Part shown: positions 1 to 64,000 of the stretch, piece by piece | Layout: each line of letters opens with the position of its first letter | Numbering within the stretch: the first letter of the stretch is position 1 | Assembly (NCBI GenBank): GCA_029210625.1 | Contig: JARGFU010000001.1 | Location: 325,806 to 389,805 of the forward strand | Source of the DNA: Deltaproteobacteria bacterium | Lineage (GTDB): Bacteria; Myxococcota; Myxococcia; SLRQ01 | Reading direction: 5' to 3' | Length of the DNA: 64,000 nt | The notes under the pieces: generated by a model | Told to the model about the DNA's origin: nothing | What the model saw: only the letters and a program-made list of their open reading frames with translations | Database searches by the model: none | Position numbers and translations under genes: made by a program

Positions 1-1
1 G

Positions 2-2710
2 CTCGAGCGCAAGCTCGTCGGCACCGTCAACGGCGGGAACTTTGGCGAGGTGCTCACCGCCGGAGACCTGAACCGGGACGGCTTCGCCGAGATCGTGGTG
101 GGCTCACCGAACGCCTCCCGCGGGGCAGGCTCCCACGGCCTGGTCAACGTCTTCGACGGCCGCACCGGCCGCAAGCTGGTCCACGACGCCGGCCCGGCGC
201 AGGGCTCCCTGCTCATCCCCAACTGGGGCCGCGGGCTGGCGATCACCGAGGACAACGACCTCGACGGCTTCCCCGAGCTCCTCGTCGGCGGTCAGGGCGG
301 CGAGGTCTACGCCTTCTCCGGGCGGGACCGCAGCCTGGCCTGGACCGACAGCGACGCCGGCGGCAACGCGGGCTACGCCATCGCCGCCGCCGGCCTGGCC
401 AACGCCTCCTTCCAGACCCCGGTCGACGGCTTCCCCGAGCACGCCGTGGGTGATCCCATGGGCGGAGCCAGCAACAACGGCGTGATCCGCTTCTACTCCG
501 GCGTCTCCTCGGCGCCCTTCGCCACCCGCACCTTCGGCGCCGCGCCCGAGGACCGCCTGGGTCAGCACCTCTCCCCGGCCGTCCCCCTCGCCGGCCCGAG
601 CGGCCACAGCGTGATGACGGCGGTCGGCACCGGCGACGGCTTCACCAGCTACGGCCGGGTGGTGGTGATCGACAGCACCAACGGCACCCTGCTGGGGACC
701 ATCCTCGGCTCGGACTACCCCACCGCGATCACCGGCGCCGCGCCCCTGACCCGGGTCCAGTCGGTCGGCACCGGCTACAACTGGATCGCCGTCCCCCGCG
801 CCAACGCGAACGAGGTGGAGGTCTGGCAGGTCGACGAGTCGGGCATCAGCCTCTACCAGACCATCGGCGCCCCGGTCGGCGTCCCGGCGGGCGCGATCTT
901 CGGCCAGTCGGTCGCCTGGTTCGATCTGGACGCCGACGGCTACCAGGATCTCCTGGTGGGCGCCGCCGGGACCGCGGCGAGCGGCGAGGGCTCCTTCTGG
1001 GGCTTCGACGTCGAGGCCGGCGGCCGGGTCCTGCTGCGCCAGGATGCCCCGCAGGGGACCGCGGGCTTCGGCTGGAGCATGGCGGTGGCCGACGTCTTCA
1101 ACGACGGGATCCCGGACATCGTCGTCGGCGCCCCCTACACCATGAACGCCGGCGGCTTGATGCTGGGCTGGGTGGGGGTCTACCAGCTCACCGATCTCTC
1201 GATCTCCCCGAACGACGTGCGCTCCACCACCCGGCGCGAGATCCAGCTGAACGTGAGCGGCGGCACCCCGCCCTACACCTTCCTCCTGGACACCAACGGC
1301 ACCGGCGTGGGCGGCCAGCCCCAGCCGACGGTCACCTCCGACGGCGTCTACCGGGCCGGCACCGGCCTGGGGGTGGACACCGTCAAGGTCACCGACGCCC
1401 GGGGCCGGGTGCGCCTGCTCTCGATCCCGCTGATCTCGGAGCTGGACGGTGGCGCGTTCCGCAACTCCGACGGGCCCAACGACGGCGGCCAGCTCGGCGC
1501 CTCCCTGGCCATCCTCGGCGATCGGAACTTCGACGGTGTGCCGGAGTTCCTGGTCGGCGCGCCGCAGGGGCAGGGCCTCGGCGGCGCCGTGGGGGTGATC
1601 TACCTCTACGATGGCGCCACCGGCGGCGTGATCGCCTCGATCCCCTCGCCCAACAACACCATCGGGGACCGCTTCGGGGCCGCGGTGGCCGGCGTCTCGG
1701 ACGTGGACGGCGACGGCTACGCCGAGTTCCTGGTCGGCGCCCCCGGCGTCCTGGCGGAGACCGGCCGGGTCTACCTCTTCGCCGGCACGAGCCTGGCGAA
1801 CCTCGATCAGCTCGACGGCAACTTCCCCGGGGACCGCTTCGGCGAGAACATCGTCTTCCTCGGCCAGTGGAACGGCGAGTTCGGCCACGACTTCGCGGTG
1901 GCGGCGCCCGGCGCCAACTACGTGCGCATCCACCAGCTCGTCAGCGGGGCGGCGCCCTCCCTGGGCGACTCCGACTGCCGCGCCGCCTCCCCCTGCGTGC
2001 TCTCCCTGCCCACCACCGGCGCCGACCTGAGCAACCCCGAGGACTTCGGCATCGCCATGGCCCACGGAGACATCACCGGCGACCTGGTGCCCGAGCTCAT
2101 CGTCGGCGCCCCGGGCCAGGACGGCTCCTTCCTCAACGGCCTCACCGACGCCGGGCGGGTGATGGTCTTCGGCGGGGCCTGGAACGGCTTCTCCGCCGGC
2201 TACGTCATCCTCGACCGGCCGGGCGACCGGGACTTCATGACCCTCGGCAGCTCGCTGGCCGTGATCGGCGACTTCGACGACGACGGCTACCGCGACATCC
2301 TGGTGGGCGCCGGCAAGGACAGCTCCGGCGGCATCTACGGGGGCGGCAGCGTCTCGGTGCTCTCCAGCCAGAGCGGCAACATCCTCTACCGCCAGATGGG
2401 CACCTCCCTCCTGGGACAGCTGGGCATCCAGGTGGCCAGCTCCGATCTGGACCGGGACGGCTTCGTCGACTGGGTGATCGGCGCCAAGGAGGAGACCGCG
2501 GCGATCCAGGTCTTCGACGGTGAGACCATCCGGATCCGGACGGTGCTGGCGGGCTACTCCAGCGCCGGCACCGGCGAGCGGCTGCTCGCGGGCTTCGACT
2601 TCGACCGCAACGGCCTCGACGACGTGCTCTTCGGCTCGCCGAGCTGGGACGACGGCTTCCCCCTGTCTCCCGACGGAAGGATCACCGTGCGCGGGACCGT
2701 CGGACCGTAG
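2..2710 (+). CDS. FG-GAP (integrin-alpha-like) repeat protein, 5' partial
   Basis: The reading frame is open from the window edge (LERKLVGTVNGG... precedes the first ATG at 50). It contains many DxDGxxDxxVGAP FG-GAP repeats. The antisense 948-aa ORF is a GC shadow. Confidence 0.8.
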   Translation, partial: LERKLVGTVNGGNFGEVLTAGDLNRDGFAEIVVGSPNASRGAGSHGLVNVFDGRTGRKLVHDAGPAQGSLLIPNWGRGLAITEDNDLDGFPELLVGGQGGEVYAFSGRDRSLAWTDSDAGGNAGYAIAAAGLANASFQTPVDGFPEHAVGDPMGGASNNGVIRFYSGVSSAPFATRTFGAAPEDRLGQHLSPAVPLAGPSGHSVMTAVGTGDGFTSYGRVVVIDSTNGTLLGTILGSDYPTAITGAAPLTRVQSVGTGYNWIAVPRANANEVEVWQVDESGISLYQTIGAPVGVPAGAIFGQSVAWFDLDADGYQDLLVGAAGTAASGEGSFWGFDVEAGGRVLLRQDAPQGTAGFGWSMAVADVFNDGIPDIVVGAPYTMNAGGLMLGWVGVYQLTDLSISPNDVRSTTRREIQLNVSGGTPPYTFLLDTNGTGVGGQPQPTVTSDGVYRAGTGLGVDTVKVTDARGRVRLLSIPLISELDGGAFRNSDGPNDGGQLGASLAILGDRNFDGVPEFLVGAPQGQGLGGAVGVIYLYDGATGGVIASIPSPNNTIGDRFGAAVAGVSDVDGDGYAEFLVGAPGVLAETGRVYLFAGTSLANLDQLDGNFPGDRFGENIVFLGQWNGEFGHDFAVAAPGANYVRIHQLVSGAAPSLGDSDCRAASPCVLSLPTTGADLSNPEDFGIAMAHGDITGDLVPELIVGAPGQDGSFLNGLTDAGRVMVFGGAWNGFSAGYVILDRPGDRDFMTLGSSLAVIGDFDDDGYRDILVGAGKDSSGGIYGGGSVSVLSSQSGNILYRQMGTSLLGQLGIQVASSDLDRDGFVDWVIGAKEETAAIQVFDGETIRIRTVLAGYSSAGTGERLLAGFDFDRNGLDDVLFGSPSWDDGFPLSPDGRITVRGTVGP

Positions 2711-2725
2711 ACCGATCCTTCGGGT

Positions 2726-2743
2726 CGGCCGCCCCCGCGGCCG
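2726..2743. terminator. GC hairpin (CGGCCG-loop-CGGCCG) between convergent genes
   Basis: A 6-bp perfect stem lies between the stop at 2710 (+) and the stop at 2748 (-). There is no U-tract, so this is a candidate bidirectional terminator only. Confidence 0.35.
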
Positions 2744-2747
2744 GCCC

Positions 2748-4127
2748 TTACTCCCGGGCCATCTCCGCGGGCAGCACCAGCAGGCGCTGCTTGATGGTGA
2801 GCATCTGCACGGCCAGCGAGCACTTCTCCATGAACATCTGGAAGGCCCGCAGGTCCTCGTTGCTGAAGGTGCCGCCCATGGGGCCGCTGCAGAGCACGAT
2901 GGCGCCGGCCCGCTGGTTGGAGACCAGGGGCACCATGAAGGTGTCGTCACCGTTGGGCAGGTTCAGCCACTTCAGGAGCGCCTCGGCGTCGGAGCCGGGC
3001 GCCACCGGCCCCAGGTGAAAGCCCGCCCGCCCGAAGCAGTTGCCGAAGGAGTCGGGGGAGACCCCATCGGTGAGGGTGTAGCAGCGCATCTGGAACTCGC
3101 GGGAGCCCTTGGCCACGTGCATGTGGTAGCCGTCGGCGCGCAGCATGAAGATGGCGATGTTCTCGAAGTAGGTCTGACCGAAGCGGAAGACCAGGCCCAG
3201 GATCTCGTCGCGGGCCTGGATCCCCAGCAGCTTTCGCACGACCTGCGGCAGGGTGATCGGCCCCAGCTCCTCACCCGCGGGCGTCGGCGCGGCGGCCGGG
3301 GAGGCTGCCGGCGCGGTCGCGGCCGCGAAGGGCAGCGGGGCAGGCACCGGCGCGGGGGGCTCGGTGTTGCGCACCGGGGCCGGGGCCGGGGCAGCGGCGA
3401 CCGGCATCGGAGCGGCGACCGGCGCCTGGGCGGCGACCGACGCCTGGGCGGCGACCGGCGCCGGAGCGGCGACCGGCATCGGGGCGGGCGCCGGAGCCGG
3501 AGCGGCCACCGGCATCGAGGCGGGCGCCGGGGCCGGCGCCGCCTGCGCGGGGGCCGAGAAGTCGATCTGCGGCGTGGACGGCTGCTGCGCCAGCTCGATC
3601 TCGTTGCCGGAGAAGGCGGCGGCGTAGCCCGCCGAGTTGGTCAAGGTGAGGGCCGGATCCTCGGAGATGCGGATGTAGCGCTCGGGCCGGCTGACCTCGT
3701 AGTAGCGCTCGAGGAGCGACCAGATGAGCAGCTCCGGCGCCACGTAGGGGCGCACGTCCAGCCCGGTGGCGAAGCTCACCTCGTCCACCATCGAGAGGTT
3801 GCTCGGATCGAGGATCGCCACGTGCAGGCGCCGCTTCTCCTTGAAGAAGGGGATGAGCGTGTAGCGCTCCGCCAGCTCTCGCGGCACCAGCTTGAGGATC
3901 TGCGGAGAGACGTCCTCCAGCGAGTCGATGGGCGCGGGGGGGAGGCCCGACTGCCTCGCGAGCAGGCTGGTGAGGAACTCCTGATTCACGAATCCCAGCT
4001 CGATGAGGATCGTGCCCAGCTTGCCCCCGTAGATCAGCTGGGCCTTCAGGGCCTCCTCGAGCTGCGGCTGGGAGAGGCCTCCGGCCTCCACCAGCATCTC
4101 CCCCAGTCTCATCTTCCCCTTAGCCAT
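2748..4127 (-). CDS. T2SSE_N (MshEN-like) domain + Pro/Ala-rich linker + GAF-like domain protein
   Basis: The start at MAKGKMRLGEMLVEAGGLSQPQLEEALKAQLIYGGKLGTILIELGFV matches the GspE/MshE N-terminal domain. A long APAPAP linker follows. The C-terminal part (FRFGQTYFENIAIFML...GAIVLCSG) is GAF-like. ATG at 4127 was chosen in place of the upstream ORF start. Confidence 0.7.
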   Translation of the reverse strand: MAKGKMRLGEMLVEAGGLSQPQLEEALKAQLIYGGKLGTILIELGFVNQEFLTSLLARQSGLPPAPIDSLEDVSPQILKLVPRELAERYTLIPFFKEKRRLHVAILDPSNLSMVDEVSFATGLDVRPYVAPELLIWSLLERYYEVSRPERYIRISEDPALTLTNSAGYAAAFSGNEIELAQQPSTPQIDFSAPAQAAPAPAPASMPVAAPAPAPAPMPVAAPAPVAAQASVAAQAPVAAPMPVAAAPAPAPVRNTEPPAPVPAPLPFAAATAPAASPAAAPTPAGEELGPITLPQVVRKLLGIQARDEILGLVFRFGQTYFENIAIFMLRADGYHMHVAKGSREFQMRCYTLTDGVSPDSFGNCFGRAGFHLGPVAPGSDAEALLKWLNLPNGDDTFMVPLVSNQRAGAIVLCSGPMGGTFSNEDLRAFQMFMEKCSLAVQMLTIKQRLLVLPAEMARE

Positions 4128-4296
4128 GGGGCACAGATCTATTCGCCCTGGCCCTCCCGTGTAAACCAGGGTCCCGGGAGAATCCCCTCGTCCAGGTGCA
4201 ACTTTCCACCTGAAGCCCGTAAAATGGCCGGATAGGGGCCGGAGAGGGGAATCTCCTCTCTCTCCTGCATGAACCCGAATCGCCAGAGAGGCCGAG

Positions 4297-5658
4297 ATGC
4301 TGCGCTCCACCCTCCTCTACGGAACCCTCGTCCTGCTGTTCCTCCCGCTCTCGGGTTGTGAGGGCTGCGCCGAGCCCCTGGCCCGCTGGGAGCCCGACGC
4401 CGGCCCGGGGGTGCCCGACGGGAGCACCCCGGACGGAGGCCAGAGCGACGGCGGGGGCGGCGACGCCGGGACGAGCGACGGCGGCGGCTCCGATGGGGGC
4501 GGGGGCAGCGACGGCGGCGTGGCCGTCCTCAGCTGCGCCGTCCTCTGCCACGGCGACGAGGGGAACCCGGCGCCGGCCCTCGACCTCGGCGCCGGCAGCG
4601 ATCCGGACCGCAGGGGCGTGGGCGCCCACCGCCAGCACCTCGCCACCGGCACCGACTGGCACCGGGAGGTGCGCTGCGAGGACTGCCACCTCGTCCCCTC
4701 CGCGGTGGGAGACGTCGGCCACATCGACACCCCGCAGCCCGCCGAGCTCACCTGGGGGGCGCTGGCCTCGGCCGACGGCCAGACCCCGGCCTTCGATCAG
4801 GGACAGTGCTCGGTCTACTGCCACGGACCGACCCTCCACCCCGGCGGCACCAACACCGAGCCCTTCTGGACCGCCGTGGGCGCGGGTCAGGCGGACTGCG
4901 GCACCTGCCACGGGCTGCCTCCCTCGGCCCCCCACCCGGCCACCGTGGCCGAGTGCGGTGTCTGTCACCCCACCCTCTCCGCGAGCGACCGCAGCTTCCT
5001 CGAGCCGGAGCGGCACGTCGACGGCGTCCTCGATCTCGGCGCCCTGGGCTGCGCGATCTGCCACGGGGACGGCACCCTGGCCGATCCGCCGGGTGACCTC
5101 GCGGGCAACGTCGACCCGGGCGCGCAGGGCGTCGGCTTCCACCGCTCCCACACCCAGGACACGGCGCTCCACCTCGCCTGGGACTGCGGCACCTGCCACC
5201 CGGCCCGCTGGGCGGACTACCTCGACCCCGGCCACCTCGACGGTGACAACGTGGCCGAGGTCCTCTTCGACGACCCCCAGAGCGGGGGCCTCAACCCGGT
5301 GGCCAGCTACACCCGCGCGACGGCCACCTGCTCGGCGGTCTACTGCCACGGCAACGGCCACTCCCGGAACCGCACCCTGATCTGGAACGCGCCGACCTCG
5401 ACGGCCTGCAACGCCTGCCACCACGACAACACCACCCCCGAGAATCAGATGGACCTCTCGGGCGAGCACTGGAAGCACATCGGCGATCGCAACTACCCCT
5501 GCTCGCGCTGCCACGCGGCGGTGGCCAACCCCGACAAGACGATCAACGATCGCAGCCTCCACGTGGACGGTCAGGTGAGCGTCTCGGAGTCCTCCTGGAA
5601 CCCGGCGGGGCGCGGCTCCTGCAACCCCTCCTGCCACGGCTTCGAGTACTGGAGGTAG
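4297..5658 (+). CDS. lipoprotein multihaem c-type cytochrome-like protein (multiple CxxCH / Cx3-4CH motifs)
   Basis: Signal peptide with LSGC lipobox. At least seven CxxCH motifs (CAVLCH, CEDCH, CGTCH, CGVCH, CAICH, CNACH, CSRCH) plus CSVYCH and CSAVYCH variants. GAGAGG RBS precedes the ATG. Confidence 0.8.
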   Translation: MLRSTLLYGTLVLLFLPLSGCEGCAEPLARWEPDAGPGVPDGSTPDGGQSDGGGGDAGTSDGGGSDGGGGSDGGVAVLSCAVLCHGDEGNPAPALDLGAGSDPDRRGVGAHRQHLATGTDWHREVRCEDCHLVPSAVGDVGHIDTPQPAELTWGALASADGQTPAFDQGQCSVYCHGPTLHPGGTNTEPFWTAVGAGQADCGTCHGLPPSAPHPATVAECGVCHPTLSASDRSFLEPERHVDGVLDLGALGCAICHGDGTLADPPGDLAGNVDPGAQGVGFHRSHTQDTALHLAWDCGTCHPARWADYLDPGHLDGDNVAEVLFDDPQSGGLNPVASYTRATATCSAVYCHGNGHSRNRTLIWNAPTSTACNACHHDNTTPENQMDLSGEHWKHIGDRNYPCSRCHAAVANPDKTINDRSLHVDGQVSVSESSWNPAGRGSCNPSCHGFEYWR

Positions 5659-5691
5659 CGCCGGACCCGCGCTTCCTGGCATGACCCGGGG

Positions 5692-6560
5692 ATGAGCGCG
5701 CGTCCCGAGCGTGGGCTCGACTTCACCGTCGACCTGCCCCTCCACCTCATCCAGGCCCTGCGCCTCGTCCAGGCCCTCGGCGAGTCCTCGCACCGCCTTC
5801 GCCTGCCCGCCGCGGCGCTGCCGACCTTCCGCTACCTCGACCGCTTCTTCCCCACCGCGGTCGAGCCCCTCGAGGAGGGACACCCACCCTGCGCGGCGTC
5901 ACCCTCGATCACGAGGCGCCCCGGACGGCCCTGGGCGAGCTCTCCCGGCCGCTGATCTTCCCCCGGGCGCTCTTCGATCACCTGCGCGCACGGTGGCGCG
6001 AGGAGCGGGACCTGCACTTCTCCTTCTCCGGCCTGCGAACGCCGAGCCGCAACGAGACGCTGCGCCAGTGGTTCGAGCGGCACCGCGAGGCCCTCGACCC
6101 GGCGACCCGGCGCGGCCCCTCCCGCTGGCTCGCCACGGCGTCTCACCGCCTCGCCGGCCGCCGGCCCCTCCTCCCGGAGGCGATGGCCTACCCGGGCCTC
6201 TCGCTCTTCGCCTCCAGCCGGGGGCGGCGCTTCCCGGTGAAGGCCTGGGATCCGGACTACTACGACACCCTCTGCCGCAGCCTCTTCGTGCTCTGCCCCG
6301 ACGGTGACTTCGTCTGGACCTACCGCTTCTTCGAGGCGATGGCCTGCGGGGCCCTGCCGGTGATCGAGAGCACCTGCGTCCACCACGAGGGCTTCACCTT
6401 CGCGACCCTCGACACGCCCCTCGCCGAGCTCGAGCGCTCCCCCCGGGCCCTGGAGGAGAACTTCGAGCGCTGCCGCGAGCGGCTCACCGTCCCCCGCGAG
6501 GCGCTCGACGCGGCGATCGAGGCCGCCCTATCGAGAGAGGCGGAAGCGGCGGTACACTGA
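5692..6560 (+). CDS. exostosin-like (GT47-family) glycosyltransferase, apparent frameshift near 5880
   Basis: The C-terminal part (CPDGDFVWTYRFFEAMACGALPVIES) matches the exostosin domain. The homologous frame (frame 0) has no ATG, GTG or TTG from 5685 to 6182. The plausible N-terminus is in frame 1 (5692-5955). This implies a frameshift or a sequencing error. Confidence 0.45.
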
Positions 6561-6597
6561 CCGTCTCGTTCGCTTCGTTCACGCCCACGGGGGAAAC

Positions 6598-7128
6598 ATG
6601 CCGCGGTACATCCTGGTCTGCGCCGTCCTCTTCCAGGCCGGCTGCGCAACCATCCTCGGCCACAACCACCACACGATGACGGTGACGAGCACCCCCGCCG
6701 GCGCCTCGGTCTTCCTCAACGGCGCCCCGATGGGCCAGACCCCCGTGCAGTTCGTGGTCCAGGACCTCGGCACGCCGAACGCCCTGAAGATCCGCCTCGA
6801 GGGCTACGAGGACGAGTCGCAGCGGGTCCTGCGCCGGGTGCAGACCGTGGCCTTCTGCAACCTCTTCAACTTCATCTGCTGGGGCGTCGACTACCTCTCG
6901 GACAGCATGTTCGAGATCAAGAACAACGAGGTCCACTTCGACCTGCGCCCCCGCCTGCCGGCCGCCGCGCCGCCGAGCCCCTACCCGGCCGCCGCGCCGC
7001 CCGGCGCCCCCCTGCCCTCCCCCACCGCCCCGGTGGAGGCGCTCCCCGCTCCCCCCCCGGGGGAGGGCCTCGAGCCGCCCCCCGAGCTCTCGGCGCCCCC
7101 GCTGGTGGCGCCGCCCGACGTCCCCTGA
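6598..7128 (+). CDS. PEGA-domain lipoprotein with Pro-rich C-terminus
   Basis: Lipobox FQAGC. PEGA-like motif TPAGASVFLNGAPMGQTP. GGGGGA RBS. Confidence 0.75.
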   Translation: MPRYILVCAVLFQAGCATILGHNHHTMTVTSTPAGASVFLNGAPMGQTPVQFVVQDLGTPNALKIRLEGYEDESQRVLRRVQTVAFCNLFNFICWGVDYLSDSMFEIKNNEVHFDLRPRLPAAAPPSPYPAAAPPGAPLPSPTAPVEALPAPPPGEGLEPPPELSAPPLVAPPDVP

Positions 7129-7145
7129 TTCGAGGAGAAGATCCC

Positions 7146-7928
7146 ATGCGCAACGGCACCCTCATCGCTCCCCTGCTCGCCCTCGGCCTGGCGGCCTGCG
7201 GCCCCGGCGGCTCGGAGGGAGAGGAGGACCTCCGCAGCCTGGAGGTGGCCCTGGCCTCGAGCACCTCGGTGGCCCAGACCGCCTCCATCGCCCTCCAGGC
7301 CATGAACGGCGGCTCGGCCTGCGCGACCGTCGTCACCGCCTGCGCGGCCTTCCCCTGCAGCGGCGAGGTCTCGATCGACCTGGGCGCCGGCTGCCCGCTG
7401 CCCCTGGGCGGGGTGGCCAGCGGGACGGTGAGCGTGACCGGGCAGTGGACGGACGCCACCAGCGCCACGATGACCTCGCAGTTCGTGAACGCCACCTCCG
7501 AGGGCCGGGACGTCGTCGCCGTCAGCGCGACCTCGGTGGTGGTGAGCCAGACGGGCGACCGGGTGGACATCAGCTACGTGGGTCAGGACGTCGAGGTGCG
7601 GGGCGAGATCGCGGTGGCCGCGCAGTCGACCTACGTGCTCGAGGTCGACACCGCGGGCACCCCCGACGACCCCTCCGACGACACGACGACCGTGACCAGC
7701 ACCCAGCAGGGCGTCACGGGCACCGACGTGGTGCAGCTGGCGATCACCTCTGCCGTGATCTCCCCCGACTGCCGGCTCAACCCCATCGACGGTCAGGCGA
7801 CCCTCCAGGAGGTCGGCAGCGGCTCGACCATCTCGATCAACATGGAGACGATCGAGTTCCACGCGGCCTGCGACGGCCAGGCCGAGAACCTCTTCGGCGG
7901 CACCGTCGACCTGGACTTCCTGGAGTAG
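7146..7928 (+). CDS. hypothetical lipoprotein
   Basis: Signal peptide plus LAACG lipobox. GGAGAAG RBS. Compact spacing with the neighbouring genes. Confidence 0.6.
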   Translation: MRNGTLIAPLLALGLAACGPGGSEGEEDLRSLEVALASSTSVAQTASIALQAMNGGSACATVVTACAAFPCSGEVSIDLGAGCPLPLGGVASGTVSVTGQWTDATSATMTSQFVNATSEGRDVVAVSATSVVVSQTGDRVDISYVGQDVEVRGEIAVAAQSTYVLEVDTAGTPDDPSDDTTTVTSTQQGVTGTDVVQLAITSAVISPDCRLNPIDGQATLQEVGSGSTISINMETIEFHAACDGQAENLFGGTVDLDFLE

Positions 7929-7931
7929 CCG

Positions 7932-10097
7932 GTGGCTGAAGGCCCGCGCCCCGCAGAGAGCGAGCTGCCCCGGGTGGTCGACTGGACCGAGATCACCCTC
8001 ACCCACCGCTGCAACCAGCGCTGCTTCTTCTGCTACGAGGAGGCCCGGGACAACGCCACCGAGCCCGACCTCGAGCGCGTCAAGGAGCTCCTGCGGGCCA
8101 CCGCCGGCCACGCCGAGCAGGTGGTCCTCTGCGGCAAGGAGATCCTCATGCGGCGCGACGTGCCGCAGATCGTCGCCTACGCCTCCAGCCTCGGCCTGAA
8201 GGCGGTGGTCTTCACGAACGGCCAGGCCCTGGCCCGGGAGGGGGTGGTCGAGGAGCTCGCCGAGGCTGGCTGCGCGGGGGTGGCCGTCTCCTTCCACTTC
8301 CCCGACGCGGAGACCTTCGCCCGCGGCGCGCGGATCAGCCCCAAGGGCTTCGAGCTGATCCTCGCGGGCCTGCGCCGGGTGCGCGACTACAACCTCGCCC
8401 ACCCCGAGCGGCCCCTCCCCATCTCCACCGAGTCCGACGTCTTCGCGCTGAACGTCGGCCGCCTCGAGGAGATGCGCGACACCCTGCGCGAGGCCCTCGA
8501 GGGCGCCCCCTGGCGGATGCGCCTGGCGAGCCTCCTGCCGGCCCGGACCTACGACATCGGCCTGGACCGCGTCCTCGATCCTTTGCCCGCGCGGCGAGAG
8601 GAGATCGCGGCCTTCGTCGAGAGCCAGCCGGAGGGCATCCCCCTGGGCTTCGTGAAGGTGCCCCTCTGCCTCCTGCCCGAGGGGGAGGAGCACCGCTCCC
8701 TCGACGCCCAGTACGTCTACGAGGGCACCCGCCTCACCTTCAACCACGCCGAGGCCGACCGGATCTCCATCGACGAGGCCTCGGCCTCGATCACGCGGGA
8801 CCTCGCGTCGGTGATGCGCCTGCACCCCTACCGGTGGGTCTGCCGCGCCTGCGCGCTGGCCCCCATGTGCCGCTTCGAGCGCGTGCACTGGGATCACCCG
8901 GGCTTCGGCCCCGATCGCGAGCAGCGCCCCACCCCCTATCGCCCGGAGGGCGTCGCCCCGGCGGCCCTCGACGGCCTGCCCCTCCCCACCCGGCGGCGGG
9001 GAGCGGCCGAGGTCCTCGCGCCCCTCGGCGCGAGCACCGACGGGGTGGGGAGGGTCGAGGCCCTGAACACCTTCCTCGGCGGGCTGCGCTATCCGGAGGA
9101 GGAGCTCCTCTCCGCGCTGAAGGAGCTGGACACCGGGTCGATCCGCCTCGTCGACGCCTGGAGCGAGGGCCCGCCGGTGCTGGTCGTGCGCCTGGAGATC
9201 GACGGCGCGCCCCTCGATCTCCACCTCGGCGTGCCCTCCCTGCGCCCGCCCTTCGCCCTGGTCGACTACCTCGACGTGCGGCCCCTGGGCGACGCGCCGC
9301 CCCCGGCGCTCCTCGCGCGGGCCCTGCGCCACCTCGCCACCCTGGTGCCGCCGCCCCCCGAGCGCTGGGCCGAGGACACCTTCTTCGACGATCACCTCGG
9401 GCGCCTCTACGCCGCGCTCTCGCCCCGCCTGGGCGAGGCGCTCTGGCCGGGCCTCGGCGGCCTGGGGCCCTTCGCCAGCGTGGGCCTCTCGGTGGACGAG
9501 GATCGCGGCCTGCACCTCTCCCTCGAGGGCCCGGGCGGAGTGAAGGCCGAGCTCCTCGCCCACGGTGGCGATCGCGCCGGGGCGCCGCCCTCCCTCGGCC
9601 TGGAGGTCGAGGCCGGCGCCGGCGCTGAGGACCTGCGCGCCCTGCTCTCGGCGCTCGGGATCGAGGCCAGCGACCTCTCCGCCTGGCAGGGCGCCGGGGG
9701 CGGCCTCGCCGCCCGGGACGAGGGCGCGGGCTGGCGCGCGCAGGGAGGCGGCGGCCGGGAGGCGCGCGGCGGGGGCGGCGATCCCTCCGGCGCCCTGACC
9801 ATCGAGGTCGCGCCGAAGGAGCGCCCCGAGCCGCGCTACCGCTTCCACGTCGCCCGCTGCCTCCAGGGCCAGTCCTACTTCAAGCGGGTGGGCGACCTGG
9901 GGCTCTGGTACAGCCACGACCACCACGACAAGGTGGCCGAGGTCTGCGCCGGGCCGATCCTCCTGGCCATGGAGGAGCTCGCCGGGACCCCGCCGGGGGC
10001 CGGCACGCTGGAGCGCTGGGCCGAGGGCCTGGAGGCGGCCTCCGTCGCCCGGCGGGTCGGCGGCCGCCTCGACTGGCGGCTGCGCTGGAGCGACTGA
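7932..10097 (+). CDS. radical SAM/SPASM-like enzyme with ~350-aa C-terminal extension (paralog of 55279-56820)
   Basis: CNQRCFFC is a CxxxCxxC motif. FTNG is present. A second CxxCx5C cluster (CRACALAPMC) follows. The C-terminal LSVDE..LHLSLEGPGG motif is shared with the protein encoded at 55279-56820. GTG start lies 4 nt after the upstream stop. Confidence 0.8.
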   Translation: MAEGPRPAESELPRVVDWTEITLTHRCNQRCFFCYEEARDNATEPDLERVKELLRATAGHAEQVVLCGKEILMRRDVPQIVAYASSLGLKAVVFTNGQALAREGVVEELAEAGCAGVAVSFHFPDAETFARGARISPKGFELILAGLRRVRDYNLAHPERPLPISTESDVFALNVGRLEEMRDTLREALEGAPWRMRLASLLPARTYDIGLDRVLDPLPARREEIAAFVESQPEGIPLGFVKVPLCLLPEGEEHRSLDAQYVYEGTRLTFNHAEADRISIDEASASITRDLASVMRLHPYRWVCRACALAPMCRFERVHWDHPGFGPDREQRPTPYRPEGVAPAALDGLPLPTRRRGAAEVLAPLGASTDGVGRVEALNTFLGGLRYPEEELLSALKELDTGSIRLVDAWSEGPPVLVVRLEIDGAPLDLHLGVPSLRPPFALVDYLDVRPLGDAPPPALLARALRHLATLVPPPPERWAEDTFFDDHLGRLYAALSPRLGEALWPGLGGLGPFASVGLSVDEDRGLHLSLEGPGGVKAELLAHGGDRAGAPPSLGLEVEAGAGAEDLRALLSALGIEASDLSAWQGAGGGLAARDEGAGWRAQGGGGREARGGGGDPSGALTIEVAPKERPEPRYRFHVARCLQGQSYFKRVGDLGLWYSHDHHDKVAEVCAGPILLAMEELAGTPPGAGTLERWAEGLEAASVARRVGGRLDWRLRWSD

Positions 10098-10107
10098 GGC
10101 GAGCGCT

Positions 10108-12297
10108 TCAGGCCGGCGAGCCCGGCAGCGCGTAGGGCGCGTGGCGGCTCGCCACCCGGTCGACGGCGCGCAGGAAGCTCTTCACGGTGCGCTGGTGGGC
10201 CTGGCTCTCCAGGGGGGTCTCCTTCACGTAGGAGACCAGGAAGTGCTCGGTGCGGAAGAAGCAGGGCCGCCCGCTGGTCGGGTCGTCGAGCCGGAGCTCG
10301 TAGCGCTGACCCTCGAGGGTGATCGTGAGGGCCACGCTCGCCTCGCCGGTCACCGGGAGGGCCTGGAGCACCTCGAGCCCCGCCACCACCGGGCCGAGCT
10401 TCTCTCGCACCGCCTGCGCCACCCGCTGCAGCACCCGCGCGCGCCGCAGCTCGGCCTGCAGGGCGGGGTCGAGGTCGGCCTCCGGATCCGGATCCCCGGC
10501 GGACGCGGGGTCGGCGGAGGCCTCCTTCGCCTCCTCCCCGGACGCGTCGGTGCGCCAGGCGCGCCGCTCGGCCTCGAGGGCCGCCTCGACCTTCACCCGG
10601 TAGGGCCCCTTCGCCTCCTCGGCCAGCGGCGCGAGCTCGGGCGGGTGGGCCTCGTCGACCCCCGCGGCCTCGCTCGCCGCGCGGACCGCGGCGATGGCCT
10701 CGAGGGCGAAGAGGTCCGGACGATCGAGGGGCAGGCCCTCGGCCTCCCAGCCGCAGATCCTCTCGTAGAGGGCATCCCCATCGAAGAGGGAGTCGGAGTA
10801 CTTGTCCCGCATCGCGGCGGCGCAGAAGCGCACGACCAGGGCGAAGGCCCAGCCGGTGCGCGGATCGAGGAAGCGCCAGGGCAGGAAGGTGTCGAAGGAC
10901 ACGTTGTTCACCGAGGCCTCGTAGAGCAGGGAGAGGTCGGCGAACTGCGTCTGGAGGATGTCCCCCTTCGACTCCGCGAGCTTGGTGATCGGCGAGCCCC
11001 GGTAGAAGAGGATCGGGGTGTAGAGCCAGACCCCCAGGGGCTCGAAGCCGCGCTCGATGGCCCGCTCGATCCCGGTCTCGAACATGTCGAGGGTCGTCCA
11101 GGGCGAGCAGGTGATGTAGCCCCAGGTGGGATCGAACTCGAAGTTGTCGGGGAACTCGGCGGCGAACTCCCGCAGGAAGCGGCTGCCCTCGTCGATCTGC
11201 TGGAGGGTGACGTACTTGTTGAAGAGGATGTTCTCCTCCTCGATGAGGTTCTCGGCCCCCATCCGGAAGAGGAGGACCCCGTGCCCCTTCTCGGCCAGCT
11301 TCGGCAGCGCCTTGCGCAGGGCGGGCTCGACCTGCACCAGCCGGTCGATGCGCGGCTCGAAGCAGAAGGTGGTGGGCCGCAGGGGCAGCGTGCAGACCTG
11401 CTCGGCGAAGCGCTCGAGCTGGGTGAAGAGGCGGATGTCGAGGAGGTCGATGTAGCCCTGGTGGCGGCCGTCCTCGCCGCCCGTCTCCACCAGCCGCCGC
11501 AGCTGCACCATGGCCGCCTCGACCGGATCGGCGTGCATGTCGCTCGTGGGTCCGCGGTACCAGGTGCAGTAGGAGCAGCCGTGATCGTGCTGGCAGTCCG
11601 AGAGATCGAGCCCCTCGAAGTAGGGGTTGTCCTTCACGGTGCGGAAGTGGTCGCAGGTGACGCCGCCGACCAGGGGGAGGTGCGGGGCGTAGGCGCGCGA
11701 GCGCTCGTTCGCCATGATCACGTCGAAGGAGGGCTCGAAGGTCCCCAGGAAGTACTTGCCGAAGTCCGGGTTGGTGGCCGGGTCCTCGCCCATCCACCGC
11801 AGGAGCCAGTCGGTGCGGCTCTGCATCCAGTTGAAGAGGGTGCCGCCGAGCTTCTCGTAGAGCCGCTTGTCCGCGTCGCTCATCCCGAGGGCGTCGAGGT
11901 CCTCGGTGACCATCGACTCGGGGCGCCAGAGGGGCACGACCCCCGGCGGCGCCGAGTGGTCCGAGACGCTGGCCAGCGCGACCTCCCCGGCCTCCCGGAG
12001 GACCTCCAGGGTGGCCTCGGTGACCGGGTGGCTCATCAGGACGTGGGTCGGCTCGAGCTCGCGCAGGTGCCGGCGCAGGGTCTCCAGGTCCTCGGGCGGG
12101 AGGTCGATCAGCTGCAGGACCTCCTTCTCCCCCACCTTCACGATGGAGATCTGGGCGCCGAAGCAGAGCCAGCGGGCCTCCTGGCCGTAGGCCTCGAAGC
12201 CGCCCTTGATCAGGGGGTAGAGCCGGCTGTCGAAGACCCACCGCTCGTGGGTCACGAACTCCAGCATGAGGAGCCGGCGCTCCCCAGTGCCGGGCAT
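10108..12297 (-). CDS. B12-binding-like N-domain + putative radical-SAM-like core with atypical Cx5Cx2C triad
   Basis: The N-terminus resembles a cobalamin-binding domain. A cysteine triad CQHDHGCSYC is present. ATG at 12297 is preceded by an AAGGAAAGG RBS. Convergent with the rSAM gene at 7932. Confidence 0.65.
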   Translation of the reverse strand: MPGTGERRLLMLEFVTHERWVFDSRLYPLIKGGFEAYGQEARWLCFGAQISIVKVGEKEVLQLIDLPPEDLETLRRHLRELEPTHVLMSHPVTEATLEVLREAGEVALASVSDHSAPPGVVPLWRPESMVTEDLDALGMSDADKRLYEKLGGTLFNWMQSRTDWLLRWMGEDPATNPDFGKYFLGTFEPSFDVIMANERSRAYAPHLPLVGGVTCDHFRTVKDNPYFEGLDLSDCQHDHGCSYCTWYRGPTSDMHADPVEAAMVQLRRLVETGGEDGRHQGYIDLLDIRLFTQLERFAEQVCTLPLRPTTFCFEPRIDRLVQVEPALRKALPKLAEKGHGVLLFRMGAENLIEEENILFNKYVTLQQIDEGSRFLREFAAEFPDNFEFDPTWGYITCSPWTTLDMFETGIERAIERGFEPLGVWLYTPILFYRGSPITKLAESKGDILQTQFADLSLLYEASVNNVSFDTFLPWRFLDPRTGWAFALVVRFCAAAMRDKYSDSLFDGDALYERICGWEAEGLPLDRPDLFALEAIAAVRAASEAAGVDEAHPPELAPLAEEAKGPYRVKVEAALEAERRAWRTDASGEEAKEASADPASAGDPDPEADLDPALQAELRRARVLQRVAQAVREKLGPVVAGLEVLQALPVTGEASVALTITLEGQRYELRLDDPTSGRPCFFRTEHFLVSYVKETPLESQAHQRTVKSFLRAVDRVASRHAPYALPGSPA

Positions 12298-12340
12298 CCT
12301 TTCCTTGGAACACATCCCCTGCACCTCACCAGAAGCAGCG

Positions 12341-12366
12341 GGAAAAGAAAAGCGAAGCCTGCCTCG
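12341..12366 (-). terminator. intrinsic terminator candidate (CGAGG-cagg-CUUCG followed by CUUUUCUUUUCC)
   Basis: The only T-rich run in the region. It lies directly 3' of the dehydrogenase gene stop at 12378 on the minus strand. Confidence 0.5.
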
Positions 12367-12377
12367 AGCGCGTCGGG

Positions 12378-13250
12378 CTAGCTGCGTGCGGCCCGGATGG
12401 CCTCGAAGACGGCCGAGAAGTCGGCGTCCCCGTGGCCCTCCTGCTGGGCGATCGAGAGGTAGTGCTCGACCGCGCGGGTGATCAGCAGGGGCAGGGTGGC
12501 GTGGCGGGCGGCGCCGTCGATCAGGCGGGCGTCCTTGCGGGCCAGGCGCAGCGGGAAGGAGGTCGGGTAGTCCCGCGCCAGCATCGCCTCGCCCTTCATC
12601 CGGGCGTAGGGCAGGTCGAGCGCCCCTCCCTCGATGGCCTCGAAGAAGAGCGCGGGATCGAGCTCGAGCTCGCCGGCGAGGGCCAGGCTCTCGCCGAGGA
12701 CGCCGGTGAGCCCGACGATCCAGTTGTTCACCACCAGCTTCAGGCGGGTGCCGGCGCCGGCCTCCCCCACCCAGAGGGTGCGGCTGCCCACCGCCTCGAA
12801 GATCGGCGCGGCGCGCTCGCGCGTGGAGGCCTCGCCGGAGGCGAGGAGGGTCAGCGTCCCGGCCTCGGCCGGAGCCCGGGTGCCCAGGACCGGCGCGTCG
12901 ACGAAGGCGACCCCGTGCTCCCGGGCGAGGAGGGAGAGCTCGGTCACCTCGGGCACCCCCACCGTCGCCGACTGGATCCAGAGGACCCCTGGCGCCAGGC
13001 CGGCGACGCGCTCGGCGTTCATCACCTCGCGGGTGGCCGGGCCGTCGGCGAGGAGGGTGAGCACCACCGTGGCGCCCTCCAGGGCCTCCTCGATCGAGGC
13101 GGAGACCACGGCTCCGTCCGCGGCGAGGCTGGCCGCCTTCTCCGGGGTGCGGTTCCAGACTCGCAGGGGGTGGCCGGCCTTCAGGAGGTTGCGCCCCATG
13201 GCCGCGCCCATGATCCCGGTTCCGAGGAGAGCGACGCTTTCCTTCGTCAT
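12378..13250 (-). CDS. NAD(P)-dependent 3-hydroxyisobutyrate/6-phosphogluconate dehydrogenase-family oxidoreductase
   Basis: ALLGTGIMG Rossmann motif and the family-typical mid and C-terminal blocks. Start MTKESVALLG at 13250. Confidence 0.85.
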   Translation of the reverse strand: MTKESVALLGTGIMGAAMGRNLLKAGHPLRVWNRTPEKAASLAADGAVVSASIEEALEGATVVLTLLADGPATREVMNAERVAGLAPGVLWIQSATVGVPEVTELSLLAREHGVAFVDAPVLGTRAPAEAGTLTLLASGEASTRERAAPIFEAVGSRTLWVGEAGAGTRLKLVVNNWIVGLTGVLGESLALAGELELDPALFFEAIEGGALDLPYARMKGEAMLARDYPTSFPLRLARKDARLIDGAARHATLPLLITRAVEHYLSIAQQEGHGDADFSAVFEAIRAARS

Positions 13251-13257
13251 GGTCGAA

Positions 13258-13803
13258 CTACGACTGGCCGTCGGCCTGGGTGTCACGGGAGATCACCAGC
13301 TCGATGGTGATGGTCCCCCGGTAGGTGCGGAGTCGATCGGTGGCGTCGCGGTTGCCCAGCCCGGTCAGGGTCAGGCCGGGATCCGACAGGTGCCAGATCA
13401 GGCGCCGGGCCTCACCCTGCCCCGAGAACTGGAACCAGCTCGTGCCGCTCTGGCCCTCGCCCTGACACTTGTAGGCCGCGCGGCCCTTGGTGCAGGTCGC
13501 GCGATAGGTCATCAGCTCGAGGGACTCCTTCTGGGTGGTCACCATGCGCAGCTCGCAGGTGCCTCCCTTGCCCTCGGTGAAGGCGACCTCCATGGCCTCG
13601 TAGCGCGGCCAGACCGGGGCCGGCGGCAGGCGCTGGAAGTAGGCGCGGCCGGCCTCGGCGCAGAGGCTCTTGGGGGCCTGGGTCCGGGGACGCTTCGCCT
13701 TCTTCCCGCCGGCGGCCGAGGCCGAGAGCGGCAGCGCGAGCGTCATCGCCAGGAGGAGGCTCACGCCGAGCCGTCTGCTGCAGAGCACCATCGCTCGATC
13801 CAT
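13258..13803 (-). CDS. secreted hypothetical protein
   Basis: N-terminal signal peptide (LLLAMTLALPLSASAAG). Sits between operon neighbours on the same strand. Confidence 0.5.
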   Translation of the reverse strand: MDRAMVLCSRRLGVSLLLAMTLALPLSASAAGGKKAKRPRTQAPKSLCAEAGRAYFQRLPPAPVWPRYEAMEVAFTEGKGGTCELRMVTTQKESLELMTYRATCTKGRAAYKCQGEGQSGTSWFQFSGQGEARRLIWHLSDPGLTLTGLGNRDATDRLRTYRGTITIELVISRDTQADGQS

Positions 13804-13831
13804 ACCGGATCCCGGAGAAGATCGCACCCAC

Positions 13832-15355
13832 CTACGAGAGCGGAACCTCCAGCATCCCCCGGGCGACCTTCAGGGCCATCGCCATGATGGTCAGCTGCGG
13901 GTTCACCCCGAGGGAGCTCGGCACGATGCTGCCGTCGGCCACGTAGAGGTCCTCGAGGCCCCAGAGCTTGCCCTGCTCGTCGACCACCGAGCTCTTCTCG
14001 CTCTCGCCCATCCGGCAGGTGCCCAGGGGGTGCTGGGAGCTGCACTCGAGGTCCCGGGGCTTCACCTTCTCGAGGTCGAGGGAGCGGAAGCGCTCGGGGC
14101 TGACGCCCCCCAGCCCCAGGATGGGCAGGAAGAGCTCCTTCGCCCCGGCGGCGAGGTAGATCTCGCCCATCTCCCGCAGGATCTTGGGCACCACCGCGAG
14201 GTCCTCGGGCGCCATCCGGTAGGTCACGAAGGGCTCGCGGCCCAACCCCCGCCGCACCCGGCCGCCGCCCTCGTCGTGGATGATCCCGCCGAAGACCGCC
14301 AGGTTGGGGATGTGCCGGGCGTGGTGCAGGTGCCCCGGCCCGACCCCCGGCAGGGTCGCCGCCAGCACCCCCGGCGGCAGGAAGAGGCCGATCATGGTGA
14401 AGCGCTCGTGCTCGAAGGCGTCGCTGTAGGCCGCCTGGAGCGAGCCCGCCCAGCCCCGCACCGGCTCGTCGAAGCGGGCCATCACCCGGAAGCCCGGGTG
14501 GAGGGTCATGTTGCGGCCGACCTGCCCCGAGGGCCCGACCAGGCCGCTCTTCTGGAGCACGAGGGGGCCGTGGTAGGAGCCGGCGGCGAGCACCACCCGC
14601 CGGGCCTTCACGCGCAGGCGCCCCCGCGGCGCGTCGCCTCGCCCGCCGAGGAGGCGGCCCACCACCCCGGTGGCCCTTCCCTTGGCGTGGGTGATCTTCT
14701 CGACCAGGCAGCCCGAGTGGATCCGGGCGCCGGCGGCCACCGCCCGCGGCAGATAGTTCAGGTCGACCGAGCGCTTGGCCTGGTGAGGGCAGCCGAAGTT
14801 GCAGCGCCCGCAGCCATGACACCCCTCGGTGTTGCGGCGGATGGGCTCGAGGGGGTGCCCGCGGGCGGCCGCGCCCTTGCCGAAGAGCAGGGTGCTGCCC
14901 GAGCGCATCTCCTCGGGGACCGTCTCGACGTGGATCGCCTTCTCGACCTCCTCGAAGTAGGGCTCGAGGGCCCTCGAGGACAGGCCCTTCAGGCGCCGCT
15001 CCTTCACCCAGGTGTCGGTGATGTGCTCGGGGGTGCGGAAGCAGACGCCGCCGGTGATCACCGAGGAGCCTCCGACGCAGCGGCCCATGGTCACGTTGAT
15101 GAAGGGGGAGCGCCCGACGCCCAGGGCGAAGGTGGTGCCGCCGCCCCGGAAGAGCGCCTGCATCGACTCGAGGGTGCTGTAGCCGGCGTACTCGGAGGCG
15201 GGGACGTGGCCGCCCTCCTCCAGGACGATCACGTCCTGCCCGGCCTCGGCGGCCTCGGCGGCGACCACCGCGCCCCCGGCCCCCGAGCCGATGATCACCA
15301 GATCGCAGGAGAGCTCGAGGTCACCCGCGTGCGCCCGCCCGTCGTGGACCTTCAC
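13832..15355 (-). CDS. GMC-family FAD-dependent oxidoreductase
   Basis: DLVIIGSGAGG FAD motif and C-terminal GMC signature blocks. GTG start at 15355 with an AGGAAGGGG RBS. GTGA overlap with the upstream gene. Confidence 0.85.
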   Translation of the reverse strand: MKVHDGRAHAGDLELSCDLVIIGSGAGGAVVAAEAAEAGQDVIVLEEGGHVPASEYAGYSTLESMQALFRGGGTTFALGVGRSPFINVTMGRCVGGSSVITGGVCFRTPEHITDTWVKERRLKGLSSRALEPYFEEVEKAIHVETVPEEMRSGSTLLFGKGAAARGHPLEPIRRNTEGCHGCGRCNFGCPHQAKRSVDLNYLPRAVAAGARIHSGCLVEKITHAKGRATGVVGRLLGGRGDAPRGRLRVKARRVVLAAGSYHGPLVLQKSGLVGPSGQVGRNMTLHPGFRVMARFDEPVRGWAGSLQAAYSDAFEHERFTMIGLFLPPGVLAATLPGVGPGHLHHARHIPNLAVFGGIIHDEGGGRVRRGLGREPFVTYRMAPEDLAVVPKILREMGEIYLAAGAKELFLPILGLGGVSPERFRSLDLEKVKPRDLECSSQHPLGTCRMGESEKSSVVDEQGKLWGLEDLYVADGSIVPSSLGVNPQLTIMAMALKVARGMLEVPLS

Positions 15356-15786
15356 GGAGACGCCCCTTCCTGCGGCCGCGCCTCGTCCCCCTCCGCGAGC
15401 AGGCAGCGGGCGTCGAAGCCGATCTCCCTGGCGGCCGAGGGCTCCTCCCAGTAGGCGGTGCAGAGCATGGCCTTCAGGCCCCACATCACCGCCGCCAGGG
15501 GGCCGGACTCCAGGCGCTCCAGGGCGTGGATCCGCCGCTCGAGGGGCAGGCGGGCGAGGCCCGGCAGGCGGAAGATCAGGAGCGGCGCCACGAGCCCGGC
15601 CACCCGCAGCATCCAGCGGTAGAGGCGCAGGGTGCTCGGGCCCGCGGCGAGGAGGAAGCCCTCGAGGGCATCGACCACGAAGGTGACCCGCGCGGGGGGC
15701 GGGGCCCCCTCCTCGCTCGCGAAGAGGGCCTCGGTCACGGCCTCGGCGGTGCGGCGCTGGCCGCGAGAGAGGACGGTGCTCGCCAT
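15352..15786 (-). CDS. small hypothetical protein translationally coupled to GMC oxidoreductase
   Basis: 4-bp overlap (GTGA) with the GMC gene start. Hydrophobic central segment. Confidence 0.45.
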   Translation of the reverse strand: MASTVLSRGQRRTAEAVTEALFASEEGAPPPARVTFVVDALEGFLLAAGPSTLRLYRWMLRVAGLVAPLLIFRLPGLARLPLERRIHALERLESGPLAAVMWGLKAMLCTAYWEEPSAAREIGFDARCLLAEGDEARPQEGASP

Positions 15787-15840
15787 CGCAGGATCGAGGT
15801 TACCCGGGACCCGCGCGCGGCGATAGACGCGCGTCCGACC

Positions 15841-16986
15841 TCAGAAGAGCTGGAGGAGGGTCACGTCCTCCTCGAGGTCGCCGCCGCGGTAGACGTGCAG
15901 CTGCGCCTGCTCCTCCCCCACGGTGGGGGTCACGATCAGCAGCTCGTCCTGGCCGTCCTGATCGAGATCGCCGTGGTGGAGATCCACCGGCGGGCCGGGC
16001 AGCTCGAGGTCCGCCGGGCGCAGGAAGCTCCCGCCCCCGCTCCCCAGGTAGATCCACACCCGGTGATCGGCCGAGCCCACCGCGAGGTCGTCGTGCCCGT
16101 CGCCGTCGGCGTCGAGGACCTCGAGGCTGATCGGATCGAGCTCGGGCAGCGAGGCGGTGAAGATCTGGTCGTAGGCGCCGCCGTCGGCGAGGACCACGCC
16201 GAGGATCCCCGGGGCGGCGAAGACCAGGTCGAGGAGGCCGTCCCCGTCCACCTCGGCGGCCCCCAGCACCGAGGCCAGCTCGATCCCCGGCGGCAGGGCG
16301 AGGGGGGTGAAGGCCCCGGTGTCCGAGCCGAAGAGGAGCACCCCCTCGGTGCCGGTGAGCAGCTCGCGGGTGGCGATGAGGTCGTCGGTGCCGTCCCGGT
16401 CGAGGTCCACCGCCCGCGGCGCCGGCGGCACCCCGAGGCGGGGCGGACGGGGCAGCTGGACCGAGTCCAGGCCCGGCCCGGGGTAGTGGTCGCTCACCAG
16501 GGCGCCGGCGACCAGGAGGTCGTCATCCCCGTCCCCGTTGAAGTCCCCGGCCACGAAGGCCCCGCAGTCCTGGCAGCGCGCCACCCGGCCGTCGGGCGGG
16601 ACCGAGAAGCCCTCGCCCCTCGGATCCGTCAGGAGCGCGACCCCGGACGAGAGGAGCACCGCCACGGTCGGCCCCCGGGCGCTGCGGTTCAGGGCCTGCA
16701 GATCGATGACCTGCTCGCTGGTGTCCAGGCGCAGGCGCAGGGCGATCCCCAGGCGGCCGTCCCCCTGGTTGGTGCGCATCGAGATGGGGGTGTCGGAGTC
16801 CGAGCCCACCACCACGTCCAGCCAGCCGTCAGCGTTCAGGTCGCTCGCGTGCACCGAGGTGGGCCGGTCGGCGAGGATCCGGGCCCGCTGCACCCGCTCG
16901 AAGAGCCCCTCGGGGGGGTGCGGGCAGGCCACGGCGAGCAGGAGGCTCCCCCCCAGCGCCAGAGAGGCGATAGAACGCCCGATCAT
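15841..16986 (-). CDS. FG-GAP/VCBS repeat lipoprotein
   Basis: Repeats of the form DLNADGWLDVVVG, DFNGDGDDDLLVAG and DADGDGHDDLAVG. Signal MIGRSIASLALGGSLLLAVAC. An alternative ATG lies at 17017. Confidence 0.7.
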   Translation of the reverse strand: MIGRSIASLALGGSLLLAVACPHPPEGLFERVQRARILADRPTSVHASDLNADGWLDVVVGSDSDTPISMRTNQGDGRLGIALRLRLDTSEQVIDLQALNRSARGPTVAVLLSSGVALLTDPRGEGFSVPPDGRVARCQDCGAFVAGDFNGDGDDDLLVAGALVSDHYPGPGLDSVQLPRPPRLGVPPAPRAVDLDRDGTDDLIATRELLTGTEGVLLFGSDTGAFTPLALPPGIELASVLGAAEVDGDGLLDLVFAAPGILGVVLADGGAYDQIFTASLPELDPISLEVLDADGDGHDDLAVGSADHRVWIYLGSGGGSFLRPADLELPGPPVDLHHGDLDQDGQDELLIVTPTVGEEQAQLHVYRGGDLEEDVTLLQLF

Positions 16987-17512
16987 GCTGCAGTCCTTCA
17001 GAGACATCTTCCCGACGGTCGATTCTAGCGCGTTCGTGCACGAGCGCTCCTTTCTGGCCGGCGACGTGGTGGTCGGCCCCGAGAGCAGCATCTGGCCGGG
17101 GGCGTCGATCCGCGGCGACGTCGGCCCGATCCGGATCGGCGCCCGGACCAACATCCAGGACAACGCGGTGGTGCACGTCACCGGGGGCCGCTCCCCCACC
17201 CTGATCGGGGACCGGGTCACCGTGGGTCACCTGGCGCTGCTCCACGGCTGCCAGGTCGGCGACGACTGCCTCATCGGCATGGGGTCCATCCTCCTGGACG
17301 ACGCCAAGATCTCGCCCTGGAGCTACGTGGCCGCCGGCAGCCTGGTCACCCCGGGGAAGGTCTTCCCCGAGGGGGTGATGATCATGGGCCGGCCGGCCCG
17401 GGTGGTGCGGGAGCTCACCGAGCTGGACCGCCAGGAGATCGTCCAGGGGGCCCTCAACTACCTGGAGCTCCTGCCGGCCTACGCCCTCCCGGGCACCTCT
17501 TCTGCCCGCTGA
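16985..17512 (+). CDS. gamma-class carbonic anhydrase family protein (hexapeptide repeat, YrdA/PaaY-like)
   Basis: MLQSFRDIFPTVDSSAFVHE...SSIWPGASIRGDV aligns to YrdA-type gamma-CA proteins. The start ATG is embedded in a CATG shared with the divergent gene. Confidence 0.85.
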   Translation: MLQSFRDIFPTVDSSAFVHERSFLAGDVVVGPESSIWPGASIRGDVGPIRIGARTNIQDNAVVHVTGGRSPTLIGDRVTVGHLALLHGCQVGDDCLIGMGSILLDDAKISPWSYVAAGSLVTPGKVFPEGVMIMGRPARVVRELTELDRQEIVQGALNYLELLPAYALPGTSSAR

Positions 17513-17567
17513 TTTCCTCGGCGTCCGGTGGTATAGCCCGGTGCCTTCCCCCTTCGAGGAACCCACC

Positions 17568-18704
17568 ATGGCAAACCCCGCCTTTCCCGAGCTGAACCCG
17601 ACCCTCCTCGCGGCCCTCGAGGGCCGCAGCCTGCAGGTCACCGGCGACTTCGACACCGACTCCCTGGGCGCGATCCTGGATCTCGCCGACGCCTTCTGGG
17701 CCCTCGATCGGGCCGGCGTGCGCGCGCCCCTCTGCCCCAACGAGCTGGCCTACGCGCTCTTCTTCGATCAGTCGACGCGCACCCGCTCGGCCTGGGCCGG
17801 CGCCGCCGCCCGCCTCGGGATGCAGCCGGTGATCGTCGACGGCAGCAGCACCCAGGTCGCCCACGGCGAGACCGCCGAGGAGACCGGCGCGATGCTGGGC
17901 ATGAACGCCCACGCCCTCGGCGTGCGCCACGACCTGATCCTCCACCAGGGCCGGGCCTTCATCGGCGACATCCTCAAGGGGATCAGCGACTACCTGAAGG
18001 CGACCGACGACAAGCGCTGCGTGCCCATCGTGAACCTGCAGTGCGACTACGATCACCCGACCCAGACCCTGGCGGACCTGCTCCACCTGCGGCACCGCTT
18101 CGGCGGCGTGCAGGGCAAGAAGATCGCGGTCTCCTGGGCCTACTCGCCCTCCTACGCCAAGCCCCTCTCGGTGCCCCAGGGCCTGATCACCCTGCTGCCC
18201 CGCTTCGGCGCCAACGTGGTGCTGGCGCACCCGCCGGGCTACCGCCTGATGGACGAGGCCCTGCAGAAGGCCGAGGCCGGCGCGAAGGCCGGCGGCGGCA
18301 GCTTCGAGATCGTCGACTCCATGGACGCCGCCTTCGAGGGCGCCGACGTGGTCTACCCCAAGAGCTGGGGTCCGATGGAGCTGATGGAGGAGCGCCTCGC
18401 CGCGAAGGACCGCGCCGACCTCGCCGAGATCGAGGCGCGGGCGCTGGATCAGAACGCCCGCCACCGCGACTGGATCTGCAACGAGGAGCGGCTGGCCAAG
18501 GCCGCCGCCGACCCCCTCTACATGCACTGCCTGCCGGCGGATATCGGCGCCGAGGCCTCCAGCGGCGTGCTCGAGCAGTACCGGGTCTCCCTCGCCGAGG
18601 AGGCCAACGGCAAGGTCTACGTGATCATGGCCCTCCTCGCCGCCGCCAAGGTCCCGGGCCTCGCGGCGAAGATGGACGCCCTGCGGCAGGAGATGAAGGC
18701 GTGA
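17568..18704 (+). CDS. carbamoyltransferase-family protein (OTCase/ATCase fold, YgeW-like)
   Basis: STRTR motif (FFDQSTRTRSAW), HPTQTLADL and HCLPA motifs. GAGGAA RBS before ATG at 17568. Confidence 0.85.
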   Translation: MANPAFPELNPTLLAALEGRSLQVTGDFDTDSLGAILDLADAFWALDRAGVRAPLCPNELAYALFFDQSTRTRSAWAGAAARLGMQPVIVDGSSTQVAHGETAEETGAMLGMNAHALGVRHDLILHQGRAFIGDILKGISDYLKATDDKRCVPIVNLQCDYDHPTQTLADLLHLRHRFGGVQGKKIAVSWAYSPSYAKPLSVPQGLITLLPRFGANVVLAHPPGYRLMDEALQKAEAGAKAGGGSFEIVDSMDAAFEGADVVYPKSWGPMELMEERLAAKDRADLAEIEARALDQNARHRDWICNEERLAKAAADPLYMHCLPADIGAEASSGVLEQYRVSLAEEANGKVYVIMALLAAAKVPGLAAKMDALRQEMKA

Positions 18705-20245
18705 GCGAGCTCGCGAAGAGGGTGATGGAGCTGGCCGCGCGCGACCGCGCGCTGGCCGTGGAGATCCTGGCCGAGGTCGTGCGGATCCCCGCCGACTTCG
18801 TCGACCGTCCGGTGGACGAGGGCGGCGATCCCGCCTGCGGCCTCTCCAACCACGAGGGCCCCCGCCTCGAGTACCTCAAGCGCCGCATCGTCGAGATCGG
18901 CGCGGTGCGCCGGGAGGAGGACGTCTTCTTCGACGGCTTCGGCAACCTGGTCTGGCAGGTGCAGGACGAGGACGACGGCATCCCGGCCGCCGAGAAGAAG
19001 GTGATCTACCTCGACGGCCACAGCGACACCGTGCAGGCCCTGCGCCCGCAGTGGCGGCAGAAGACCGGCGGCGGCCTCGACGCCTACGACGGCCTGGTCG
19101 ACCCCGAGAAGCTCGACCGCGCCTTCCTGCGCTCCGAGCTGGGCTACCTGCCCCCCGACGGGGAGTGGGAGCACCTCGTCTTCGGCCGCGGCACCGCCGA
19201 CCAGCTCTCGGGCGTGGTCAGCGAGGTGCTCGCCACCCGCATCCTCCTCGAGCTCGCCCCCGAGGGCGCCCTGCGCGGCTGCATCGTGCGGGCCTACGCC
19301 TCGGCGGCCGAGGAGGACAACGACGGCGGCGGCCCGATGTACATCGTGAAGGAGGAGTGGCCGGGCGCCGGTCCCGAGCTCATCCCCGACGTGGTGATCC
19401 TCACCGAGGGCACCGGCGACGCGAACAAGGGCGCCCTGGGCATCTACCGGGGGCAGCGCGGCCGCATGCAGATCGAGGTCGAGGTGATCGGCCGCTCCTG
19501 CCACGGCTCGATGCCCTGGGAGGGGAAGAACCCCCTCGAGTTCGGCGCGGCGATCCTGGTCGAGGCGGCCCGGGCCTACGACGCCCGCGAGGGCTTCCTC
19601 GACGACGCCTTCCTGGGCCACGGCACCCGCACCGCCTCGTGGGCCAAGCTCGACACCCCGAGCGACTGCGCCGTGCCCGAGCGCTTCGTCTTCCGCTTCG
19701 ATCGCCGCCTGACCGTCGGCGAGAGCGCGGAGGTCGCGGTGGCCGACGTCGAGGGGCTGCCCGCGGTGAAGGCTGCCCGGGAGGCGGGCCTGACGGTGAA
19801 CATCACCGTGCCCACCTACGACCAGCCGACCTGGAAGGGCTACCGCCCGGGCAACGCCCAGATCTATCCGGGCTGGGCGACCCCCGAGGAGCACCCGGCG
19901 ATCGAGGCCGCGGTGACCGCCTACCGGGAGGTCGTCACGCCGGCGATCCCCGAGGAGGCCGCGCAGACCGGCGCGACCCTGCGGCGCGAGCCGCGGGTGG
20001 ACCGCTGGATCTTCTCCACCGACGGCGTCGGCTTCCCGGTGCCCAAGGACGACACCACGATCGCCGTGCCGGCCACCAAGCAGTGGGTGGTCTCCGGCGA
20101 GGTGAAGCACCCGGCGATGTTCGGCTGCGGCCCGGGCATCGAGCAGAACACCCACAAGATCGGCGAGTGCGTCGACGCGCGGGAGCTGGAGCGAGCGATC
20201 GCGTTCCTGGCTCGGTTTCCGTCGGTCTTCTTCGGAGCGGAGTAG
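18701..20245 (+). CDS. M20-family metallohydrolase (YgeY/ArgE/DapE-like)
   Basis: YLDGHSDTV metal-binding motif with a dimerisation-domain layout. GTG at 18701 overlaps the upstream stop (GTGA). An alternative ATG lies at 18725. Confidence 0.85.
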   Translation: MSELAKRVMELAARDRALAVEILAEVVRIPADFVDRPVDEGGDPACGLSNHEGPRLEYLKRRIVEIGAVRREEDVFFDGFGNLVWQVQDEDDGIPAAEKKVIYLDGHSDTVQALRPQWRQKTGGGLDAYDGLVDPEKLDRAFLRSELGYLPPDGEWEHLVFGRGTADQLSGVVSEVLATRILLELAPEGALRGCIVRAYASAAEEDNDGGGPMYIVKEEWPGAGPELIPDVVILTEGTGDANKGALGIYRGQRGRMQIEVEVIGRSCHGSMPWEGKNPLEFGAAILVEAARAYDAREGFLDDAFLGHGTRTASWAKLDTPSDCAVPERFVFRFDRRLTVGESAEVAVADVEGLPAVKAAREAGLTVNITVPTYDQPTWKGYRPGNAQIYPGWATPEEHPAIEAAVTAYREVVTPAIPEEAAQTGATLRREPRVDRWIFSTDGVGFPVPKDDTTIAVPATKQWVVSGEVKHPAMFGCGPGIEQNTHKIGECVDARELERAIAFLARFPSVFFGAE

Positions 20246-20283
20246 GGCGGCGGCTCGGAGCCGCGGAGCTCAGCTTCGTGGCT

Positions 20284-20388
20284 TCGAGCTGTGAGCTGTG
20301 AGCAACCAGGTGTTCGGATCTGAACCGGGCACCCGGGAGCCTGTTTCCCAGCGGTGAACCAAGTTGCTCGTAGCTCGCAGCTCACAGC
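20284..20388. repeat. intergenic heptamer-repeat element pair (GAGCTGT)x2 ... (AGCTCGY/AGCTCAC)x3 forming an imperfect long hairpin
   Basis: tcgagctgtgagctgtgagc at 20284-20303 is the reverse complement of the motif ttgctcgtagctcgcagctcacagc at 20364-20388. The same family recurs at 35897 and 38278. Confidence 0.6.
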
Positions 20389-20452
20389 CCTCGGCATGCC
20401 GCCCCACCCTTCACCGGCGCCGCTCCCCACACCGCGCTATGCTGCCCCCTCG

Positions 20453-21166
20453 ATGCCCACCGCAACCTCGAGCCTCGTCGGCCCCGTCCGCATCTCCAAC
20501 GTCTGGGTGATGCGGGACGGGGAGGGGCGCACCTTCCTCGTCGACGCGGGCCACGCCCTCGAGCGGCAGACCCTGCTCTGGGGGCTGCGCCGCCTCGGCG
20601 TGGCCGGGCCCGGGGACCTCGACGCCATCCTCCTCACCCACCGCCACTCGGATCACGCCGGGAACGCCGCCTTCCTGCGCGAGCGCTTCCGGGCGCCGGT
20701 CCACTGCCACCGGGCCGACGCGGTGATCCTCGAGGGGGAGGTCCCGCCGCCCCGCCTGGCCCGCCGCGGCGCCCCGATCCACCACGACGCCCTCTGCCAC
20801 CTCGAGGATCGCTACCCCTCACGCACCACCGTGGACGAGGCCTTCGAGGCGGGCAGCATCGGCCTGGGCTTCGAGGCGGTGCACGTGGGCGGCCACACCG
20901 AGGGCTCGGTGATGTTCCTCCACGAGGCGAGCGGCACTCTCTTCACCGGCGACGCGATCCTCGCGGGGATCCCGGTGCAGCGCCTCGTGCGCTGGCTGCG
21001 CCTGGCGCGGCCCGAGTACAGCCTCGACGTCGAGGCCTGCCACCGCGCCACCCTCGCCTTCCTGGCGAAGGGGCCGCCGCTGAAGGTGCTCTGCGCCGGG
21101 CACGGTCCCCGGGTGGACCGCGGCCTCGAGGGGCACCTCGCCCGCCTGCAGCGGCTGGGCGCCTGA
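20453..21166 (+). CDS. MBL-fold metallo-hydrolase
   Basis: LLTHRHSDHAGN (HxHxDH) motif. Start MPTATSSLVGPVRISNVWVM was chosen. Confidence 0.75.
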   Translation: MPTATSSLVGPVRISNVWVMRDGEGRTFLVDAGHALERQTLLWGLRRLGVAGPGDLDAILLTHRHSDHAGNAAFLRERFRAPVHCHRADAVILEGEVPPPRLARRGAPIHHDALCHLEDRYPSRTTVDEAFEAGSIGLGFEAVHVGGHTEGSVMFLHEASGTLFTGDAILAGIPVQRLVRWLRLARPEYSLDVEACHRATLAFLAKGPPLKVLCAGHGPRVDRGLEGHLARLQRLGA

Positions 21167-21170
21167 GGGC

Positions 21171-23054
21171 TCAGCCCTCGACGCGGTGCAGGCCCTCCTC
21201 CAGGAGGGCCACCCGGGCCGCCTCCGAGCGCTGCCGGTAGGCTTCGCTCTCGAAGAACTCCCGCAGGCGGCGGCTCACCGGCAGGTAGAAGTGGGCCGCG
21301 TCCCAGACCAGCGGCCTGCCGTCCCCGAGCCGGATCTCTCCCTGATCGACGGCCCGGGAGGCCTCGCCGAGGTCGAGGCCGGCGAGGAGTCCCTTCAGGG
21401 CGGCGAAGCGCCCCTCCATCTCGGGGTCGAGGAAGCGGAAGTGCCGCGAGCCCACCAGGGCGTTGTGGTAGTGCGCCGGCCGGTGGAGCAGCCCGTCGAA
21501 GCCCAGGCGGACGCAGATGCCGGAGAGGGCGATGAGCACCTCCTCGCTGATCCCCAAGCCGGGGTGCTGCTGGCCGGGCAGGGGCGGCCGCTCCAGGGAG
21601 AAGGAGGCCATGGGATCCTGGAGGAGGAGCCATTCGACCCAGAGCACCTCGAGCCCCTGCTCCTGCTGGGGATCGCCCGGGGGCGCCGGGAGCGAGGCGC
21701 GGTAGGCGACCAGCTCGACCAGCAGGCGGCGGGCGCGCTCCGGGTCGCGCTTGCCCACGCCGTGCAGGCGCAGGATCTGGTGACCGCGATCCGCGAAGTC
21801 GCCCGAGGCCTGCAGGTCGCGGTAGCCCCGCTCGCGGATCTGGTCGAGGATCCCGTAGCGCTCCAGCGCGTACTCCATGCCGGAGAGGGTGTAGAAGTCG
21901 AGGAAGCGCTGGGCCGGCGGCCGCGCCGAGAGGTCGTCGAGGACGTCGGAGAGATCCAGCTGGAGGGGCGCGTCGAGGCCCCGCAGGCCGAGGAGGCCGG
22001 AGCTGGCCTCGGTCTGGAGCCGGCCCGGCTCGAGGCTGCGGAAGACTCGCTTGAAGCGCTGCCGGGGATCCTCGGTGGAGGCCTCCCGGCCCACCGGCCG
22101 ATCGGTGAGGATCCAGCGCAGGAGCCGGGCCCAGCCCTCCACCGCCAGCCGCTGGTAGCCGCCCCCGAGGGTGATCACCAGCTTCCGGCCCAGGCGGCGG
22201 CAGCACTCCACCACCCGCCGGTCGCGCTCGAAGACCCCGTCCAGGGTCAGCGCGAAGTCGCCGAGGCGGTCACCGGCCAGCACGTCGTTGCCCGCGATGT
22301 AGAAGACGAGCTCGGGCGCGTGGCGCTCGAGGGCCGGCAGGACCACCTCCTCCAGCGCCGCGAGGTAGGCGGCGTCACCGGTCCCCGGCGGCAGCTCGAG
22401 GGAGAGATCCGCCACGGCCTCCACGTGGGTCCAGACCGAGCCGTGGACCGAGAGGGTGAGCACCTCCTCGTCGGCGGCGAAGGCCACGAGGTTGCCGTTG
22501 CCCTGGTGGTAGTCGAGGTCGACGATGGCCACCCGGCCGATCCCCGCCCGATCCCGCAGCATGTGGATGGCCGCGGCGACGTCGTTGTAGATGCAGAAGC
22601 CGCTGCCCTGCTCGGGCTCGGCGTGGTGGAAGCCCCCGCCGAGGTTCACGGCGATCGTCCGCTCGGTGTGGATCAGCGAGCGCGCCGCGCTCACCGTCCC
22701 CCCGCAGGCCAGGCGGGCGGAGCGCAGCAGCGCGTCGACCCGCACCATCTCGGTCGGCAGCCCGAAGATCCGGGCGAGGGTCTCGGGGTGGGTGACCGCC
22801 TCGAGGTGCGCCTCGGAGTGGACCTTGCGCAGGGAGGGCAGGCTGATGGCCCGGGGCACCCGCAGGTCCTCCGGCCGCACCAGCCTCTCCCGGGCGAGGG
22901 TGCCCAGGAGGGTCTCGCCCCGGAAGGCGTCGATCCCGACGGCCCGGGCCGTCTCGCCGAGGGCCTCCGCCCCGTAGCCCGGGTGGTAGTAGAGGCTCAC
23001 CTCGCGGGCGAGGCGCCTGCGCGCCCGGCGGCGGTCGAGGAAGGAGGCGATCAT
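21171..23054 (-). CDS. histone deacetylase-family (arginase/deacetylase superfamily) protein with C-terminal extension
   Basis: GFCIYNDVA, DLDYHQGNG and AGNDVLAGDRLG motifs. Start at MIASFLD (23054). Confidence 0.8.
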   Translation of the reverse strand: MIASFLDRRRARRRLAREVSLYYHPGYGAEALGETARAVGIDAFRGETLLGTLARERLVRPEDLRVPRAISLPSLRKVHSEAHLEAVTHPETLARIFGLPTEMVRVDALLRSARLACGGTVSAARSLIHTERTIAVNLGGGFHHAEPEQGSGFCIYNDVAAAIHMLRDRAGIGRVAIVDLDYHQGNGNLVAFAADEEVLTLSVHGSVWTHVEAVADLSLELPPGTGDAAYLAALEEVVLPALERHAPELVFYIAGNDVLAGDRLGDFALTLDGVFERDRRVVECCRRLGRKLVITLGGGYQRLAVEGWARLLRWILTDRPVGREASTEDPRQRFKRVFRSLEPGRLQTEASSGLLGLRGLDAPLQLDLSDVLDDLSARPPAQRFLDFYTLSGMEYALERYGILDQIRERGYRDLQASGDFADRGHQILRLHGVGKRDPERARRLLVELVAYRASLPAPPGDPQQEQGLEVLWVEWLLLQDPMASFSLERPPLPGQQHPGLGISEEVLIALSGICVRLGFDGLLHRPAHYHNALVGSRHFRFLDPEMEGRFAALKGLLAGLDLGEASRAVDQGEIRLGDGRPLVWDAAHFYLPVSRRLREFFESEAYRQRSEAARVALLEEGLHRVEG

Positions 23055-23145
23055 CGCGCCCTGGAGCCTACCCCCTTTTCCCTTCACGGGGATGGCCGAT
23101 GGCGGGGGGTGGTCGCGGCCCGCATCGCGGTTACACTGGAGCGCG

Positions 23146-23652
23146 ATGAGCACGAAGCAGCGGGCCACCCTCACCGTCCAGGAGCGCGACTACACCGTCG
23201 AGGAGGTCGGCGAGGTCATCCGCACCGCCTCCTCCCTGGTGAGGGTGGGGGACGCGGCCCTGGCCACCCCCCCGAAGGACACCCTGGGCTTCGGCGAGCT
23301 CACCGAGCTGGCCAGGGAGCTGGGCATCCCCCAGGAGCAGCTGCTGGCCGCCATCCCCGAGGCCGACGCGCGCCGGGCGCGGGCCCTGAAGCGCACCAAG
23401 CGGAAGATGCGCTTCTGGAAGCACCTCCTCACCTACATCCCGGTGGTGGGCGGCCTCATGGCGATCGACTACTTCGTGACCCTCTTCGGGGCGCCGGGCA
23501 TCGCCGTGGGCACCGTGGTCTTCGCGGGCCTCTGGGGCATCGGCCTGGTGATGCACGGCCTGCGCACCTACCTCACCGGCCCCGAGGGCGCCCTGCACCG
23601 CTCGGTCTACGCCGGCGAGCTCGAGGCGGAGAAGAGGAAGAAGCTGACCTAG
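23146..23652 (+). CDS. small two-TM membrane protein (hypothetical)
   Basis: Two hydrophobic helices (IPVVGGLMAIDYFVTLF / VVFAGLWGIGLVMHGL). Divergent from the HDAC-family gene. Confidence 0.5.
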   Translation: MSTKQRATLTVQERDYTVEEVGEVIRTASSLVRVGDAALATPPKDTLGFGELTELARELGIPQEQLLAAIPEADARRARALKRTKRKMRFWKHLLTYIPVVGGLMAIDYFVTLFGAPGIAVGTVVFAGLWGIGLVMHGLRTYLTGPEGALHRSVYAGELEAEKRKKLT

Positions 23653-25076
23653 GTGCCCTTGCTCTTCACGAACTCCGTGAAGAGCCCGGCGATCCGCTCG
23701 GCGTCCGCGGTGCAGTCGTTGATGCCGATGCCGTAGAGGTGGTTGCCGGTGAGGAAGAGGCCCGGGTGGGCTCCGGCGAGCCGCTCGAGGACCTTCCCCA
23801 TGCTGACGAGGTGGCCCACCGGGTACTGGGGGACGGCCTGGGGCCAGCGGAAGATCCGCTGGTGGCTGGGCGGCACCCAGCGCATCCCCATGGTGAGCTC
23901 CAGCTCGGAGCGCACCAGGGCCAGCAGCTCGTCGTCCGGCAGCGCCGCCAGCTCGGGGGCCCGGGCGCCGCCGACCATCACCCGCATCAGCACGTAGCCC
24001 TTGGGGGCGCGGTGGCCGGGGTAGATCGAGGAGGTCCAGAGGCAGCCGAGGATCTTGCGCTTCTCTCGCCCGGGGATGAGGTAGCCGAAGCCGCGCAGAT
24101 CGTGGTGGATGGCGTCCTTGGGGAAGCCCAGCCCGACCACGGTCATCGAGGCGTAGGGGGTCCCGCGCAGCAGGCCGGCGCTCTCGGCGTCGACGCCCTC
24201 GAGGAGGGAGGCGGCCGCCGGCGCCGGGGTGGCGAGGACGACCACGTCGGCTTCCAGGGTCTCGCCGGGCTCACCGACCAGGTGGACCTTCCAGCCGGCG
24301 CCGTTCCTCGCCAGGGCCTCGACGGTCACGCCGGTGCGCAGGTCACCCTCGATGGCCTCGGCGATCCCGTCGATGAGCTGGGTGAGGCCGCCGGCCATGG
24401 AGGTGAGGTGCCCCCCGGGGCCCGCGGCGCCGCCGCTGGACTGCTGCACCTCGCCCCGCTTGGCGGCGAGGCGCCGCTCCTTCGCCCGGGCGCGCATCCC
24501 CTTGATGAGGCCGCCGTGCTCGAGCTCCAGCTTCTTCACCGCGGGGAAGGCCGCGGCCACCGAGAGGCGCTCGGGGTCACCGGCGAAGATCCCGGTGACG
24601 AAGGGATCGAGGAGGCGCTCGACGGCGTGGTTCCCGAGGCGGCGCCGGCCGAACTCGGCCAGGGTCTCGTCCTCGGGGCCGACCTTCTGGAAGGGCTCGA
24701 GGAGGATCCGCAGGCGCCCGCCGAGGGGCAGCACCGAGGAGGTCATGAAGCCCGGGGGCGAGGTCGGCAGCGCCTGCAGCCTCCCGTCGAGGTAGAGCAG
24801 GCGCGTCTTGGAGGCCTCGTCCGCCGGGAGGGTCTTGTCCTCCAGGCCGAGGTCCTTCACCAGGCGCACCGTGCCCGGCTTCGAGTCGAGGTAGCCGTTG
24901 GGGCCGGTCTCGACCACCCAGCCCTCGTGGCGGTCGGAGCGGATCTTCCCGCCGAGGTGAGCGTCGCGCTCCAGGAGGGTGATCTCGGGCTTCACGCCGG
25001 CGGCGCGCGCCGCCTCCTGGACCCGGTAGGCCGAGGCGAGACCCGAGATCCCGCCGCCGATGATGACGATCTTCAT
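23649..25076 (-). CDS. hemY: protoporphyrinogen/coproporphyrinogen III oxidase (HemY family)
   Basis: MKIVIIGGGISGLASAY FAD motif. Full-length PPOX architecture. ATGA overlap with hemE. Confidence 0.9.
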   Translation of the reverse strand: MKIVIIGGGISGLASAYRVQEAARAAGVKPEITLLERDAHLGGKIRSDRHEGWVVETGPNGYLDSKPGTVRLVKDLGLEDKTLPADEASKTRLLYLDGRLQALPTSPPGFMTSSVLPLGGRLRILLEPFQKVGPEDETLAEFGRRRLGNHAVERLLDPFVTGIFAGDPERLSVAAAFPAVKKLELEHGGLIKGMRARAKERRLAAKRGEVQQSSGGAAGPGGHLTSMAGGLTQLIDGIAEAIEGDLRTGVTVEALARNGAGWKVHLVGEPGETLEADVVVLATPAPAAASLLEGVDAESAGLLRGTPYASMTVVGLGFPKDAIHHDLRGFGYLIPGREKRKILGCLWTSSIYPGHRAPKGYVLMRVMVGGARAPELAALPDDELLALVRSELELTMGMRWVPPSHQRIFRWPQAVPQYPVGHLVSMGKVLERLAGAHPGLFLTGNHLYGIGINDCTADAERIAGLFTEFVKSKGT

Positions 25077-26119
25077 CGCCGGGACAGTCTATGCACTGCC
25101 TCGACGAGGGCCACGGCGTGCTCGGGCTCGGTGTACTGCGTGATCCCGTGGCCGAGGTTGAAGATGTGGCCCGGCGCGGTGCCGGCGGCGTCGAGGATGC
25201 CCTTCACCTTCTCCTCGATCTTGGGGATCGGGGCGTAGAGGGTCATCGGGTCGAGGTTGCCCTGCACGGCGGCCCGGCCGGCGATCCGGCGGCGCGCGTC
25301 GTCGAGGGGGATCCGCCAGTCGATGCCGAGGACGTCGGCGCCGGACTCGAGCATGACCTCGATCAGCGAGGCCGACTGCCCCACGAAGAAGATGACCGGG
25401 ATGTCCTCGCAGGCCAGCTGGTCGATGATCCGCTGGACGTAGGGCAGCTCGTACTCGCGGAAGTCGGCCGGCGAGAGGGCGCCGCCCCAGGAGTCGAAGA
25501 TCTGCACCGCCTGGGCGCCCGCCTCGATCTGGGCGTTGAGGTAGAGCGCGGTGGTGTCGGCGATCTTCTCCATCATCAGGCGGTAGGTCGCCGGCTCGGC
25601 GTGGATCATCCGCTTGAGGTTGAGGAAGTCCTTCGAGCCGCCGCCCTCGACCATGTAGGTGGCCAGGGTGAAGGGCGCGCCGGCGAAGCCGATCAGGGGC
25701 ACCCGCCCGGCGAGGCGCTCGCGGATCTTGCGGATCGCCTCCATCACGTAGCCCATCGTCTCGACGGGGTCCGGGACCACCAGCGCCTCGGCGGCCGCGA
25801 GGGAGCGCACCGGCGGGGTGATCTTCGGCGGCCCGCCCTCGAAGGAGAGCTCGAGGCCCATCGCCTCGCAGGGCACGAGGATGTCGCAGAAGAGGATGGC
25901 CGCGTCGACGCCGAGGCGGTCGATCGGCTGCACGGTGACCTCGGCCGCGAGGTCCGGGGTCTTGCACAGCTCGATGAAGCTCACCTTCTCGCGGATCGCC
26001 CGGTACTCGGGCAGATAGCGGCCCGCCTGGCGCATGATCCAGATGGGGGTGAACTCGGTGGGGAGGCCAAAAGCGGCGCGGAGGAAGGGATGTGCGGGCT
26101 CGGTGACTGGGTCTCTCAT
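25073..26119 (-). CDS. hemE: uroporphyrinogen decarboxylase
   Basis: TPIWIMRQAGRYLPEY signature. Start MRDPVTEP aligns with the E. coli HemE N-terminus. Confidence 0.9.
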   Translation of the reverse strand: MRDPVTEPAHPFLRAAFGLPTEFTPIWIMRQAGRYLPEYRAIREKVSFIELCKTPDLAAEVTVQPIDRLGVDAAILFCDILVPCEAMGLELSFEGGPPKITPPVRSLAAAEALVVPDPVETMGYVMEAIRKIRERLAGRVPLIGFAGAPFTLATYMVEGGGSKDFLNLKRMIHAEPATYRLMMEKIADTTALYLNAQIEAGAQAVQIFDSWGGALSPADFREYELPYVQRIIDQLACEDIPVIFFVGQSASLIEVMLESGADVLGIDWRIPLDDARRRIAGRAAVQGNLDPMTLYAPIPKIEEKVKGILDAAGTAPGHIFNLGHGITQYTEPEHAVALVEAVHRLSRR

Positions 26120-26226
26120 CGGGGGGAGGGATAGCACAGCCGGACGCCACCGGGGAGGCACATGGGGCACGAGATCGGCGTCGCCGCCTTGGGCTATGAT
26201 GGGCTCTCGCGAGAGAGGGAGAGGGG

Positions 26227-28221
26227 ATGTCCGACGAACGCCGGCCCAGCCCGGAAGAGGTCACCGACCCGGATCGCACGGATCCGAGGGCGGAGCGGCC
26301 CGAGCGCCGCCCGGAGGCCACCGACCCCGGGAGCCCGGCGCCCGCCCGCTCCACCGATCCGACCCCGGGAGACGCCGAGCCCACCCGGATGGAGGCTCCT
26401 CCCACCTCCCGGCCCCCAAAGGAGGCCCCCTCCACCGACCCCACCCCGGCCGACGCCGAGCCCACCCGGATGGAGGCTCCCCCCACGTCCCGGCCCCCGA
26501 AGGAGGCCCCCTCCTCCGACCCCACCCCGGCGAACATCGAGCCCACCCGCCTGGAGCCTCCCCCCACTTCTCGCCCTTCGAAGGAGGCCCCCTCCACCGA
26601 CCCCACCCCGGCGAACATCGAGCCCACCCGCCTGGAGGCTCCTCCCACCTCCCGGCCCCCGAAGGAGGCTCCCTCCACCGACCCCACCCCGGCGAACATC
26701 GAGCCCACCCGCCTGGAGGCACCTCCCACGTCTCGCGCCCCGAAGGCCGCGGCGTCCACCGACCCCACCCCGGCCGACGCCGAGCCCACCTTCCGGGGCG
26801 TGCCCCCCGCTGCCCGGCCGGCGACCGGGGACACCGCCGTGCCCTCGCTGGCGCAGCTGCGCGAGAGCCGCCGCCAGCGGCGCCCCTCGGACCGCGTCAT
26901 CATCGCCCTGGCGGCCCTCGGCGGCGTCGCCGTGCTCCTCGCCGCCTTCGCCCTCACCCGCCGGGAGACCGTCGATCCCCACGCCGAGCTGCAGGAGCGC
27001 CACGCCCGGGCCGAGCAGATCTACGTCTCGGGGATGGAGGCCTTCCGCGCCGAGGAGTGGGAGCGGGCGGAGGCGGCCTTCGCCGAGGCGGTCTCCCTCC
27101 ACCCCCGGCACGAGAAGGCCAAGGACTACCTCGACGCCTCCCGGCGTGAGCGCGAGGCAGCGCTGGCCCTCGCCGACGCCGCGCGGCTCCTCGAGCAGGG
27201 AGACCTCGCTGCGGCGACGACCGCGCTCGCCCGGGTGCGGCGCGACTCGATCCTCGCCGGACAGGCCGAGGAGCTGCAGAAGCGCATCGACGGCGTGAAG
27301 CTCGCCGGCGTGCTCGACGTCTTCCACGAGGCGCTGGCGGGCACCGATCCGATGGCGGTGCTCTCGGCGCTCGAGGCGGCCGCCGGGCAGCCGGCCCTCG
27401 AGCGGGCCCGTCGCGAGCTCACCGCCCTCGAGGCCATCTCGCTGGACGCCGCCGCCGAGCAGCTCACCCTGGCCCGGGAGCGCGCGCCCGACGCCGCGGA
27501 CGTGCGGGTCGCCCAGCGCCAGCTCGAGGCGCGGCGGGAGGCGATCACGACGGCCATCAGCCTGAAGAAGGTCGAGATCAGAGAGCTGGAGGGTGACGCG
27601 GAGGACGCCGAGGCCCGGCGGATCAAGGAGGCGATCGAGCGCACCCTGCGCCCGGCGCGCGCGGCCTTCGAGCGGGGCGCCCTCGGCGAGGCCGGCCGGA
27701 TCCTCAAGGCCGGCCCCGCGCGGGCCGACGATCTGCCGGAGGTGCGCCGGGCGGTGAAGGCCGCGCGGGACGCCCTCCCCCGCTACCAGCGCTCCATCAC
27801 CGCCGCCCAGCGCTCGGAGAAGCAGCGCGACCTCTCGAGCGCCGCCACCCACTACACCCAGGCCCACCAGGCGGCCCGGAAGATCGACGCCGGGGGCACC
27901 CCCACCCAGACCGCCCTCGAGGGCGCGGTGCGGACCCGCTACCTCGCCGGCCGCGCGGCCTTCAACGCGGAGAAGTGGCCCGAGGCCTTTGCCCAGTGGT
28001 CCCAGGGCGGGCGCCTCGACCCCTCGGACGCCAACCTCTCCCGCGGGCTGAAGGACCTGGACGCCAAGGCCAAGGAGCTCTACCTGCAGGCCTACGTGAA
28101 CAAGCCCTCGGTGCCCGAGCGAGCGCGCCGGGGCTTCCAGCTGGTGCTCAAGATGACCCCGCCGGGGAGCGAGTGGAACCGCAAGTCGCGGGAGCAGCTC
28201 GCCGAGCTGGGAGGACCCTGA
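26227..28221 (+). CDS. membrane-anchored protein with six N-terminal 27-aa tandem repeats, one TM helix and a TPR/coiled-coil-like periplasmic domain
   Basis: Repeats of the form STDPTPA(D/N)(A/I)EPTR(M/L)EAPPTSRPPKEAP. TM segment VIIALAALGGVAVLLAAFAL. GAGGGG RBS. Confidence 0.7.
   Translation: MSDERRPSPEEVTDPDRTDPRAERPERRPEATDPGSPAPARSTDPTPGDAEPTRMEAPPTSRPPKEAPSTDPTPADAEPTRMEAPPTSRPPKEAPSSDPTPANIEPTRLEPPPTSRPSKEAPSTDPTPANIEPTRLEAPPTSRPPKEAPSTDPTPANIEPTRLEAPPTSRAPKAAASTDPTPADAEPTFRGVPPAARPATGDTAVPSLAQLRESRRQRRPSDRVIIALAALGGVAVLLAAFALTRRETVDPHAELQERHARAEQIYVSGMEAFRAEEWERAEAAFAEAVSLHPRHEKAKDYLDASRREREAALALADAARLLEQGDLAAATTALARVRRDSILAGQAEELQKRIDGVKLAGVLDVFHEALAGTDPMAVLSALEAAAGQPALERARRELTALEAISLDAAAEQLTLARERAPDAADVRVAQRQLEARREAITTAISLKKVEIRELEGDAEDAEARRIKEAIERTLRPARAAFERGALGEAGRILKAGPARADDLPEVRRAVKAARDALPRYQRSITAAQRSEKQRDLSSAATHYTQAHQAARKIDAGGTPTQTALEGAVRTRYLAGRAAFNAEKWPEAFAQWSQGGRLDPSDANLSRGLKDLDAKAKELYLQAYVNKPSVPERARRGFQLVLKMTPPGSEWNRKSREQLAELGGP
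26350..26800 (+). repeat. 81-nt in-frame tandem repeat (~5.5 copies) inside the CDS at 26227-28221
   Basis: Near-identical nucleotide units encode the 27-aa repeat. The antisense ORF 26261-26722 reflects the same periodicity. Confidence 0.8.
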
Positions 28222-28223
28222 CG

Positions 28224-28778
28224 ATGCGCGCGGCGGCCCCCTCGTCCCTCCTCGCCCTCCTCTTCCTGGCGGCCTGCGGACCGCCGGCGCCGGAGGAGTT
28301 CGAGCGCCTGCCCCTGGCCGATCCTCTCCCGGACTTCGCCCTCGAGGACGTGAACCCCGCCTCGGCGAGCCACGGGCTCAGCCTGGGGCCGAGCCACCTG
28401 CGCGGGAAGGTCTCGGCCTGGTACTTCGGCCACAGCACCTGAAGCTACTGCCGGGGCCAGTTCGGCTCCCTCGACTACATCCAGGCCGAGCTGGACGCCG
28501 AGCCGGCCTCCCGACCGATCCAGATCTTCGGCGTGAACGGCGCCGGCCACGAGTCCGCCAACGCCCTGATGGTCGAGGGCCGCACGCTGCCCCTGCTCCA
28601 GGACCTCGAGAGCGTGGACGCCTGGGGCAGCTGGTCGGTGATCTACCGGGACGTGATCATCCTCGACCCCGACGGGGTCGCCACCCACGCGGTGAACCTC
28701 TCGGCCTTCCCCCTCGACGATCAGCGCCGCATCGACGCCCTCGAGGCGCTGCTGCGCTACGTCGCCGACGAGCTCTGA
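28224..28778 (+). CDS. lipoprotein thioredoxin-fold (TlpA/redoxin-like) thiol-disulfide oxidoreductase, candidate selenoprotein (TGA at 28440-28442 read as Sec)
   Basis: Two ORFs in the same frame are separated by a single TGA. Read through, this gives GKVSAWYFGHST-U-SYCRGQFG, a redoxin active site with Sec replacing the first Cys (UxxC). A downstream cis-Pro block follows (RTLPLLQD...VIILDPDGV). Lipobox LAACG. Confidence 0.7.
28443..28480 (+). promoter_or_regulatory. candidate bacterial SECIS-like hairpin immediately 3' of the in-frame UGA
   Basis: GGGGCC-AGUUC-GGCUCC is a 6-bp stem, including one G-U pair, with a 5-nt loop starting ~11 nt after the UGA. This is fold-by-eye only. Confidence 0.3.
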
Positions 28779-31475
28779 TCACTCCTGGGGCGAGAAGAGC
28801 CAGCGGCCGCCCGGGGTGATCCCCGCGGCCTGCCGGGCCTCGGCGGCCTCGAGCACCGCCTCGGGGTCGGTGGCGATGACCTTGTAGCGGCCCTCGAGCC
28901 ACGGGACGAGCTGATCGCCGTGGTTCGGGTGATCGAGCTCGTCGATCGTCCCGCCCGGGATGATCTGCTCGCTGCGCGGACCCTCCGGGTCCATCACCGT
29001 GAACATCCGCAGCGAGGGCCCGTGGGTGCTGGTGTAGTCGCGGTTGAAGCCCGCGACGTTGATGGTGTGCAGCCCGCCGGGCTCGGGGACGGGCCCGAGG
29101 TCGAAGGCGTTGGGGACCCCGAAGACCCCGAAGATGGACTGGAGGTGCGCCCGGTGGATCCGGCCCCAGAGCCACTCTTCCGGATCGTTGCCCAGCCGGC
29201 CCTGCAGCTCGGTGACGGCGTCGGCCAGCGCCTGCAGGAGGATCTCCTCCCGGGTCTCGACCGTGCCAGCGGAGTTCACGTTGTCGAAGTAGTGGTTGCG
29301 GTCCTCCTCCAGGGCGAAGAAGAAGGCCTTGTGCATGGCCTGGTCCGCCCGGCCGGCCCGGCCGGCCACGGCCGCGCCCGCCGCCGAGAGCTCGTCCCGG
29401 AAGGTGGCCTCGATCGCCTGGAAGAGCCACGAGGAGAAGAGGCTGGACGCGATCGCCGCCTCGCGCTCGGCGGCGTCGCTGCTCGGCGCGGCGTCGGTGT
29501 CGTGATCGGAGAGGCCGGTGGGCTGGCTGTAGTCCCAGGCCGTGAGCCGGGCGAGGGCGTCGCCGATGCCGAGGGAGGTGACCAGGTCCGCCCGGGCGCC
29601 GGCCGCGTCCAGGAGGTGAGGCAGGAGGGCCGCGGCCAGGTCGCTCTTCGTGTCGGTCTGGATCTCGCGCATCCGCTCGAGGGTGACCGGCCCCTCGGCC
29701 AGGGCCTCCTCCAGCAGCCGGGTGATCCGGCCGGCGCGCAGGCCGAGGTCGCGGGTGTAGTAGAGGTAGTGGGCGTCGTTGACCGGGTTGCCGTCGGCGG
29801 TGGTGCCCACGATGTCGTTGTTGGCGGTGACCAGGAAGCCGCTCGCGGGGTTGTCCGCCTGGGGCAGCTCGTCGACCGGGATGTCCCCCTTCCACTCGTG
29901 GGTCCCCTCGCCGGGCATCGGCAGCCAGGGCGGGCTCGCCGAGAGGTCACCGTCGCGGATGGGCACCCGGGCGTAGGGGAAGTAGGCGACCTCACCGTCG
30001 ATGTCGCCGATGAGCAGGTTCTGGGCGCCCACCTCGAAGTCGAGCCAGGCCGTCTTCGCCTCGGCCACGTTGCCGGCCTTCATGATCCCCAGGGCCGCGC
30101 CGATCTCGTTGCTGACCTCCATCCCGGTCCAGCGGCCGGAGATCGCGGTCGCCCCCCGGCTCGGGTCGACGCAGGGCTGGTCCGGATCGGCGAGCTCCTG
30201 GGCGCTGAAGCCCTCGGAGGACCAGAGGGGGCCGTGGTGCGGCACGATGCAGAGCTTCTCCTCGTCGAAGCCGTCGCCGTCGAGCGGGCCGCGGGGGAAG
30301 CGGACCGTGACCTTCTGGACGGCGACGTCGCTGCCCTGGAAGCGCACCGTGTCCACGCCGGTGACCGTCTCCTGGTAGAGGTCCGAGACGTCGTAGCCCA
30401 TGGTCGTCACCGACCAGGCGATCTGCTGGTTGTGGCCGATCATGATGCCGGGGGTGCCCGGGAAGGCGACGCCGCGCAGGTTCATCTCGCCCTTCGCCTT
30501 CGGGAGCGAGGTCGCGTCGATGTGCACCTCGTGCCAGACCGAGGGCGACCAGAGGGGCAGGTGCGGATCGTCGGCGACGATCACCCTGCCCTCGGCGGTG
30601 TGCTCGGCCGAGACGATCCAGTTGTTCGAGCCGGGCTCGGCGCCGAAGAAGCGGTGGAGGTACTCGGGGCCCTCGCGCGCGTCGAGGGCCGCCTGGATCG
30701 CCGGCGCCGCCTGGCGCAGGCGCTGGAGGAGGGCGGCGTCGGGCCTCCACTTGCTCCCCAGGGCGCCGCTCCCGTAGTAGCCCGGCAGGGCGAAGGTGGG
30801 ATCCAGGGGCGCCGAGGGCGCCAGATCGGCGAAGGTCTGGGCGTCGAGGCCCGCGGCCATGGCGGCGCCGCCGAGCTCCACGTCCAGCTGGGCCGAGAGC
30901 ATCATCGAGAAGAGGCGGCCGATGGCCACCGTGTCCACCGGGGCCCAGTCCGCGGGCTCCTCGGCGCCGTCGAGGACCAGGCCGAAGTCGTACTCCCCGG
31001 GCACCGGCGCCCGGGCGCTGCCCATCTCGTCGAGGTAGGCGTTCACCCCCGCGGCGTAGGCCTCGAGGTAGGCCAGGAGGTCGGCGTCGAGAGACTCGAC
31101 GATGTGCTCGGCCACGTGGCGGCCGTCGGAAGGGTGGGTCATCACCCGCCGGGTCTCCCGGTCCACCGAGCGCACCGCGGGGTTGGCGCCGAAGAGGACG
31201 CCGAGGGTGCCCTTGCCGTAGTTGCGGAAGAGGTCCATCTCGAAGAAGCGGTCCCGGGCCTGGATGTAGCCCTGGGCCGTGACGCACTCGAGATCCTCCC
31301 GGCAGTAGATGTGGGGGATGCCCCACTCGTCCCGCAGGACCTCCACCTCGTGGGCGATCCCCGGCAGGAGGATCTCCTCCTCCGGCTCGAGCGCCTTGAA
31401 GCTGACCTTGCTGCAGCCGGCCAGGCTGGTGGCGAAAAGCGGCGCGAGAGCGAGGAGCAGGAGCGTCTTCTTCAT
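28779..31475 (-). CDS. penicillin amidase/acylase-family (Ntn hydrolase, S45) lipoprotein
   Basis: GSNNWIVS catalytic N-terminal Ser motif. Signal MKKTLLLLALAPLFATSLAGC. GAAAGGAAG RBS before ATG at 31475. Confidence 0.85.
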   Translation of the reverse strand: MKKTLLLLALAPLFATSLAGCSKVSFKALEPEEEILLPGIAHEVEVLRDEWGIPHIYCREDLECVTAQGYIQARDRFFEMDLFRNYGKGTLGVLFGANPAVRSVDRETRRVMTHPSDGRHVAEHIVESLDADLLAYLEAYAAGVNAYLDEMGSARAPVPGEYDFGLVLDGAEEPADWAPVDTVAIGRLFSMMLSAQLDVELGGAAMAAGLDAQTFADLAPSAPLDPTFALPGYYGSGALGSKWRPDAALLQRLRQAAPAIQAALDAREGPEYLHRFFGAEPGSNNWIVSAEHTAEGRVIVADDPHLPLWSPSVWHEVHIDATSLPKAKGEMNLRGVAFPGTPGIMIGHNQQIAWSVTTMGYDVSDLYQETVTGVDTVRFQGSDVAVQKVTVRFPRGPLDGDGFDEEKLCIVPHHGPLWSSEGFSAQELADPDQPCVDPSRGATAISGRWTGMEVSNEIGAALGIMKAGNVAEAKTAWLDFEVGAQNLLIGDIDGEVAYFPYARVPIRDGDLSASPPWLPMPGEGTHEWKGDIPVDELPQADNPASGFLVTANNDIVGTTADGNPVNDAHYLYYTRDLGLRAGRITRLLEEALAEGPVTLERMREIQTDTKSDLAAALLPHLLDAAGARADLVTSLGIGDALARLTAWDYSQPTGLSDHDTDAAPSSDAAEREAAIASSLFSSWLFQAIEATFRDELSAAGAAVAGRAGRADQAMHKAFFFALEEDRNHYFDNVNSAGTVETREEILLQALADAVTELQGRLGNDPEEWLWGRIHRAHLQSIFGVFGVPNAFDLGPVPEPGGLHTINVAGFNRDYTSTHGPSLRMFTVMDPEGPRSEQIIPGGTIDELDHPNHGDQLVPWLEGRYKVIATDPEAVLEAAEARQAAGITPGGRWLFSPQE

Positions 31476-31633
31476 CGGGGCTTCCTTTCGAGGGCGGCGC
31501 ATTCTCCCGCCCGGCCCCCGATCCGGCAAGGCGGGCCGGACCCCCAGACGATCTGGGTCAACGACCCCGTTCGGCATAGATTGCAGGCTCACCTAGCGGC
31601 CCCCCGCCGCCCCTTCGAATCCGAGGGTCTCCC

Positions 31634-34600
31634 ATGCTGCGCCGTCTCCTGCCCACCCTGCTCGGCCTCTCCCTCCTCGCCGCTGCCGGCTGCCCGACCA
31701 AGATCGACCGGACGCCAGAGGTGCTGCTCTTCACTGCCGACCCAACCGAACGCGTCGGCGCGGGAAGCGTGACGCTCAGGTGGATCACCCGAAATGCCAC
31801 CTCCCTCGAGTTGATGGGCCCCAGCGGTGCCATCGACACCGGAATGGCTCTGCCAGGGGACGGTCGGGTCACCGCATTTCTGGACGAGAACGGCGCCTTC
31901 TCCTTCACCCTCATCGGAATCGGCGACGAGGGCCTGCGATCGAAGCCCGCCGTGGTCTCGGTTTCAGTGAGCGGGGTCGGGCAACCCAGGATTCTCGAGT
32001 TTTCGGCCCAGCCCCCCCGTATTGCCGAGGGCCAGCCGGTGACTCTGACATACCGCGCCGAGTACACGACCTCCGTGGTTTTCCGGGACAGCACTGGGGA
32101 TGCGATTCTTCGACGGAATGACGCCGAAGGGACGGTCTCCTTCTCACCCACCGCCGACGAGACCTACACCCTCGAAGCCTACGGTCAGTCCGACTGGATG
32201 GCATCTGCCACAGTCTTGGTTGAGGTCGATCCAGCACCTGACATCCTCGTTTTCGCTGCGTCACCTGCGGATCCAGTTCTGCTGGAAACACCTGTCGTGA
32301 TCTCCTGGGAAACCGCTTTCACCGACCGGGTTGTCCTGCGCGACCCCTACGGTACGATCGTAGTGGACTCGGCCACCGAGACGACGGGCACGTACACGAC
32401 GTCAGCAGCGAGGGCCGCCTCCTGGGAGCTCGAGGCCATCAACTCCCTGGCGACCGCAACCCGCACTCTTTCTCTCGACGCCTTCGGGCCGCCCACCATC
32501 GAGAGCTTCGAGGCCGACCCCTCCCTTCCTGTGGCCCCCGGCACAGAGGTCACCCTGAGCTGGACCACCAGTGAGATCGATACGATTCGGATTCTGGACG
32601 ACGCAGGAGGCGAGGTCCTCACGAGCTCACCCTCCCTCGTGACCAACCACCGGGTCGGCCCCACTGAAACCACGCTCTACACCCTCGAGGGCACGGGGCC
32701 AGGTGGAACCGCCACGCGAGAGGTGACCGTCACCGTGCATCCGCTCCCGATAATCGACTCGTTCACCTTCTCCCCTGGGTCCCCCATCGATCCGGGAAGC
32801 GACATTTTCCTCGAATGGACCACGACGAATGCCGACAGGGTACGGCTCCTCGACGGCACCGGAGGCGTCCTCGCCGACACCACCCTGGATCTCGACAGCG
32901 GCAGGACGGTGGCGATCCCCCTCGACACATCCTTCACTCTGGAGGCCAGCAACGATGTGGGCCAGGCCTCGGCAGCGGTGTCCGTTGAGACCCTGGTGGT
33001 CATCGATCGCTTCGAGGCGGTCCCTTCCACCATCCCTCCCGGCGGGGTCGTCGCTGGACAGTGGGATGCCCGGGGAGGGCTGGGCTACAGCCTGACCCGG
33101 GATGGCAATATCATCTGCGCCGGTTCCCATGTCGGCCGCGCCGCCTCGAACAGCTGCAGTTTTGCCGCACCGCAGACCGCAGGACCGGCGACTCTCGAGC
33201 TGATCATCACTAGCCCGGCTGGCCGGACCTCCACCTCCCAGACAACACTCATGGTCAGCGCCGGCCCGAGGATCGGGAGCTTCACCGCATCCGCCGATTT
33301 CATCACCCTGGGCGATCCCATCGACCTCGCCTGGACGGTGCAGAACGACGCCTCCGGCGTGACGCCGACCCTCACCCTCACCGACGATCAGGGGGGCACC
33401 CACGACGTCTCGGCGCTGAACGCCAACGCCGACAGCTACAGCTTCACGCCCTCGGCGCCGGGCACCTACGTCTTCACCCTGACCGCCGACACCCCGGGCA
33501 CGACGGCGGCGTCGGCCACGGCCACGGTGGTGGTCGCGCCCGTGCCCCGGATCCTCTCCCTGGAGGCGAGCCCCTCGCTGCTAGACACCATCCTCGGCAT
33601 CGATCGCTCGATGATCACCTGGACCAGCGAGGGCGGCGCCTCGGCCTGGCTCTGGGAGCTGGACGCCGGCGGCGCCTCGATCTCACCGGCCCTCTGGCAG
33701 AGCACGACTCCGGGCGAGATCGCGGCCTTCGGCCTGCAGGCCGTGCCCACCGCGACGACCACCTACCGCCTGGAGGTCTGGAACGCGGCCGGAGCGACGA
33801 CCACCGCCGAGGTCACGGTGCGGGTGGACGAGCTGGGCTTCATCTCGACCGGCCTCGCCCCCGCTCAGATCGTCGCCGGCGAGAGCGCGACCCTCTCCTG
33901 GCAGGCCAGCAGCCAGGCCACCTCGGTGAGCGTCAACCCGACGCCGGGGATGCTCCTCGAGGCGCCCACCGGCGCCTTCCAGGACATCTCGACCACCGGC
34001 ACCGAGGTCACGAACCTGACGACCTCCGACTTTAGTTTGGATTACTGGGACGAAGGGGTCTCCCTCGTCAGTCTCCCCTTCGCCTTCCCCTTCTACGGTG
34101 AAAGCCTGACGCAGGTAGTCGTCACCACCAACGGCTACCTCGCCTTCGACGCCGGTCTCGCGGATCCTCTCGCGACCAACCCCTCGACCTTTCCGAGCAC
34201 GGGAGCCCCCCATGGTGGGTTCATCGCTCCCTTCTGGGATGATCTGGATGCCCATGACGGGGGCGCGACGCCGGGCGCCCCCGGCACCCTCTACACGCAA
34301 TCTGGAACCGATGCGAACGGCAACTACTTCGTCGTCCAGTGGACGAACTACCTCCTCTGGTCCGTCTCGCCTCACGGCGACCTGAACTTCCAGGTCTGGA
34401 TCTGGGAGGACGGGAGCATCGAGGTCCGCTACGGCACCATGACCTCGGCCTCGAACCAGGCGGCCGCCGATGGCAGCAGCGCCACGATCGGCGTCGAGAG
34501 TGTCGATGGCACCACCGGCCACGCCATCTCGGTGAACACCGCCGCGCCCGGCGGCCTCTCGAACACCGGCTGGCGCCTCTCGCCCGCCTCCTTCGGCACC

Positions 34601-35203
34601 GCCGACACCCACGTCGTCAGCCCTTCGGCCTCGACCGACTACCAGCTCTGCGCCAGCGACGGCACCTCGACGGTCTGTGAGACCCTGCGCCTGGTGGTGG
34701 TGAAGCCCGGCGACGTGATGGTGAGCGAGCTGATGCTCTCGCCGGTGGCTGCCCCTGTGCCAGACGGCCAGTGGATCGAGCTCTCCAACACCTCGGCCGA
34801 GACCCTCGACCTCTCGGGCTGGATCCTCGGAGACGGCACCGGCAGCCACACCCTCTCCCCCGGCGCCCCCCTGCTGCTCGCCCCCGGGGCGCTCCACGTC
34901 CTCGCCTTCGGAGACGACCCCGCCCTCAACGGAGGCATCACCGGCGCCGAGGCCTTCGGCTCGGCCCTCACCCTCTCCCCGGCCGGCGGGAGCCTCACCT
35001 TGAGCTGCAGCACCCTGACGGTGGATGCGGTGACCTGGGATGGGACCTGGACCTTCAGCAACGGTGCGGCGCTCCAGGCCGGCGCGCTCACCCCCGGTGA
35101 TCCGGCGTCGAACGACGGCTTCACTGCCTGGTGTGATGCGGACACGCCCTACGGTGATGGAGATCTCGGGACGCCGGGGGCCCCGAATAGCAGCTGTCCC
35201 TAG
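31634..35203 (+). CDS. large secreted lipoprotein with repeated Ig-like modules and C-terminal lamin-tail domain (LTD)
   Basis: Lipobox LLAAAGC. Repetitive ~100-aa modules. The C-terminus SELMLSPVAAPVPDGQWIELSNTSAETLDLSGWILGDGTG matches the LTD. Confidence 0.8.
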   Translation: MLRRLLPTLLGLSLLAAAGCPTKIDRTPEVLLFTADPTERVGAGSVTLRWITRNATSLELMGPSGAIDTGMALPGDGRVTAFLDENGAFSFTLIGIGDEGLRSKPAVVSVSVSGVGQPRILEFSAQPPRIAEGQPVTLTYRAEYTTSVVFRDSTGDAILRRNDAEGTVSFSPTADETYTLEAYGQSDWMASATVLVEVDPAPDILVFAASPADPVLLETPVVISWETAFTDRVVLRDPYGTIVVDSATETTGTYTTSAARAASWELEAINSLATATRTLSLDAFGPPTIESFEADPSLPVAPGTEVTLSWTTSEIDTIRILDDAGGEVLTSSPSLVTNHRVGPTETTLYTLEGTGPGGTATREVTVTVHPLPIIDSFTFSPGSPIDPGSDIFLEWTTTNADRVRLLDGTGGVLADTTLDLDSGRTVAIPLDTSFTLEASNDVGQASAAVSVETLVVIDRFEAVPSTIPPGGVVAGQWDARGGLGYSLTRDGNIICAGSHVGRAASNSCSFAAPQTAGPATLELIITSPAGRTSTSQTTLMVSAGPRIGSFTASADFITLGDPIDLAWTVQNDASGVTPTLTLTDDQGGTHDVSALNANADSYSFTPSAPGTYVFTLTADTPGTTAASATATVVVAPVPRILSLEASPSLLDTILGIDRSMITWTSEGGASAWLWELDAGGASISPALWQSTTPGEIAAFGLQAVPTATTTYRLEVWNAAGATTTAEVTVRVDELGFISTGLAPAQIVAGESATLSWQASSQATSVSVNPTPGMLLEAPTGAFQDISTTGTEVTNLTTSDFSLDYWDEGVSLVSLPFAFPFYGESLTQVVVTTNGYLAFDAGLADPLATNPSTFPSTGAPHGGFIAPFWDDLDAHDGGATPGAPGTLYTQSGTDANGNYFVVQWTNYLLWSVSPHGDLNFQVWIWEDGSIEVRYGTMTSASNQAAADGSSATIGVESVDGTTGHAISVNTAAPGGLSNTGWRLSPASFGTADTHVVSPSASTDYQLCASDGTSTVCETLRLVVVKPGDVMVSELMLSPVAAPVPDGQWIELSNTSAETLDLSGWILGDGTGSHTLSPGAPLLLAPGALHVLAFGDDPALNGGITGAEAFGSALTLSPAGGSLTLSCSTLTVDAVTWDGTWTFSNGAALQAGALTPGDPASNDGFTAWCDADTPYGDGDLGTPGAPNSSCP

Positions 35204-35210
35204 GAGAGGC

Positions 35211-35244
35211 CGTGCACGTGCACGTGTACGTGAACGTGCACGTG
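35211..35244. repeat. (ACGTGN)5-6 hexanucleotide tandem repeat, GTGCAC/CACGTG palindrome-rich
   Basis: cgtgcacgtgcacgtgtacgtgaacgtgcacgtg lies between convergent 3' ends. A second copy family lies at 55212. Confidence 0.7.
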
Positions 35245-35252
35245 ATTGAGAC

Positions 35253-35840
35253 CTAGCGGATCCGGGCCTGGGGCAGCTCGAAGGGCGCGCCCTCGGGCGT
35301 GAGATCGAGCAAGGCCAGGGTGATGTAGGCGGAGAGTCCCCAGAGCACCTCGCCATCCCAGTCGAAGAAGTAGAGGGGATAGGTCCTCCCCTCGTGCTCG
35401 ACCATCTGGCTGCGCCACCCCTTCGCCTCTCGCAACCTCGCGAAGGGGATGGAGAAGATCCGGGCGACCTCGTCGTCCTGGGGTGTCAGCGGCGGCAGCG
35501 CCTCGACCCAGCCGACCACCGGCGTGACCGCCGTGCGGTTGGTGACGGTGGGGAAGGCGTCGAGGCGGCCGAGGAGCTCCACCGAGGCGCGGGGCAGCCC
35601 GATCTCCTCCTCGGCCTCCCGCAGGGCGGTGACCTCGGGGCTGCCGTCCCCCGGCTCGGCGTTGCCGCCGGGGAAGGCGACCTGCCCCCGGTGGGTGCCG
35701 ACGCTCTCGGTGCGGCGGGTCAGCAGGAGCTCGGGCCCCTCCGGGGTCGAGACGATGGGCACCAGCACGGCGGCGTGGCTCTCCCGATCGATCTTCCTGG
35801 CCTCCCGCTCCTCGAGGCGCTCTCGCAGCAGCTCACGCAT
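35253..35840 (-). CDS. NUDIX hydrolase, CoA pyrophosphatase-like
   Basis: Nudix box GGNAEPGDGSPEVTALREAEEEIGL. Start MRELLRERLE at 35840. Confidence 0.8.
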   Translation of the reverse strand: MRELLRERLEEREARKIDRESHAAVLVPIVSTPEGPELLLTRRTESVGTHRGQVAFPGGNAEPGDGSPEVTALREAEEEIGLPRASVELLGRLDAFPTVTNRTAVTPVVGWVEALPPLTPQDDEVARIFSIPFARLREAKGWRSQMVEHEGRTYPLYFFDWDGEVLWGLSAYITLALLDLTPEGAPFELPQARIR

Positions 35841-35896
35841 CTTCAGGAGTCTGGGCCCGCGAAGGCCCCCATGCACTGCACGATCTTCACGACGGA

Positions 35897-35925
35897 CTCA
35901 CAGCTCACAGCTCGTAGCTCGCAGC
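35897..35925. repeat. heptamer-repeat element (AGCTCAC AGCTCAC AGCTCGT AGCTCGC)
   Basis: Lies in the 58-bp spacer between two same-strand genes. Same family as 20284/20364 and 38278. Confidence 0.6.
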
Positions 35926-35934
35926 CCATTCTGA

Positions 35935-37572
35935 CTACTCGGCATCCATGAAGGGGTACCCGGGCGCCACCGGCGGCACGAAGGTCTCCTTGATCGTCCG
36001 GGGCGAGACCCAGCGCAGGAGGTTCTGGGCCGAGCCGGCCTTGTCGTTGGTCCCCGAGGCCCGGCTGCCGCCGAAGGGCTGCTGCCCGACCACCGCGCCG
36101 GTGGGCTTGTCGTTGATGTAGAAGTTGCCGGCGGCGTGGCGCAGCATCCGCAGGGCGATCTCGATGGCGCCCCGGTCCCGGGAGAAGACGGCGCCGGTCA
36201 GGGCGTAGGGGGAGGTCGCGTCGCAGAGCGCCAGGGTCTCCTCGTAGGCGTCGTCGTCGTAGAGGTGCACGCCGACGATCGGCCCGAAGATCTCCTCGGC
36301 CATCAGCTTGTCCTGCGGATCCTCGACCAGGGCGATGGTGGGCTCGACGAAGTAGCCCACCGAGTCGTCGGCGTTGCCGCCGCAGACCACCTCGATGCCA
36401 CTCGAGCTGCGGGCGTGCTCCTGGTAGGCGGCGTTGCGGTCGAAGGCCGCCCGGCCGATCACCGCGCCCATGAAGTTCCGGAAGTCGGCGACGTCGCCCA
36501 TCTTCAGGCTGGCCACCATCTCGATCAGCCGCGCCTTCAGGGCGGGCCACATCGAGCGGGGGACGTAGCAGCGCGAGGCCGCCGAGCACTTCTGCCCCTG
36601 AAGCTCGAAGCCGCCCCGGACGATGGCGGTGGCCACGGCGTCGAGGTCGTCCTTCGCGGAGGGGTGGACGACGATGAAGTCCTTGCCGCCGCTCTCCCCG
36701 ACGATCCGCGGGTAGGCGCGGTAGCGATCGAGGCGCTCGCCGATCTTGCCGAAGAGGGCCTTGAGCACCGCGGTCGAGCCGGTGAAGTGCAGGCCCGCGA
36801 AGTCCGGGCTCTCGAGGGCCCGGTCCACCAGGGAGGCCGGGTCGCCGGTGACCAGGTTGATCACCCCGGGCGGCACGCCGGCGGCCTCGAAGAGGAGCAT
36901 CAGCTGGTAGGCGCTGTGCATCGCCAGCAGCGAGGGCTTCCAGACCACCGTGTTGCCCATCAGCGCCGGCGCGGCGCAGAGGTTCGCGGCGATGGAGGTG
37001 AAGTTGAAGGGGGTCACGGCCAGCACGAAGCCGTCGAGCGGGCGGTAGTCGACCTGATCCCAGAGGCCGCGCACCGAGCCGGGCTGGTCACCGTGGATCT
37101 GTTCGGCGTAGGCCGCGTTGAAGCGGAAGAAGTCGGCCAGCTCGCAGGCCGCGTCGATCTCGGCCTGGAAGGCGGTCTTCGACTGCCCGAGCATGGTCGA
37201 GGCGTTGATCCGCTGGCGCCAGGGGCCGGCCAGCAGGTCGGCGGCCTTCAGGAAGATCGCCGAGCGGGCCCGCAGGGGCATCGCCATCCACGCCTCCCGC
37301 GCGTCCTGCGCGGCGGCGATGGCCTGATCCATGTGCGAGGTTTCACCCCAGTGGTAGCGGCCGATGACGTGGGCGTGGCGGTGGGGCATCACCGCGTCGC
37401 GCTGCTCGCCGGTCGTCACCCGCTCGCCCCCGATCACCATCGGGATCTCGAGGACCTCGCCCGACTGCCGGGCGAGCTCGGCCTTGAGGGCCGCCCGCTC
37501 GGGGCTGCCCGGCGCGTAGGAGAGCACGGGCTCGTTCACGGGGTGGGGGACTTTCACGCGTGCGTCGATCAT
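35935..37572 (-). CDS. L-glutamate gamma-semialdehyde (delta-1-pyrroline-5-carboxylate) dehydrogenase, aldehyde dehydrogenase superfamily
   Basis: ALDH catalytic blocks (ESGGKDF, QKCSAASR). The C-terminus NLLRWVSPRTIKETF is typical of RocA/PruA-type P5CDH. Alternative start at 37608. Confidence 0.8.
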   Translation of the reverse strand: MIDARVKVPHPVNEPVLSYAPGSPERAALKAELARQSGEVLEIPMVIGGERVTTGEQRDAVMPHRHAHVIGRYHWGETSHMDQAIAAAQDAREAWMAMPLRARSAIFLKAADLLAGPWRQRINASTMLGQSKTAFQAEIDAACELADFFRFNAAYAEQIHGDQPGSVRGLWDQVDYRPLDGFVLAVTPFNFTSIAANLCAAPALMGNTVVWKPSLLAMHSAYQLMLLFEAAGVPPGVINLVTGDPASLVDRALESPDFAGLHFTGSTAVLKALFGKIGERLDRYRAYPRIVGESGGKDFIVVHPSAKDDLDAVATAIVRGGFELQGQKCSAASRCYVPRSMWPALKARLIEMVASLKMGDVADFRNFMGAVIGRAAFDRNAAYQEHARSSSGIEVVCGGNADDSVGYFVEPTIALVEDPQDKLMAEEIFGPIVGVHLYDDDAYEETLALCDATSPYALTGAVFSRDRGAIEIALRMLRHAAGNFYINDKPTGAVVGQQPFGGSRASGTNDKAGSAQNLLRWVSPRTIKETFVPPVAPGYPFMDAE

Positions 37573-37658
37573 GGCCGGGGAGTCTATCGCTTCGGGGGGA
37601 GCGATCAACGGGGGCCGAATTGACGCGGCCGGCGCCGATTTGTCAGGCTGGGGAGCGC

Positions 37659-38270
37659 GTGACCTTCCTCCTTCGTCTGGGTCTCCTGACCCTCCTCCTC
37701 GGCGCGGCCGGCTGCATCTCGCCGCCGACCTTCCAGGATCAGCCGGTGGACTGCAGCAGCGACGCGGACTGCGCCTGGATGGAGGGCGGGGCCACCTGCG
37801 CCTCCCTGGGCTTCTGCGTCCCCTCCTCCCCGGTCGAGGAGGATGGCGGCGGGGGCGGCGATGGAGGCCGGGACGGCGGCGCCGACGCCGACGGCGGGAG
37901 CGATCGGGATGGAGGCAGGAGCGACGGCGGCGCTCCGGACGGGGGCGGCGAGGACGCCGGCTGGACCTGCCCCGATCCCTGCGTCCCCCCCACCGTGGAG
38001 ATCCTCGAGCCGGCGCAGGACGCCGCGGTCTCCTCTCCCCTGGTCCTCTTCGTGAAGATCGTCGAGGGGTCCCTCCCGATCCAGGAGGTGAGCTGCAACC
38101 TGCCGACCTACACGGCCTGGGCCCTCGCCCTCCCCGACTCCGGGGGCTACGCCTGCACCCTCCCCCTCGACGAGGTCGCCATCGGCGCCGGCTTCAGCGT
38201 CGCCGTCAACGCCGTGGACGTGATGGGCCACCCCGGCACCACCATCGCCTGGTACACCCGCAAGGACTGA
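37659..38270 (+). CDS. Cys-containing lipoprotein with Gly/Asp-rich low-complexity segment
   Basis: GTG start with a GGGGAG RBS. Signal LGLLTLLLGAAGC. Confidence 0.55.
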   Translation: MTFLLRLGLLTLLLGAAGCISPPTFQDQPVDCSSDADCAWMEGGATCASLGFCVPSSPVEEDGGGGGDGGRDGGADADGGSDRDGGRSDGGAPDGGGEDAGWTCPDPCVPPTVEILEPAQDAAVSSPLVLFVKIVEGSLPIQEVSCNLPTYTAWALALPDSGGYACTLPLDEVAIGAGFSVAVNAVDVMGHPGTTIAWYTRKD

Positions 38271-38277
38271 AGAGCCC

Positions 38278-38306
38278 GCAGCTCATAGCTCGCAGCTCAC
38301 AGCTGC
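38278..38306. repeat. heptamer-repeat element (AGCTCAT AGCTCGC AGCTCAC AGCTGC)
   Basis: Intergenic. Same family as 20284 and 35897. Confidence 0.6.
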
Positions 38307-38318
38307 TATGCTCACCGG

Positions 38319-38777
38319 ATGAAGCGCCTCTCCCCGCTCCCACTGGCTCTCCTCCTCGCCCTGGCCAGCACCGCCTGCCTCGCCCCCCTGGAGCCCTGCA
38401 CCGAGTGCCCCGACGTCGCGGGCACCTACGAGTTCGTGGCGCAGGAGACCACCGTCGAGTCGGAGAACGGCAACCTCGCCCTCTGCAACGAGGTCTACTA
38501 CACGGGGGTCACCGACCTGGTGATCCTCCAGCAGAGCGGCTCGGCCCTCCAGCTCACCGGCTACCTCTCGATGGAGGGCACCCTCTACGAGGACGACACC
38601 CTCGCCTTCAACCGGGTGGACTTCGGCGAGACCCCGGTCGGCCCCGTCACCGCGCGCATCTCGGCCAACTTCGCCCCCGAGAACGGCCGCAAGATCATCA
38701 AGGGCCGCCTGCGCTTCGACATCCAGGAGCACGACTGCGACGTCTGGTCGGTCCTGACGATGACCGAGGTCCAGTAG
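38319..38777 (+). CDS. small lipoprotein, paralog A
   Basis: Signal ALLLALASTAC. Shares C..CTxCxxVAGxY and GTLYEDD motifs with the next gene. Confidence 0.65.
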   Translation: MKRLSPLPLALLLALASTACLAPLEPCTECPDVAGTYEFVAQETTVESENGNLALCNEVYYTGVTDLVILQQSGSALQLTGYLSMEGTLYEDDTLAFNRVDFGETPVGPVTARISANFAPENGRKIIKGRLRFDIQEHDCDVWSVLTMTEVQ

Positions 38778-38788
38778 CGAGCACCCCC

Positions 38789-39238
38789 GTGCGCGTCTCC
38801 CTCCTCCTCGCGCTGCTGCTCGCGCCGCTCCTCGCCGGCTGCCCGCCCATCCAGCCCTGCACCGATTGCCTGGAGGTGGCCGGGGAGTACCTCATCCGGG
38901 CCCAGCCCATCGACGGGCTCTCGGGGGGCGGACCGGACAACCCCTGCGGCGCCGTCGCCTTCCCCGGCGTGAACGATCGCCTGCTGATCACCCAGGCCGG
39001 CTCCCAGCTCACGGCCAGCGGCTGGATGGAGCTCGACGGCACCCTCTACGAGGACGACAGCCTGATCCTGGGACCCGAGCACTACCTCCAGACCGCCCAG
39101 GGCGAGGTGCTCCTCAGCCTCACCGGGCTCTTCGTCCCGGCCCGGGACGGCTGGGTGGTGCAGGGTCAGGTCGTCTTCGACATCCCGATGCAGGCCTGCA
39201 CCACCAGCACGCCGCTGGAGCTGGTCCAGCAGCCCTAG
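38789..39238 (+). CDS. small lipoprotein, paralog B (tandem duplicate of 38319-38777)
   Basis: GTG start 11 nt after the upstream stop. Signal LLLALLLAPLLAGC. Motifs are conserved with paralog A. Confidence 0.6.
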   Translation: MRVSLLLALLLAPLLAGCPPIQPCTDCLEVAGEYLIRAQPIDGLSGGGPDNPCGAVAFPGVNDRLLITQAGSQLTASGWMELDGTLYEDDSLILGPEHYLQTAQGEVLLSLTGLFVPARDGWVVQGQVVFDIPMQACTTSTPLELVQQP

Positions 39239-39273
39239 CGCGAGGCGGGTCGGCTGATCCATATTGCTCCGCT

Positions 39274-41256
39274 ATGGCCAACCGACGACCCACCGAGATC
39301 CAGCTCTCCGGCCGCATCCTCTACCTGACCGGCGATCCCTCGCTCGTCAGGCAGCAGCTCGAGTCCGGCGAAACCCTCCCCTGGGACCCCGCGCGGCCCC
39401 GGATGGACAACATCTCCACCGACGAGATCACCCCGGGGTGGGTCTGCTTCTACTACGACGAGACCCTGGGCGAGTACGTCTACGTGGGGATGCGCGAGAA
39501 GGCGGTCCAGAAGGATCAGGTGAAGTCCTTCGGCGCCGACGTCGTCGTCTCCGGCCTCTCCAAGGGCTGCGGCTCCTCCCGCGAGACCGCCCCCTACGCC
39601 GAGGTCTGGGCAGGCGTAAAGCTGGTGATCGCCGAGACCATCGAGAAGATCTACGGGCAGAACTCGGTGAACGTCGGCCTGCTCACCAGCACCGACTTCG
39701 GGCTCGTCCCCCGCATCCTCGCCGGCGAGAAGATCCCGCTCTCCGAGTTCACCAGGGGGATGGATCCGATCTCGACGGCCATCGTCGAGCACGGCGGCCT
39801 CTTCCCCTACAACGAGGCGCGCCTCGCCGGTGAGATCGCCCCGCCGAAGATCGAGACCGCCGCCCGGCCGATGACGATGGTCGAGAAGATCGTCGCCCGG
39901 CACGCCATCGCCGACGCCAAGACCGGCGCGCTCGGCATCCCCGCGGTGAAGCCCGGTGACGCCCTCTTCGTGCGCACCGACGTGCGCTTCTCCCACGAGT
40001 ACGTCACCCCGATGGCGGCCTCCCTCTTCCTGCAGTCCCTCGGCGAGGACGCGAGGGTCAGCGAGCCCGAGAGCGTCTTCGCCTTCCGGGATCACCTCAC
40101 CTTCCTGGGCCAGGTCATGCCCGAGGAGCAGCGGAAGATGGGCCTGCTCGAGCGGGCCGACGGCCTGGCGACGACCCAGCAGGGCTTCGCCGAGAAGCAG
40201 GGCATCAAGCTCTACGGTGAGGTGGAGGGCGGCGGCTCCGAGGCGATCTGCCACAACGCGATCCTCGAGGACATCGGCCTGCCCGGGCAGATCATCCTGG
40301 GCACCGACTCCCACACCTGCACCGCCGGCGCGTTCGGCGCCTTCGCGTTCGGGGTCGGGAGCACCGACATGGCCAACGCCTGGTACACCCGCGACGTCCG
40401 GGTGAAGGTGCCCGAGACCATCAAGGTGCACCTGAAGGGCCAGCGGAGGAAGGGCGTCACCGCCAAGGACGTGATCCTCCTGGTGATGGCCCAGGACTAC
40501 ATCAAGAGCGGCAAGGGCATCGGCCAGGTGCTCGAGTTCTGCGGCCCCGGCCTCGCCGACCTCGGCATGGACGAGCGCGCCACCCTCACCAACATGGCCG
40601 TGGAGGCCGGCGGGTTCACCGGCATCTGCGAGGCCGACGAGAAGACCCTGGAGTGGCTGCAGTGGATCCGCCCGGGCGTCGACCTCGAGGCCGCCCGCGC
40701 CGGCATCGTCGCCTCCGACGAGGACGCCTCCTACGTGCACACCGTCGAGTTGGACCTCGGCGACATCGAGCCGATGGTCGCCACCCCCGGCGATCCCCGC
40801 AACGGCATCCCGCTCTCCACCCTCGACGCCGTCGAGGGCGGCCCGGTGAAGATCGACATCGCCTACGGCGGCTCCTGCACCGGCGGGAAGATGGAGGACA
40901 TGGACCTCTACGCCTCGGTGCTCAAGGCCGCCCTGGCCGAAGGGAAGAAGGTCGCCGAGGGCGTGGACCTCTTCATCCAGTTCGGCTCCCAGAAGATCCG
41001 CAAGTACGCCGAGGAGAAGGGCTACATCGAGGTCTTCGAGGAGGCCGGCGCGCAGCTGATCAACCCCAGCTGCGGCGCCTGCATCCGGGCGGGCCCGGGC
41101 GTCTCCTACAGCGAGGAGACGGTGAGCGTCTCGGCGATCAACCGGAACTTCCCGGGCCGCAGCGGCCCCGGCAAGGTCTACCTGGCCTCGCCGCTCGTCG
41201 TCGCCGCCAGCGCCATCGCCGGCCACATCGTCTCTCCCGACGCACTCCTGGCCTAG
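39274..41256 (+). CDS. aconitase-superfamily hydro-lyase, fused swivel (LeuD-like) + catalytic (LeuC-like) domains
   Basis: N-terminal DNISTDEITPG swivel motif, then MTMVEKIVARHA..., GTDSHTCTAGAFGAFAFGVGSTD and CGACIRAGPG, consistent with Fe-S cluster ligands. Confidence 0.8.
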   Translation: MANRRPTEIQLSGRILYLTGDPSLVRQQLESGETLPWDPARPRMDNISTDEITPGWVCFYYDETLGEYVYVGMREKAVQKDQVKSFGADVVVSGLSKGCGSSRETAPYAEVWAGVKLVIAETIEKIYGQNSVNVGLLTSTDFGLVPRILAGEKIPLSEFTRGMDPISTAIVEHGGLFPYNEARLAGEIAPPKIETAARPMTMVEKIVARHAIADAKTGALGIPAVKPGDALFVRTDVRFSHEYVTPMAASLFLQSLGEDARVSEPESVFAFRDHLTFLGQVMPEEQRKMGLLERADGLATTQQGFAEKQGIKLYGEVEGGGSEAICHNAILEDIGLPGQIILGTDSHTCTAGAFGAFAFGVGSTDMANAWYTRDVRVKVPETIKVHLKGQRRKGVTAKDVILLVMAQDYIKSGKGIGQVLEFCGPGLADLGMDERATLTNMAVEAGGFTGICEADEKTLEWLQWIRPGVDLEAARAGIVASDEDASYVHTVELDLGDIEPMVATPGDPRNGIPLSTLDAVEGGPVKIDIAYGGSCTGGKMEDMDLYASVLKAALAEGKKVAEGVDLFIQFGSQKIRKYAEEKGYIEVFEEAGAQLINPSCGACIRAGPGVSYSEETVSVSAINRNFPGRSGPGKVYLASPLVVAASAIAGHIVSPDALLA

Positions 41257-41319
41257 CTCCACCGCAGCTCCTCGGGGCACCTCGCTGGCCCGTCGCCACG
41301 GCGAGGAGTAGATTGGCCC

Positions 41320-43212
41320 TTGTTGAGCGCGCCGGGAAAAAGACGGCTGGTCTTCGTCCAGTTCTCGCCTACCACCGAGGGGAGCCGGCGCTCGCCGCTC
41401 TTCTTCTCCACGGCGATCTACCAGCTCAAGGCCTACCTGGAGAGCGATCCGGTCCTGAAGGAGCGCTACGAGCTGGAGATCCGCCTCATCGAGGAGCCGG
41501 GGCAGAGCCGCTTCAAGGACTGCGACGCCTACTACATCGACACCCTGCGCACGCTGCTGGCCGGGGACCCCGACGTGCTGGCCTTCAGCCTCTACGTCTG
41601 GAACCTCGACAGCGCCCTGAACCTCGCCCGGGCGCTGCGGCCCATGCGCCCGGACCGCCTCCTCCTCGCCGGGGGTCCCGAGATCTACGAGCGGCCCCGC
41701 TTCGTCGAGAGCTACCCGGAGTTCGACCTGCTCCTCGAGGGTGACGGCGAGCTCCCCCTGCAGCGCACCCTCCACGCCCTCCTCGAGCGCGAGCCCCCCC
41801 TCGAGGGCATCGAGGGCCTCTCCTTCCGGGACGCGAGGGGCGAGTGGGTCCACAACCGCTCCAACCTCCAGACCCTCGACCTCGACGAGATCCCCAACTT
41901 CTACGCCGAGCACCCCGAGCAGCTCTACGGTCAGGCCAACTACATGACCACCCGGGGCTGCTCCTTCGCCTGCACCTACTGCCTCTGGGCCAAGCAGCGC
42001 TTCCGCGCCCGCTCTCCGGCGACGATCCTCGCCGAGCTGGAGACCATCCTCTCGGCCGAGGCCGTCGACAGCCTCTCGATCTGGGACTACGACCTCCTCG
42101 AGGTCTTCGAGAACGAGCCGGAGCTGGGCACCACCTTCATCGAGTTCTTCGAGCGGCACCGCCGCGCCCCCCTCCACTTCTTCTCCACCGCGGAGCACCT
42201 GGCCGCGGCGCCGGTCGAGCTCCTCACCGAGCGCCTCAACGTCGGCCGGATCAGCGTCGGCGTGCAGTCGTGCAACCCCGAGACCCTCCTGGCGGTGAAC
42301 CGGCCCTGGGCGGCCGATCCCCTGGAGCACCTGGCCCGGGTGGACGACCACCTCCGGACGCTGATCTCGATCCAGCTCGTCTACCCGATGCCGGCGGAGA
42401 CCCCGGAGACCTTCCTCGAGCTGGTGCGCTCCCTGACCCGCCTGGGCTACTTCCGGATCCAGATCTTCCCGCTGATGGTCCTGCGGGGGACCTCGATGTC
42501 GAAGCACGCCGACCGCTGGGGTCTCGAGCACCTCTCCGCCCCGCCCTACTACTGCTACCGGACCCCCAGCGCGGCGCCGGACTCGGTGTGGACGGTCACC
42601 GGGCTCGCCCGGGTCCTCGAGATCATCGAGACCCGCTCCGCTCCCCTCGACCCCGGCGAGCGGCTCCTGCGCTGGTACCGCGCCCACCCGGGGCTGGTGG
42701 ACGACTTCATCGCCCGCATCGCCGCCGGGGACGAACCCGAGGCGATCGCCCTCGACACCCTGCGCGAGGCCCTCCCCGAGCTGGCCCCCTCCGAGCCGGT
42801 GCCCGAGTACGAGCCGGAGCCGGAGCCTGAACCCGAACCCGAACCCGAGCCGGAGCCCGAACCGGAGCCCGAGCCGGAGCCGGAGCTCGAGTCCCCGGAC
42901 ACGGGCCGACCTCCCCCGGTGGACTGGAACGACATCGGGGACGAGGTCATGCGCCTGCTGGCCGAGACCTGGCCGCCGGGGGTCGAGGTGAGCTTCGGCG
43001 AGGAGCACATCGCGCTGACCCTCTATCCCGAGCGCGGCCCGGCCCAGCTCGTCCTGCGCCGCTCGGCCTCGGGCGAGCCCTACTACCGCGCCACCTCCCG
43101 CTACGAGCTCTCCTACGGCGGCGCCTTCCCGGACCTCGGGATCGTCGACCGGATCGCCGAGCTCCTCGAGGGCATCGCGCCCCCCCGGCAGGGCGAAGAG
43201 GAGGGAGCGTGA
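41320..43212 (+). CDS. B12-binding-domain radical SAM enzyme (class B-like) with C-terminal (EP)n low-complexity tail
   Basis: N-terminal cobalamin-binding-like domain. TTRGCSFACTYCLW is a CxxxCxxC motif. TTG start with a GAGGAG RBS. Confidence 0.8.
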   Translation: MLSAPGKRRLVFVQFSPTTEGSRRSPLFFSTAIYQLKAYLESDPVLKERYELEIRLIEEPGQSRFKDCDAYYIDTLRTLLAGDPDVLAFSLYVWNLDSALNLARALRPMRPDRLLLAGGPEIYERPRFVESYPEFDLLLEGDGELPLQRTLHALLEREPPLEGIEGLSFRDARGEWVHNRSNLQTLDLDEIPNFYAEHPEQLYGQANYMTTRGCSFACTYCLWAKQRFRARSPATILAELETILSAEAVDSLSIWDYDLLEVFENEPELGTTFIEFFERHRRAPLHFFSTAEHLAAAPVELLTERLNVGRISVGVQSCNPETLLAVNRPWAADPLEHLARVDDHLRTLISIQLVYPMPAETPETFLELVRSLTRLGYFRIQIFPLMVLRGTSMSKHADRWGLEHLSAPPYYCYRTPSAAPDSVWTVTGLARVLEIIETRSAPLDPGERLLRWYRAHPGLVDDFIARIAAGDEPEAIALDTLREALPELAPSEPVPEYEPEPEPEPEPEPEPEPEPEPEPEPELESPDTGRPPPVDWNDIGDEVMRLLAETWPPGVEVSFGEEHIALTLYPERGPAQLVLRRSASGEPYYRATSRYELSYGGAFPDLGIVDRIAELLEGIAPPRQGEEEGA

Positions 43213-44196
43213 GCGGCCCCCGCCTCCATGTGCCCCTCAAGGCCGTGGACGAGGTCGGCCCCCTGGTCGAGGCCGGCGCCGGCTCCTTCTACGCCGGCCT
43301 CATCCTGCCTCGCCCCGGGGGGGGAGGACGCCGCGGCGGATCCCGCGAGCTGCCTGGTCAGCCGGCGTGCCCACCCCAGCAACAACTTCCAGCGGGTGGA
43401 GGACTTCCTCGAGGCCCAGCGCCAGCTCCACGCCGCGGGCAGATCCCTCTTCCTCACCCTCAACGAGCACAGCAACCCGCCGGAGGTGGTGGACCGCATC
43501 GAGGCCCTCCTCCAGCAGCTGGTCTCGAGCCCGGGGCTCACCGGCGTCATCGTCGCCGACCTCGGCCTCGCCCGCTTCCTCTCGGAGCGCTTCCCCGAGC
43601 TGATCCTGGTGGCCAGCACCGGCCTCGCCCTCTCCAACAGCGGCGCGGTGGAGCTGGTGCGCCGCCTCGGCATCCGGCGGGTGGTCTTCCCGCGGATGCT
43701 CCACCTGGAGGAGATGGCCGCCCTGGTCGAGCGCTGCCCCGAGGTCGAATTCGAGACCTTCGTGATGAACGACCGCTGCCCGAACGTCGACGGGCTCTGC
43801 AACTTCGTCCACTGGGAGGTCGGTGAGACCCACTTCCCCAACCAGTGCCGCTTCGTCCGCCTCGACGGCGCCACGGGTCCCGACCAGCGCCCCGGCAACT
43901 TCAACCTCTCCCTCCGCTTCCGGGAGGACGCCTGCGGCGCCTGCTCCCTCCACGCCCTGCGAGAGGCCGGCGTGCAGCACCTGAAGATCGTCGGCCGGGA
44001 TCGGGGGCTCGAGAACAAGCGGCAGGCGGTGAGCTTCCTGGCCGGGCTCCTCGAGCGGCTGGCGGCCGGCCCCCTCCCCGCCGGCGAGTTCCACGCGCTC
44101 GCCCGCGAGCGCTACGCCGAGACCTTCGGCCGGGCCTGCACCCCCGACCAGTGCTACCTTCCCGGCGAGGGTGAGGCCAAGGAGCCCGCGGCCTGA
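43209..44196 (+). CDS. U32-family (collagenase-like; UbiU/RlhA/TrhP-type) protein, frameshifted at a G8 tract
   Basis: The N-terminus MSGPRLHVPLKAVDEVGPLVEAGAGSFYAGL is in frame 0. From 43325 on, homology continues in frame +1 (RAHPSNNFQRVEDF...IVADLGLARF...FVMNDRCPNVDGLCNFVHW). GTG start overlaps the upstream stop (GTGA). Confidence 0.65.
43317..43324 (+). repeat. G8 homopolymer at the U32 frameshift site
   Basis: cgccccGGGGGGGGagg. Deleting one G restores a continuous U32 reading frame. Confidence 0.7.
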
Positions 44197-44241
44197 TCGG
44201 ACCCCTCGAGGGCCGCTCACCCCGGAAGCGACGGTAGCTCG

Positions 44242-45681
44242 ATGGAACAGGCCCTCTTCGTCTCCTGCCTGGACGATCTGCGACACGCCCACACGCGGCG
44301 CTACGATCGGATCTACTTCGGGGTCGAGGTCTGCCACTGGCTGATGCCGAGCCCCCTCCAGCTGCGCTCGGCCCTCGACTTCGCGAAGCTGCAGGGCCTG
44401 CCGCTCACCCTCGTCACGCCCGTCCTCCCCGAGGTGGGCCTCGAGCGCGTCCGCCCCCTCCTCGCGCTCCTCCCGCCGGGCAGCGAGGTCGTGGTGAACG
44501 ACCTGGGGCTGATCCCCGACGTGAGCGAGGCCGGTCACCACCCCCTCCTGGGGAGGATCCTGCTCAAGGTGAAGCGCGACCCCCGGATCGGCGCCGAGGA
44601 TCTGGAGCACCCGGGCCTGGCCGCGCACCTGCGCGCGTCGAACGTGACCAACCACGCCTTCCAGGCGCTGCTGCGCTCCCTGGGCATCCAGCGCATCGAG
44701 CTGGACAACGTGCAGCAGGGCTACGACCTCGACCTGCCCGACGATCTGCGCACCTCGCTCTATCGCCCCTACGTCTCGGCCGCCGTCACCCGCCGCTGCG
44801 GCCTGAACTTCAGCGAGGGGAACACCGATCTCCTCTGGCGGGACGGGAGCTGCCGGGAGCACTGCCAGGAGACCCAGCTGGAGGTGAGCACCCTCAAGCA
44901 GGTGGGCTCGACGAAGGTCTGGGCCTCCTACCAGGCGCGAGGGGCCAGCCTCTTCTACGCCAACCACGCCGAGCCGGAGGACACCGAGGGCTGGAACCTC
45001 GACCGGGAGGTCCACCTCCCCCGCCCGCCGGTCTTCGCCTCCCTGCCGCCGGACGAGGCCGAGCCCGCCTGGGACAGCGCCTACCGCGAGCAGGGCCTCG
45101 AGGTCGCCTGGAACCACGCCGAGGCCGACCCCCTCCTGCTCGAGCTCGCCGGCCGGGAGCCTCCCCTCGAGGGGGCGAACGCCCGGGCGGTGGAGCTCGG
45201 CTGCGGCACCGGCCGCAACGCCGCCGCCCTGCAGGACCTGGGCTTCGAGGTGCTGGGGATCGAGCGCTCGCCGGCGGCCCTGGCCCTGCTCCGCGAGCAC
45301 CACCCGGCGGTGCAGGCGGTGCTCGGGGACGTGCTCGAGTTCCCCCTGGCCGACGACGCCCACGCGCTGGTGGCCGACTACGGCTGCCTCCATGCCCTCG
45401 CCCCCTCCCGCTGGGGGCGCTACGCCGAGCGGGTGAAGGCCACCCTCGCCCCGGGGGGCCGCCTCCTCCTCTTCGCCCGCCGGCTCCCCGAGGGTCACGC
45501 CCCCGAGGCCCCCGTCTTCGTCGTACCGGGCGGCCTCCCCGAGTGGGGCCTCTCGGAGGCCCACGCCCGTGAGCTCTTCGGGCCCTCCCTCTCCCTGGAG
45601 GAGGTGGTCCCCTACGAGGGCGCCGCCCACGCCTCCGGCGTCGAGCAGTTCAACTACTTCCTCTTCCGGAGGATCGCGTGA
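44242..45681 (+). CDS. fusion protein: U32-family (UbiV-like) domain + class I SAM-dependent methyltransferase domain
   Basis: N-terminal DRIYFGVEVCHWLM...VVVNDLGLI is U32-like. C-terminal VELGCGTGRNAAAL...PGGRLLLF is an MTase motif I / post-I pattern. Confidence 0.75.
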   Translation: MEQALFVSCLDDLRHAHTRRYDRIYFGVEVCHWLMPSPLQLRSALDFAKLQGLPLTLVTPVLPEVGLERVRPLLALLPPGSEVVVNDLGLIPDVSEAGHHPLLGRILLKVKRDPRIGAEDLEHPGLAAHLRASNVTNHAFQALLRSLGIQRIELDNVQQGYDLDLPDDLRTSLYRPYVSAAVTRRCGLNFSEGNTDLLWRDGSCREHCQETQLEVSTLKQVGSTKVWASYQARGASLFYANHAEPEDTEGWNLDREVHLPRPPVFASLPPDEAEPAWDSAYREQGLEVAWNHAEADPLLLELAGREPPLEGANARAVELGCGTGRNAAALQDLGFEVLGIERSPAALALLREHHPAVQAVLGDVLEFPLADDAHALVADYGCLHALAPSRWGRYAERVKATLAPGGRLLLFARRLPEGHAPEAPVFVVPGGLPEWGLSEAHARELFGPSLSLEEVVPYEGAAHASGVEQFNYFLFRRIA

Positions 45682-46763
45682 GCCTCACCCCCCTCAAGGG
45701 CTTCACCCCGGCCGCCTCGACGCCTCGCCTCATCGCCGGCCCCTGCGCCGCCGAGACCCGGGAGCAGGTCCTGGAGGCGGCCCGCGCGCTGGCGGGGACG
45801 CCGGGGCTGATGTGGTTTCGCACGGGGGTCTGGAAGCCGCGCACCCGCTCGGCGAGCTTCGAGGGCGCGGGCGAGCCGGCCCTCGCGTGGCTGGCCGAGG
45901 TCCGGGAACTGGGGCTCGAGCCCTGCCTGGAGGTCGCCCTCCCGCGGCACGTGGAGCAGGCGCTGGCCGCCGGCATCGACTGCTTCTGGATCGGCACCCG
46001 CACCGTGGGCAGCCCCTTCGCGGTGCAGGAGCTGGCCGACGCCCTCGCCGGCTGCGGCGAGGTCTCGCTCCTGGTGAAGAACCCCCTGAGCCCCGACCTG
46101 GGCCTCTGGCTCGGCGCCCTCGAGCGCCTGGAGCGCGCCGGGCTCACGCGCCTGGGCGGGATGCACCGCGGCTTCCTGATGCACTCCCAGGAGGGCCAGC
46201 CCCGGGGAGAGCGCTATCGCTTCAGCCCCCGCTGGCGCCTGGTCCTGGCGCTGCGCCGCCTCCTGCCCGACCTGCCGATCTTCGCGGACCCCAGCCACCT
46301 CGCCGGCCACCGCGAGCTCGTCGGCGAGGTCGCGCAGATGGCCCTCGACCTGGGCCTGGACGGCCTGATGCTCGAGGTCCACCCCCGGCCGGACGAGGCC
46401 CTCTGCGACGCCGAGCAGCAGCTCGATCCGCCCGGGCTCGGCCGGCTCCTCGGCGAGCTGATCCTGCGCCGGCCGGAATCGCCGGCGCCGGCCTTCGGCA
46501 GCGAGCTCGAGAAGCTGCGGGCGGCGATCGACGAGGCCGACGCCGCCATCCTCGAGGCGGTGGCCCGCCGGCTCGGCATCGTCGAGGAGATCGCCCGGCT
46601 GAAGCAGGGGGAGCGGGTGACGCCCTTCCAGCGGGCCCGGATGATCGAGGTGCTCGAGAGCTGGCGGGAGGCGGGCACGAGGCTCGGGCTCGACGACCGG
46701 CTCACGACCGAGCTCTACGAGCTCCTCCACGAGGCCGCCCTCGAGGTGCACTGGAAGCGCTGA
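45678..46763 (+). CDS. bifunctional 3-deoxy-7-phosphoheptulonate (DAHP) synthase (type I-beta) / chorismate mutase (AroQ) fusion
   Basis: LIAGPCAAETREQ and WKPRTRSASFEG blocks are DAHPS/KDO8PS-family. The C-terminal ~90 aa (LEKLRAAIDEADAAILEAVARRLGIVEEIARLK) is a CM domain. GTGA overlap with the upstream gene. Confidence 0.85.
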   Translation: MSLTPLKGFTPAASTPRLIAGPCAAETREQVLEAARALAGTPGLMWFRTGVWKPRTRSASFEGAGEPALAWLAEVRELGLEPCLEVALPRHVEQALAAGIDCFWIGTRTVGSPFAVQELADALAGCGEVSLLVKNPLSPDLGLWLGALERLERAGLTRLGGMHRGFLMHSQEGQPRGERYRFSPRWRLVLALRRLLPDLPIFADPSHLAGHRELVGEVAQMALDLGLDGLMLEVHPRPDEALCDAEQQLDPPGLGRLLGELILRRPESPAPAFGSELEKLRAAIDEADAAILEAVARRLGIVEEIARLKQGERVTPFQRARMIEVLESWREAGTRLGLDDRLTTELYELLHEAALEVHWKR

Positions 46764-48051
46764 GCCGCTCGAGGACCCGCTCGGCCAGGGTGAGCACGCC
46801 CTCGAAGCCGAGGTGCGGCCTCGGGCGCAGGGGGTGGGTGTCCACCTGCGGATAGCCGAACTCGAGCACCGGCAGCTCGGGCGCCCGGCCCGCGATCGCC
46901 CGCGCCTCCCAGGCGCTGCCGATCAACAGATCGAGGGGACCCCGCGTCTCGGCCTCCTCCACGGCCGCCTGGAGCCGCTCCACGCTGGGGTCGAAGAGGA
47001 GGCGCTCGACCCGCGCCTCGACGAGCTCCTGCTCCGGCAGCCCCTCCGGGCCTCCCCGGCTGCGGCAGAAGGCCGTGTCGACCTCGAGGCCGAGATCGTC
47101 GGTGAGGCAGCGCACCATCCCCGGGAGCCACTCCCGGGTGGCGGCGATCATCACCCGCCGGCCGAGCAGGCGATCGGCGACCGTCTCGAGGCGCTCGAGG
47201 ATCCGCTCCTGCTCACGGCCGATGAGCTCGGCCAGGTGGGGCCCCCTCCCCCGCGCCTCACCCAGCGCCTGCAGCCAGGCGCTGCTCCCCTCGAGGGAGA
47301 GGGGCAGGGGCAGCTCGAGCGCCGCCGTCTCGCTCGCCCGCCGCAGCCGCTGGGCGGCCTTGCGGGCCCCGGGCAGCGCGATCAGCTGCTCGCAGGCCGC
47401 CACCCGCTGCAGCTCGGGCCAGGGCGCGCCCGAGAGCCAGGGGGGAAGGAGCTCGAGGCCGAGGAGCCCGGCCAGGCGCGCCAGCTCGAGGAGGTCTCCC
47501 TCGACGTCGCCCTCGCTGCGGTGCGCCAGGTAGCCCAGCAGCCCGAGGGTGTCCGGCTCGACGGCCGGGGCCTCGGCGCAGGCGCCGGCCAGCTCCGCCA
47601 GCAGCACCTCCCAGGCGTCCTCGTAGCTCCGGTCGAGGTGGCGGGTGCGGGCGGCGAGCACCGGCACGCCGTGCCGCTTCTGCAGGGCCCGGGCGACCGC
47701 TCGCAGATCCTCCCCGGCCAGGAGGTAGCGGGGCAGCTCCGAGAGCAGCACCAGCGAGGGCGCGATCCGGGCGAAGGCGCCGTCCGCCGTGCTCATCACC
47801 TCGGACTCGGTGCCCATCACCATCTGGGTGTAGGGGTCCCGGGTGACCCAGAGCCGGTTCGGCGCGTCGGGGCGCGTGAGGGTCTGGCGCAGGTCGTGAT
47901 CGATCATCTGCGCCCGGAAGGCCTCCTCGATGCAGGACGAGCCCCGGTAGAGGAGCAGCGCGTCGGGGATCGCCCCGGCCACCATGAAGACCCCGTCCAT
48001 GAAGGAGGGGGTGGTGCGCAGGGTGTCGTCCCGGGGTGGCGCCTCGCTCAT
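46702..48051 (-). CDS. nitrogenase component-1-like (NifD/K/E/N, BchN/B family) protein
   Basis: GAIPDALLLYRGSSC resembles the conserved GA..IPDA..HG..GC block. GGAGG RBS. ATGA overlap with the upstream gene. Confidence 0.65.
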   Translation of the reverse strand: MSEAPPRDDTLRTTPSFMDGVFMVAGAIPDALLLYRGSSCIEEAFRAQMIDHDLRQTLTRPDAPNRLWVTRDPYTQMVMGTESEVMSTADGAFARIAPSLVLLSELPRYLLAGEDLRAVARALQKRHGVPVLAARTRHLDRSYEDAWEVLLAELAGACAEAPAVEPDTLGLLGYLAHRSEGDVEGDLLELARLAGLLGLELLPPWLSGAPWPELQRVAACEQLIALPGARKAAQRLRRASETAALELPLPLSLEGSSAWLQALGEARGRGPHLAELIGREQERILERLETVADRLLGRRVMIAATREWLPGMVRCLTDDLGLEVDTAFCRSRGGPEGLPEQELVEARVERLLFDPSVERLQAAVEEAETRGPLDLLIGSAWEARAIAGRAPELPVLEFGYPQVDTHPLRPRPHLGFEGVLTLAERVLERLSASSAPRGRPRGGARRARS

Positions 48052-50147
48052 GTCCTGACCTCCGGTCCGCGGAAGGCCGCCAGCCTGCGGCGCGAGTCCA
48101 GCCGCCGCAGCAGCCCGCGGAGCCGGCCGTGGCCGCGGCGATGGCCGGCCTCCCCCATCTCCAGGAGCTGGATGCCCACCGGCGCCGCGCCGGCCGCCCA
48201 GATCTCCCGGCCGGCGTTGTGATCGCAGTAGACGAGATCGAGGGACGCGTCGGCGACGAGCCGGGCGAGCTCGACCTCGTCCTCGACCCGCAGGCGGCGG
48301 GGCCCTCCGCCGGAGGCGTCCGTGGGCTCGTCGTCGCCGCCGAGCTGCACCAGGACGAGCTCGGCGCCGGGGAAGTCCAGGAGCTCCTCCACCGAGGCGC
48401 CGTAGAAGAAGCGGGGATCGAGCACCTCCTCGAAGCTGCCCTGATCGAAGAGCACGCCGATCCGGATGGGCTGCTCCGAGGCGCGCAGCCCGGGCAGCGC
48501 GCTCGCCGCGCCCGCCTCGCCGCCGAGGTCGCGGCCGAGGAAGCGATGGATCGCCTCCAGCCACCGGCGCAGGCCCCGCGGCCCGTAGGGTAGCGCCAGC
48601 TCCAGGTAGGGGAGCTCGAAGCCCTCGAGGAAGCGGGTGAAGGTGTGGCGGATCGGCTCCCAGGGAGAGACGAGGGTCAGGGCCGCCTGGCCGAAGCGCG
48701 CCTCGGCGTCCGCGCCGCGGTAGGGGAGCACGACCTCCCCCAGGGCGAGGCCGTGCCGCTCGAGGGTGCCGGCCAGATCCGCGATCCAGGGGGCCTCGGC
48801 CGGGCCGTAGCCCACCAGGTTGATCCGGGGCGCCCCCTGCAGAGCGGCCGCCGCGCCCTCCTGCGCCTGCACCCGCTCCAGGAACTTGTGCCACCAGTTG
48901 CGCGACTGCGGCTCCTCGAAGCCGGCGAGCACCGGCTCCAGGAAGAGCGCGTCGCTGGCCGCGGGCTCGACGCAGCGGCGGCAGGCCGCCTCGGGGGCGT
49001 CCCCCACCATGTGGAACTCGCAGCCCTCCATCACCCGGGGCCGGGTGCCGGGGAAGCGGCGCACGGTCTGATCGACGATCTGCGCCAGGGTGCGCTCACC
49101 GCCGGTGACCGAGATCGTCTCGTCCAGCCCGGTGACCCGCACCCGCTCGATCTCCATGCGCTCCCGGGGATCGTGACCCCGCCAGGGGCGGAAGCTCGTC
49201 TCGATGCTCCGTCCGAGGGCGCCGGTCCCCATGGCGCACTCCCGCGAGGCGTGGAGCACCATCGGGTCGCTGTCGCGAAGGAAGTTCGCCTCGGCGGTGA
49301 GGCCAAAGGTGTCGGCGTCGCCCCAGGCGGAGAAGAAGCGGCTGCTGGCGTGAGGATCGACGCCGGCCCGGTAGCAGGCCGAGATGAGGCTCTGGCGTTG
49401 CCGCGCGGGCTCTCCCCCGGACTCCGGGGAGGGCTCGCTGGCCGGCGCCTCGGGGGGTGGGCCGGCGGGCGGCTCGGGGGGATCGTCCTTCGGCACCCGG
49501 GCCCAGCCCTGGCGGCCGCCGAGGGTGCGCAGGAGCAGGAAGGTGAGGGCGGTGAAGACCTCCGCCTCGAGCGGCCCCTGCGGGATCAGCCGGCCACCGG
49601 CGAGGGCGAAGCCCTCGCTCTCCTCTCCGGTCTCGCGCAGCAGCACCTCTCCCGCGGCGCCGCCCTCGTCCTCGAGCAGGAAGCGCACGGCCTCCCCCTC
49701 GGCCTCCTCGAGCGCCCTCAAGCACCAGCCGGACCAGAAGGGCCGGCCCAGGGGCAGGAGCCCGGCGATGGCGTCGCCGATCGCCTCGGGGGTGAAGGGG
49801 ATCGGCTCTCCCGGGAGCTCCGGGGCGAGCCAGGGAGCGAAGCCCGCCTCGAGGGCCTGCGTCAGGCGGCGGTGGAAGGCCTCCAGCTGGCGGCGGCTCG
49901 CCTCCCCCCGGGGCAGGCCCTCGCCGCCGATCAGGCGCCAGGCCCCCAGCCCGAGGACCGGCCCCTCCCGGGAGGCGGCGCCGGCCAGCTCGAGGATCAT
50001 CGCCCGCCGGTGGCTGCCCTCACCCCAGGCCAGCTCGAGGCTGCCCTCGGCGGTGGGCCGCAGCCGGGCGGGGCCCTCGCTGCGCGTGCCGAACTTCTCG
50101 GCGAGGTGAGAGAGGACCGAGTCCAGGGGCGGCGGTGCCGAGAACAT
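48048..50147 (-). CDS. nitrogenase component-1-like protein with ~350-aa N-terminal extension of unknown function
   Basis: The C-terminal half shows Oxidored_nitro-like blocks (RINLVGYGPAEAPWIADL..). Tight coupling, 6 nt downstream of the nifH-like stop. Confidence 0.6.
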   Translation of the reverse strand: MFSAPPPLDSVLSHLAEKFGTRSEGPARLRPTAEGSLELAWGEGSHRRAMILELAGAASREGPVLGLGAWRLIGGEGLPRGEASRRQLEAFHRRLTQALEAGFAPWLAPELPGEPIPFTPEAIGDAIAGLLPLGRPFWSGWCLRALEEAEGEAVRFLLEDEGGAAGEVLLRETGEESEGFALAGGRLIPQGPLEAEVFTALTFLLLRTLGGRQGWARVPKDDPPEPPAGPPPEAPASEPSPESGGEPARQRQSLISACYRAGVDPHASSRFFSAWGDADTFGLTAEANFLRDSDPMVLHASRECAMGTGALGRSIETSFRPWRGHDPRERMEIERVRVTGLDETISVTGGERTLAQIVDQTVRRFPGTRPRVMEGCEFHMVGDAPEAACRRCVEPAASDALFLEPVLAGFEEPQSRNWWHKFLERVQAQEGAAAALQGAPRINLVGYGPAEAPWIADLAGTLERHGLALGEVVLPYRGADAEARFGQAALTLVSPWEPIRHTFTRFLEGFELPYLELALPYGPRGLRRWLEAIHRFLGRDLGGEAGAASALPGLRASEQPIRIGVLFDQGSFEEVLDPRFFYGASVEELLDFPGAELVLVQLGGDDEPTDASGGGPRRLRVEDEVELARLVADASLDLVYCDHNAGREIWAAGAAPVGIQLLEMGEAGHRRGHGRLRGLLRRLDSRRRLAAFRGPEVRT

Positions 50148-50153
50148 CTGGGC

Positions 50154-51017
50154 TCACGACCCCCGCTGGCTCCCGGACCGCGCGGCCCGGGCGTGCTCCT
50201 GGAAGAGGGCCCGCAGCTCGACGTCGGAGAGCGGGGTGGGCACGATCCGCTCGAGGGCCGCCTCGTCGGCGATCGCCTCGAAGATCGTCACGAGCGCTCC
50301 GCTGGCCTCGCCGGTGGCCCCCTCGCCGCTCCGGAAGAGGGGCTCGCCCTCGAGCTCCGAGAGCACCACCTCCTCGGAGAAGGGGAGGTGACCCACCAGG
50401 CGGGTCTGCAGGGCCTCGGCGAAGCGCTCGAGGAGGCGCAGCTCCTCCGGGCTTCGCACCTTGTTCCCGATGATCCCGGCGACCCGGGCCTGGCCGATGT
50501 CGGAGAGGTTGTCGACGCCGCGGGCGATGTTGTTGGCGGCGTAGAGCGCCATGTACTCGGCGGAGGTGATGAGGAAGACGTCCGAGGGGATGTCCTCCCG
50601 CAAAGGCGTGGCGAAGCCACCGCAGACCACGTCCCCCAGGACGTCGAAGAAGGCCAGGTCGTAGGTGCGCTCGAGCTCCATGGACTCCCGCACCATCTCC
50701 AGCACCAGGCTCACCGCGCGGCCGGCGCAGCCGGTCCCCGGCTCGGGCCCGCCGGTCTCGATGACGTCGACCCCGGTGGGGGTCGAGACGATGAGCCGTT
50801 GCAGATCCTCGGGCCCCATCCGCCCGACCAGGCGGAGGAACTCCTGCATCACCGTGGGCACGGGCTCCCCCCGGTGATGGGCCAGGGTCGAGTCGTGCTT
50901 CGGATCGCAGCCCACCTGCAGCACCCGCAGATCGCGGCTCGCGCCCACCGAGGCGAGGCCCGAGCAGAGGGTCGACTTCCCGATCCCTCCCTTGCCGAAG
51001 AGGATGATCCTTCGCAC
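50154..51017 (-). CDS. NifH/BchL/ChlL-family ATP-dependent reductase iron protein homolog
   Basis: GKGGIGKST P-loop, GCDPKHDST, both cluster Cys (CAGR, VCGGFA). GTG start with an AAGGAAG RBS. Confidence 0.9.
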   Translation of the reverse strand: MRRIILFGKGGIGKSTLCSGLASVGASRDLRVLQVGCDPKHDSTLAHHRGEPVPTVMQEFLRLVGRMGPEDLQRLIVSTPTGVDVIETGGPEPGTGCAGRAVSLVLEMVRESMELERTYDLAFFDVLGDVVCGGFATPLREDIPSDVFLITSAEYMALYAANNIARGVDNLSDIGQARVAGIIGNKVRSPEELRLLERFAEALQTRLVGHLPFSEEVVLSELEGEPLFRSGEGATGEASGALVTIFEAIADEAALERIVPTPLSDVELRALFQEHARAARSGSQRGS

Positions 51018-51087
51018 GCTTCCTTTTCCGATCCGCGGGTCGTTTCGTCCACCGACGAGGCCACCCGGCCTCCCCGGGAGCGGGTCA

Positions 51088-51111
51088 TCCTAAACCAGAG
51101 ATCATGATTCC
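51088..51111. promoter_or_regulatory. 24-bp element CCTAAACCAGAGATCATGATTCCC (left arm of inverted-repeat pair) in the nflH-like promoter region
   Basis: Its reverse complement recurs at 51234-51257 with 21-22 of 24 matches. Lies in the AT-richest segment of the window. Confidence 0.5.
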
Positions 51112-51233
51112 CGAACAGTCGCTGGCGCCGCGGACGTGCCCGGATGCAAGGAAGGGTGAGGGAACATAGCCCTAACTATGCGACCGAGGCCTGACGCCGC
51201 AGGCGGGTGCGGCCTGCAAGCCAGAGGCGTCCG

Positions 51234-51257
51234 GGAATCTTGATTTCTGGTTTAGTA
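51234..51257. promoter_or_regulatory. right arm of the inverted-repeat pair (GGGAATCTTGATTTCTGGTTTAGT)
   Basis: See 51088. The pair brackets ~120 bp of the divergent promoter region between nflH-like and the 51302 gene. Confidence 0.5.
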
Positions 51258-51301
51258 TGGGGCCCCGGAGGCCCGGTGCCCAGCAGATCACCCTCCATTC
51301 G

Positions 51302-52579
51302 ATGCGCTACAATCGCCGGGTGAACCATCGCCTCTCCCTCGCCCTCGTCCTCCCGGCCCTCCTCCTGACGATCCTCGCCGCCGCCTGCTCCGACACCGGC
51401 ACCGGCGTCTGCCCGGACACCGACGAGGACGGGGTCTGCGACCTGAACGAGGCCTGCCCGGGCGGCGACGACAAGGTCGACACCGACCTGGACGGAGTGC
51501 CGGACGACTGCGACAGCTGCCCCCTGAACTGGCCCGACGACTCGGACCTCGACGGCACCTGCGACGTCGACGACCTCTGCCCCGGCCACTCCGACCTCCT
51601 CGACGGGGACGGCGACGGTATGCCGGACGACTGCGACCGCTGCCCCCTCGACAACCCCGACGACTCGGATGGCGACACCCGCTGCGACAGCGACGATGTC
51701 TGCCCCGGCGGCGACGACCGGCAGGACTCCGACGGCGACGGCACCCCCGACGCCTGCGATCTCTGCCCGAACGACACGACCGGCGACTCCGACCTCGACG
51801 GGGTCTGCGACAGCGTGGACCTCTGCCCGGGCTTCGACGACGGCGTCGACTCCGACGGTGACGGGATCCCCGACGGCTGCGACACCTGCAGCTCCGCCTT
51901 CGACACCGACGGCGACTCGGTGCCGGACGACTGCGACGCCTGCCCCGGCTTCGACGACGCGATCGACGCCGACCTCGACGGCGCGCCGGACGGCTGCGAC
52001 CTCTGCCCGGGCTTCGACGACCGGACCGACGCCGACGCCGACGGGATCCCCGACGACTGCGACCTCTGCCCCGCCGGGCCCAACGGCGTCGACACCGACG
52101 GTGACACGGTCCCCGACGCCTGCGACGCCTGCCCGGGCTTCGACGACCGGATCGACCTCGACGGCAACGGCCGCCCCGACGGCTGCGACCCGGCCCTGCC
52201 CGCCCCCACCGGGGTCCGGGCCAGCGGCGACGTCTGCAGCTGGGGCGTCTTCTGGGACGCGGTCACCGACGCCACCTCCTACGAGGTGGGCTGGTTCTGC
52301 AGCGGCTCCTACCAGGGAGACGGCTGCTCCACCGACGCCGACTGCGACTTCACCCTGGTCTGCGTGGGGAGCAGCCCGCCGAGGGTCTGCACCGCCCCGA
52401 CCGCCCACTCGACCACCGGCACCAGCGTGATCCTGGAGAACACCGCCATCGTCACCGGCGGGCAGTGCCTGGTGGTGGACATGGTGGTGAGGGCCTGCGG
52501 CGACGCCGGCTGCAGCGAGTGGGTGCACGTCCCCGCGAGCGGCCTGCCCCTGGCCTGCGGCGGCGGCTGCTGCGTGTAG
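51302..52579 (+). CDS. lipoprotein with ~15 thrombospondin type-3-like Ca-binding repeats (DxDxDGxxDxCDxC) and Cys-rich C-domain
   Basis: Signal LLLTILAAACS. Repeats such as DSDGDGIPDGCDTC and DTDGDTVPDACDAC. Confidence 0.75.
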   Translation: MRYNRRVNHRLSLALVLPALLLTILAAACSDTGTGVCPDTDEDGVCDLNEACPGGDDKVDTDLDGVPDDCDSCPLNWPDDSDLDGTCDVDDLCPGHSDLLDGDGDGMPDDCDRCPLDNPDDSDGDTRCDSDDVCPGGDDRQDSDGDGTPDACDLCPNDTTGDSDLDGVCDSVDLCPGFDDGVDSDGDGIPDGCDTCSSAFDTDGDSVPDDCDACPGFDDAIDADLDGAPDGCDLCPGFDDRTDADADGIPDDCDLCPAGPNGVDTDGDTVPDACDACPGFDDRIDLDGNGRPDGCDPALPAPTGVRASGDVCSWGVFWDAVTDATSYEVGWFCSGSYQGDGCSTDADCDFTLVCVGSSPPRVCTAPTAHSTTGTSVILENTAIVTGGQCLVVDMVVRACGDAGCSEWVHVPASGLPLACGGGCCV

Positions 52580-52588
52580 GAGAGCACG

Positions 52589-53008
52589 GTGTTTCGCCTG
52601 CTCGAGGAGCGGCCCGGCTCAAAGGGGGCACCGGGCGCCGCCACCGAGCTCGAGCCCGCGGAGCTCTCGGGCGCCACCGGCCCGCGGATCGTCTGCGCGG
52701 GCTGCCTGCACGTCCTCACCCGCGGGAGCGAGCGCATCCCCGTGGAGGGCGAGCACGAGCACGTCCGGGTGAACCCCTTCGGCTACGCCTTCCGCTTCGC
52801 CTGCTTCGCCCGGGCGCCGGGCTGCGTCCTGCGGGGCGAGGCGGAGCGCACCGCCACCTGGTTCCCGGGCCGCGCCTGGCGCTACGCCCACTGCGGCGGC
52901 TGCGGCGGACACCTGGGCTGGCACTGGGAGCAGCTCGCCGGCGAGGGGAGCTTCTTCGGGCTGATCGTCCCCCGCATCACCGAGCTACGCGACGCCCCCG
53001 AGGCCTGA
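52589..53008 (+). CDS. CULT-like (cereblon/Mss4-like beta-tent) zinc-binding domain protein
   Basis: CAGC...(~75 aa)...HCGGCGGHLGWHWE mirrors the CxxC...CxxC...GW motif of cereblon-type thalidomide-binding domains. GTG start with an AGGAGA RBS. Confidence 0.5.
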   Translation: MFRLLEERPGSKGAPGAATELEPAELSGATGPRIVCAGCLHVLTRGSERIPVEGEHEHVRVNPFGYAFRFACFARAPGCVLRGEAERTATWFPGRAWRYAHCGGCGGHLGWHWEQLAGEGSFFGLIVPRITELRDAPEA

Positions 53009-53018
53009 AGGCCGAGCT

Positions 53019-55181
53019 TCAGCGGCAGACCGAGAGGTAGCGGGTGGTCCCGAAGACCTCGTGGGGCTCGACCTTGCAGTGGCGCCCCCCGCTGCAGTCG
53101 GCGTCGACGCAGCAGCGGGCCAGGCAGACCCCGGCGCCCAGGTCGCAGACCCCCGAGGCGCACTCGGCGGGGTGGGTGCAGGGCGCGCCGACCACCCCGG
53201 TGGCCGTATCCGGCGCCAGGAGGCAGAGGTCGAAGTCGCCGTAGGCTCCGTAGTTCTGCTTGCCGCAGAAGTGCCGGCGGCCGTTCACCGCGCCGGCGCA
53301 GTCGGCGGCGGTGCAGCAGGGAAGCGTGCAGTAGTCGAGGACGCAGTCGTTGGCGTCCTGCTGCCGGTCGTAGTCCCCGCACCAGGCGTTGGCGTCGGCC
53401 GGACAGCTCGCGGGCGTGGCGCAGGAGGTGTCGTAGGAGACCACCGCCGAGCAGAGCCCCGCCCGGCAGCTCTGGGTGGGCGCGGCCGGGGGCGTGGCGC
53501 AGCCGGCGGTGCCCAGGTCGTCCGCCGGCGCGCCGGCCAGGCAGGCCAGGCGCCCGCCGGAGACCACCGAGCAGACCTCCCCCGGGCAGTGGGCGCCGGT
53601 GCAGCAGCTCTCCTTGCAGACCCCGCCCTCGCAGACGCCGCTGCGGCACTCGGCGTCGGCGATGCAGGGCGCGTGGGCCCGGGCGGCCAGGCCCAGGGCG
53701 GCGTCGGGCTGGCAGAGGCGCAGCATGCAGCCGGAGCAGGCGGCGTCGGGGTCCTTCTCCGGGCGGCAGACCCAGCCCGCCGGGCAGTCCGCCTGGCGGC
53801 AGCACTGCGCGCTGCAGAGGGTCCCGCCGCCGAGATCGTCGACGCCCAGCCCCGAGGCGCAGGCGGTGCAGATCCCGCCGGGGCAGGGCTGGCCCACGTC
53901 ACCGTAGTCCACCGCCGAGCAGCGCCCGCTGCCGGGATCGCAGGTCTGGCCGTGGGGGCAGTCGTACTCGCGGTTGCAGCCCGCGACGCAGTAGCCGCCG
54001 GCCTCGGGCAGCCCGCCGCCGTCGGTGTCACAGACCGTGCTCGGCGGATTGCACGCCGCGTCCGAGAGGCAGTCGCGCGCCTCGCAGTGGCCGGCCGAGG
54101 GCCCCGAGAGGAGGCAGCGCTGCGCCGCCGGGCAGTCGGCGTGGGAGGTGCAGCCCGGCACGCAGGCGCTGCCCTGACAGACGAAGCGCGGCGGCGCGCA
54201 GTCGGCGTCGGCGCCGCAGCTCGAGGGCAGACAGATCCCGCTCGCCAGGTGGCAGCTCTCGCCGCCGGCGCAGTGCCCGTCCGAGGTGCAGCCGGGCTCG
54301 CAGAGCTCGGCCACGCAGCGCGGGGCGCCGTCGGGGCAGTCGGCGTCGGTCCCGCAGGGGGGCATGCAGAAGCCGGAGGTGGGGCTCGCCGGATCGAGAT
54401 CGCAGCTCGGCCGGTCGGCCAGCTCGCAGTCGGCGTGGGCGGCGCAGGGCGGGTGGCAGCGGCCGTCGAGGCCACAGTTGGGCAGGGTGAGGTCCCGGCA
54501 CTCGCTGCTGGTGCGGCAGGGAGGCAGGCAGCGGCCGCTCACCGGCTCGCAGACCGGGAGGGCGTCGGGGCAGGCCGCCCCCGGGCAGCGGCCCTGACAG
54601 AGGCCCGTGCCGGGGTCGCAGACCGGGAGGGCCGGCGGGCAGTCGGCGTCCCGGGCGCAGGGCCCCTGGCACTCGGTGGTGTCGGGGTTGCAGTTGGGCA
54701 GGTCGGCGTTCGGGCAGTCGAGGTGATCCGCGCAGGGATCGTAGCAGCGGCCGTCGGTGCCGCAGTAGGCCTTGCCGATGGCGGCGCAGGAGGTCTGCGG
54801 GCAGGGCGCCAGGCAGACGCCGGCCGCCTCGTCGCAGTTGGGCTCGAAGCCGGGGCAGGGCCAGATCGGACAGGGGGGCCGGCAGAGACCCGCGACCGGA
54901 TCGCAGACCGGGGTGGCGGGATCGATGCAGTCGGCCGCCACCGCGCAGGCGGCGAAGCAGACGCCGAAGCGAGTGTCGCAGTTCGGGCGGGACCCCTGGC
55001 AGTCATTGCTCGAGGTGCAGCCCGGCACGCACTCGCACTCGTAGCAGACCTCTCCCACGACACACTGCGTGCAGTCGCAGGGGAGCGGCTCCTTCGGGCA
55101 GCCACCCAGCAGGAACGAGAGCGAGAGGATGGAGAGCGCGATCCCCCGGTCGAGCCAAGTCATCGGAGAACCATAGCGCAT
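53019..55181 (-). CDS. large lipoprotein built from ~25 Myxococcus-type cysteine-rich repeats
   Basis: Lipobox FLLGGC. Repeated C-x3-5-DC-x5-8-C-x4-8-G-x-C units such as SNDCQGSRPNCDTRFGVC and DADCPPALPVCDPGTGLC. GGAGG RBS. Confidence 0.8.
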   Translation of the reverse strand: MRYGSPMTWLDRGIALSILSLSFLLGGCPKEPLPCDCTQCVVGEVCYECECVPGCTSSNDCQGSRPNCDTRFGVCFAACAVAADCIDPATPVCDPVAGLCRPPCPIWPCPGFEPNCDEAAGVCLAPCPQTSCAAIGKAYCGTDGRCYDPCADHLDCPNADLPNCNPDTTECQGPCARDADCPPALPVCDPGTGLCQGRCPGAACPDALPVCEPVSGRCLPPCRTSSECRDLTLPNCGLDGRCHPPCAAHADCELADRPSCDLDPASPTSGFCMPPCGTDADCPDGAPRCVAELCEPGCTSDGHCAGGESCHLASGICLPSSCGADADCAPPRFVCQGSACVPGCTSHADCPAAQRCLLSGPSAGHCEARDCLSDAACNPPSTVCDTDGGGLPEAGGYCVAGCNREYDCPHGQTCDPGSGRCSAVDYGDVGQPCPGGICTACASGLGVDDLGGGTLCSAQCCRQADCPAGWVCRPEKDPDAACSGCMLRLCQPDAALGLAARAHAPCIADAECRSGVCEGGVCKESCCTGAHCPGEVCSVVSGGRLACLAGAPADDLGTAGCATPPAAPTQSCRAGLCSAVVSYDTSCATPASCPADANAWCGDYDRQQDANDCVLDYCTLPCCTAADCAGAVNGRRHFCGKQNYGAYGDFDLCLLAPDTATGVVGAPCTHPAECASGVCDLGAGVCLARCCVDADCSGGRHCKVEPHEVFGTTRYLSVCR

Positions 55182-55211
55182 CGCAGCCCCTCCGAGCTCC
55201 CGTGGAGAGGC

Positions 55212-55255
55212 CGTGGACGTGTACGTGGACGTGGACGTGCACGTACACGTCCACG
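55212..55255. repeat. (ACGTNN)7 hexanucleotide tandem repeat with 14-nt inverted-repeat arms (CGTGGACGTGTACG ... CGTACACGTCCACG)
   Basis: Second member of the hexamer family seen at 35211. Sits between the rSAM stop (55279) and the Cys-rich lipoprotein start (55181). Confidence 0.7.
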
Positions 55256-55278
55256 GGTTCTCCCCCGACCACCTGACC

Positions 55279-56820
55279 TCAGCCCCGCAGGACCCCCATG
55301 AGGATCTTCAGCCCCTCGACGGTCGCGGGGCCCGGCTCACCGCCCTCGACGCGGTAGCCGCCGCTCGGCTTGCTGCGCTCCTGCGCCAGCCAGAAGGTCA
55401 GCCGCGCGCCCTCGGGGCCCTCGAGGGAGAGCTCGGCCCGCTGGCCGTCCACCGAGAGCTCGAGGGCCGTCCAGCGCAGCTCGCCGAAGGGGGCCGCCGC
55501 GCGCAGGCGGCCGAGGCGGCCGCGCAGGCGGCGCTCGCCCCGGCCGAGGAGATCGCGGCCCGGCGGGTGCACCGGCCGCTCGCCGCCGGCGAGCAGCCCC
55601 TCGAAGAGGGCCAGCAGCGCCTCGTAGACCCCCGCCTCGTCGTCGGGCGCCGAGCGCAGGTGGATCGAGAAGTCGGCGAAGCCGCAGAGGCCCACCTCGG
55701 AGGCGGGGCGCAGGGCGAAGACGAGCTCCCCGGGCTCACCCTCGAGGTGCAGCTCGAGCTCGTTGTCGGCGGTGAGCGAAGGCGCCGCCGCGCCGAAGGC
55801 GGCGAGGGGGCCGAGGGCCGCGGCGCGCTGACCGGCGGCCCAGAGGTGGGGCCAGAGCACGCGCCGGTTCGGGTCGGCCTCGCGCAGCTGCTCGACGTTC
55901 ACCGGCTCGAGCTCCTCGAGGCCGTAGAAGTCCCGGTAGGTCTCGAAGGTCCCCGAGCAGCGCGCGGTGAAGACGCAGGACGCGCAGCCGGTGGTCTTGA
56001 GCTTGTCGGTGCGCTTGTCCTCGTACTTGTCCCAGGGCGCGGAGAGCGCGTCGTCACCGTCGACCGAGACCGTGTAGGTCATCTCGCCGTCGTGGTGGAT
56101 CCACCGGGCGAGGTGCGGCGCCACGCAGTAGGGCAGGTTGCCGATGTTGAGATCGAAGTCGCCGGCGACGCCCTGCGCCAGGGCGGTGAGGGGCCCCCGC
56201 AGCTCGGCGTAGCTCGGGAGGATCGCCCGCAGCTCCTCCTCCTCGCGCACCCCGGCGTCCCGCGGCCGCATCATGTCGAGGTGGAGCTGGTCGATCCCGT
56301 AGCGCTCGATCAGCTCGGGGAAGTGCTGCACGGAGGCGGCGTTGCTCTTCACCACGCACATGTTCGCCGAGACCCGCTCCCCCCGCTCGCGCAGGCCCTC
56401 GAGGGTGGCGAGGATCCGGCCGAAGGAGCCCGGGCGGCGGGTGGTGGCCTCGTGGGCCTCGGCGGTGGCGCCCTGCAGCGAGAGCCGCCAGCGCAGCGGT
56501 GCGCCGAGGGCGATGAGCTCGTCGATGTAGCTGCCCCGCGCGGTCTTCACGCCGTTGGTGAAGAGGACCACCTCCTCGAAGCCCAGCGCGGCGCAGCGCT
56601 GCAGCACGGCCTTGAAGCCGGGCTGGAGGGTGGGCTCACCGCCCAGGAGGGTGATCTTCCGCAGGCCGTGGGCGTGGGCCGCCTCGATGTGCTCCAGGAT
56701 CGGCTCCACCGGCATCGGCCCCGCCTCGCCCCAGGAGGTGCGCTGCCCGCTGACGCAGAAGACGCAGCGGTTGTTGCACATGTGCCCGAGCTGGATCTCG
56801 GCCTGGCGGGTCGGCTCCAT
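55279..56820 (-). CDS. radical SAM/SPASM-domain enzyme with novel C-terminal domain (paralog of 7932-10097)
   Basis: CNNRCVFC is a CxxxCxxC motif. CASCVFTARC is a SPASM-type motif. The C-terminal LELSVDGQRAELSLEGPEG motif is shared with the 7932 gene. AGAAGGTAG RBS. Confidence 0.85.
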   Translation of the reverse strand: MEPTRQAEIQLGHMCNNRCVFCVSGQRTSWGEAGPMPVEPILEHIEAAHAHGLRKITLLGGEPTLQPGFKAVLQRCAALGFEEVVLFTNGVKTARGSYIDELIALGAPLRWRLSLQGATAEAHEATTRRPGSFGRILATLEGLRERGERVSANMCVVKSNAASVQHFPELIERYGIDQLHLDMMRPRDAGVREEEELRAILPSYAELRGPLTALAQGVAGDFDLNIGNLPYCVAPHLARWIHHDGEMTYTVSVDGDDALSAPWDKYEDKRTDKLKTTGCASCVFTARCSGTFETYRDFYGLEELEPVNVEQLREADPNRRVLWPHLWAAGQRAAALGPLAAFGAAAPSLTADNELELHLEGEPGELVFALRPASEVGLCGFADFSIHLRSAPDDEAGVYEALLALFEGLLAGGERPVHPPGRDLLGRGERRLRGRLGRLRAAAPFGELRWTALELSVDGQRAELSLEGPEGARLTFWLAQERSKPSGGYRVEGGEPGPATVEGLKILMGVLRG

Positions 56821-56829
56821 GGCTACCTT

Positions 56830-59064
56830 CTAGTCTCCCTTCGGGGTGTGGACCAGCGAGGCGAGGGCGGCGCCCGCGGCCGGCAGGTCCGCGGTGCCCA
56901 GGCGAAAGACCTCGACCTGCTCGCAGCGGGCGATCAGCGCCTCGAGGTCCGGGCGATCGAGGGAGGGCAGCTCGAGGCAGCTCTGCAGGAGCGCGGCCGC
57001 ACCCTCGGCGGCCGGGAGGGCCTCGAGGCCCCCGGCCTGCGTCCGGTCCGGGAGGATCAGGGCCCGCAGGGGAGCCGGGCCCTCGGCCGGGAGCGAGAGC
57101 CAGCGCAGGGCGTCGGGGTCGGCGGGGTCGCGCGCCGTCAGCTCCAGCCGCAGCCCGGGTGGCAGCAGGCGCTCCCCCTCCCCCTTCACGGTGACCGGCT
57201 TGGAGAGGCCCCGCACCTCGCCGCCGGGGTCGAGCGCGACCAGCTCGTCGCTCTGGTACCCGGCGCCCGCCGCGACCGCGTGCGCGCAGAGCAGGCTCTT
57301 GCCCGCGCCGCTGACGCCCGGGATCACCACCGCGCCGGCCGGGCCGCTCAGCGCGGCCGCGTGGAAGAGGGGCTCGCGCCCGGCGCCGGTCAGCCCGCAC
57401 CACGCGGCCTCCACCAGGGATCGCAGGGCGCTCGAGGCGTTCGCGTCGCCCGCCGGCTCGCCGTCGACGAGGAGGTAGTGGCGGGTCAGCGCCTCGGGGG
57501 AGGGCCGGCGGCTGTGGACCTGGATCCAGCCCAGGATCTCCCCGCGCCCGTCCGCCGCCTCGGGCAGGAGGTGGGCGGAGAGCCAGGGCGAGAGGAGGGC
57601 CCAGGCCTCGGGGCTGGCCTCCAGGTAGACCTGGCCGCGCAGCTGCGGCAGGGCCGAGAGGACGGCCCCCGCGCCGAGCGACTCGCGCAGGAAGAGCCCG
57701 GGCCGCGCGGGCGGGGCGTCCAGGGGGCGCTCCCCGGGCTCGCCGAGGGGCCAGCGCCGCGGCGGCGCCTCCGGGGCGGGCGGCGCCTCCGGGGCGGGCG
57801 GCGCCTGCTCCAGGAGCAGGCCCTCGCGCGTCAGCGCCGAGCGGACCTCGCGCAGATCCTCGTGGAAGGCGGCCTCGCCGCCGGGCTCGCCGTAGGCCCG
57901 GGCGAAGTGGGCGGCGGTGGCCTCCACGCCCTCCCCCGCGGCGAAGTGCTCGAGGGCCTCGGCCGCCGTGGCGTTGAGGAGGTGGACCTTGCCGGCGCCC
58001 CGCCGCAGGAGCAGCCGCTCCTCGCCGCAGTCGAAGGACTCGACGCCGGGCGCGAGGTGGAGCGCCGCCTCCGGGGCCGGCGCTCCGGGCTCGCCGGGCG
58101 GGAGGTAGTCGCAGCGGGGGTTCTTCGCTCTCGCGTCACCGAGCTCGGTGAGGGGCAGCGCGCGGCAGTCGAAGCACTGGGCCTTGCGATCGCAGCCGCG
58201 GCAGTCCTCGACGTCGTCGACGGTGAGCGCCCAGAGCCCGGCGAGGGGCCCCTCGGCCAGCACCCGCGGCAGCGGCGTCTCGGCCACGTTTCCCACCACC
58301 GCCGAGCGGGAGAAGATGCAGGGGGTGACCCGGCCCGAGGGGTCGATGGCGAGCTTCCCGTCCCAGCAGGTCGCCTGCGCCGCGTTGCCCCCGGGGGCGT
58401 GGAGCGTGGCCCAGGCCGAGTCCCGGCAGGCGGTGCAGGAGGGCACGTCCCCCGGCCGGGAGGCGGTGCGCCCTCGCCCGGTCGGACGGACGGGATCCAC
58501 CGAGAGGGGCGTGAGCACCCCCAGCCGCCGCACCAGGCTCTCCACCGCGGCGGCGTCGCCGGCGTTGCCCTCGGTCAGGACGGTGGCGACGCGCAGGTGC
58601 AGGCCCACGGCGCAGACCCGGCGGATCGTCTCCACGGTGGCCTCGAAGCTGCCCTCGACCCCGGTGACGGCGTCGTGCACCGGGGCGCGGGCGGAGTGGA
58701 GCGAGATGGCCAGGGCGACGCCGTGGCGGGCGAGGAAGGCGAGGTCGTCGTCGGAGAGCCGGGTCCCGTTGGTGAAGAGCTCGATGGCGAGCCCGCGCCG
58801 GCTGGCGTGCTCCACGAGGCGCCGCCAGTCGGGATGCGCGGTGGCCTCGCCGCCGGTGAACTGCACCGAGCTGCCGCCGGCGGCGACGATCTCGTCGAGG
58901 AGCTCGAGCCAGCGCTCGGTGGGCAGGCTGCGGTGCGGCGTCTCCGGCGTGCTGTGGGTGTAGCACTGCTCGCAGCGCAGGTTGCAGGCGTGGGTGAGCT
59001 CGAGCCAGGCGAACTCGAGCCCTCCCTCGCCGCGCCCTGCCGGCGCGCTGGATCCCGCCCTCAT
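56830..59064 (-). CDS. multidomain RiPP-maturase-like protein: radical SAM/SPASM + PqqD-like RRE + HprK-like P-loop (putative peptide kinase) domain
   Basis: CNLRCEQC is a CxxxCxxC motif. CTACRDSAW is a SPASM-region motif. HLLNATAAEALEHFAAGEGVEATAAHFARAY is a PqqD-like fold. GVSGAGKSLL is an HprK-type P-loop. Start MRAGSS (59064) was chosen over the upstream GTG. Confidence 0.8.
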   Translation of the reverse strand: MRAGSSAPAGRGEGGLEFAWLELTHACNLRCEQCYTHSTPETPHRSLPTERWLELLDEIVAAGGSSVQFTGGEATAHPDWRRLVEHASRRGLAIELFTNGTRLSDDDLAFLARHGVALAISLHSARAPVHDAVTGVEGSFEATVETIRRVCAVGLHLRVATVLTEGNAGDAAAVESLVRRLGVLTPLSVDPVRPTGRGRTASRPGDVPSCTACRDSAWATLHAPGGNAAQATCWDGKLAIDPSGRVTPCIFSRSAVVGNVAETPLPRVLAEGPLAGLWALTVDDVEDCRGCDRKAQCFDCRALPLTELGDARAKNPRCDYLPPGEPGAPAPEAALHLAPGVESFDCGEERLLLRRGAGKVHLLNATAAEALEHFAAGEGVEATAAHFARAYGEPGGEAAFHEDLREVRSALTREGLLLEQAPPAPEAPPAPEAPPRRWPLGEPGERPLDAPPARPGLFLRESLGAGAVLSALPQLRGQVYLEASPEAWALLSPWLSAHLLPEAADGRGEILGWIQVHSRRPSPEALTRHYLLVDGEPAGDANASSALRSLVEAAWCGLTGAGREPLFHAAALSGPAGAVVIPGVSGAGKSLLCAHAVAAGAGYQSDELVALDPGGEVRGLSKPVTVKGEGERLLPPGLRLELTARDPADPDALRWLSLPAEGPAPLRALILPDRTQAGGLEALPAAEGAAALLQSCLELPSLDRPDLEALIARCEQVEVFRLGTADLPAAGAALASLVHTPKGD

Positions 59065-59156
59065 ACGACCTGGCAGTATAGGCCGCCGTCGGCAGGATGC
59101 GGTTGCAGGACGACCCGAAAGCCTGTCATCTTCGGCTGGAGAGAGGACCCAACCCC

Positions 59157-59402
59157 TTGGCGAAGAAGGAAGACCTGAAGCCACCCACCGAGGAGGCGGC
59201 CGACCCGGTGCGCCGGGGCAAGCGCCTGCGCCGCTACCTCGCGCCGAAGATCCGGACCCTCGCCCTGCCGACCCTCCAGGCCAGCCCCGCCTGCGGACCG
59301 GCCGGCTGCCCGCCCAACCTCCAGGGCTGCGGACCCAACGTCTGCGGTCCGGTCATGCCGCCCCCGAGCTGCGGACCCGCGGGCTGCGGGCCCCGCAACT
59401 GA
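59157..59402 (+). CDS. candidate Cys-rich precursor peptide (core ACGPAGCPPNLQGCGPNVCGPVMPPPSCGPAGCGPRN)
   Basis: A small ORF in the 345-bp gap directly upstream of, and divergent from, the maturase. TTG start with a GGAGAGAGG RBS; an alternative ATG lies at 59097. There are five CGP motifs in 40 aa, encoded by a CTGCGGNCC nucleotide repeat. Confidence 0.45.
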   Translation: MAKKEDLKPPTEEAADPVRRGKRLRRYLAPKIRTLALPTLQASPACGPAGCPPNLQGCGPNVCGPVMPPPSCGPAGCGPRN

Positions 59403-59409
59403 CGCGGCG

Positions 59410-59907
59410 TCACCAGGCGACGACGCCGGCCCGGCGCAGCAGCACCAGGGTGTCGGCCACCTGCGGCCGCAGGCGAGCGAGGCTGACCTCGTAGCGGCCG
59501 GCGAGCGAAGCGCCGAGCGCCCGCACGCTGCGCTCACCGTCGCAGAGCTCGAGGATCTCCCGGGCCGTCTCGTTGAGCCGCAGGCGGGCGCCCGCGGCGG
59601 TCGAGACCTCGACCTCGGTGGCGGAGATCCGCTCGACGCGCAGCTCCGCGGTGATCCGTGGCCGCTGCCGGGCGAGGCGCCGCCAGCGAAAGATCGAGCG
59701 CGCCCCGAGCGCCGCTGGACCGAGGGACTCGAGCTGCAGGGCACCCACCAGGATCGCGGCCGAGCCGGCGCCGAGCAGTCCACCGATCAGATCACGTCGG
59801 CTGAGGACCCGCTCGTGGGACCGAGGGGCCGTGCTTCCCCGATCGATTGCTGCTCGGTTGTTCACACTACCTACGACCTCCGGGGAGGACCCCCCGGATG
59901 GGCTCAT
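59410..59907 (-). CDS. PqqD-family (RRE-like) small protein with N-terminal SRRDLIGG Tat-like/hydrophobic segment
   Basis: The C-terminal 90 aa (RLRLNETAREILELCDGERSVRALGASLAGRYEVSLARLRPQVADTLVLLRRAGVV) match the PqqD signature. Ends 8 nt from the precursor ORF. Confidence 0.5.
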   Translation of the reverse strand: MSPSGGSSPEVVGSVNNRAAIDRGSTAPRSHERVLSRRDLIGGLLGAGSAAILVGALQLESLGPAALGARSIFRWRRLARQRPRITAELRVERISATEVEVSTAAGARLRLNETAREILELCDGERSVRALGASLAGRYEVSLARLRPQVADTLVLLRRAGVVAW

Positions 59908-59914
59908 TGTAGGG

Positions 59915-59946
59915 ATCCGCGAATCGGGATCGCAAACGGGATCTTC
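59915..59946 (-). promoter_or_regulatory. three GATCCC direct repeats at 12-14 nt spacing immediately 5' of the PqqD-like gene
   Basis: On the minus strand the sequence reads aaGATCCCgtttgcGATCCCgattcgcgGATCCCtaca-ATG. Candidate operator or iterative binding site. Confidence 0.4.
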
Positions 59947-59962
59947 CGCCCAAGGCCTGGCC

Positions 59963-60325
59963 CTAGAGGCGGGGGGCGAGGAAGCGGGCGATGGCCAGCA
60001 TGTCCTCCCAGCCGATGCGGGAGAAGGTCAGGGCCACGCCCGGGGCCTCCTCGTCGCAGCGGACGACCCGGCCGGAGAGCCGAAGCTCGTCGTCGAGCTC
60101 GGGGATGGTGAGGGTGAGGGGGACCACCTGCCCCACCGCCGCCTTCACCCCGGTGAGGTAGACGCCGGTCAGGGAGAGGTTGCAGGCCTCGAGCTCGCGC
60201 TCGCCGCGGCGGGTGGGCACCCGGACCCGGAGCGCCCCTCCGACGCGCGGGGGGCGGCCCCTCCAGCCGGAGGGGCGTGAGGTGCGGGTCTGGAGGGCAT
60301 CTTCGAAGGGCAGGGTCGCGTCCAT
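59963..60325 (-). CDS. PilZ-domain (c-di-GMP-binding) protein
   Basis: RRGER...NLSLTGVYLTG matches the RxxxR / (D/N)xSxxG PilZ motifs. ~120 aa. Confidence 0.7.
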   Translation of the reverse strand: MDATLPFEDALQTRTSRPSGWRGRPPRVGGALRVRVPTRRGERELEACNLSLTGVYLTGVKAAVGQVVPLTLTIPELDDELRLSGRVVRCDEEAPGVALTFSRIGWEDMLAIARFLAPRL

Positions 60326-60421
60326 GGGTCCGTTCCTTTCGAGCCCATGCTCGCAGCGGATCGGACCGGGTCAACTTTTTGCCGCCCGGTAGGCCCCGCT
60401 CCCACTCCCGTCCCCGCCCTC

Positions 60422-60637
60422 CTACTTGCGCAGGGTGAGGGCGGCCTTGGCGATGAGGATCACCCAGGGGATGCCGTGCATGAGGAGGTCGAAGACGTCG
60501 ATGGGCCGCTTCAGGGTGCCCTTGAAGAGCATCTGGAGCTTCTCGACGATGTGGGGGGGCGCGAAGGGGGCGAGCCCCAGGGTGAGGCAGGCCACGACCA
60601 CGAACTCCCACGGCATCTTCTGGATCCACTCGACCAT
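60422..60637 (-). CDS. small membrane protein (hypothetical, ~71 aa)
   Basis: MVEWIQKMPWEFVVVACLTLGLAPFAPPHI... has two hydrophobic segments. The upstream part of the ORF looks non-coding. Confidence 0.4.
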   Translation of the reverse strand: MVEWIQKMPWEFVVVACLTLGLAPFAPPHIVEKLQMLFKGTLKRPIDVFDLLMHGIPWVILIAKAALTLRK

Positions 60638-60716
60638 CGTGACGATCGAGAGCCGCCGGGAGCAGAAAGGATTCGTCGCCAGGGGTGAAGCCGTCCTATC
60701 CTCTCGGGACGCCCCC

Positions 60717-61565
60717 ATGACGACCCCCCCCTCCACCCGGGTCCTGGGCGTGGGCCACGTCGGCCGGCGCCTGCTCGAGACCCTCGGCGCCGATGGTCTG
60801 CCCGCACGCGGCACGGTGCGCGATCCGGGGCGGGCCGATCTCCTGCGGGACGCCGGCCTCTACTGCGTCCCCCTGGACCTCGACGAGCACGCCGGGGCCG
60901 CCTCCCTCGGCGCCCTGCTCGAAGAGGGCGAGCACCTGGTGGTGACCCTCCCCCCGGACGGCTCCGGGCTGCGCGCCCGGGCCCTCGCCCAGGCCGTGGA
61001 GCTCGCCCGGCCCGGGAGGGTGATCCTGCTCTCCTCCACCGGGGTCTACGCCGAGGTCGGGGGCGGCGAGGTCGACGAGGAGAGCCCTCTGGCCGACACC
61101 CCGGCGGCCCTTCGCCGGCGGGAGATGGAGGCGACCCTCGCCGGCGCCTGCGAGCGCGCCGGCGCCCCCTTCTTCGCCCTGCGCCTCCCGGCGATCTACG
61201 GCCACGGCCGGGGCCTGCACCGGAGCCTGGAGGCCGGCCGGATCCGGCTCTGGGGAGGCGGCGAGCAGCTCCTCAACCGGATCCACGTCGACGACATCGT
61301 CGGCGCGATCCTCGCGGTGATGGAGGCGCCGGCCGACGCCGCGGGCGTCTACAACCTCTCCGACGACCACCCCTGCACCCTGCGGGAGATCGTCACCTGG
61401 CTCTGCGAGCGGCTGGAGCTACCCCTGCCCCCGGAGGCCCCGCTGGAGGAGGCCCCCCTCACCCTGCAGGGCAGCAAGCTCGTCCGCAGCGCGCGCCTGC
61501 GCGAGCGCACCGGCTGGGCGCCCCGCTACCCCTCCTACCGGGAGGGGATGGCCGCGGCCCCCTGA
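60717..61565 (+). CDS. NAD-dependent epimerase/dehydratase (atypical SDR) family protein
   Basis: N-terminal VLGVGHVGRRL Rossmann-like motif. Mid YG...R block. Confidence 0.7.
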   Translation: MTTPPSTRVLGVGHVGRRLLETLGADGLPARGTVRDPGRADLLRDAGLYCVPLDLDEHAGAASLGALLEEGEHLVVTLPPDGSGLRARALAQAVELARPGRVILLSSTGVYAEVGGGEVDEESPLADTPAALRRREMEATLAGACERAGAPFFALRLPAIYGHGRGLHRSLEAGRIRLWGGGEQLLNRIHVDDIVGAILAVMEAPADAAGVYNLSDDHPCTLREIVTWLCERLELPLPPEAPLEEAPLTLQGSKLVRSARLRERTGWAPRYPSYREGMAAAP

Positions 61566-61575
61566 TCGTCCGGCT

Positions 61576-62688
61576 TCAGCTGGCGCCCGGTCCGCCCAGC
61601 GGGCCGAGGCCGCCGGCGCGGGCGCGCTGCTCGAGGACGAGGTCGGCGAGCACCAGGCAGGTCATGGCCTCGACGATGGGCACCGCCCGGGGCAGGACGC
61701 AGGCGTCGTGGCGGCCGCGGGCCTCGAGGGTCGCGCCCACCCCCTCGCGGTCGATGGTGCTCTGCGGCTGGCCGATGGTCGCCACCGGCTTGAAGGCCAC
61801 CCGGAAGAGGAGGCTCTCGCCGGTGCTGATCCCGCCGAGGACGCCGCCCGCCCGGTTGGGGAGGCTGCGCACCCTCCCCTCCTCGAAGGCCAGGGGATCG
61901 TTGTGCTCGCTGCCCTTCATCCGGGCCGCGCGGAAGCCCTCGCCGATCTCGAAGCCGCGGCTCGCCGGCAGGCTCAGGGCGGCCGCCGCCAGGCGGGCCG
62001 GGAGCTTGTCGAAGACCGGCTCGCCGAGGCCGGGGGGCAGCCCCCGGGCGACGCAGACCACGACCCCGCCCAGCGAGTCCCGCTCGGCGCGCGCGGCGTC
62101 GATGGCGTCGATCATCTGGGTGCTGGCCAGGGGATCGGGGCAGCGGACCTCGCTGACGTCGACCTCGTGCTGGTTCACGCGCTCGGGATCGACCCCGGTG
62201 GCCTCCACCTCGCCGACGGCCTGCACCCAGGCGACGACCTCCAGGGGCAGCAGGCTGGCGAGCCACTGGCGGGCCACCGCGCCGGCGATCACCCGGGCCG
62301 CGGTCTCCCGGGCGCTGGCCCGGCCGCCGCCGCGGGGGTCGCGGTGCCCGTACTTGGCCTCGTAGGTGTAGTCGGCGTGGCCGGGTCGGTAGAGCCCGGC
62401 GAGGGCCTCGTAGTCCCTGGGCCGCGCGTCCTCGTTGCGGATCAGCGCGGCGATGGGCGTGCCGAGGGTGAGCCCCTCGTGGACCCCGGAGAGGAGCTCG
62501 ACCCGGTCGCCCTCCTGGCGGGGCGAGGCCCCGGCGCCCTGCCCCGGCCGCCGGCGATCCAGCTCGGCCTGCAGGGCGGAGAGGTCGAGGGCCAGCCCGG
62601 CCGGGCAGCCGTCGATCACGCAGCCGAGGGCCGCCCCGTGGGACTCCCCGAAGGTGCTCACCCGGAAGAGGCGCCCGAAGGTGTTCAC
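61576..62688 (-). CDS. aroC: chorismate synthase
   Basis: MNTFGRLFRVSTFGESHG, GGGRASARETAARV and GGISTGE signatures. GTG start. Confidence 0.9.
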   Translation of the reverse strand: MNTFGRLFRVSTFGESHGAALGCVIDGCPAGLALDLSALQAELDRRRPGQGAGASPRQEGDRVELLSGVHEGLTLGTPIAALIRNEDARPRDYEALAGLYRPGHADYTYEAKYGHRDPRGGGRASARETAARVIAGAVARQWLASLLPLEVVAWVQAVGEVEATGVDPERVNQHEVDVSEVRCPDPLASTQMIDAIDAARAERDSLGGVVVCVARGLPPGLGEPVFDKLPARLAAAALSLPASRGFEIGEGFRAARMKGSEHNDPLAFEEGRVRSLPNRAGGVLGGISTGESLLFRVAFKPVATIGQPQSTIDREGVGATLEARGRHDACVLPRAVPIVEAMTCLVLADLVLEQRARAGGLGPLGGPGAS

Positions 62689-62741
62689 GAGAGCGCCGAC
62701 CGGCTTGATTTCGGTCGCAAGACCGCCGATTTCCTTCGCAT
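62685..62741 (-). other. 18-codon leader ORF (MRRKSAVLRPKSSRSALS) translationally coupled to aroC, preceded by a hairpin
   Basis: GAGGAGG RBS 9 nt before the ATG. Its stop overlaps the aroC GTG (GTGA). A GACGGGG-uuggg-CCCCGUC hairpin abuts the RBS. Confidence 0.35.
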
Positions 62742-62845
62742 CGCTGCGTTGTCCTCCTCGACGGGGCCCAACCCCGTCTTCGTCGTCCGCCTTGCGCTAC
62801 TCGTAACTAGGCGGCCTTGCTCGGTCAATCAAACCGGTCGGCGCT

Positions 62846-63508
62846 CTACCGGAGGTTCCCCGCCAGCAGGTAGCGGATCGTGCAGGGCAGCGTGCAGCCG
62901 GTGCCCGCGTCCGCGTCGCGGGCCTGGCAGGCCGGCGCGGTGTCCACGGCGTAGTTCAGGGAGCCGCCGAGGCCGACGATCTCGCTGAGGGGAGGAAGTC
63001 CCAGGACGTCCTCCCCCGCGCCGCCGTCGGGGCTCGCTCCCCCGTCGTCGATCCCGCCGTCGTCCACGCCCCCGTCGTCGACCCCGCCGTCGGCCGGCGT
63101 CCCGCCATCGGTGGGATCGCCGCCGTCCGCCGCGCGCAGCGGCTCGAAGACGAAGCGCTCCTCCACCATGGGCGAGCAGCCGCAGAGCGGCAGGCTGGTG
63201 GCGTTCTGGCCGGAGAAGACCAGCGCCCCGGACTCGACCTGGCCGGTGACGACGGCCTGCTCGACGTAGGAGGGGGGCACCGAGACGATCATGTAGACCC
63301 GGTCGGTCCCCGAGTCGCCGGAGAGGCGCACCCGGAAGTCGAAGTCTCCGTCCTGGACCACGTCACCGATCTCGCAGTCGGCGATCTCCTGGGTCGCCCG
63401 CACGTCGTACTCGCCCAGGGAGACGTCCCCCACCCGCGACTCGGGCTGGGGGCAGGCGGCGAGCGCGAGCACCAGCGCGCCTGAAAGGAAGATCCGCTCA
63501 GCCCGCAT
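62846..63508 (-). CDS. lipoprotein with Gly/Asp-rich (DDGG)n segment
   Basis: ATG at 63508 with a GGAGGGAG RBS. Signal FLSGALVLALAACP. Confidence 0.6.
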   Translation of the reverse strand: MRAERIFLSGALVLALAACPQPESRVGDVSLGEYDVRATQEIADCEIGDVVQDGDFDFRVRLSGDSGTDRVYMIVSVPPSYVEQAVVTGQVESGALVFSGQNATSLPLCGCSPMVEERFVFEPLRAADGGDPTDGGTPADGGVDDGGVDDGGIDDGGASPDGGAGEDVLGLPPLSEIVGLGGSLNYAVDTAPACQARDADAGTGCTLPCTIRYLLAGNLR

Positions 63509-64000
63509 CGCTGCTCCCTCCATCGGCCTCGCCGCCGTCCAGGCCGGTCGGCTGGCAGCGGCCCACCCGGCAGACCTCGGCGGGGGCGCACTCGGCGTCG
63601 CTCTCGCAGTCGGCCTCGGTGCAGACCCCTCCGTGACAGGTGAAGCCGGTCCCCACGCACTCCTCGTCGGCGGCGCAGGCGTCGCCGGGGCCCGTGCGGT
63701 AGCAGAGGCCGTCGGCGGCGCAGGTCTCCCCGGCGCCGCAGTCTCCCTCCGCCACGCAGGCCACCGGCGCATCGAGGGTCACGCCGAGCCCGTGAGCGGC
63801 CCGGCCCTCGGCGCCCTGGGCGTCCTCGACGCTCAGCCAGACGGTGTAGGTGCCGGCCGCGCCGTAGACGTGCTCCACCCGGGGCGAGGCGCTGACCACC
63901 TCGGCGCTGCCGTCCCCGAAGAGGAAGCGGTAGGCGATGATGGTGCCGTCGGGGTCGAAGCTCTCCGAGGCGTCGAAGGAGGCCGCGGCCCCGGCCTGCA
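63498..64000 (-). CDS. PKD-domain protein with Cys-rich C-terminus, 5' partial (continues beyond window)
   Basis: The frame is open to the window edge. FDASESFDPDGTIIAYRFLFGDGS...HVYGAAGTYTVWLSVED is a PKD signature. The C-terminal Cys pattern resembles the Myxococcus-type repeats. Confidence 0.65.
   Translation of the reverse strand, partial: QAGAAASFDASESFDPDGTIIAYRFLFGDGSAEVVSASPRVEHVYGAAGTYTVWLSVEDAQGAEGRAAHGLGVTLDAPVACVAEGDCGAGETCAADGLCYRTGPGDACAADEECVGTGFTCHGGVCTEADCESDAECAPAEVCRVGRCQPTGLDGGEADGGSSDAG

Follow-up and report, generated by a model that had tools for sequence, protein, structure and literature searches.

Radical SAM enzymes of the SPASM type are defined by a seven-cysteine signature, CX9-15GX4C ... 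CX2CX5CX3C ... C, and contain two auxiliary clusters. Twitch-type enzymes carry a truncated SPASM-like β-hairpin/helix extension with exactly one auxiliary [4Fe-4S] site. For a widened first spacing in the radical SAM cluster motif, the closest known precedent is CX14CX2C in Burkholderia QueE.

The closest described setting for the genes analyzed here is that of the Group VI nitrogenase-like (Nfl) systems. A new nitrogenase paralogue accompanied by an extensive radical SAM suite was reported by Meheust et al. 2020 (ISME J / bioRxiv 10.1101/765248), including 14 Myxococcales genomes. The function and substrate of Group VI are still listed as unknown in a July 2026 review (PMC13474568, section 7).

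The window is a stretch of 64,000 nucleotides from a contig (JARGFU010000001.1) of a Deltaproteobacteria bacterium assigned to Myxococcota. It encodes four proteins designated A to D, a PqqD family protein designated E, and the following genes.

Nitrogenase-like genes of the window

50154-51017, minus strand: NifH-like ATPase, NflH (PF00142, E=3.4e-65)
46702-50147, minus strand: two NifD/K-like genes, 48048-50147 (699 aa) and 46702-48051 (449 aa) (PF00148, E=6.7e-13 and E=1.3e-39)
41320-43212, plus strand: B12-binding-domain radical SAM protein (PF02310, PF04055), the C-terminus of which matches the tail module (about 42997-43131)

NflH keeps the Walker A sequence GKGGIGKST and both cluster cysteines, located in CAGR and VCGGF. 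It is 42-53% identical, over only ~190 aa, to NifH-like proteins encoded near homologues of A and C and in Elusimicrobia loci, and roughly 35% identical to Azotobacter NifH. The NifD/K-like genes overlap by 4 nt and are highly divergent, with a top PDB match of merely E=4.9e-7.

The window shares with Group VI systems the divergent NifH-like gene, the very divergent NifD/K-like partners and several nearby radical SAM genes that include B12-domain types. These are the genes of A, B, C and D and the gene at 41320-43212; multiple radical SAM genes likewise co-occur in the homologous loci L003 and L166. Both Elusimicrobia and aquatic Myxococcales have been reported to carry Group VI systems. By gene content, the window and the setting of A and C match a Group VI nitrogenase-like system plus radical SAM suite, with NflH compared by pairwise scores alone. 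The Group VI paper gives its radical SAM genes by Pfam domain only, however, and the A-type family, the CX25CX2C C-like superfamily, the A-C fusions and the tail module are all undescribed there.

Auxiliary cysteines of proteins A and B

7932-10097, plus strand: protein A, 721-aa radical SAM protein with a four-cysteine auxiliary motif and three C-terminal modules (PF04055, E=1.5e-16)
8010-8033, plus strand: CX3CX2C radical SAM cluster motif of A (C27, C31, C34), invariant in 29/29 family members
8667-8870, plus strand: auxiliary cysteines of A, C246 and C304-x2-C307-x5-C313, invariant in alignment A1
55279-56820, minus strand: protein B, 513-aa radical SAM protein with A-like four-cysteine auxiliary positions and two C-terminal modules (PF04055, E=1.5e-21)

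Both proteins belong to the radical SAM superfamily by the CX3CX2C motif and by PF04055, which scores 61.5 bits in A and 77.8 bits in B against a gathering cutoff of 29.5. It is the sole Pfam match of A. Every NCBIfam model falls below its own cutoff with A. The top NCBIfam matches of B, HxsC4 and HxsC, are far under cutoff, as is its match to N_Twi_rSAM. All the motifs listed for the two proteins in the preliminary description are present. Protein A contains RCNQRCFFC at aa 26-34, FTNG at aa 94-97 and LSVDEDRGLHLSLEGPGG at aa 517-535; protein B contains MCNNRCVFC at aa 14-22, FTNG at aa 87-90 and C279-x2-C282-x5-C288.

The gene of A has a GC3 of 0.97. Its 42 homologues all come from uncultured Myxococcota/Deltaproteobacteria. 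A look-up by exact sequence finds no record of either A or B. Protein B has more than 658 homologues in Polyangia, and is a widespread Polyangia enzyme sharing the architecture of A.

The family profiles A1 and A2 comprise 29 sequences of the A family and 26 of the B family, respectively. The invariant cysteines of A2 are C15/C19/C22, C155, C232 and C279/C282/C288. In hhalign, the auxiliary cysteines of A align with C232 and C279/C282/C288 of B. Like the twitch and SPASM enzymes MoaA, BtrN, HxsC, anSME and PqqE, A and B combine a CX3CX2C core with a CX2CX5C motif and one upstream cysteine after the barrel, and their best sub-threshold NCBIfam matches are MoaA, AhbD and HxsC. They differ from these enzymes in two respects. 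First, the full seven-cysteine SPASM signature and the CX3C continuation are missing; only one upstream cysteine and CX2CX5C are conserved, and PF13186 is found in 0/29 members of the A family and 0/26 of the B family even at E<=1. Second, repeated modules make up a 200-390-aa tail behind the auxiliary motif. The CxxCx5C cluster noted earlier is real, but the SPASM label attached to it is inaccurate. The four invariant cysteines of A and of B are compatible with a single auxiliary cluster, and the set in A resembles part of a SPASM motif or a twitch.

Predicted fold and cysteine triad of protein C

10108-12297, minus strand: protein C, 729 aa, partner of A with a predicted radical SAM fold and no Pfam match (counted from ATG at 12297, with GTG at 12324 as a possible earlier start)
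11566-11655, minus strand: cysteine triad C215-x25-C241-x2-C244, invariant in 126/126 aligned superfamily representatives and located in the loop that follows the first barrel strand
10114-10455, minus strand: C-terminal module of C, aa 615-728 (AF2 helix 611-638, strands 641-690, helix 699-719)

The genes of A and C are convergent and separated by a 10-bp gap. The neighbours of the pair are unrelated to it and encode lipoproteins, a glycosyltransferase fragment and a multihaem cytochrome.

Protein C is predicted to consist of a Rossmann domain and a barrel of the partial TIM-barrel radical SAM type, along with an extra helical region and the C-terminal module. Only the structure-based search revealed this fold. 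PF04055 is seen in 2/28 members of the C family at E about 0.08, and the family profile finds nothing among PDB sequences or Pfam. By predicted structure, the gene beside A is of the radical SAM type, as proposed earlier; at the sequence level, CX3CX2C is replaced by CX23-29CX2C. The first spacing of the triad varies from 23 to 29 residues in the superfamily, with a mode of 25. The Cx5Cx2C triad previously assigned to C does exist in the window, but its first cysteine, C235, occurs in 28/130 representatives only, and the invariant triad is the one formed by C215, C241 and C244.

The C-like superfamily contains roughly 730 clusters of radical-SAM-fold proteins, which current domain databases miss entirely and for which the invariant CX~25CX2C triad is characteristic. 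Protein C differs from known enzymes that join a Rossmann or cobalamin-like domain to a radical SAM domain (RimO/MiaB, AprD4, TsrM, CysS, OxsB). Its identity to them is 9-14%, it matches neither PF04055 nor PF02310, and its cluster motif is CX23-29CX2C rather than CX3CX2C. In contrast to methylthiotransferases, it has no conserved N-terminal cysteines, and no conserved DxHxxG is seen in the C alignment. We infer that C may bind an Fe-S cluster and SAM. A role as a non-catalytic scaffold is also conceivable for C, in which neither a Pfam radical SAM signal nor an obvious GGE motif is seen.

A tail module shared by A, B and C

9084-9356, plus strand: A module 1, aa 385-475, β3-β-α (AF2 strands 70-117 and helix 124-134, model numbering)
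9444-9671, plus strand: A module 2, aa 505-580, with the LSVD...LHLSLEGPGG motif (AF2 strands 180-187, 193-198, 204-210)
9774-10094, plus strand: A module 3, aa 615-721 (AF2 strands 287-326, helices 333-372)
55576-55869, minus strand: B module 1, aa 318-415
55282-55503, minus strand: B module 2, aa 440-513, with LSVDGQRAELSLEGPEG at aa 453-471

The tail module spans ~100 aa, has a β3-β-α arrangement and occurs in tandem copies, three in A, two in B and one in C. The copy number ranges from one to three within the A family, module 3 being missing in some members (e.g. P0038 and P0033). In the AF2 model of the A tail (pLDDT 87.7), the LSVD...LHLSLEGPGG motif forms a β-hairpin. The AF2 models of the A and C tails display the same strand-strand-strand-strand-helix pattern. 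In module 2 of B, GxRAE..F.GP.GE...WL is kept throughout the family.

The module has no match in Pfam, NCBIfam or the PDB, and Foldseek against the PDB gives none at E<=1e-3, in agreement with the initial failure to assign the C-terminal extension to any family. The KA1 and AMPK α C-terminal domains resemble it in fold only, with Z below 7, identity of 8-21% and no detectable sequence relationship. The module is borne by A, B, C, many C paralogues and the B12-radical SAM protein at 41320-43212. Among 1771 six-frame ORFs, the C module HMM (C_m) detects every C-like paralogue at its C-terminus, and matches the 41320-43212 protein at E=3.7e-5 (aa 581-625 of the stop-to-stop ORF). Module HMMs find no copy in D.

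The cores of A and B are 31% identical over 139 aa in pairwise BLASTP (E=2e-10). The HSP covering the motif by itself reaches merely E=0.022. Full-length hhalign of A1 against A2 gives 99% probability, with a colinear alignment that takes in both the auxiliary cysteines and the motif. The C-terminal parts alone align with P=1.3e-3 over 172 columns that cover both modules, compared with P=0.01-0.02 for reversed controls; the hhalign probability for the tails alone is 18%. At the module level, A_m1 aligns with B_m1 at P=1.6e-4 and A_m2 with B_m2 at P=3.5e-4. Links to the C-terminal module of C are stronger (A_m1, 2.5e-6; A_m3, 4.1e-6; B_m1, 2.9e-5), and reversed-profile controls stay at P>=0.004. 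When the module HMMs are run against the 1771 ORFs, which include hundreds of spurious high-GC frames, cross-family matches are recovered at the right positions with few others, and the A_m2 HMM matches B of the window at E=1.1e-3. The B-tail HMM places real A-family tails near the top, yet not above the best shuffled and C-family decoys. Hence, no sequence-level significance is claimed from the HMM-to-sequence test, and the homology between the A and B tails is remote.

The tail similarity might instead be a by-product of high-GC composition, which yields strands rich in Ala, Gly, Leu, Arg and Pro, with only the core being homologous. The modest motif HSP, the decoy result, the poor conservation of the motif columns inside the A family and the low tails-alone probability would all fit such an origin. 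We consider it improbable, given the colinear alignment spanning both modules, the clearly lower reversed-profile controls, the independent and stronger links of both families to the C module (P around 1e-5 to 1e-6), the correctly placed HMM matches and the agreement in predicted secondary structure between the A and C models. Profile-profile comparison and the predicted structures of A and C support a remote homology of the tails. Together with the four auxiliary cysteine positions, the homologous modules indicate that the distant relationship of A and B extends further than the radical SAM core common to such enzymes, as first proposed from the motifs.

As an HMM-able feature, the tail module can serve as a marker for genome mining.

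Pairing of A with C and association with Nfl genes

A C-family or C-like gene lies within 3 kb of A (<=3 kb) in 11/13 loci with A-family members, and the homologue match lists of A and C have 11 contigs in common. The pairing of A with its neighbour is thus strongly conserved. In P0023, P0027 and P0028, the two proteins are fused, with C at the N terminus and A at the C terminus (49% identity to C and 47% to A). In P0242, P0267 and P0290, a C-like protein is joined to a canonical radical SAM domain, and both domain orders occur. The module is gone from the C portion of the C-A fusions, as would be expected of a tether between C and A. We infer that the tail module may be a docking or assembly domain, either linking the radical SAM enzymes of a pathway to each other or gathering them on a shared partner or substrate carrier. 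Should assembly indeed be its role, radical SAM enzymes would offer a rare case of modular scaffolding.

Nfl genes are seen in the fetched flanks of 5/13 A loci. They adjoin A/C homologues in L003, L007, L010 and L166. In L003, they lie on both sides of the C-A fusion, and in L166, NflHDK divergently adjoins an operon in which four C-like genes accompany an A homologue. In the window, the Nfl operon at 46.7-51.0 kb is 36 kb away from the A/C pair.

On balance, A and C probably form a two-component unit of an Nfl-associated radical SAM suite, together with module-sharing relatives. Protein A would be a radical SAM enzyme of the canonical kind that carries an additional four-cysteine iron-sulfur site, and C a divergent protein made of a Rossmann domain and a radical SAM barrel, with the cluster loop expanded to CX~25CX2C. 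The unit would belong to the radical SAM suite that accompanies divergent NflH/NflDK of the Group VI type in aquatic Myxococcota. A, C, the C paralogues, the B12-radical SAM protein and the more distant B each end in one to three copies of the module, which would have the docking or assembly role. The pathway product may be a modified cofactor or metabolite that is afterwards reduced by the Nfl reductase.

Alternatively, A and C could be a self-contained two-enzyme unit, for instance for lipid, cell-surface or secondary-metabolite modification, and the proximity to Nfl genes could reflect a clustering of anaerobic Fe-S enzymes. In 8/13 A loci (L001, L006, L008, L009, L011, L012, L015 and L165), no Nfl gene is present in the fetched flanks, although many flanks end early at contig ends. 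The distance between the two groups of genes in the window, where the pair is located among unrelated neighbours, and the absence of C-like genes from sampled Elusimicrobia Nfl loci also point in this direction. Against it are the Nfl genes on either side of the L003 fusion, the arrangement in L166 and the presence of the module in the B12-radical SAM protein encoded beside the Nfl operon of the window. We give this alternative only an outside chance.

The sampled Elusimicrobia Nfl loci and archaeal loci lack both C-like proteins and the tail module, and the idea that these are universal parts of Group VI was dropped for this reason. They may have been added in Myxococcota specifically, or may have no link to the function of Nfl.

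A more far-reaching version of the two-component reading is doubtful at present. It holds that the module is a dedicated assembly domain wiring A-type enzymes, C-like proteins with CX25CX2C and the B12 type into one machine with a Group VI-type reductase, which would build a cofactor or metabolite in anaerobic Myxococcota, and that the C-like proteins are a new catalytic radical SAM class with a 25-residue insertion in the cluster loop. For Group VI, the conserved and sometimes fused A+C pair offers an entry point, along with a signature module that marks radical SAM proteins belonging together.

The D/E unit and candidate peptides

56830-59064, minus strand: protein D, 744-aa fusion of radical SAM/SPASM, PqqD-like and HprK-related P-loop kinase domains (PF04055, E=3e-22; SPASM, E=1.5e-4; PqqD, E=1.8e-3)
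59410-59907, minus strand: protein E, PqqD family, candidate RiPP recognition element (PF05402, E=1e-10)
59157-59402, plus strand: candidate small ORF, 81 aa, with a Cys/Gly/Pro-rich core containing six cysteines (GC3 0.91; GGAGAGAGG 11-20 nt upstream of TTG)
59234-59413, minus strand: alternative 59-aa ORF in the orientation of the operon, GPQ-rich and without cysteine (GC3 0.92; GTG start overlapping the stop of E)

Proteins A and B each lie beside a second gene, as first described, C being 10 bp from A and D ending 9 bp upstream of B. This layout had suggested two related maturation systems. Spelled out as RiPP systems, A+C and B+D would each act on a short Cys-rich substrate, bound by the tail that A and B have in common. 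The D/E region has several features that fit this idea. Protein D contains SPASM and PqqD-like domains, E is a PqqD protein, and the C-terminal part of D resembles HprK-related kinases that occur with PqqD proteins (TIGR04352 HprK_rel_A, E=1.4e-9, under cutoff). A plausible Cys-rich ORF of 81 aa lies between D and E, and B follows D directly. Moreover, B homologues of other genomes often have small ORFs and further radical SAM genes in their vicinity, in about 18/42 loci.

The A/C loci do not share these features. They have neither a conserved small ORF nor a RiPP recognition element, and thus lack the hallmarks of RiPP maturation. No upstream neighbour of A is conserved among A loci. The suggested search for a small Cys-rich ORF near A and C gives no coding candidate, since stretches with at least 4 Cys per 40 aa (>=4) appear only in non-coding frames or in parts of known genes. 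In addition, A and C co-localize with Nfl genes, and C and D are different, unrelated types of partner. Thus, A and B are related but the two systems are not parallel.

The pairing of B with D is not conserved either. Adjacency of B to D, E and the small ORF is found in 0/42 B-family loci, and a metagenome scan for D with 144 pattern matches yields no close relative. At D and E, with B, a candidate recognition element and a SPASM maturase are present, the precursor strand is ambiguous and the cluster turns up in none of the other loci searched. The peptide candidate at 59157 exists as an ORF, but the antisense ORF has equal GC3 and fits the operon strand; third codon positions coincide in the two, so that GC3 is unable to decide the strand. 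Neither small ORF has homologues in the fetched loci, the plus-strand ORF matches no family, and CGP-repeat peptides are limited to the window's own ORF across all 166 fetched loci. Since the B-D pairing is not conserved, D and E form a separate unit with an ambiguous ORF, and A and B are not SPASM proteins, the notion of two related peptide maturation systems is only partly supported, and we regard the full scheme as quite unlikely.

D and E are a separate peptide-maturase-like unit, and B happens to be co-transcribed with it in this genome. The unit differs from the HPr-rel-A (TIGR04352) and SynChlorMet ScmC-F cassettes in that its domains are joined in one fused protein, D, and relatives of this arrangement were not found. 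Its matches are far below the cutoffs, at 37 bits versus 200 for TIGR04352 and 72 bits versus 400 for ScmF. It nevertheless resembles these cassettes in the presence of radical SAM/SPASM, PqqD-like and HprK-related domains in D, a separate PqqD protein, E, and a second radical SAM gene, B, next to it.

Radical SAM cores of A and B

The window has a G+C content of 72.7%, and real genes were recognised in it by a third-position GC content of at least 0.9. Two radical SAM genes are both clearly coding:

7932–10097, + strand: A, 721 aa
55279–56820, − strand: B, 513 aa

Every motif listed for them in the preliminary description is found in both proteins. PF04055 (Radical_SAM) is the sole Pfam match of each, and NCBIfam models all stay below cutoff. 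In pairwise BLASTP the cores align well (31% identity over 139 aa, E=2e-10), but the 'LSVD...LSLEGP.G' motif alone reaches E=0.022 at best.

Among 5.8 billion proteins, A has 42 homologues, all unnamed and from uncultured Myxococcales, Deltaproteobacteria or Bradymonadales. More than 658 homologues of B, with about 50% identity, occur in Polyangia, e.g. Minicystis, Polyangium and Byssovorax. The invariant cysteines are C27/C31/C34 (the CX3CX2C motif), C246 and C304-x2-C307-x5-C313 in the A family, and C15/C19/C22, C155, C232 and C279-x2-C282-x5-C288 in the B family. Profile-profile alignment relates the two families with 99% probability. The upstream cysteine and the CX2CX5C tri-cysteine coincide in this alignment, so both families have four conserved auxiliary cysteines, which would be enough for one extra cluster. 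The seven-cysteine SPASM signature is absent from both families, and PF13186 matches no member of either, even at E≤1. The earlier label 'SPASM' is therefore inaccurate for A and B.

A repeated C-terminal module

Residues 335–721 of A are modelled confidently by AlphaFold2 (pLDDT 87.7) as three repeats of a strand-strand-strand-(strand)-helix module. The first β-hairpin of module 2 is the motif noted earlier. Foldseek finds no PDB match to this model at E≤1e-3, so the preliminary description was right to leave the extension unassigned to any known family.

When the radical SAM core is left out, A 392–575 and B 329–507 align colinearly over 172 columns (hhalign P=1.3e-3; reversed-profile controls, P=0.01–0.02). 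This supports the proposal that A and B share a C-terminal region beyond the core, by remote homology. A plain HMM of the B tail does not separate A members from decoys, as might be expected if the similarity arose by chance. That explanation is unlikely in view of the neighbour of A:

10108–12297, − strand: C, 729 aa, named hypothetical protein by NCBI

The decisive evidence was a control that had not been planned, in which the last 125 residues of C aligned with modules 1 (P=2.5e-6, probability 89%) and 3 (P=4.1e-6) of A and with module 1 of B (P=2.9e-5). The direct links between A and B are weaker, yet consistent (P=1.6e-4 for module 1, P=3.5e-4 for module 2), and every reversed control gives P≥0.004. 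In the model of C, residues 611–719 repeat the pattern as helix, three strands, strand and helix.

The module occurs beyond A and B. Against 1771 six-frame ORFs from the window and the A loci, module HMMs retrieve the C terminus of every C-like paralogue and that of a B12-domain radical SAM gene at 41320–43212 (E=3.7e-5). Cross-family matches have E=1e-3 to 3e-3 for window B, 1e-2 for window A and 4e-3 for window C. We conclude that the tail common to A and B is a real, repeated module of about 100 aa, related by remote homology. Members of the A family carry modules 1, 2 and 3, modules 1 and 2, or modules 1 and 3.

Short stop-to-stop ORFs of 173–283 aa in other Myxococcota (L024 11944–12477, L025 2130–2648, L026 14231–14791 and L040 6273–7121) match the A module-2 HMM with E=2e-4 to 7e-3. 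Those in L024 and L026 adjoin C-like cores (about 545 aa), so the module may also occur on its own as a separate protein.

Protein C and its superfamily

C has no match in Pfam, NCBIfam or PDB sequences, even with its family profile. In the AlphaFold2 model (pLDDT 87.2), a Rossmann-like domain at the N terminus is followed by a partial TIM barrel, a helical region and, last, the module. C had been assigned a Cx5Cx2C triad, but 8 of 28 family members and 102 of 130 representatives of the superfamily lack its first cysteine. All 126 aligned representatives have C215, C241 and C244, with 23–29 residues (mode 25) between the first two, so the conserved motif is CX~25CX2C. The motif lies in the loop after barrel strand 1, the usual place of CX3CX2C, and the triad probably binds a cluster and SAM.

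An exhaustive profile search of 1.84 billion cluster representatives retrieved 733, 622 of them at E≤1e-10. The superfamily is small and sharply bounded, with no bleed into mainstream radical SAM families. Giant proteins of 1000–1900 aa (P0206, P0207, P0208, P0270, which is L003 2115–7886, and L001 4712–7732) contain two or more C-like units and zero Pfam domains.

Pairing of A with C

In 11 of 13 loci the A homologue has a C-family or C-like gene no more than 3 kb away. The two genes are convergent in the window, L007, L008 and L165, and co-directional in L011, L012 and L166. In P0023, P0027 and P0028 (each about 1220 aa), C residues ~16–550 are joined to A, which follows them; in P0242, P0267 and P0290, a canonical radical SAM domain is fused to another C-like protein, at one end or the other. 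These data are strong genomic evidence that A and C form a two-component enzyme. The C–A fusions retain the modules of A and lack that of C, suggesting that, where the proteins are separate, this module holds C on A.

The gene at 4297–5658 (+ strand), 2.3 kb upstream of A, encodes a multihaem c-type cytochrome with motifs of the Geobacter type (CxxxxCH...CxxCH) and is not conserved in other A loci. PilZ-domain genes directly precede the A homologue in L165 (two genes, 8052–9987) and the E-D-B operon in the window (one gene, 59963–60325, − strand). The PilZ-domain genes may point to c-di-GMP-linked regulation.

Genes beside B

B sits 9 bp downstream of D in an operon with E:

56830–59064, − strand: D, a fusion of radical SAM, SPASM, weak PqqD-like and P-loop domains
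59410–59907, − strand: E, a PqqD protein
59157–59402, + strand: 81-aa Cys-rich ORF
59234–59413, − (operon) strand: 59-aa GPQ-rich ORF

The P-loop domain of D is similar to HprK-related kinase A, with a match (E=1.4e-9) that stays below cutoff. The module HMM search finds no module in D, and a metagenome scan detects no close relatives of it. B and D had been proposed as a maturation system with an evident candidate for a peptide substrate. Homologues of D, E, the peptide or the nitrogenase-like (Nfl) genes occur in 0 of 42 B-family loci of at least 8 kb, so the B–D pairing is local to this genome; about 18 of the 42 have methyltransferase and other radical SAM neighbours instead. The 81-aa ORF has a GC3 of 0.91 and a Shine-Dalgarno-like sequence, but the antisense 59-aa ORF, which starts on the stop codon of E, has a GC3 of 0.92. 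The two have third codon positions in common, which accounts for a GC3 of ~0.91 in both; at 59070–59420, one DNA repeat encodes CGP in one direction and GPQ in the opposite direction. Neither ORF has a homologue in any fetched locus, and the 81-aa ORF is a candidate only. Peptide maturation, as a rival to the mechanism proposed below, has a small probability.

In many Polyangia (L004 4475–8923, L005 4905–8951; ~18 of the 42 loci), the B homologue diverges from a set of genes made up of a methyltransferase, in some cases with a radical SAM fusion, a 577-aa radical SAM gene, two small ORFs (47–107 aa) and a 406-aa radical SAM gene, with a sigma-54 FHA activator nearby. This set is a candidate for a different, better-conserved peptide-maturation context of the B family.

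Directly downstream of B, 53019–55181 (− strand) encodes a 720-aa lipoprotein-like, extremely Cys-rich protein without a family match. Between B and NflH, 51257–52579 (+ strand) encodes an Asp-rich repeat protein whose MtsC-like match is weak. Conservation beside B or A homologues is seen for neither protein.

Nitrogenase-like genes near A and C

On the flanks of the C–A fusion in L003 lie a NifH-like gene, four NifD/K-like genes and more radical SAM genes. In L166, NflH-NflD-NflK divergently adjoin an operon of an A homologue and four C-like genes, and L007 and L010 have Nfl genes within 7 kb. The window contains its own Nfl operon, convergent with the operon holding the module-bearing B12-radical SAM gene:

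50154–51017, − strand: NflH
48048–50147, − strand: NifD/K-like gene
46702–48051, − strand: NifD/K-like gene
38866–46763, + strand: operon for an aconitase-family protein in which the C-terminal domain comes first, a B12-radical SAM protein, a peptidase-U32-family protein, a SAM methyltransferase and DAHP synthase fused to chorismate mutase

NflH has preserved its Walker A motif and the two cluster cysteines. The NifD/K-like genes can barely be recognised as such, and the larger of their products carries a ~290-aa N-terminal extension, with no family match, ahead of its Oxidored_nitro domain.

We propose that A and C work together in a single enzyme complex, that the module would be a docking or assembly element common to radical SAM enzymes of one pathway, and that this pathway would modify a non-peptide substrate also acted on by the ATP-driven Nfl reductase. 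The docking idea draws on three observations: the module is found on enzymes of different classes within the same clusters, its copy number varies, and C loses it upon fusion. Jointly, we give these steps slightly better than even chances. Independence from Nfl has a small probability beside the co-localisation in A loci.

The association of nitrogenase-like with radical SAM genes has been published (Meheust et al. 2020, bioRxiv 10.1101/765248), and the function of Group VI nitrogenase-like systems, to which the Nfl genes of the window may belong, was still given as unknown in a July 2026 review (PMC13474568). C-like proteins and the module are both absent from the sampled Elusimicrobia loci and thus may be specific to Myxococcota. 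The A-type family, the C-like superfamily with CX~25CX2C, the A–C fusion and the module are absent from Pfam 2025 and NCBIfam 2026; nor did they turn up in literature searches confined to the topics of nitrogenase-like systems and radical SAM. They offer concrete handles on an open question, the chemistry itself not being revealed.

Other biosynthetic genes in the window

A uroporphyrinogen decarboxylase gene (URO-D, E=1.7e-131) adjoins a flavin amine-oxidase-family gene of the HemY/protoporphyrinogen-oxidase kind at 23649–26260 (− strand). These tetrapyrrole genes may serve ordinary haem synthesis or bear on the Group VI tetrapyrrole hypothesis.

U32 proteins include prephenate-dependent, O2-independent hydroxylases. 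A chorismate synthase gene (61576–62688, − strand) lies 15 kb from the 38866–46763 operon. Together they look like an anaerobic biosynthetic cluster using a shikimate-pathway intermediate.

Follow-up and report, generated by a model that had tools for sequence, protein, structure and literature searches.

The window, by which we mean the whole 64-kb stretch of DNA that was analysed, has a G+C content of 72.7% and a GC3 of about 0.95 in its genes. At 28224–28778 on the plus strand, it contains two open reading frames that share a frame and are split by a single TGA codon at 28440–28442; this arrangement had been reported in a preliminary description, and we found it as stated, from the ATG at 28224 to the terminal TGA at 28776–28778. 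Read through, the two parts encode a product of 184 amino acids with the junction ...GKVSAWYFGHST-*-SYCRGQFGSLD..., in which the context of the presumed active site is ...WYFGHST-U-SYC-R.... In the source GenBank record, whose proteins MDF1561677–MDF1561705 fall in the window, the N-terminal piece (28224–28442) is listed as MDF1561685.1, a 72-aa 'hypothetical protein P1V51_01505' that bears no family name, and the gene is thus both split and unrecognized there. The features of the locus are as follows:

28209–28215, plus strand: Shine-Dalgarno-like GGGAGGA, 8 nt 5' of the ATG at 28224, recognized from the sequence
28224–28778, plus strand: predicted selenoprotein gene, 184 codons including the selenocysteine (Sec) codon, with the terminal TGA at 28776–28778
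28224–28277, plus strand: predicted lipoprotein signal peptide MRAAAPSSLLALLFLAA-C with the lipobox L-A-A-C and Cys18 at 28275–28277, recognized from the sequence
28440–28442, plus strand: UGA codon 73, predicted from codon comparison to be read as Sec, at the N-terminal, attacking position of U-x-x-C
28449–28451, plus strand: Cys76 (TGC), the resolving Cys of U-S-Y-C, in a column that is invariant in both family alignments
28453–28469, plus strand: SECIS-like hairpin with the 5' arm GGGGCC (28453–28458), the loop AGUUC (28459–28463) and the 3' arm GGCUCC (28464–28469)
28590–28592, plus strand: Pro123 of the LPLLQD block, equivalent to FPVVLD / FPLLSD of ResA and peroxiredoxins and not to the cis-Pro, from an HMM alignment with ResA (2h1b)
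28647–28652, plus strand: Arg142-Asp143, family-invariant, in the place of the TlpA/ResA cis-Pro loop, aligned to 2lrn (F-P-H) and ResA (L-P-T-T)

The stop codon of the preceding gene (28219–28221) lies just 2 nt before the ATG, and the upstream ORF (26227–28221) and the predicted selenoprotein gene are therefore probably co-transcribed. The upstream gene, on the same strand, encodes a protein of 664 aa in which a Pro/Thr-rich repeat unit of 81 nt (27 aa) occurs in 5.5 tandem copies (26344–26790), followed by a long helical region; searched against NCBIfam, this protein had no family match.

In a six-frame scan of the 64-kb window, 28440–28442 was the sole in-frame TGA that had no restart signal and was flanked on either side by a strong coding signature, with GC3 values of 0.96 and 0.98. 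TGA is at the same time the commonest ordinary stop codon of the window, where it ends 18 of the 27 confident ORFs and also the selenoprotein gene itself. The genetic code is consequently not reassigned, any read-through at 28440–28442 must be local, and a local recoding signal is required.

We searched for relatives with the read-through protein, substituting Cys for the stop. This first search returned three full-length relatives (P0001–P0003) and six N-terminal fragments. The former carry Cys at the TGA position (CPYC, CGYC and CSYC), which is the alignment that had been proposed as a check, and Cys76 is invariant; the claim that TGA replaces the nucleophilic Cys while the resolving Cys is kept is supported. 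Each of the fragments ends exactly at ...WYFGH(ST/AT/AG). The DNA behind them, retrievable for eight loci, has TGA at this point in all eight, followed in frame by G/S-Y/G-C-x-x-Q-F-G/D-x-L... and then by about 110 more conserved residues. The preliminary description had named a lack of conservation across the TGA as an argument against its reading; instead, a conserved in-frame continuation is found in all loci.

Pattern scans of species-representative genomes and JGI metagenomes yielded 82 further loci. We defined the core family as [WY]YFxxxx[U/C]xxC, which comprises 62 loci with 51 distinct sequences, from hosts labelled, for instance, as Planctomycetota, Eisenbacteria, Myxococcota and Verrucomicrobiota. 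The codon in question is TGA in 43–44 of these sequences and TGC or TGT in eight; given that one of the two scan patterns required a Cys codon, the share of Sec forms is, if anything, underestimated. The homologous codon is TGA in every Sec-type locus examined, and the ORF 3' of it is always open for 100–124 codons, or longer where dockerin/PEP-CTERM-like extensions are attached. A profile search extended the family to 785 proteins, about 60 of them full-length and hundreds of them C-terminal fragments of 97–105 residues, listed as 'hypothetical protein'.

Several members show further peculiarities. C-terminal dockerin (PF00404) or PEP-CTERM-like extensions occur in P0025–P0027, P0032 and P0038–P0040 as well as at loci L034, L042, L044 and L048, and P0024 resembles a tandem, with a first domain devoid of the redox motif and a second one ending at the TGA. 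Five database entries (P0019, P0051, P0054, P0056 and P0064) are full-length and have Trp at the Sec position (HATWGYC / HSTWGYC), presumably because they were translated with a table in which TGA encodes Trp.

A candidate for the local signal that such recoding requires is found immediately downstream. A short hairpin had been suspected about 11 nt 3' of the UGA; we located it at 28453–28469, where it spans 17 nt, starts 10 nt 3' of the UGA and places the apical loop at a distance of 16 nt from it. Counted from the U of UGA as nt 1, nt 14–19 pair with nt 25–30, forming 6 bp around a 5-nt loop, and a 21-nt piece containing the hairpin folds at -10.5 kcal/mol. All six stem pairs are formed in the window, and TGA-bearing sequences form 5.74 of the six on average, as compared with 3.4 in Cys-bearing ones: Cys-form members lack the hairpin, which is specific to the UGA forms.

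The hairpin covaries across the family. Applied to 44 distinct 66-nt segments, RNAalifold returned the same helix unprompted, with compensatory changes in 4/5 of its pairs. Standard pairs fill 95.8% of the alignment cells, versus 79.6% in column shuffles (none of 500 as high), and paired cells drop to 25–51% once the 3' partner is slid by 1–3 columns. Likewise, 35 double-change cells were observed where 7.1 were expected (0 of 500 shuffles), and none of the 500 shuffles matched the observed covariation score. At the codon level, the second base of codon +5 pairs with the third, synonymous position of the Gly codon at +8 in the combinations AGC/GGC, AUC/GGA, GCC/GGG and GAC/GGU; since a synonymous base tracks its partner here, selection acts on the RNA and not on the protein. 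Other parts of the element are less telling: AGUUC or AGUUU forms the loop of 42 of the 44 sequences, but as CAG UUC encodes the conserved Gln-Phe, this conservation is confounded with protein constraint; conserved amino acids likewise fix two of the stem pairs, and the conservation of the RNA is thus partly confounded in the same way.

Bacterial SECIS elements have UGA-to-apical-loop distances of 16–37 nt (PMC10778597) and a small apical loop with a guanosine (PMC1088965). Judged from its sequence, the geometry of the window hairpin, with 16 nt and a small G-containing loop, agrees with both published criteria, although its distance is the shortest that this range allows. Like SECIS elements of the Escherichia coli fdhF type, it is short, directly follows the UGA within the ORF and has a small loop with a G followed by a U; unlike these, it has an unrelated, family-specific sequence and only 6 bp, without a bulged U. 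In the proposed folding of the region 3' of the TGA and its comparison with SECIS models, the short hairpin fits the published criteria, but the unconstrained minimum free energy (MFE) fold of 28440–28500, computed from the window sequence alone, prefers another, longer hairpin (11 bp, 16-nt loop), and a search of Rfam at gathering thresholds found no SECIS family match, with only chance-level hits to nhaA-II and RcsR1 in E-value mode. We rejected the longer hairpin as a SECIS candidate, as it is not conserved, and preferred the short one, which is backed by both the alignment fold and the pair counts. The absent Rfam match is expected for family-specific SECIS elements within coding sequence. 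The short hairpin is best described as a clean, covariation-supported and family-specific predicted SECIS.

The family to which the window protein belongs has already been curated. The protein matches the NCBIfam model NF053656.1 (redoxin_TUGYCR, 'TUGYCR motif thioredoxin fold (seleno)protein') with 183.3 bits (cutoff 100) and an E-value of 2.3e-54, over profile positions 2–144 of 146, and the same model is matched by all 35 aligned relatives. The window motif T-U-S-Y-C-R corresponds to the T-[U/C]-G-Y-C-R pattern of this family; the Gly of the family name is Ser in the window protein, a common variation that is found in many USYC members. Both share the T-U-x-Y-C-R motif, and the family mixes Sec and Cys forms. 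By its sequence, the window gene is accordingly a genuine member of a selenoprotein family that NCBI has already curated, and since the curation includes the Sec/Cys dimorphism, it is of a known kind and its novelty is low.

Beyond this model, the protein is only marginally captured by general domain families. Its Pfam match to AhpC-TSA (PF00578) scores 21.3 bits, under the gathering threshold of 26, and the relatives show weak matches to AhpC-TSA (sub-threshold in 22 of 35), Redoxin, SCO1 and, once, SelP_N. A full-text literature search for 'TUGYCR' returned no paper. However, the family may have been seen under other names: the GOS metagenome survey described the UxxC selenoproteins 'Prx-like 2' and 'Prx-like 3' as very distant homologs of peroxiredoxins, with weak similarity only to pfam04592 (SelP_N) or pfam08534 (Redoxin) (PMC2398784). 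TUGYCR members share these weak SelP_N and Redoxin matches, and by comparison of the descriptions, both GOS groups probably represent TUGYCR or sister groups under earlier names.

Two further groups of TGA-containing sequences came up in our searches. Sister groups carry TGA in the context ...IYFSxAT-U-xHC or IFWMRAT-U-GHC (L080 at 3115, L081 at 1439, L082 at 2462, L083 at 2103, L024 at 926 and L079 at 3124); L024, L080 and L082 score 78–86 bits with NF053656, below its cutoff of 100, and the curated model may thus not capture them. A separate, ResA/SelL-like group has TGA in VVLVFYRGYW-U-PFC (L069–L078, L085 and L086; e.g. at 2080 in L069). Its best NCBIfam similarities, to ResA, PrxU and a SelL-related redox protein, are all under the cutoff, and the group probably belongs to the known 'Prx-like' selenoproteins.

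To place the family structurally, we used an AlphaFold model of the Cys homolog P0029, and not of the window protein, built from a 42-sequence alignment. The model has a pLDDT of 92.2 and shows a thioredoxin fold that has an N-terminal extension and a central insert; within this single domain, helix alpha-1 (residues 68–86) begins with the redox pair. In Foldseek, its top matches are TlpA/ResA/DsbE-type oxidoreductases, and BCP, AhpE and Tpx peroxiredoxins rank behind them; the matches include the pneumococcal lipoprotein thioredoxin Etrx2. The fold is intermediate between TlpA/ResA/DsbE-type oxidoreductases and BCP-type peroxiredoxins.

The window protein differs from both of these neighbours. 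Unlike the TlpA, ResA, DsbE (CcmG) and Etrx types, it has Sec for the first Cys, and the sequence similarity to them is marginal, with PDB profile E-values of 0.03–0.3. Whereas TlpA-type proteins have W-C-x-x-C, no Trp directly precedes its motif, which reads W-x6-U-x-x-C; the wording 'canonical WxxxCxxC' in the preliminary description has to be corrected in this respect. The same applies to the cis-Pro block that was described there. In profile alignments to 2lrn and ResA, which have weak E-values but are independent and agree with each other, LPWLQD of the family, represented by LPLLQD with Pro123 in the window, corresponds to FPVVLD of ResA, while the invariant Arg142-Asp143 aligns with the cis-Pro of both structures, and the LPLLQD block is for this reason not the cis-Pro block. 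A cis-Pro loop opposite the CxxC, as in TlpA and ResA, is accordingly missing from the window protein, and the family has the invariant Arg-Asp in its place. Arg at the position equivalent to the cis-Pro is reportedly a trait of peroxiredoxins, and in the sequence alignments, the invariant Arg142 falls on this position. The window protein differs from BCP/PrxQ/AhpE-type peroxiredoxins in several respects: the peroxidatic motif PxxxTxxC is absent from F-G-H-S-T-U-S-Y-C, which has no Pro and a Thr that adjoins U, the spacing of U-x-x-C is thioredoxin-like, and the Pfam match stays below gathering. In its mode of action, the window protein is predicted to work like an exported U-x-x-C oxidoreductase.

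An extracytoplasmic location is also what its N-terminus suggests. A positively charged and hydrophobic segment precedes the lipobox LAAC, and the lipobox Cys is at least 90% conserved among homologs. The sequence thus fits a predicted lipoprotein anchor, and an extracytoplasmic location fits both with this conserved Cys and with the C-terminal dockerin/PEP-CTERM-like extensions of some members.

Taken together, we consider it very likely that 28224–28778 is one gene, encoding a Sec-containing, lipid-anchored and extracytoplasmic thioredoxin-fold oxidoreductase of the NF053656 family. The Sec-containing thioredoxin-fold lipoprotein with a UxxC active site that the preliminary description envisaged is supported by the alignment of Cys with the TGA, the presence of TGA in about 44 sequences, the covarying hairpin, the match to NF053656 and the fold. 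During translation, SelB carrying Sec-tRNA(Sec) would bind the hairpin 3' of UGA-73, and selenocysteine would be inserted at this codon in place of termination. The preprotein would then be exported, with Cys18 as the site of lipidation. Sec73 and Cys76, placed at the N-terminal end of helix alpha-1, would cycle between the selenol/thiol and the selenenylsulfide form and thereby reduce a periplasmic substrate, either a disulfide or else, possibly, a peroxide or a sulfoxide, with the invariant Arg142-Asp143, in the usual place of the cis-Pro, lining the active site. For the source organism, we infer the insertion of Sec from the preserved invariant residues downstream of the TGA, the full-length profile match and the perfect hairpin; export and lipidation are predicted from the signal peptide and lipobox.

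Several other explanations have to be weighed against this one. In public databases, nearly all members are split into an N-terminal and a C-terminal fragment (about 97–105 aa), and taken at face value, such calls describe two independent genes, here a small N-terminal lipoprotein and a C-terminal protein restarting at GTG 28533. We give this reading practically no weight, given that Cys-form homologs are single polypeptides, that the TGA falls within one compact thioredoxin-fold domain, between strand 58–63 and helix 68–86 of the model, and that x-x-C-x-x-Q-F-G-x-L-D, located between the TGA and any restart codon, is among the most conserved stretches of the family. It is also very improbable that faulty sequencing or assembly produced the TGA, or that it arose as a nonsense mutation of a TGC Cys codon in this genome alone; the gene would then be an ordinary Cys redoxin or a pseudogene. 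Admittedly, TGA is one base away from TGC and TGT, and the sequence stems from a metagenome-assembled genome; but about 44 distinct sequences, obtained from independent samples and different phyla, share the TGA, and the window also has the hairpin, a feature of TGA forms that Cys forms lack. Equally, there is hardly any reason to assume that the TGA is read through without Sec, either by a code reassigned to Trp or Gly or by near-cognate suppression. While some database entries of the family (P0019, P0051, P0054 and others) do show W at this position, TGA is a regular stop in the window, the homologs have Cys and not Trp or Gly, the redox motif needs a chalcogen nucleophile, and the covarying SECIS-like hairpin is present.

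The remaining explanation concerns the decoding capacity of the source organism. No tRNA genes were found in the 64-kb window, tblastn with the E. coli proteins found no homologs of SelA, SelB or SelD at E <= 1e-3, either in the window or in related loci totalling 616 kb, and none of the 20 ORFs that were annotated with NCBIfam in the first 38 kb was selenium-related. This agrees with the earlier statement that the window has no selA, selB, selD or tRNA-Sec gene, and one may therefore suspect a relic, in which a Sec-form ancestor left the gene to a lineage that has lost Sec decoding, so that only the 72-residue N-terminal fragment, the 72-aa hypothetical protein of the GenBank record, is made and the downstream part decays. 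We regard this as improbable, the little weight that it keeps lying with a recent loss of the trait. The downstream 111 codons keep all family-invariant residues (C76, Q79, F80, P123, L125-Q126-D127, W137 and R142-D143) and a GC3 of 0.97–0.98, the match to NF053656 covers the full length of the protein, and the hairpin pairs perfectly in 6 of 6 positions.

A YgeW-like knotted carbamoyltransferase is encoded in the same window at 17382–18704 (plus strand; 340 bits with NF005538, cutoff 453). YgeW often accompanies loci for selenium-dependent molybdenum hydroxylases; other markers of this system were not found among the annotated ORFs of the window.

In the wider family, a tRNA-Sec gene was found next to some Cys forms. 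In the Cys-form subgroup ...NCGYC(A/S)AQFGELD, it lies 10–80 nt downstream of the family gene, on the same strand, in six loci (L015 9323–9422, L018 6253–6353, L032 583–682, L095 10568–10667, L096 697–796 and L097 1409–1508). ARAGORN finds all of these genes, and the Rfam model RF01852 scores 64.4 bits in L015 and 62.7 bits in L018, whose neighbourhoods differ apart from the tRNA-Sec gene. The upstream synteny of L015 is kept in the next Cys subgroup (P0047/L098), which is devoid of selC, and no adjacent selC was found for the Cys form P0001/L093; the linkage is thus limited to certain lineages, and it may be plain synteny. A more far-reaching view is that the TUGYCR family is more than a plain TlpA-like disulfide reductase and constitutes a distinct class of extracytoplasmic Sec enzymes, which combines U-x-x-C with a peroxiredoxin-type Arg in the place of the cis-Pro and acts, for example, as a periplasmic selenol peroxidase or sulfoxide reductase, and that the recurrent position of this Cys-form subgroup 5' of tRNA-Sec could then reflect a functional tie to selenium status, not mere synteny. 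We think this unlikely.

The practical value of the gene lies mainly in annotation, as it and hundreds of its relatives are split into two 'hypothetical proteins' despite the curated model, and the predicted SECIS hairpin could be used to find and repair such split gene calls. As for its biology, the gene adds one more predicted exported, lipid-anchored Sec redox protein, with an unusual substitution of Arg for the cis-Pro; it makes no long-standing question testable. Elsewhere in the window, the NCBI annotation names MDF1561700.1 'nitrogenase component 1' (48048–51089, minus strand) and MDF1561705.1 'radical SAM protein' (55279–56829, minus strand), and in L098, the Cys-form family gene has an Oxidored_nitro gene pair about 4 kb upstream.

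What the first reader, a model, noticed from the sequence alone, without database searches (positions are those of the whole stretch)
39274..46763. Operon coupling two U32-family proteins, a B12-radical SAM enzyme, a SAM methyltransferase domain and a DAHP synthase-chorismate mutase fusion
Five co-directional genes are linked by GTGA/ATGA overlaps or short spacers. They encode an aconitase-family hydro-lyase, a class-B-like B12-binding rSAM, a UbiU/RlhA/TrhP-like U32 protein, a UbiV-like U32 domain fused to a class I methyltransferase, and a DAHPS fused to chorismate mutase. U32 proteins characterised so far (RlhA for rRNA ho5C, TrhP for tRNA ho5U, UbiU/UbiV for ubiquinone) catalyse O2-independent hydroxylations. 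These are reported to depend on prephenate, the direct product of chorismate mutase. Embedding a dedicated DAHPS-CM, with an extra aroC 15 kb away, next to a U32 pair plus two methylating enzymes suggests a self-contained anaerobic hydroxylation and methylation module. Its substrate is unknown.
Basis: partly seen in the sequence, partly recalled or inferred. Interest (0 to 1): 0.85.

Follow-up and report, generated by a model that had tools for sequence, protein, structure and literature searches.

The report
Oxygen-free hydroxylase–methylase cassette with prephenate supply
A four-gene block in an uncultured myxobacterium-like genome joins an uncharacterised pair of iron-sulfur "U32" proteins (the family that hydroxylates without O2, taking the oxygen from prephenate) to two methylating enzymes and to an enzyme that makes prephenate; this is independent genomic support for that chemistry, but the substrate is unknown and the exact gene combination was seen only once.

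Summary
The fifth, the "UbiV-like" domain, has no Pfam hit. It is supported by remote homology to U32 proteins, a TIM-barrel model and four invariant cysteines.

Four corrections apply:
- The aconitase-family gene is a highly conserved stand-alone gene. Close relatives keep it in the same synteny without the downstream genes, so the functional unit is four genes (41320-46763).
- The first U32 gene carries a frameshift in a G8 run in this assembly.
- Nothing shows that aroC is an extra copy.

The U32 pair belongs to a widespread, uncharacterised heterodimer-type family of about 2,100 clusters. Fusion of the second subunit to this methyltransferase recurs, including one protein that combines B12-rSAM, glycosyltransferase, U32b and methyltransferase. 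Fourteen related loci place the pair inside genuine quinohemoprotein amine dehydrogenase operons that lack QhpG, the O2-dependent Trp hydroxylase.

The rSAM's nearest characterised relatives, KedN5 and CysS, extend aryl methoxy groups. The best reading is an O2-independent hydroxylation, O-methylation and further methylation cassette with its own prephenate supply. I classify it as a new variant of a known kind. The DAHPS-CM linkage is almost unique to this contig.

The parts
39274..41256 (+). Aconitase-family protein of 660 aa, with a LeuD-like swivel domain N-terminal to the LeuC-like catalytic domains. It is a conserved flanking gene and probably not part of the module.
   Evidence: Pfam and NCBIfam hits. 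At least 120 relatives are listed at 69-83% identity. In L090 (79% identical) and L091 (75%) the NUDIX gene still lies upstream (L090 also keeps the penicillin amidase), but no rSAM, U32 or DAHPS genes follow.
41320..43212 (+). Cobalamin-binding radical SAM enzyme of 630 aa. CX3CX2C lies at nt 41959-41982, an (EP)12 linker at nt 42811-42882, and a C-terminal domain of about 105 aa has no match.
   Evidence: Best NCBIfam model is NF033712, the KedN5-family methylcobalamin rSAM C-methyltransferase, at 94 bits; the next model scores 57. Best solved relative is the CysS homologue 9n1b (76 bits, E 2e-20), followed by TokK. Its stop codon overlaps the U32a start in GTGA.
43209..44196 (+). U32a, a Peptidase_U32 family Fe-S protein. 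It is frameshifted in the assembly in the G8 run at 43317-43324; removing one G gives 328 aa.
   Evidence: PF01136 at 104 bits; the best NCBIfam models are UbiU (73 bits) and TrhP (52.7 bits), both far below cut-off. The frameshift is shown. Seven Cys are conserved in 98-100% of 85 family members, including CX6CX15C, at nt 43777, 43798, 43846, 43933, 43942, 44137 and 44152.
44242..45681 (+). U32b-MT fusion of 479 aa. A divergent U32-like TIM-barrel domain (aa 1 to about 265) is joined to a TPMT/Methyltransf_25-type class I SAM methyltransferase (aa 276-417 by Pfam).
45678..46763 (+). Bifunctional type I-beta DAHP synthase with a C-terminal AroQ chorismate mutase, 361 aa. It is the proposed prephenate supply.
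   Evidence: DAHP_synth_1 and CM_2 hits. Every column invariant across 15 homologues is kept. The nearest relatives are Bacteroidota bifunctional enzymes at 45-54% identity. GTGA overlap with the U32b-MT stop codon.
46702..48051 (-). Nitrogenase component-1-like subunit (NflK-like), 449 aa. Its 3' end overlaps the 3' end of the DAHPS-CM gene by 62 nt. Membership of the module is not shown.
   Evidence: PF00148 at 136.6 bits. The best NCBIfam model is BchN at 43 bits against a cut-off of 324. ATGA overlap with the upstream gene.
48048..50147 (-). Nitrogenase component-1-like subunit (NflD-like), 699 aa, with an N-terminal extension of about 290 aa that has no match.
   Evidence: PF00148 at 48.7 bits over aa 297-540. 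No NCBIfam hit.
50154..51017 (-). NifH/BchL/CfbC-like ATP-dependent reductase subunit, 287 aa.
   Evidence: Fer4_NifH at 220.7 bits. nifH scores 230.8 and CfbC 223.9 bits, both below cut-off.
61576..62688 (-). Chorismate synthase (aroC), 14.8 kb downstream. It is presumably the housekeeping copy.
   Evidence: PF01264 at 439.8 bits.

Best explanation
Genes 41320-46763 form one translationally coupled cassette for O2-independent hydroxylation followed by methylation.

Proposed steps:
1. U32a and U32b act as a two-subunit iron-sulfur hydroxylase, in the way UbiU and UbiV do. They oxidise an electron-rich, most likely aromatic, carbon of the substrate and quench it with the hydroxyl released when prephenate decarboxylates to phenylpyruvate.
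2. The class I methyltransferase fused to U32b methylates the new hydroxyl, as UbiG does after UbiU/V and TrmR does after TrhP.
3. The cobalamin radical SAM enzyme adds one or more further methyl groups. Its nearest characterised relatives (KedN5, CysS) extend an aryl-O-CH3 group to ethoxy or isopropoxy, so it may act on the new methoxy carbon.
4. The DAHP synthase-chorismate mutase raises flux into the shikimate pathway and converts chorismate to prephenate. This supplies the oxygen donor and possibly the aromatic precursor.

Shown here: gene order and coupling; domain identities; conserved cysteines; recurrence of the U32a/U32b pair and of the U32b-MT fusion.

Inferred: hydroxylase activity; prephenate use; O-methylation; the target of the rSAM; the substrate. 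For the substrate I favour a small aromatic or lipid-linked metabolite, then a peptide residue, then RNA.

The upstream aconitase-family gene is a conserved neighbour and not part of the cassette. The convergent nitrogenase-like HDK operon may cooperate with the cassette, but this is not shown.
For: Coupling and intact domains:
- GTGA overlaps join rSAM to U32a and U32b-MT to DAHPS-CM.
- U32a carries PF01136 at 104 bits, and its best NCBIfam models are UbiU and the prephenate-dependent TrhP.
- The U32a family HMM matches E. coli TrhP (137 bits), UbiU (134) and RlhA (114).
- The cysteine ligands are conserved: U32a has CX6CX15C plus four more Cys, and U32b has four Cys that align with four cysteines of UbiV, which I take to be its published cluster ligands.
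- The DAHPS-CM keeps all family-invariant residues.

The pair and its fusions recur:
- In the GTDB loci where both genes are intact, the pair is adjacent in 63 of 66.
- The U32b-MT fusion recurs in at least 10 clusters, in both domain orders. One 1220 aa protein fuses B12-rSAM, GT1, U32b and MT.
- B12-rSAM genes accompany the fusion in L001 and in the JGI contig.
- In L002 the methyltransferase is a separate gene directly after U32b.

Clues to the chemistry:
- 14 loci were classed as qhp-type by clustering. In the one scanned with HMMs, L082, the pair lies inside a genuine qhp operon in which no QhpG, the O2-dependent Trp dihydroxylase, was found. This points to aromatic hydroxylation (PMC7876137).
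- The rSAM's best family and structural matches are KedN5 and CysS. PMC12846815 describes the oxygenase (CysC), O-methyltransferase (CysF) and CysS sequence acting on a chorismate-derived arene.
- A second DAHP synthase lies 116 bp from a U32b-U32a pair in L065.
- Prephenate is the O donor for UbiU/V (PMC10990095).
Against: - The DAHPS-CM/U32 combination is a singleton. No other contig among 5.8 billion proteins, 80 GTDB loci or 80 metagenome loci repeats it, apart from the looser L065 case.
- U32a is frameshifted as assembled, so the cassette could be dead.
- All matches to characterised enzymes are remote: UbiU 73 bits against a cut-off of 440, KedN5 94 against 700, and CysS about 28% identity.
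- U32b shows no significant similarity to UbiV itself.
- The methyltransferase is TPMT/TehB-like, so it could be an S-, N- or C-methylase.
- In L008 and L012 the U32a + U32b-MT genes stand alone among housekeeping genes. That fits a common cellular substrate such as RNA as well as it fits a specialised metabolite.
- Whether the genome has another DAHP synthase could not be checked.
Confidence: 0.5

Rival explanations
1. The co-location is incidental. The DAHPS-CM is simply the organism's feedback-regulated entry enzyme of aromatic amino acid synthesis, as this fusion is in Bacteroidota. It happens to sit behind an unrelated U32/rSAM gene set, and the U32 proteins draw on the general prephenate pool or do not use prephenate at all.
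For: The fusion architecture is the standard Bacteroidota housekeeping enzyme. Its closest homologues lie in housekeeping contexts without U32 genes. Among about 85 loci with the U32 pair, only one other (L065) has a shikimate-pathway gene nearby. No second DAHPS or CM was found in the window.
Against: A 4 nt start/stop overlap with U32b-MT indicates co-translation. The search returned no closer relative of any phylum, whereas a core enzyme of the lineage would be expected to have close orthologues in related genomes; the nearest relatives are 45-54% identical and are Bacteroidota. Close relatives of this genome lack the whole block behind the conserved aconitase gene, so the block arrived together or as lineage-specific additions.
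Confidence: 0.2
2. The cassette modifies RNA. The U32 pair makes 5-hydroxyuridine or 5-hydroxycytidine in tRNA or rRNA and the fused methyltransferase converts it to a methoxy base, like B. subtilis TrhP1/TrhP2 plus TrmR. The rSAM methylates RNA as well.
For: Two of the three characterised U32 functions are RNA hydroxylations, and TrmR methylates ho5U (PMC6599085, PMC5727448, PMC6158493). In L008, L012 and L065 the pair stands alone among housekeeping genes, next to miaB in L065.
Against: U32a lacks the C-terminal domains of TrhP and RlhA; it is 328 aa against 453 and 653 aa. The methyltransferase is not TrmR- or CmoA/B-like. Many family members sit in qhp operons or in rSAM/glycosyltransferase clusters, and one is fused to a glycosyltransferase. 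That does not fit an RNA substrate.
Confidence: 0.1
3. The cassette tailors a ribosomal peptide or protein by hydroxylating, O-methylating and C-methylating an aromatic residue. It may be linked to the rSAM/SPASM/PqqD cluster at 53019-59907.
For: The same U32 pair lies in qhp operons, where the target is a peptidyl Trp. The methyltransferase's best NCBIfam hit is a daptide RiPP methyltransferase, and several weaker rSAM hits are RiPP C-methyltransferases. A PqqD/rSAM-SPASM gene set lies 6-13 kb away.
Against: No precursor-like small ORF lies in or next to the module. Two operons in other orientations separate it from the PqqD cluster. The best rSAM relatives act on small-molecule thioesters.
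Confidence: 0.12
4. The U32 proteins are peptidases (collagenase-like), as the family name says, and the neighbouring genes are unrelated.
For: The Pfam family name, and reports of collagenolytic activity for PrtC and HP0169 cited in PMC5727448.
Against: There is no signal peptide in the translated proteins. Conserved multi-Cys Fe-S motifs are present. The genes are tightly paired with a second Fe-S subunit and fused to methyltransferases and rSAM enzymes. Recent literature treats these proteins as oxidases (PMC11574389).
Confidence: 0.03

Closest known systems
UbiU-UbiV (with UbiG/UbiE and UbiT), O2-independent ubiquinone biosynthesis in E. coli
   Same: Two adjacent genes encode a PF01136 protein and a more divergent partner. 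Each has conserved cysteines in positions that align with cysteines of UbiU and UbiV. Hydroxylation is followed by O-methylation. UbiU is the best NCBIfam hit for U32a. Prephenate is the established O donor (PMC10990095).
   Different: U32a scores 73 bits against the 440-bit UbiU cut-off. U32b shows no detectable sequence similarity to UbiV. U32a has three extra conserved Cys (CxxC plus CX4C). No SCP2/UbiT-type gene was identified among the annotated neighbours. The methyltransferase is fused rather than separate, and the host lineage is not known to make ubiquinone.
TrhP/TrhP1-TrhP2 with TrmR or CmoA/CmoB, and RlhA: U32-dependent RNA hydroxylation
   Same: U32 Fe-S proteins that depend on prephenate. 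In B. subtilis two U32 genes and a methyltransferase share an operon, and the hydroxyl is then methylated (PMC6599085, PMC6158493, PMC5727448).
   Different: The extra C-terminal regions of TrhP and RlhA are absent. The methyltransferase family differs (TPMT/Methyltransf_25 type, not TrmR or CmoB). Relatives lie in qhp, rSAM and glycosyltransferase contexts.
CysC-CysF-CysS tailoring of p-aminobenzoate in cystobactamid biosynthesis (myxobacteria), and KedN5 of kedarcidin
   Same: The same three-step logic on a chorismate-derived arene: ring hydroxylation, SAM O-methylation, then cobalamin-rSAM methylation of the methoxy carbon (PMC12846815). A CysS homologue is the best solved-structure match and KedN5 the best NCBIfam model for the window rSAM. 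That KedN5 builds the isopropoxy group of kedarcidin is from my own knowledge; no paper in the library confirmed it.
   Different: The hydroxylase in that pathway is an O2-dependent oxygenase. Identity to CysS is only about 28% over the Cbl and rSAM domains, and the substrate-binding C-terminal domain is unrelated. No NRPS or carrier protein is nearby.
QhpG, the flavin monooxygenase that dihydroxylates Trp for the cysteine tryptophylquinone cofactor
   Same: In L082 the pair lies inside the qhp operon, between qhpB and the exporter gene, and no QhpG was found there; 13 further loci were classed qhp-type by clustering. This suggests the same chemical job, arene hydroxylation, done without O2.
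   Different: The protein family and cofactors are unrelated. This concerns relatives of the window genes, not the window itself, which has no qhp genes.
Bacteroidota bifunctional DAHP synthase/chorismate mutase (Porphyromonas/Prevotella type)
   Same: The same domain order, 45-54% identity, and all invariant residues kept.
   Different: In Bacteroidota it is the housekeeping enzyme in unrelated contexts. Here it is translationally coupled to a U32 gene in a different phylum.

Membership tests
U32 (PF01136) Fe-S hydroxylases | Peptidase_U32 domain above the Pfam gathering score | tested here: met
   U32a scores 104 bits against a cut-off of 22.4. U32b has no Pfam hit and only remote profile-profile homology to the U32a family (94.6%, E 6.5e-8).
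U32 (PF01136) Fe-S hydroxylases | Conserved cysteine motif (CX6CX15CX3-4C, or the UbiU/UbiV variants) that binds a 4Fe-4S cluster | tested here: met
   U32a has C190-X6-C197-X15-C213, conserved in 100% of 85 sequences. The fourth ligand is not at X3-4, but C242, C245, C310 and C315 are 98-99% conserved. U32b has C31, C186, C204 and C208 at 98-100% of 80 sequences, aligned with four cysteines of E. coli UbiV, which I take to be its published ligands C39/C180/C193/C197. Cluster binding itself was not tested.
U32 (PF01136) Fe-S hydroxylases | TIM-barrel fold like the solved U32 protein Mk0906 (5d88) | tested here: inconclusive
U32 (PF01136) Fe-S hydroxylases | Prephenate-dependent, O2-independent hydroxylation activity | not testable with these tools
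   Only the genomic coupling to chorismate mutase and the L065 DAHPS adjacency bear on this.
UbiU / UbiV / TrhP equivalogs | Score above the NCBIfam equivalog cut-off | tested here: not met
   UbiU 73 against 440; TrhP 52.7 against 534; the YhbV-type model 15.7 against 283; no hit for U32b. No RlhA model appeared among the hits. These proteins are not members of those orthologous groups.
KedN5/CysS-type cobalamin radical SAM methylases | N-terminal Cbl-binding Rossmann domain plus rSAM CX3CX2C core | tested here: met
   B12-binding at 31.5 bits (gathering score 32.1, so marginal). Radical_SAM at 31.4 bits (above 29.5). CSFACTYC at aa 214-221.
KedN5/CysS-type cobalamin radical SAM methylases | Family-level score (NF033712 cut-off 700) and a matching C-terminal substrate domain | tested here: not met
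   94 bits, covering model positions 22-396 of 624 only. The CysS alignment stops at residue 403. This is the closest known family, but membership is not shown.
Bifunctional type I-beta DAHP synthase / AroQ chorismate mutase | Both domains present with catalytic and metal-binding residues conserved | tested here: met
   PF00793 at 77.5 and PF01817 at 53.9 bits. All 71 columns invariant across the 16-sequence alignment are kept, including C23, K53-R55 (KPR), H207, E233 and D244, and R281, R298 and K309 in the CM part.
Nitrogenase-like (NFL) reductases | A NifH-like ATPase plus two PF00148 subunits in one operon | tested here: met
   All scores are far below the nifH, CfbC, BchL, BchN and BchB cut-offs, so no known functional group can be assigned.

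The most novel reading that the evidence does not exclude
The window carries one member of a large, unrecognised family of two-subunit U32 iron-sulfur hydroxylases, about 2,100 clusters at 50% identity. Anaerobes and facultative anaerobes appear to use this family as a general O2-independent replacement for oxygenases. It would act in cysteine tryptophylquinone cofactor maturation in place of QhpG, and in glycosyltransferase- and rSAM-rich tailoring clusters. In this window it would act in a self-sufficient cassette that makes its own oxygen donor (prephenate), O-methylates the product through a fused methyltransferase, and extends the methoxy group with a CysS-like cobalamin rSAM. It may work together with a new nitrogenase-like ATP-driven reductase.
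Probability: 0.3. Interest if true: 0.85.

Novelty: new variant of a known kind. Interest (0 to 1): 0.6.

Why it matters
Direct hydroxylase activity has not been shown in vitro for any U32 protein, and most of the 12 subfamilies have no known function (PMC10990095, PMC11574389).

A U32 pair that is hard-wired to a chorismate mutase and fused to its follow-up methyltransferase is independent comparative evidence for three points. Prephenate-dependent hydroxylation would extend beyond ubiquinone and RNA. The hydroxyl would typically be alkylated next. And this chemistry would be used in specialised metabolism.

The family-wide observations also give concrete, testable systems, some in cultured bacteria such as Schinkia azotoformans and Desulfotruncus alcoholivorax. 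These are the pair's presence in qhp operons that lack QhpG, and the megafusion with B12-rSAM, glycosyltransferase and methyltransferase. Such systems could address how oxygen atoms are inserted without O2. They also offer candidate enzymes for anaerobic production of alkoxy-arenes.

Tried and rejected
- Rfam scan of the whole window: no hit, so no riboswitch was detected upstream of the module.
- Promoter and terminator scan of 38200-51400: nothing informative in this 72% GC DNA. It could not settle whether the aconitase gene is co-transcribed.
- hhalign of the six-sequence U32b alignment against single UbiV or UbiU sequences: no signal. An HMM built from 80 U32b sequences also fails to match UbiV, UbiU, TrhP or RlhA. 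Only the family-against-family comparison worked.
- Sequence search of the PDB with U32a: no meaningful hit.
- The AFDB50 fold library was not available.
- Test for a shared extra domain between the rSAM C-terminus and the NflD N-terminal extension: no similarity.
- CmoA-like (prephenate-using) identity for the methyltransferase domain: rejected, because no CmoA model appears among the hits.
- The apparent 500 bp regulatory gap upstream of the aconitase gene: rejected. It holds a second copy of a small lipoprotein gene.
- Search for the window's own contig to inspect the rest of the genome: the protein is not on record in the contig index, and the genome is not among the GTDB species representatives. 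The test for a sole DAHP synthase could therefore not be run.
- PheA-, TyrA- and AroF-like genes near other U32 pairs: none found.
- The 35 aa ORF next to U32a in L001, considered as a possible precursor peptide: it has no recognisable features and was not pursued.

Full report
**1. What is in the sequence**

The window is 72% GC, so I called genes by third-position GC. In the flagged interval there are five + strand genes:
- 39274-41256, aconitase family, 660 aa. The long upstream extension of the ORF is out-of-frame junk, and ATG 39274 is the first plausible start.
- 41320-43212, B12-binding radical SAM, 630 aa.
- 43209-44196, Peptidase_U32, here called U32a.
- 44242-45681, 479 aa, here called U32b-MT.
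- 45678-46763, DAHP synthase plus type II chorismate mutase, 361 aa.

Pfam and NCBIfam confirm these identities. The junctions are a 63 nt spacer, a GTGA overlap, a 45 nt spacer and a second GTGA overlap.

- U32a is frameshifted. Its first 38 codons carry family-invariant residues such as G23 and G30 and run in the frame of GTG 43209. The rest runs in the frame of 43228. The shift lies in a G8 run at 43317-43324, and removing one G gives an intact 328 aa protein.
- The apparent 500 bp gap upstream of the aconitase gene holds a second copy of a small lipoprotein gene.
- A convergent minus-strand operon encodes a NifH-like protein (50154-51017) and two nitrogenase component-1-like proteins (48048-50147 and 46702-48051, joined by an ATGA overlap). 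Its last 62 nt overlap the end of the DAHPS-CM gene.

**2. Which genes belong together**

The aconitase-family protein is not special to this locus.
- The listed relatives, mostly from Acidobacteriota and Myxococcota, are 69-83% identical.
- In the two closest contigs (79% and 75% identical) the NUDIX gene still lies upstream of the aconitase gene; the 79% contig also keeps the penicillin amidase. The gene is followed by unrelated convergent genes, with no rSAM, U32 or DAHPS.
- I therefore treat it as a conserved flanking gene.

The functional unit is the four genes 41320-46763, a lineage-specific addition possibly together with the nitrogenase-like operon. The base composition of the block is not atypical. 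Promoter, terminator and Rfam scans gave nothing.

**3. The U32 pair**

*U32a.*
- It is a clear PF01136 member at 104 bits.
- Its best NCBIfam models are UbiU (73 bits) and the prephenate-dependent TrhP (52.7 bits), both far below the equivalog cut-offs.
- An HMM built from 85 U32a relatives matches E. coli TrhP, UbiU and RlhA at 137, 134 and 114 bits.

*U32b.* The N-terminal 270 aa of the fourth protein has no Pfam or NCBIfam hit and shows no significant similarity to UbiV or UbiU, either directly or by HMM. Three lines of evidence still make it a divergent U32-type subunit:
- A profile of 77 relatives matches the U32a family profile by hhalign at 94.6% probability, E 6.5e-8, over 143 columns.
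- It is almost always encoded next to U32a.

- U32a has C190-X6-C197-X15-C213, conserved in 100% of 85 sequences. It also has C242, C245, C310 and C315, conserved in 98-99%.
- U32b has C31, C186, C204 and C208, conserved in 98-100% of 80 sequences. In the MAFFT alignment they fall on four cysteines of E. coli UbiV (at AVCSK, ARCFT and DECETCC), which I take to be its published cluster ligands.

**4. How widespread the pair is, and what it sits with**

*Size and adjacency.*
- A profile search of 1.84 billion representative proteins finds 2,146 U32b clusters at E <= 1e-3 and 678 at E <= 1e-30. Most are stand-alone proteins of 250-330 aa.
- A scan of GTDB species representatives returned 80 loci from many anaerobic or facultative lineages: Omnitrophota, Desulfosporosinus, Altiarchaeota, Acidobacteriota, Myxococcota, Bacillales and others.
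- U32a and U32b are both intact in 66 of these loci and adjacent in 63, in either order.

*Contexts* fall into three groups.
- Fourteen loci are quinohemoprotein amine dehydrogenase operons.
  - In Schinkia azotoformans (L082) NCBIfam identifies QhpC, QhpA and QhpE above cut-off. QhpD scores 445 against a cut-off of 453, and QhpB also matches. An ABC exporter is present, and U32b and U32a lie between qhpB and the exporter. No QhpG is found.
  - QhpG is the O2-dependent flavoenzyme that dihydroxylates the Trp that becomes cysteine tryptophylquinone (PMC7876137).
  - No paper in the library links U32 with this system.
- Twelve loci are rich in B12-rSAM and rSAM-SPASM genes.
- The remaining 53 are varied, often just the two genes among housekeeping genes.

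**5. The methyltransferase fusion and the rSAM link**

The word-indexed search found only three other full-length U32b-MT fusions:
- a Polyangia contig with four B12-rSAM genes, four further rSAM genes and glycosyltransferases;
- a JGI contig with a B12-rSAM, three rSAMs, a UbiA prenyltransferase and a PMT_2 glycosyltransferase;
- L008, where the two genes stand alone among toxin-antitoxin and thioredoxin genes.

The exhaustive HMM search adds more:
- at least eight further fusion clusters;
- one fusion in the reverse order, MT-U32b;
- a 1220 aa protein with B12-binding and rSAM, glycosyltransferase 1, U32b and MT domains.

The U32b-MT part of that large protein is colinear with the window protein: 30% identity over 463 aa, E 4e-70. 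Its rSAM part is not an orthologue of the window rSAM. In L002 the methyltransferase is a separate gene directly after U32b. In L012, from an Anaeromyxobacteraceae MAG, the fusion lies among BamA, SurE and phosphoribosyltransferase genes. The link between U32b and this methyltransferase is therefore recurrent, and the link to B12-rSAM enzymes occurs several times independently.

The window rSAM's best NCBIfam model is the KedN5 family of methylcobalamin rSAM C-methyltransferases, at 94 bits against 57 for the next model. Its best solved relative is a CysS homologue (76 bits, E 2e-20, residues 79-403), followed by TokK. CysS extends the methoxy group of 3-methoxy-4-aminobenzoate to ethoxy, isopropoxy or butoxy, after the oxygenase CysC and the O-methyltransferase CysF have acted (PMC12846815). 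From my own knowledge, KedN5 is proposed to build the isopropoxy group of kedarcidin; I could not confirm this in the library. The match is remote. The cut-off is 700 and the C-terminal domain is unmatched, so this is a lead and not a family assignment.

**6. The DAHPS-CM**

- Both domains are intact, and every column invariant among 15 homologues is kept.
- Its nearest relatives, at 45-54% identity, are the bifunctional enzymes of Hymenobacter and other Bacteroidota. No closer relative of any phylum was returned.
- The two closest contigs show ordinary contexts without U32 genes.
- This fits a horizontally acquired or strongly diverged extra copy. Whether the MAG has another DAHP synthase could not be checked, because the genome is not among the GTDB representatives and the contig is not in the index.
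- Among the other loci carrying the U32 pair, one has a shikimate-pathway gene nearby. In Desulfotruncus alcoholivorax (L065) a DAHP synthase (253 bits) is transcribed divergently, 116 bp from U32b. No PheA-, TyrA- or AroF-like genes occur near the others.
- The prephenate link is thus supported by tight coupling here and by one loose parallel elsewhere. It is not a conserved neighbourhood.

**7. The nitrogenase-like operon**

- All three proteins are far from every named group. nifH scores 230.8 bits against 394, CfbC 223.9 against 402, and BchN 43 against 324.
- A metagenome scan found orthologous HDK trios at 51%, 32% and 41% identity without U32 genes. One of them lies behind genes whose Pfam hits (a PP-loop ATPase and an AIR carboxylase domain) resemble LarE and LarB.
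- A more distant NFL set lies directly beside a U32b-U32a pair and rSAM genes in L096, a 52% GC contig.
- None of the 80 GTDB loci with the U32 pair had NFL genes.
- Two independent co-locations are suggestive but do not establish a link. Several NFL groups still have no known function (PMC13474568).

**8. Most likely mechanism**

Steps 1 to 4 are the proposal; the paragraphs after them separate what was shown from what is inferred.
1. U32a and U32b form a two-subunit Fe-S hydroxylase that inserts an oxygen taken from prephenate. This is the mechanism proposed for UbiU/V: two-electron oxidation of the ring, then hydroxide delivery coupled to prephenate decarboxylation (PMC10990095).
2. The fused methyltransferase methylates the new hydroxyl. 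This follows the pattern of UbiG after UbiU/V and of TrmR or CmoB after TrhP.
3. The cobalamin rSAM adds further methyl groups, possibly on the methoxy carbon as CysS does.
4. The DAHPS-CM supplies prephenate.

Shown: gene anatomy, coupling, conserved ligands, recurrent pairing and recurrent fusion.

Inferred: every catalytic step and the substrate.

The qhp context of relatives argues for aromatic hydroxylation. The glycosyltransferase, UbiA and rSAM contexts of the closest fusion relatives argue for a small or lipid-linked metabolite. The stand-alone cases leave RNA or another common molecule open.

**9. Verdict**

It needs these corrections:
- the unit is four genes, not five;
- the U32a gene is frameshifted in this assembly;
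- these proteins are not UbiU, UbiV, TrhP or RlhA orthologues;
- the DAHPS-CM linkage is essentially a singleton;
- a nitrogenase-like neighbour was missed.

I classify it as a new variant of a known kind: an uncharacterised U32 heterodimer subfamily with a fused methyltransferase and a dedicated prephenate source.

Interest is moderate to high. It gives independent comparative support for prephenate-dependent hydroxylation and points to testable systems. The evidence for this particular locus comes from a single MAG contig.

Noticed in passing
window 43317-43324: A G8 homopolymer causes a frameshift in the U32a gene. The conserved N-terminal 38 residues are in the frame of GTG 43209 and the rest in the frame of 43228. 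This could be an assembly error, a pseudogene or slippage-prone phase variation.
   Followed up: partly
window 46702-51017 (minus strand): A very divergent nitrogenase-like HDK operon converges on the module and overlaps its 3' end by 62 nt. The D-like subunit has an unmatched N-terminal extension of about 290 aa. All scores are far below those of named NFL groups.
   Followed up: partly
L096 2912-8901: A 52% GC metagenome contig places a distant NFL set (K-like, D-like, H-like) directly beside a U32b (421 aa) and U32a pair, flanked by rSAM genes. This is a second, independent NFL/U32 co-location.
   Followed up: partly
L093 7242-14297: The closest NflHDK orthologues (51%, 32% and 41% identity) follow a gene with PP-loop ATPase hits and a gene with an AIR carboxylase domain, which resemble LarE and LarB. 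This hints at a link to nickel-pincer-type cofactor synthesis. No U32 genes are there.
   Followed up: no
L082 5096-14309 (Schinkia azotoformans); 13 further loci (L031, L042, L046, L051, L056, L059, L063, L072, L074, L075, L079, L083, L086) were grouped with it by clustering only: The U32b-U32a pair sits inside a bona fide quinohemoprotein amine dehydrogenase operon (QhpC, A, D, B, exporter, QhpE) in which no QhpG, the O2-dependent Trp dihydroxylase, was found. The pair may make the tryptophylquinone cofactor without O2. No paper in the library mentions this.
   Followed up: partly
protein P0283 (1220 aa, from the representative library): A single predicted protein fuses B12-binding/radical SAM, glycosyltransferase family 1, U32b and methyltransferase domains. 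It is a Rosetta-stone link between the enzyme types encoded separately in the window.
   Followed up: partly
L065 8911-11784 (Desulfotruncus alcoholivorax DSM 16058): A DAHP synthase is transcribed divergently, 116 bp from a U32b-U32a pair, among cinA-recA-recX, ftsH-like and miaB-like genes. It is the only other shikimate-pathway gene found next to the pair.
   Followed up: partly
window 39274-41256: An aconitase-family protein with the swivel (LeuD-like) domain N-terminal to the catalytic domains. The listed relatives, mainly from Acidobacteriota and Myxococcota, are 69-83% identical. It falls below all NCBIfam equivalog cut-offs; one database entry calls a relative 3-benzylmalate isomerase. 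It looks like a widespread enzyme of unknown specificity.
   Followed up: partly
window 38319-38777 and 38789-39238: Two tandem paralogous small lipoproteins (lipobox, conserved Cys pairs) with no family match fill what looks like an intergenic region upstream of the aconitase gene.
   Followed up: no
window 42811-42882: A perfect (Glu-Pro)12 linker in the B12-rSAM separates the catalytic core from a C-terminal domain of about 105 aa that matches nothing.
   Followed up: no
window 53019-59907 (minus strand): A peptide-maturation-like gene set: a PqqD-like protein, a 784 aa rSAM-SPASM protein with a weak PqqD-like match, a 513 aa HxsC-like rSAM and a 720 aa protein with no match. No precursor peptide was identified.
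   Followed up: no
window 23649-26170 (minus strand): Uroporphyrinogen decarboxylase and a protoporphyrinogen oxidase-like flavoprotein lie adjacent. Heme biosynthesis genes are thus about 15 kb from the nitrogenase-like operon. No link was examined.
   Followed up: no
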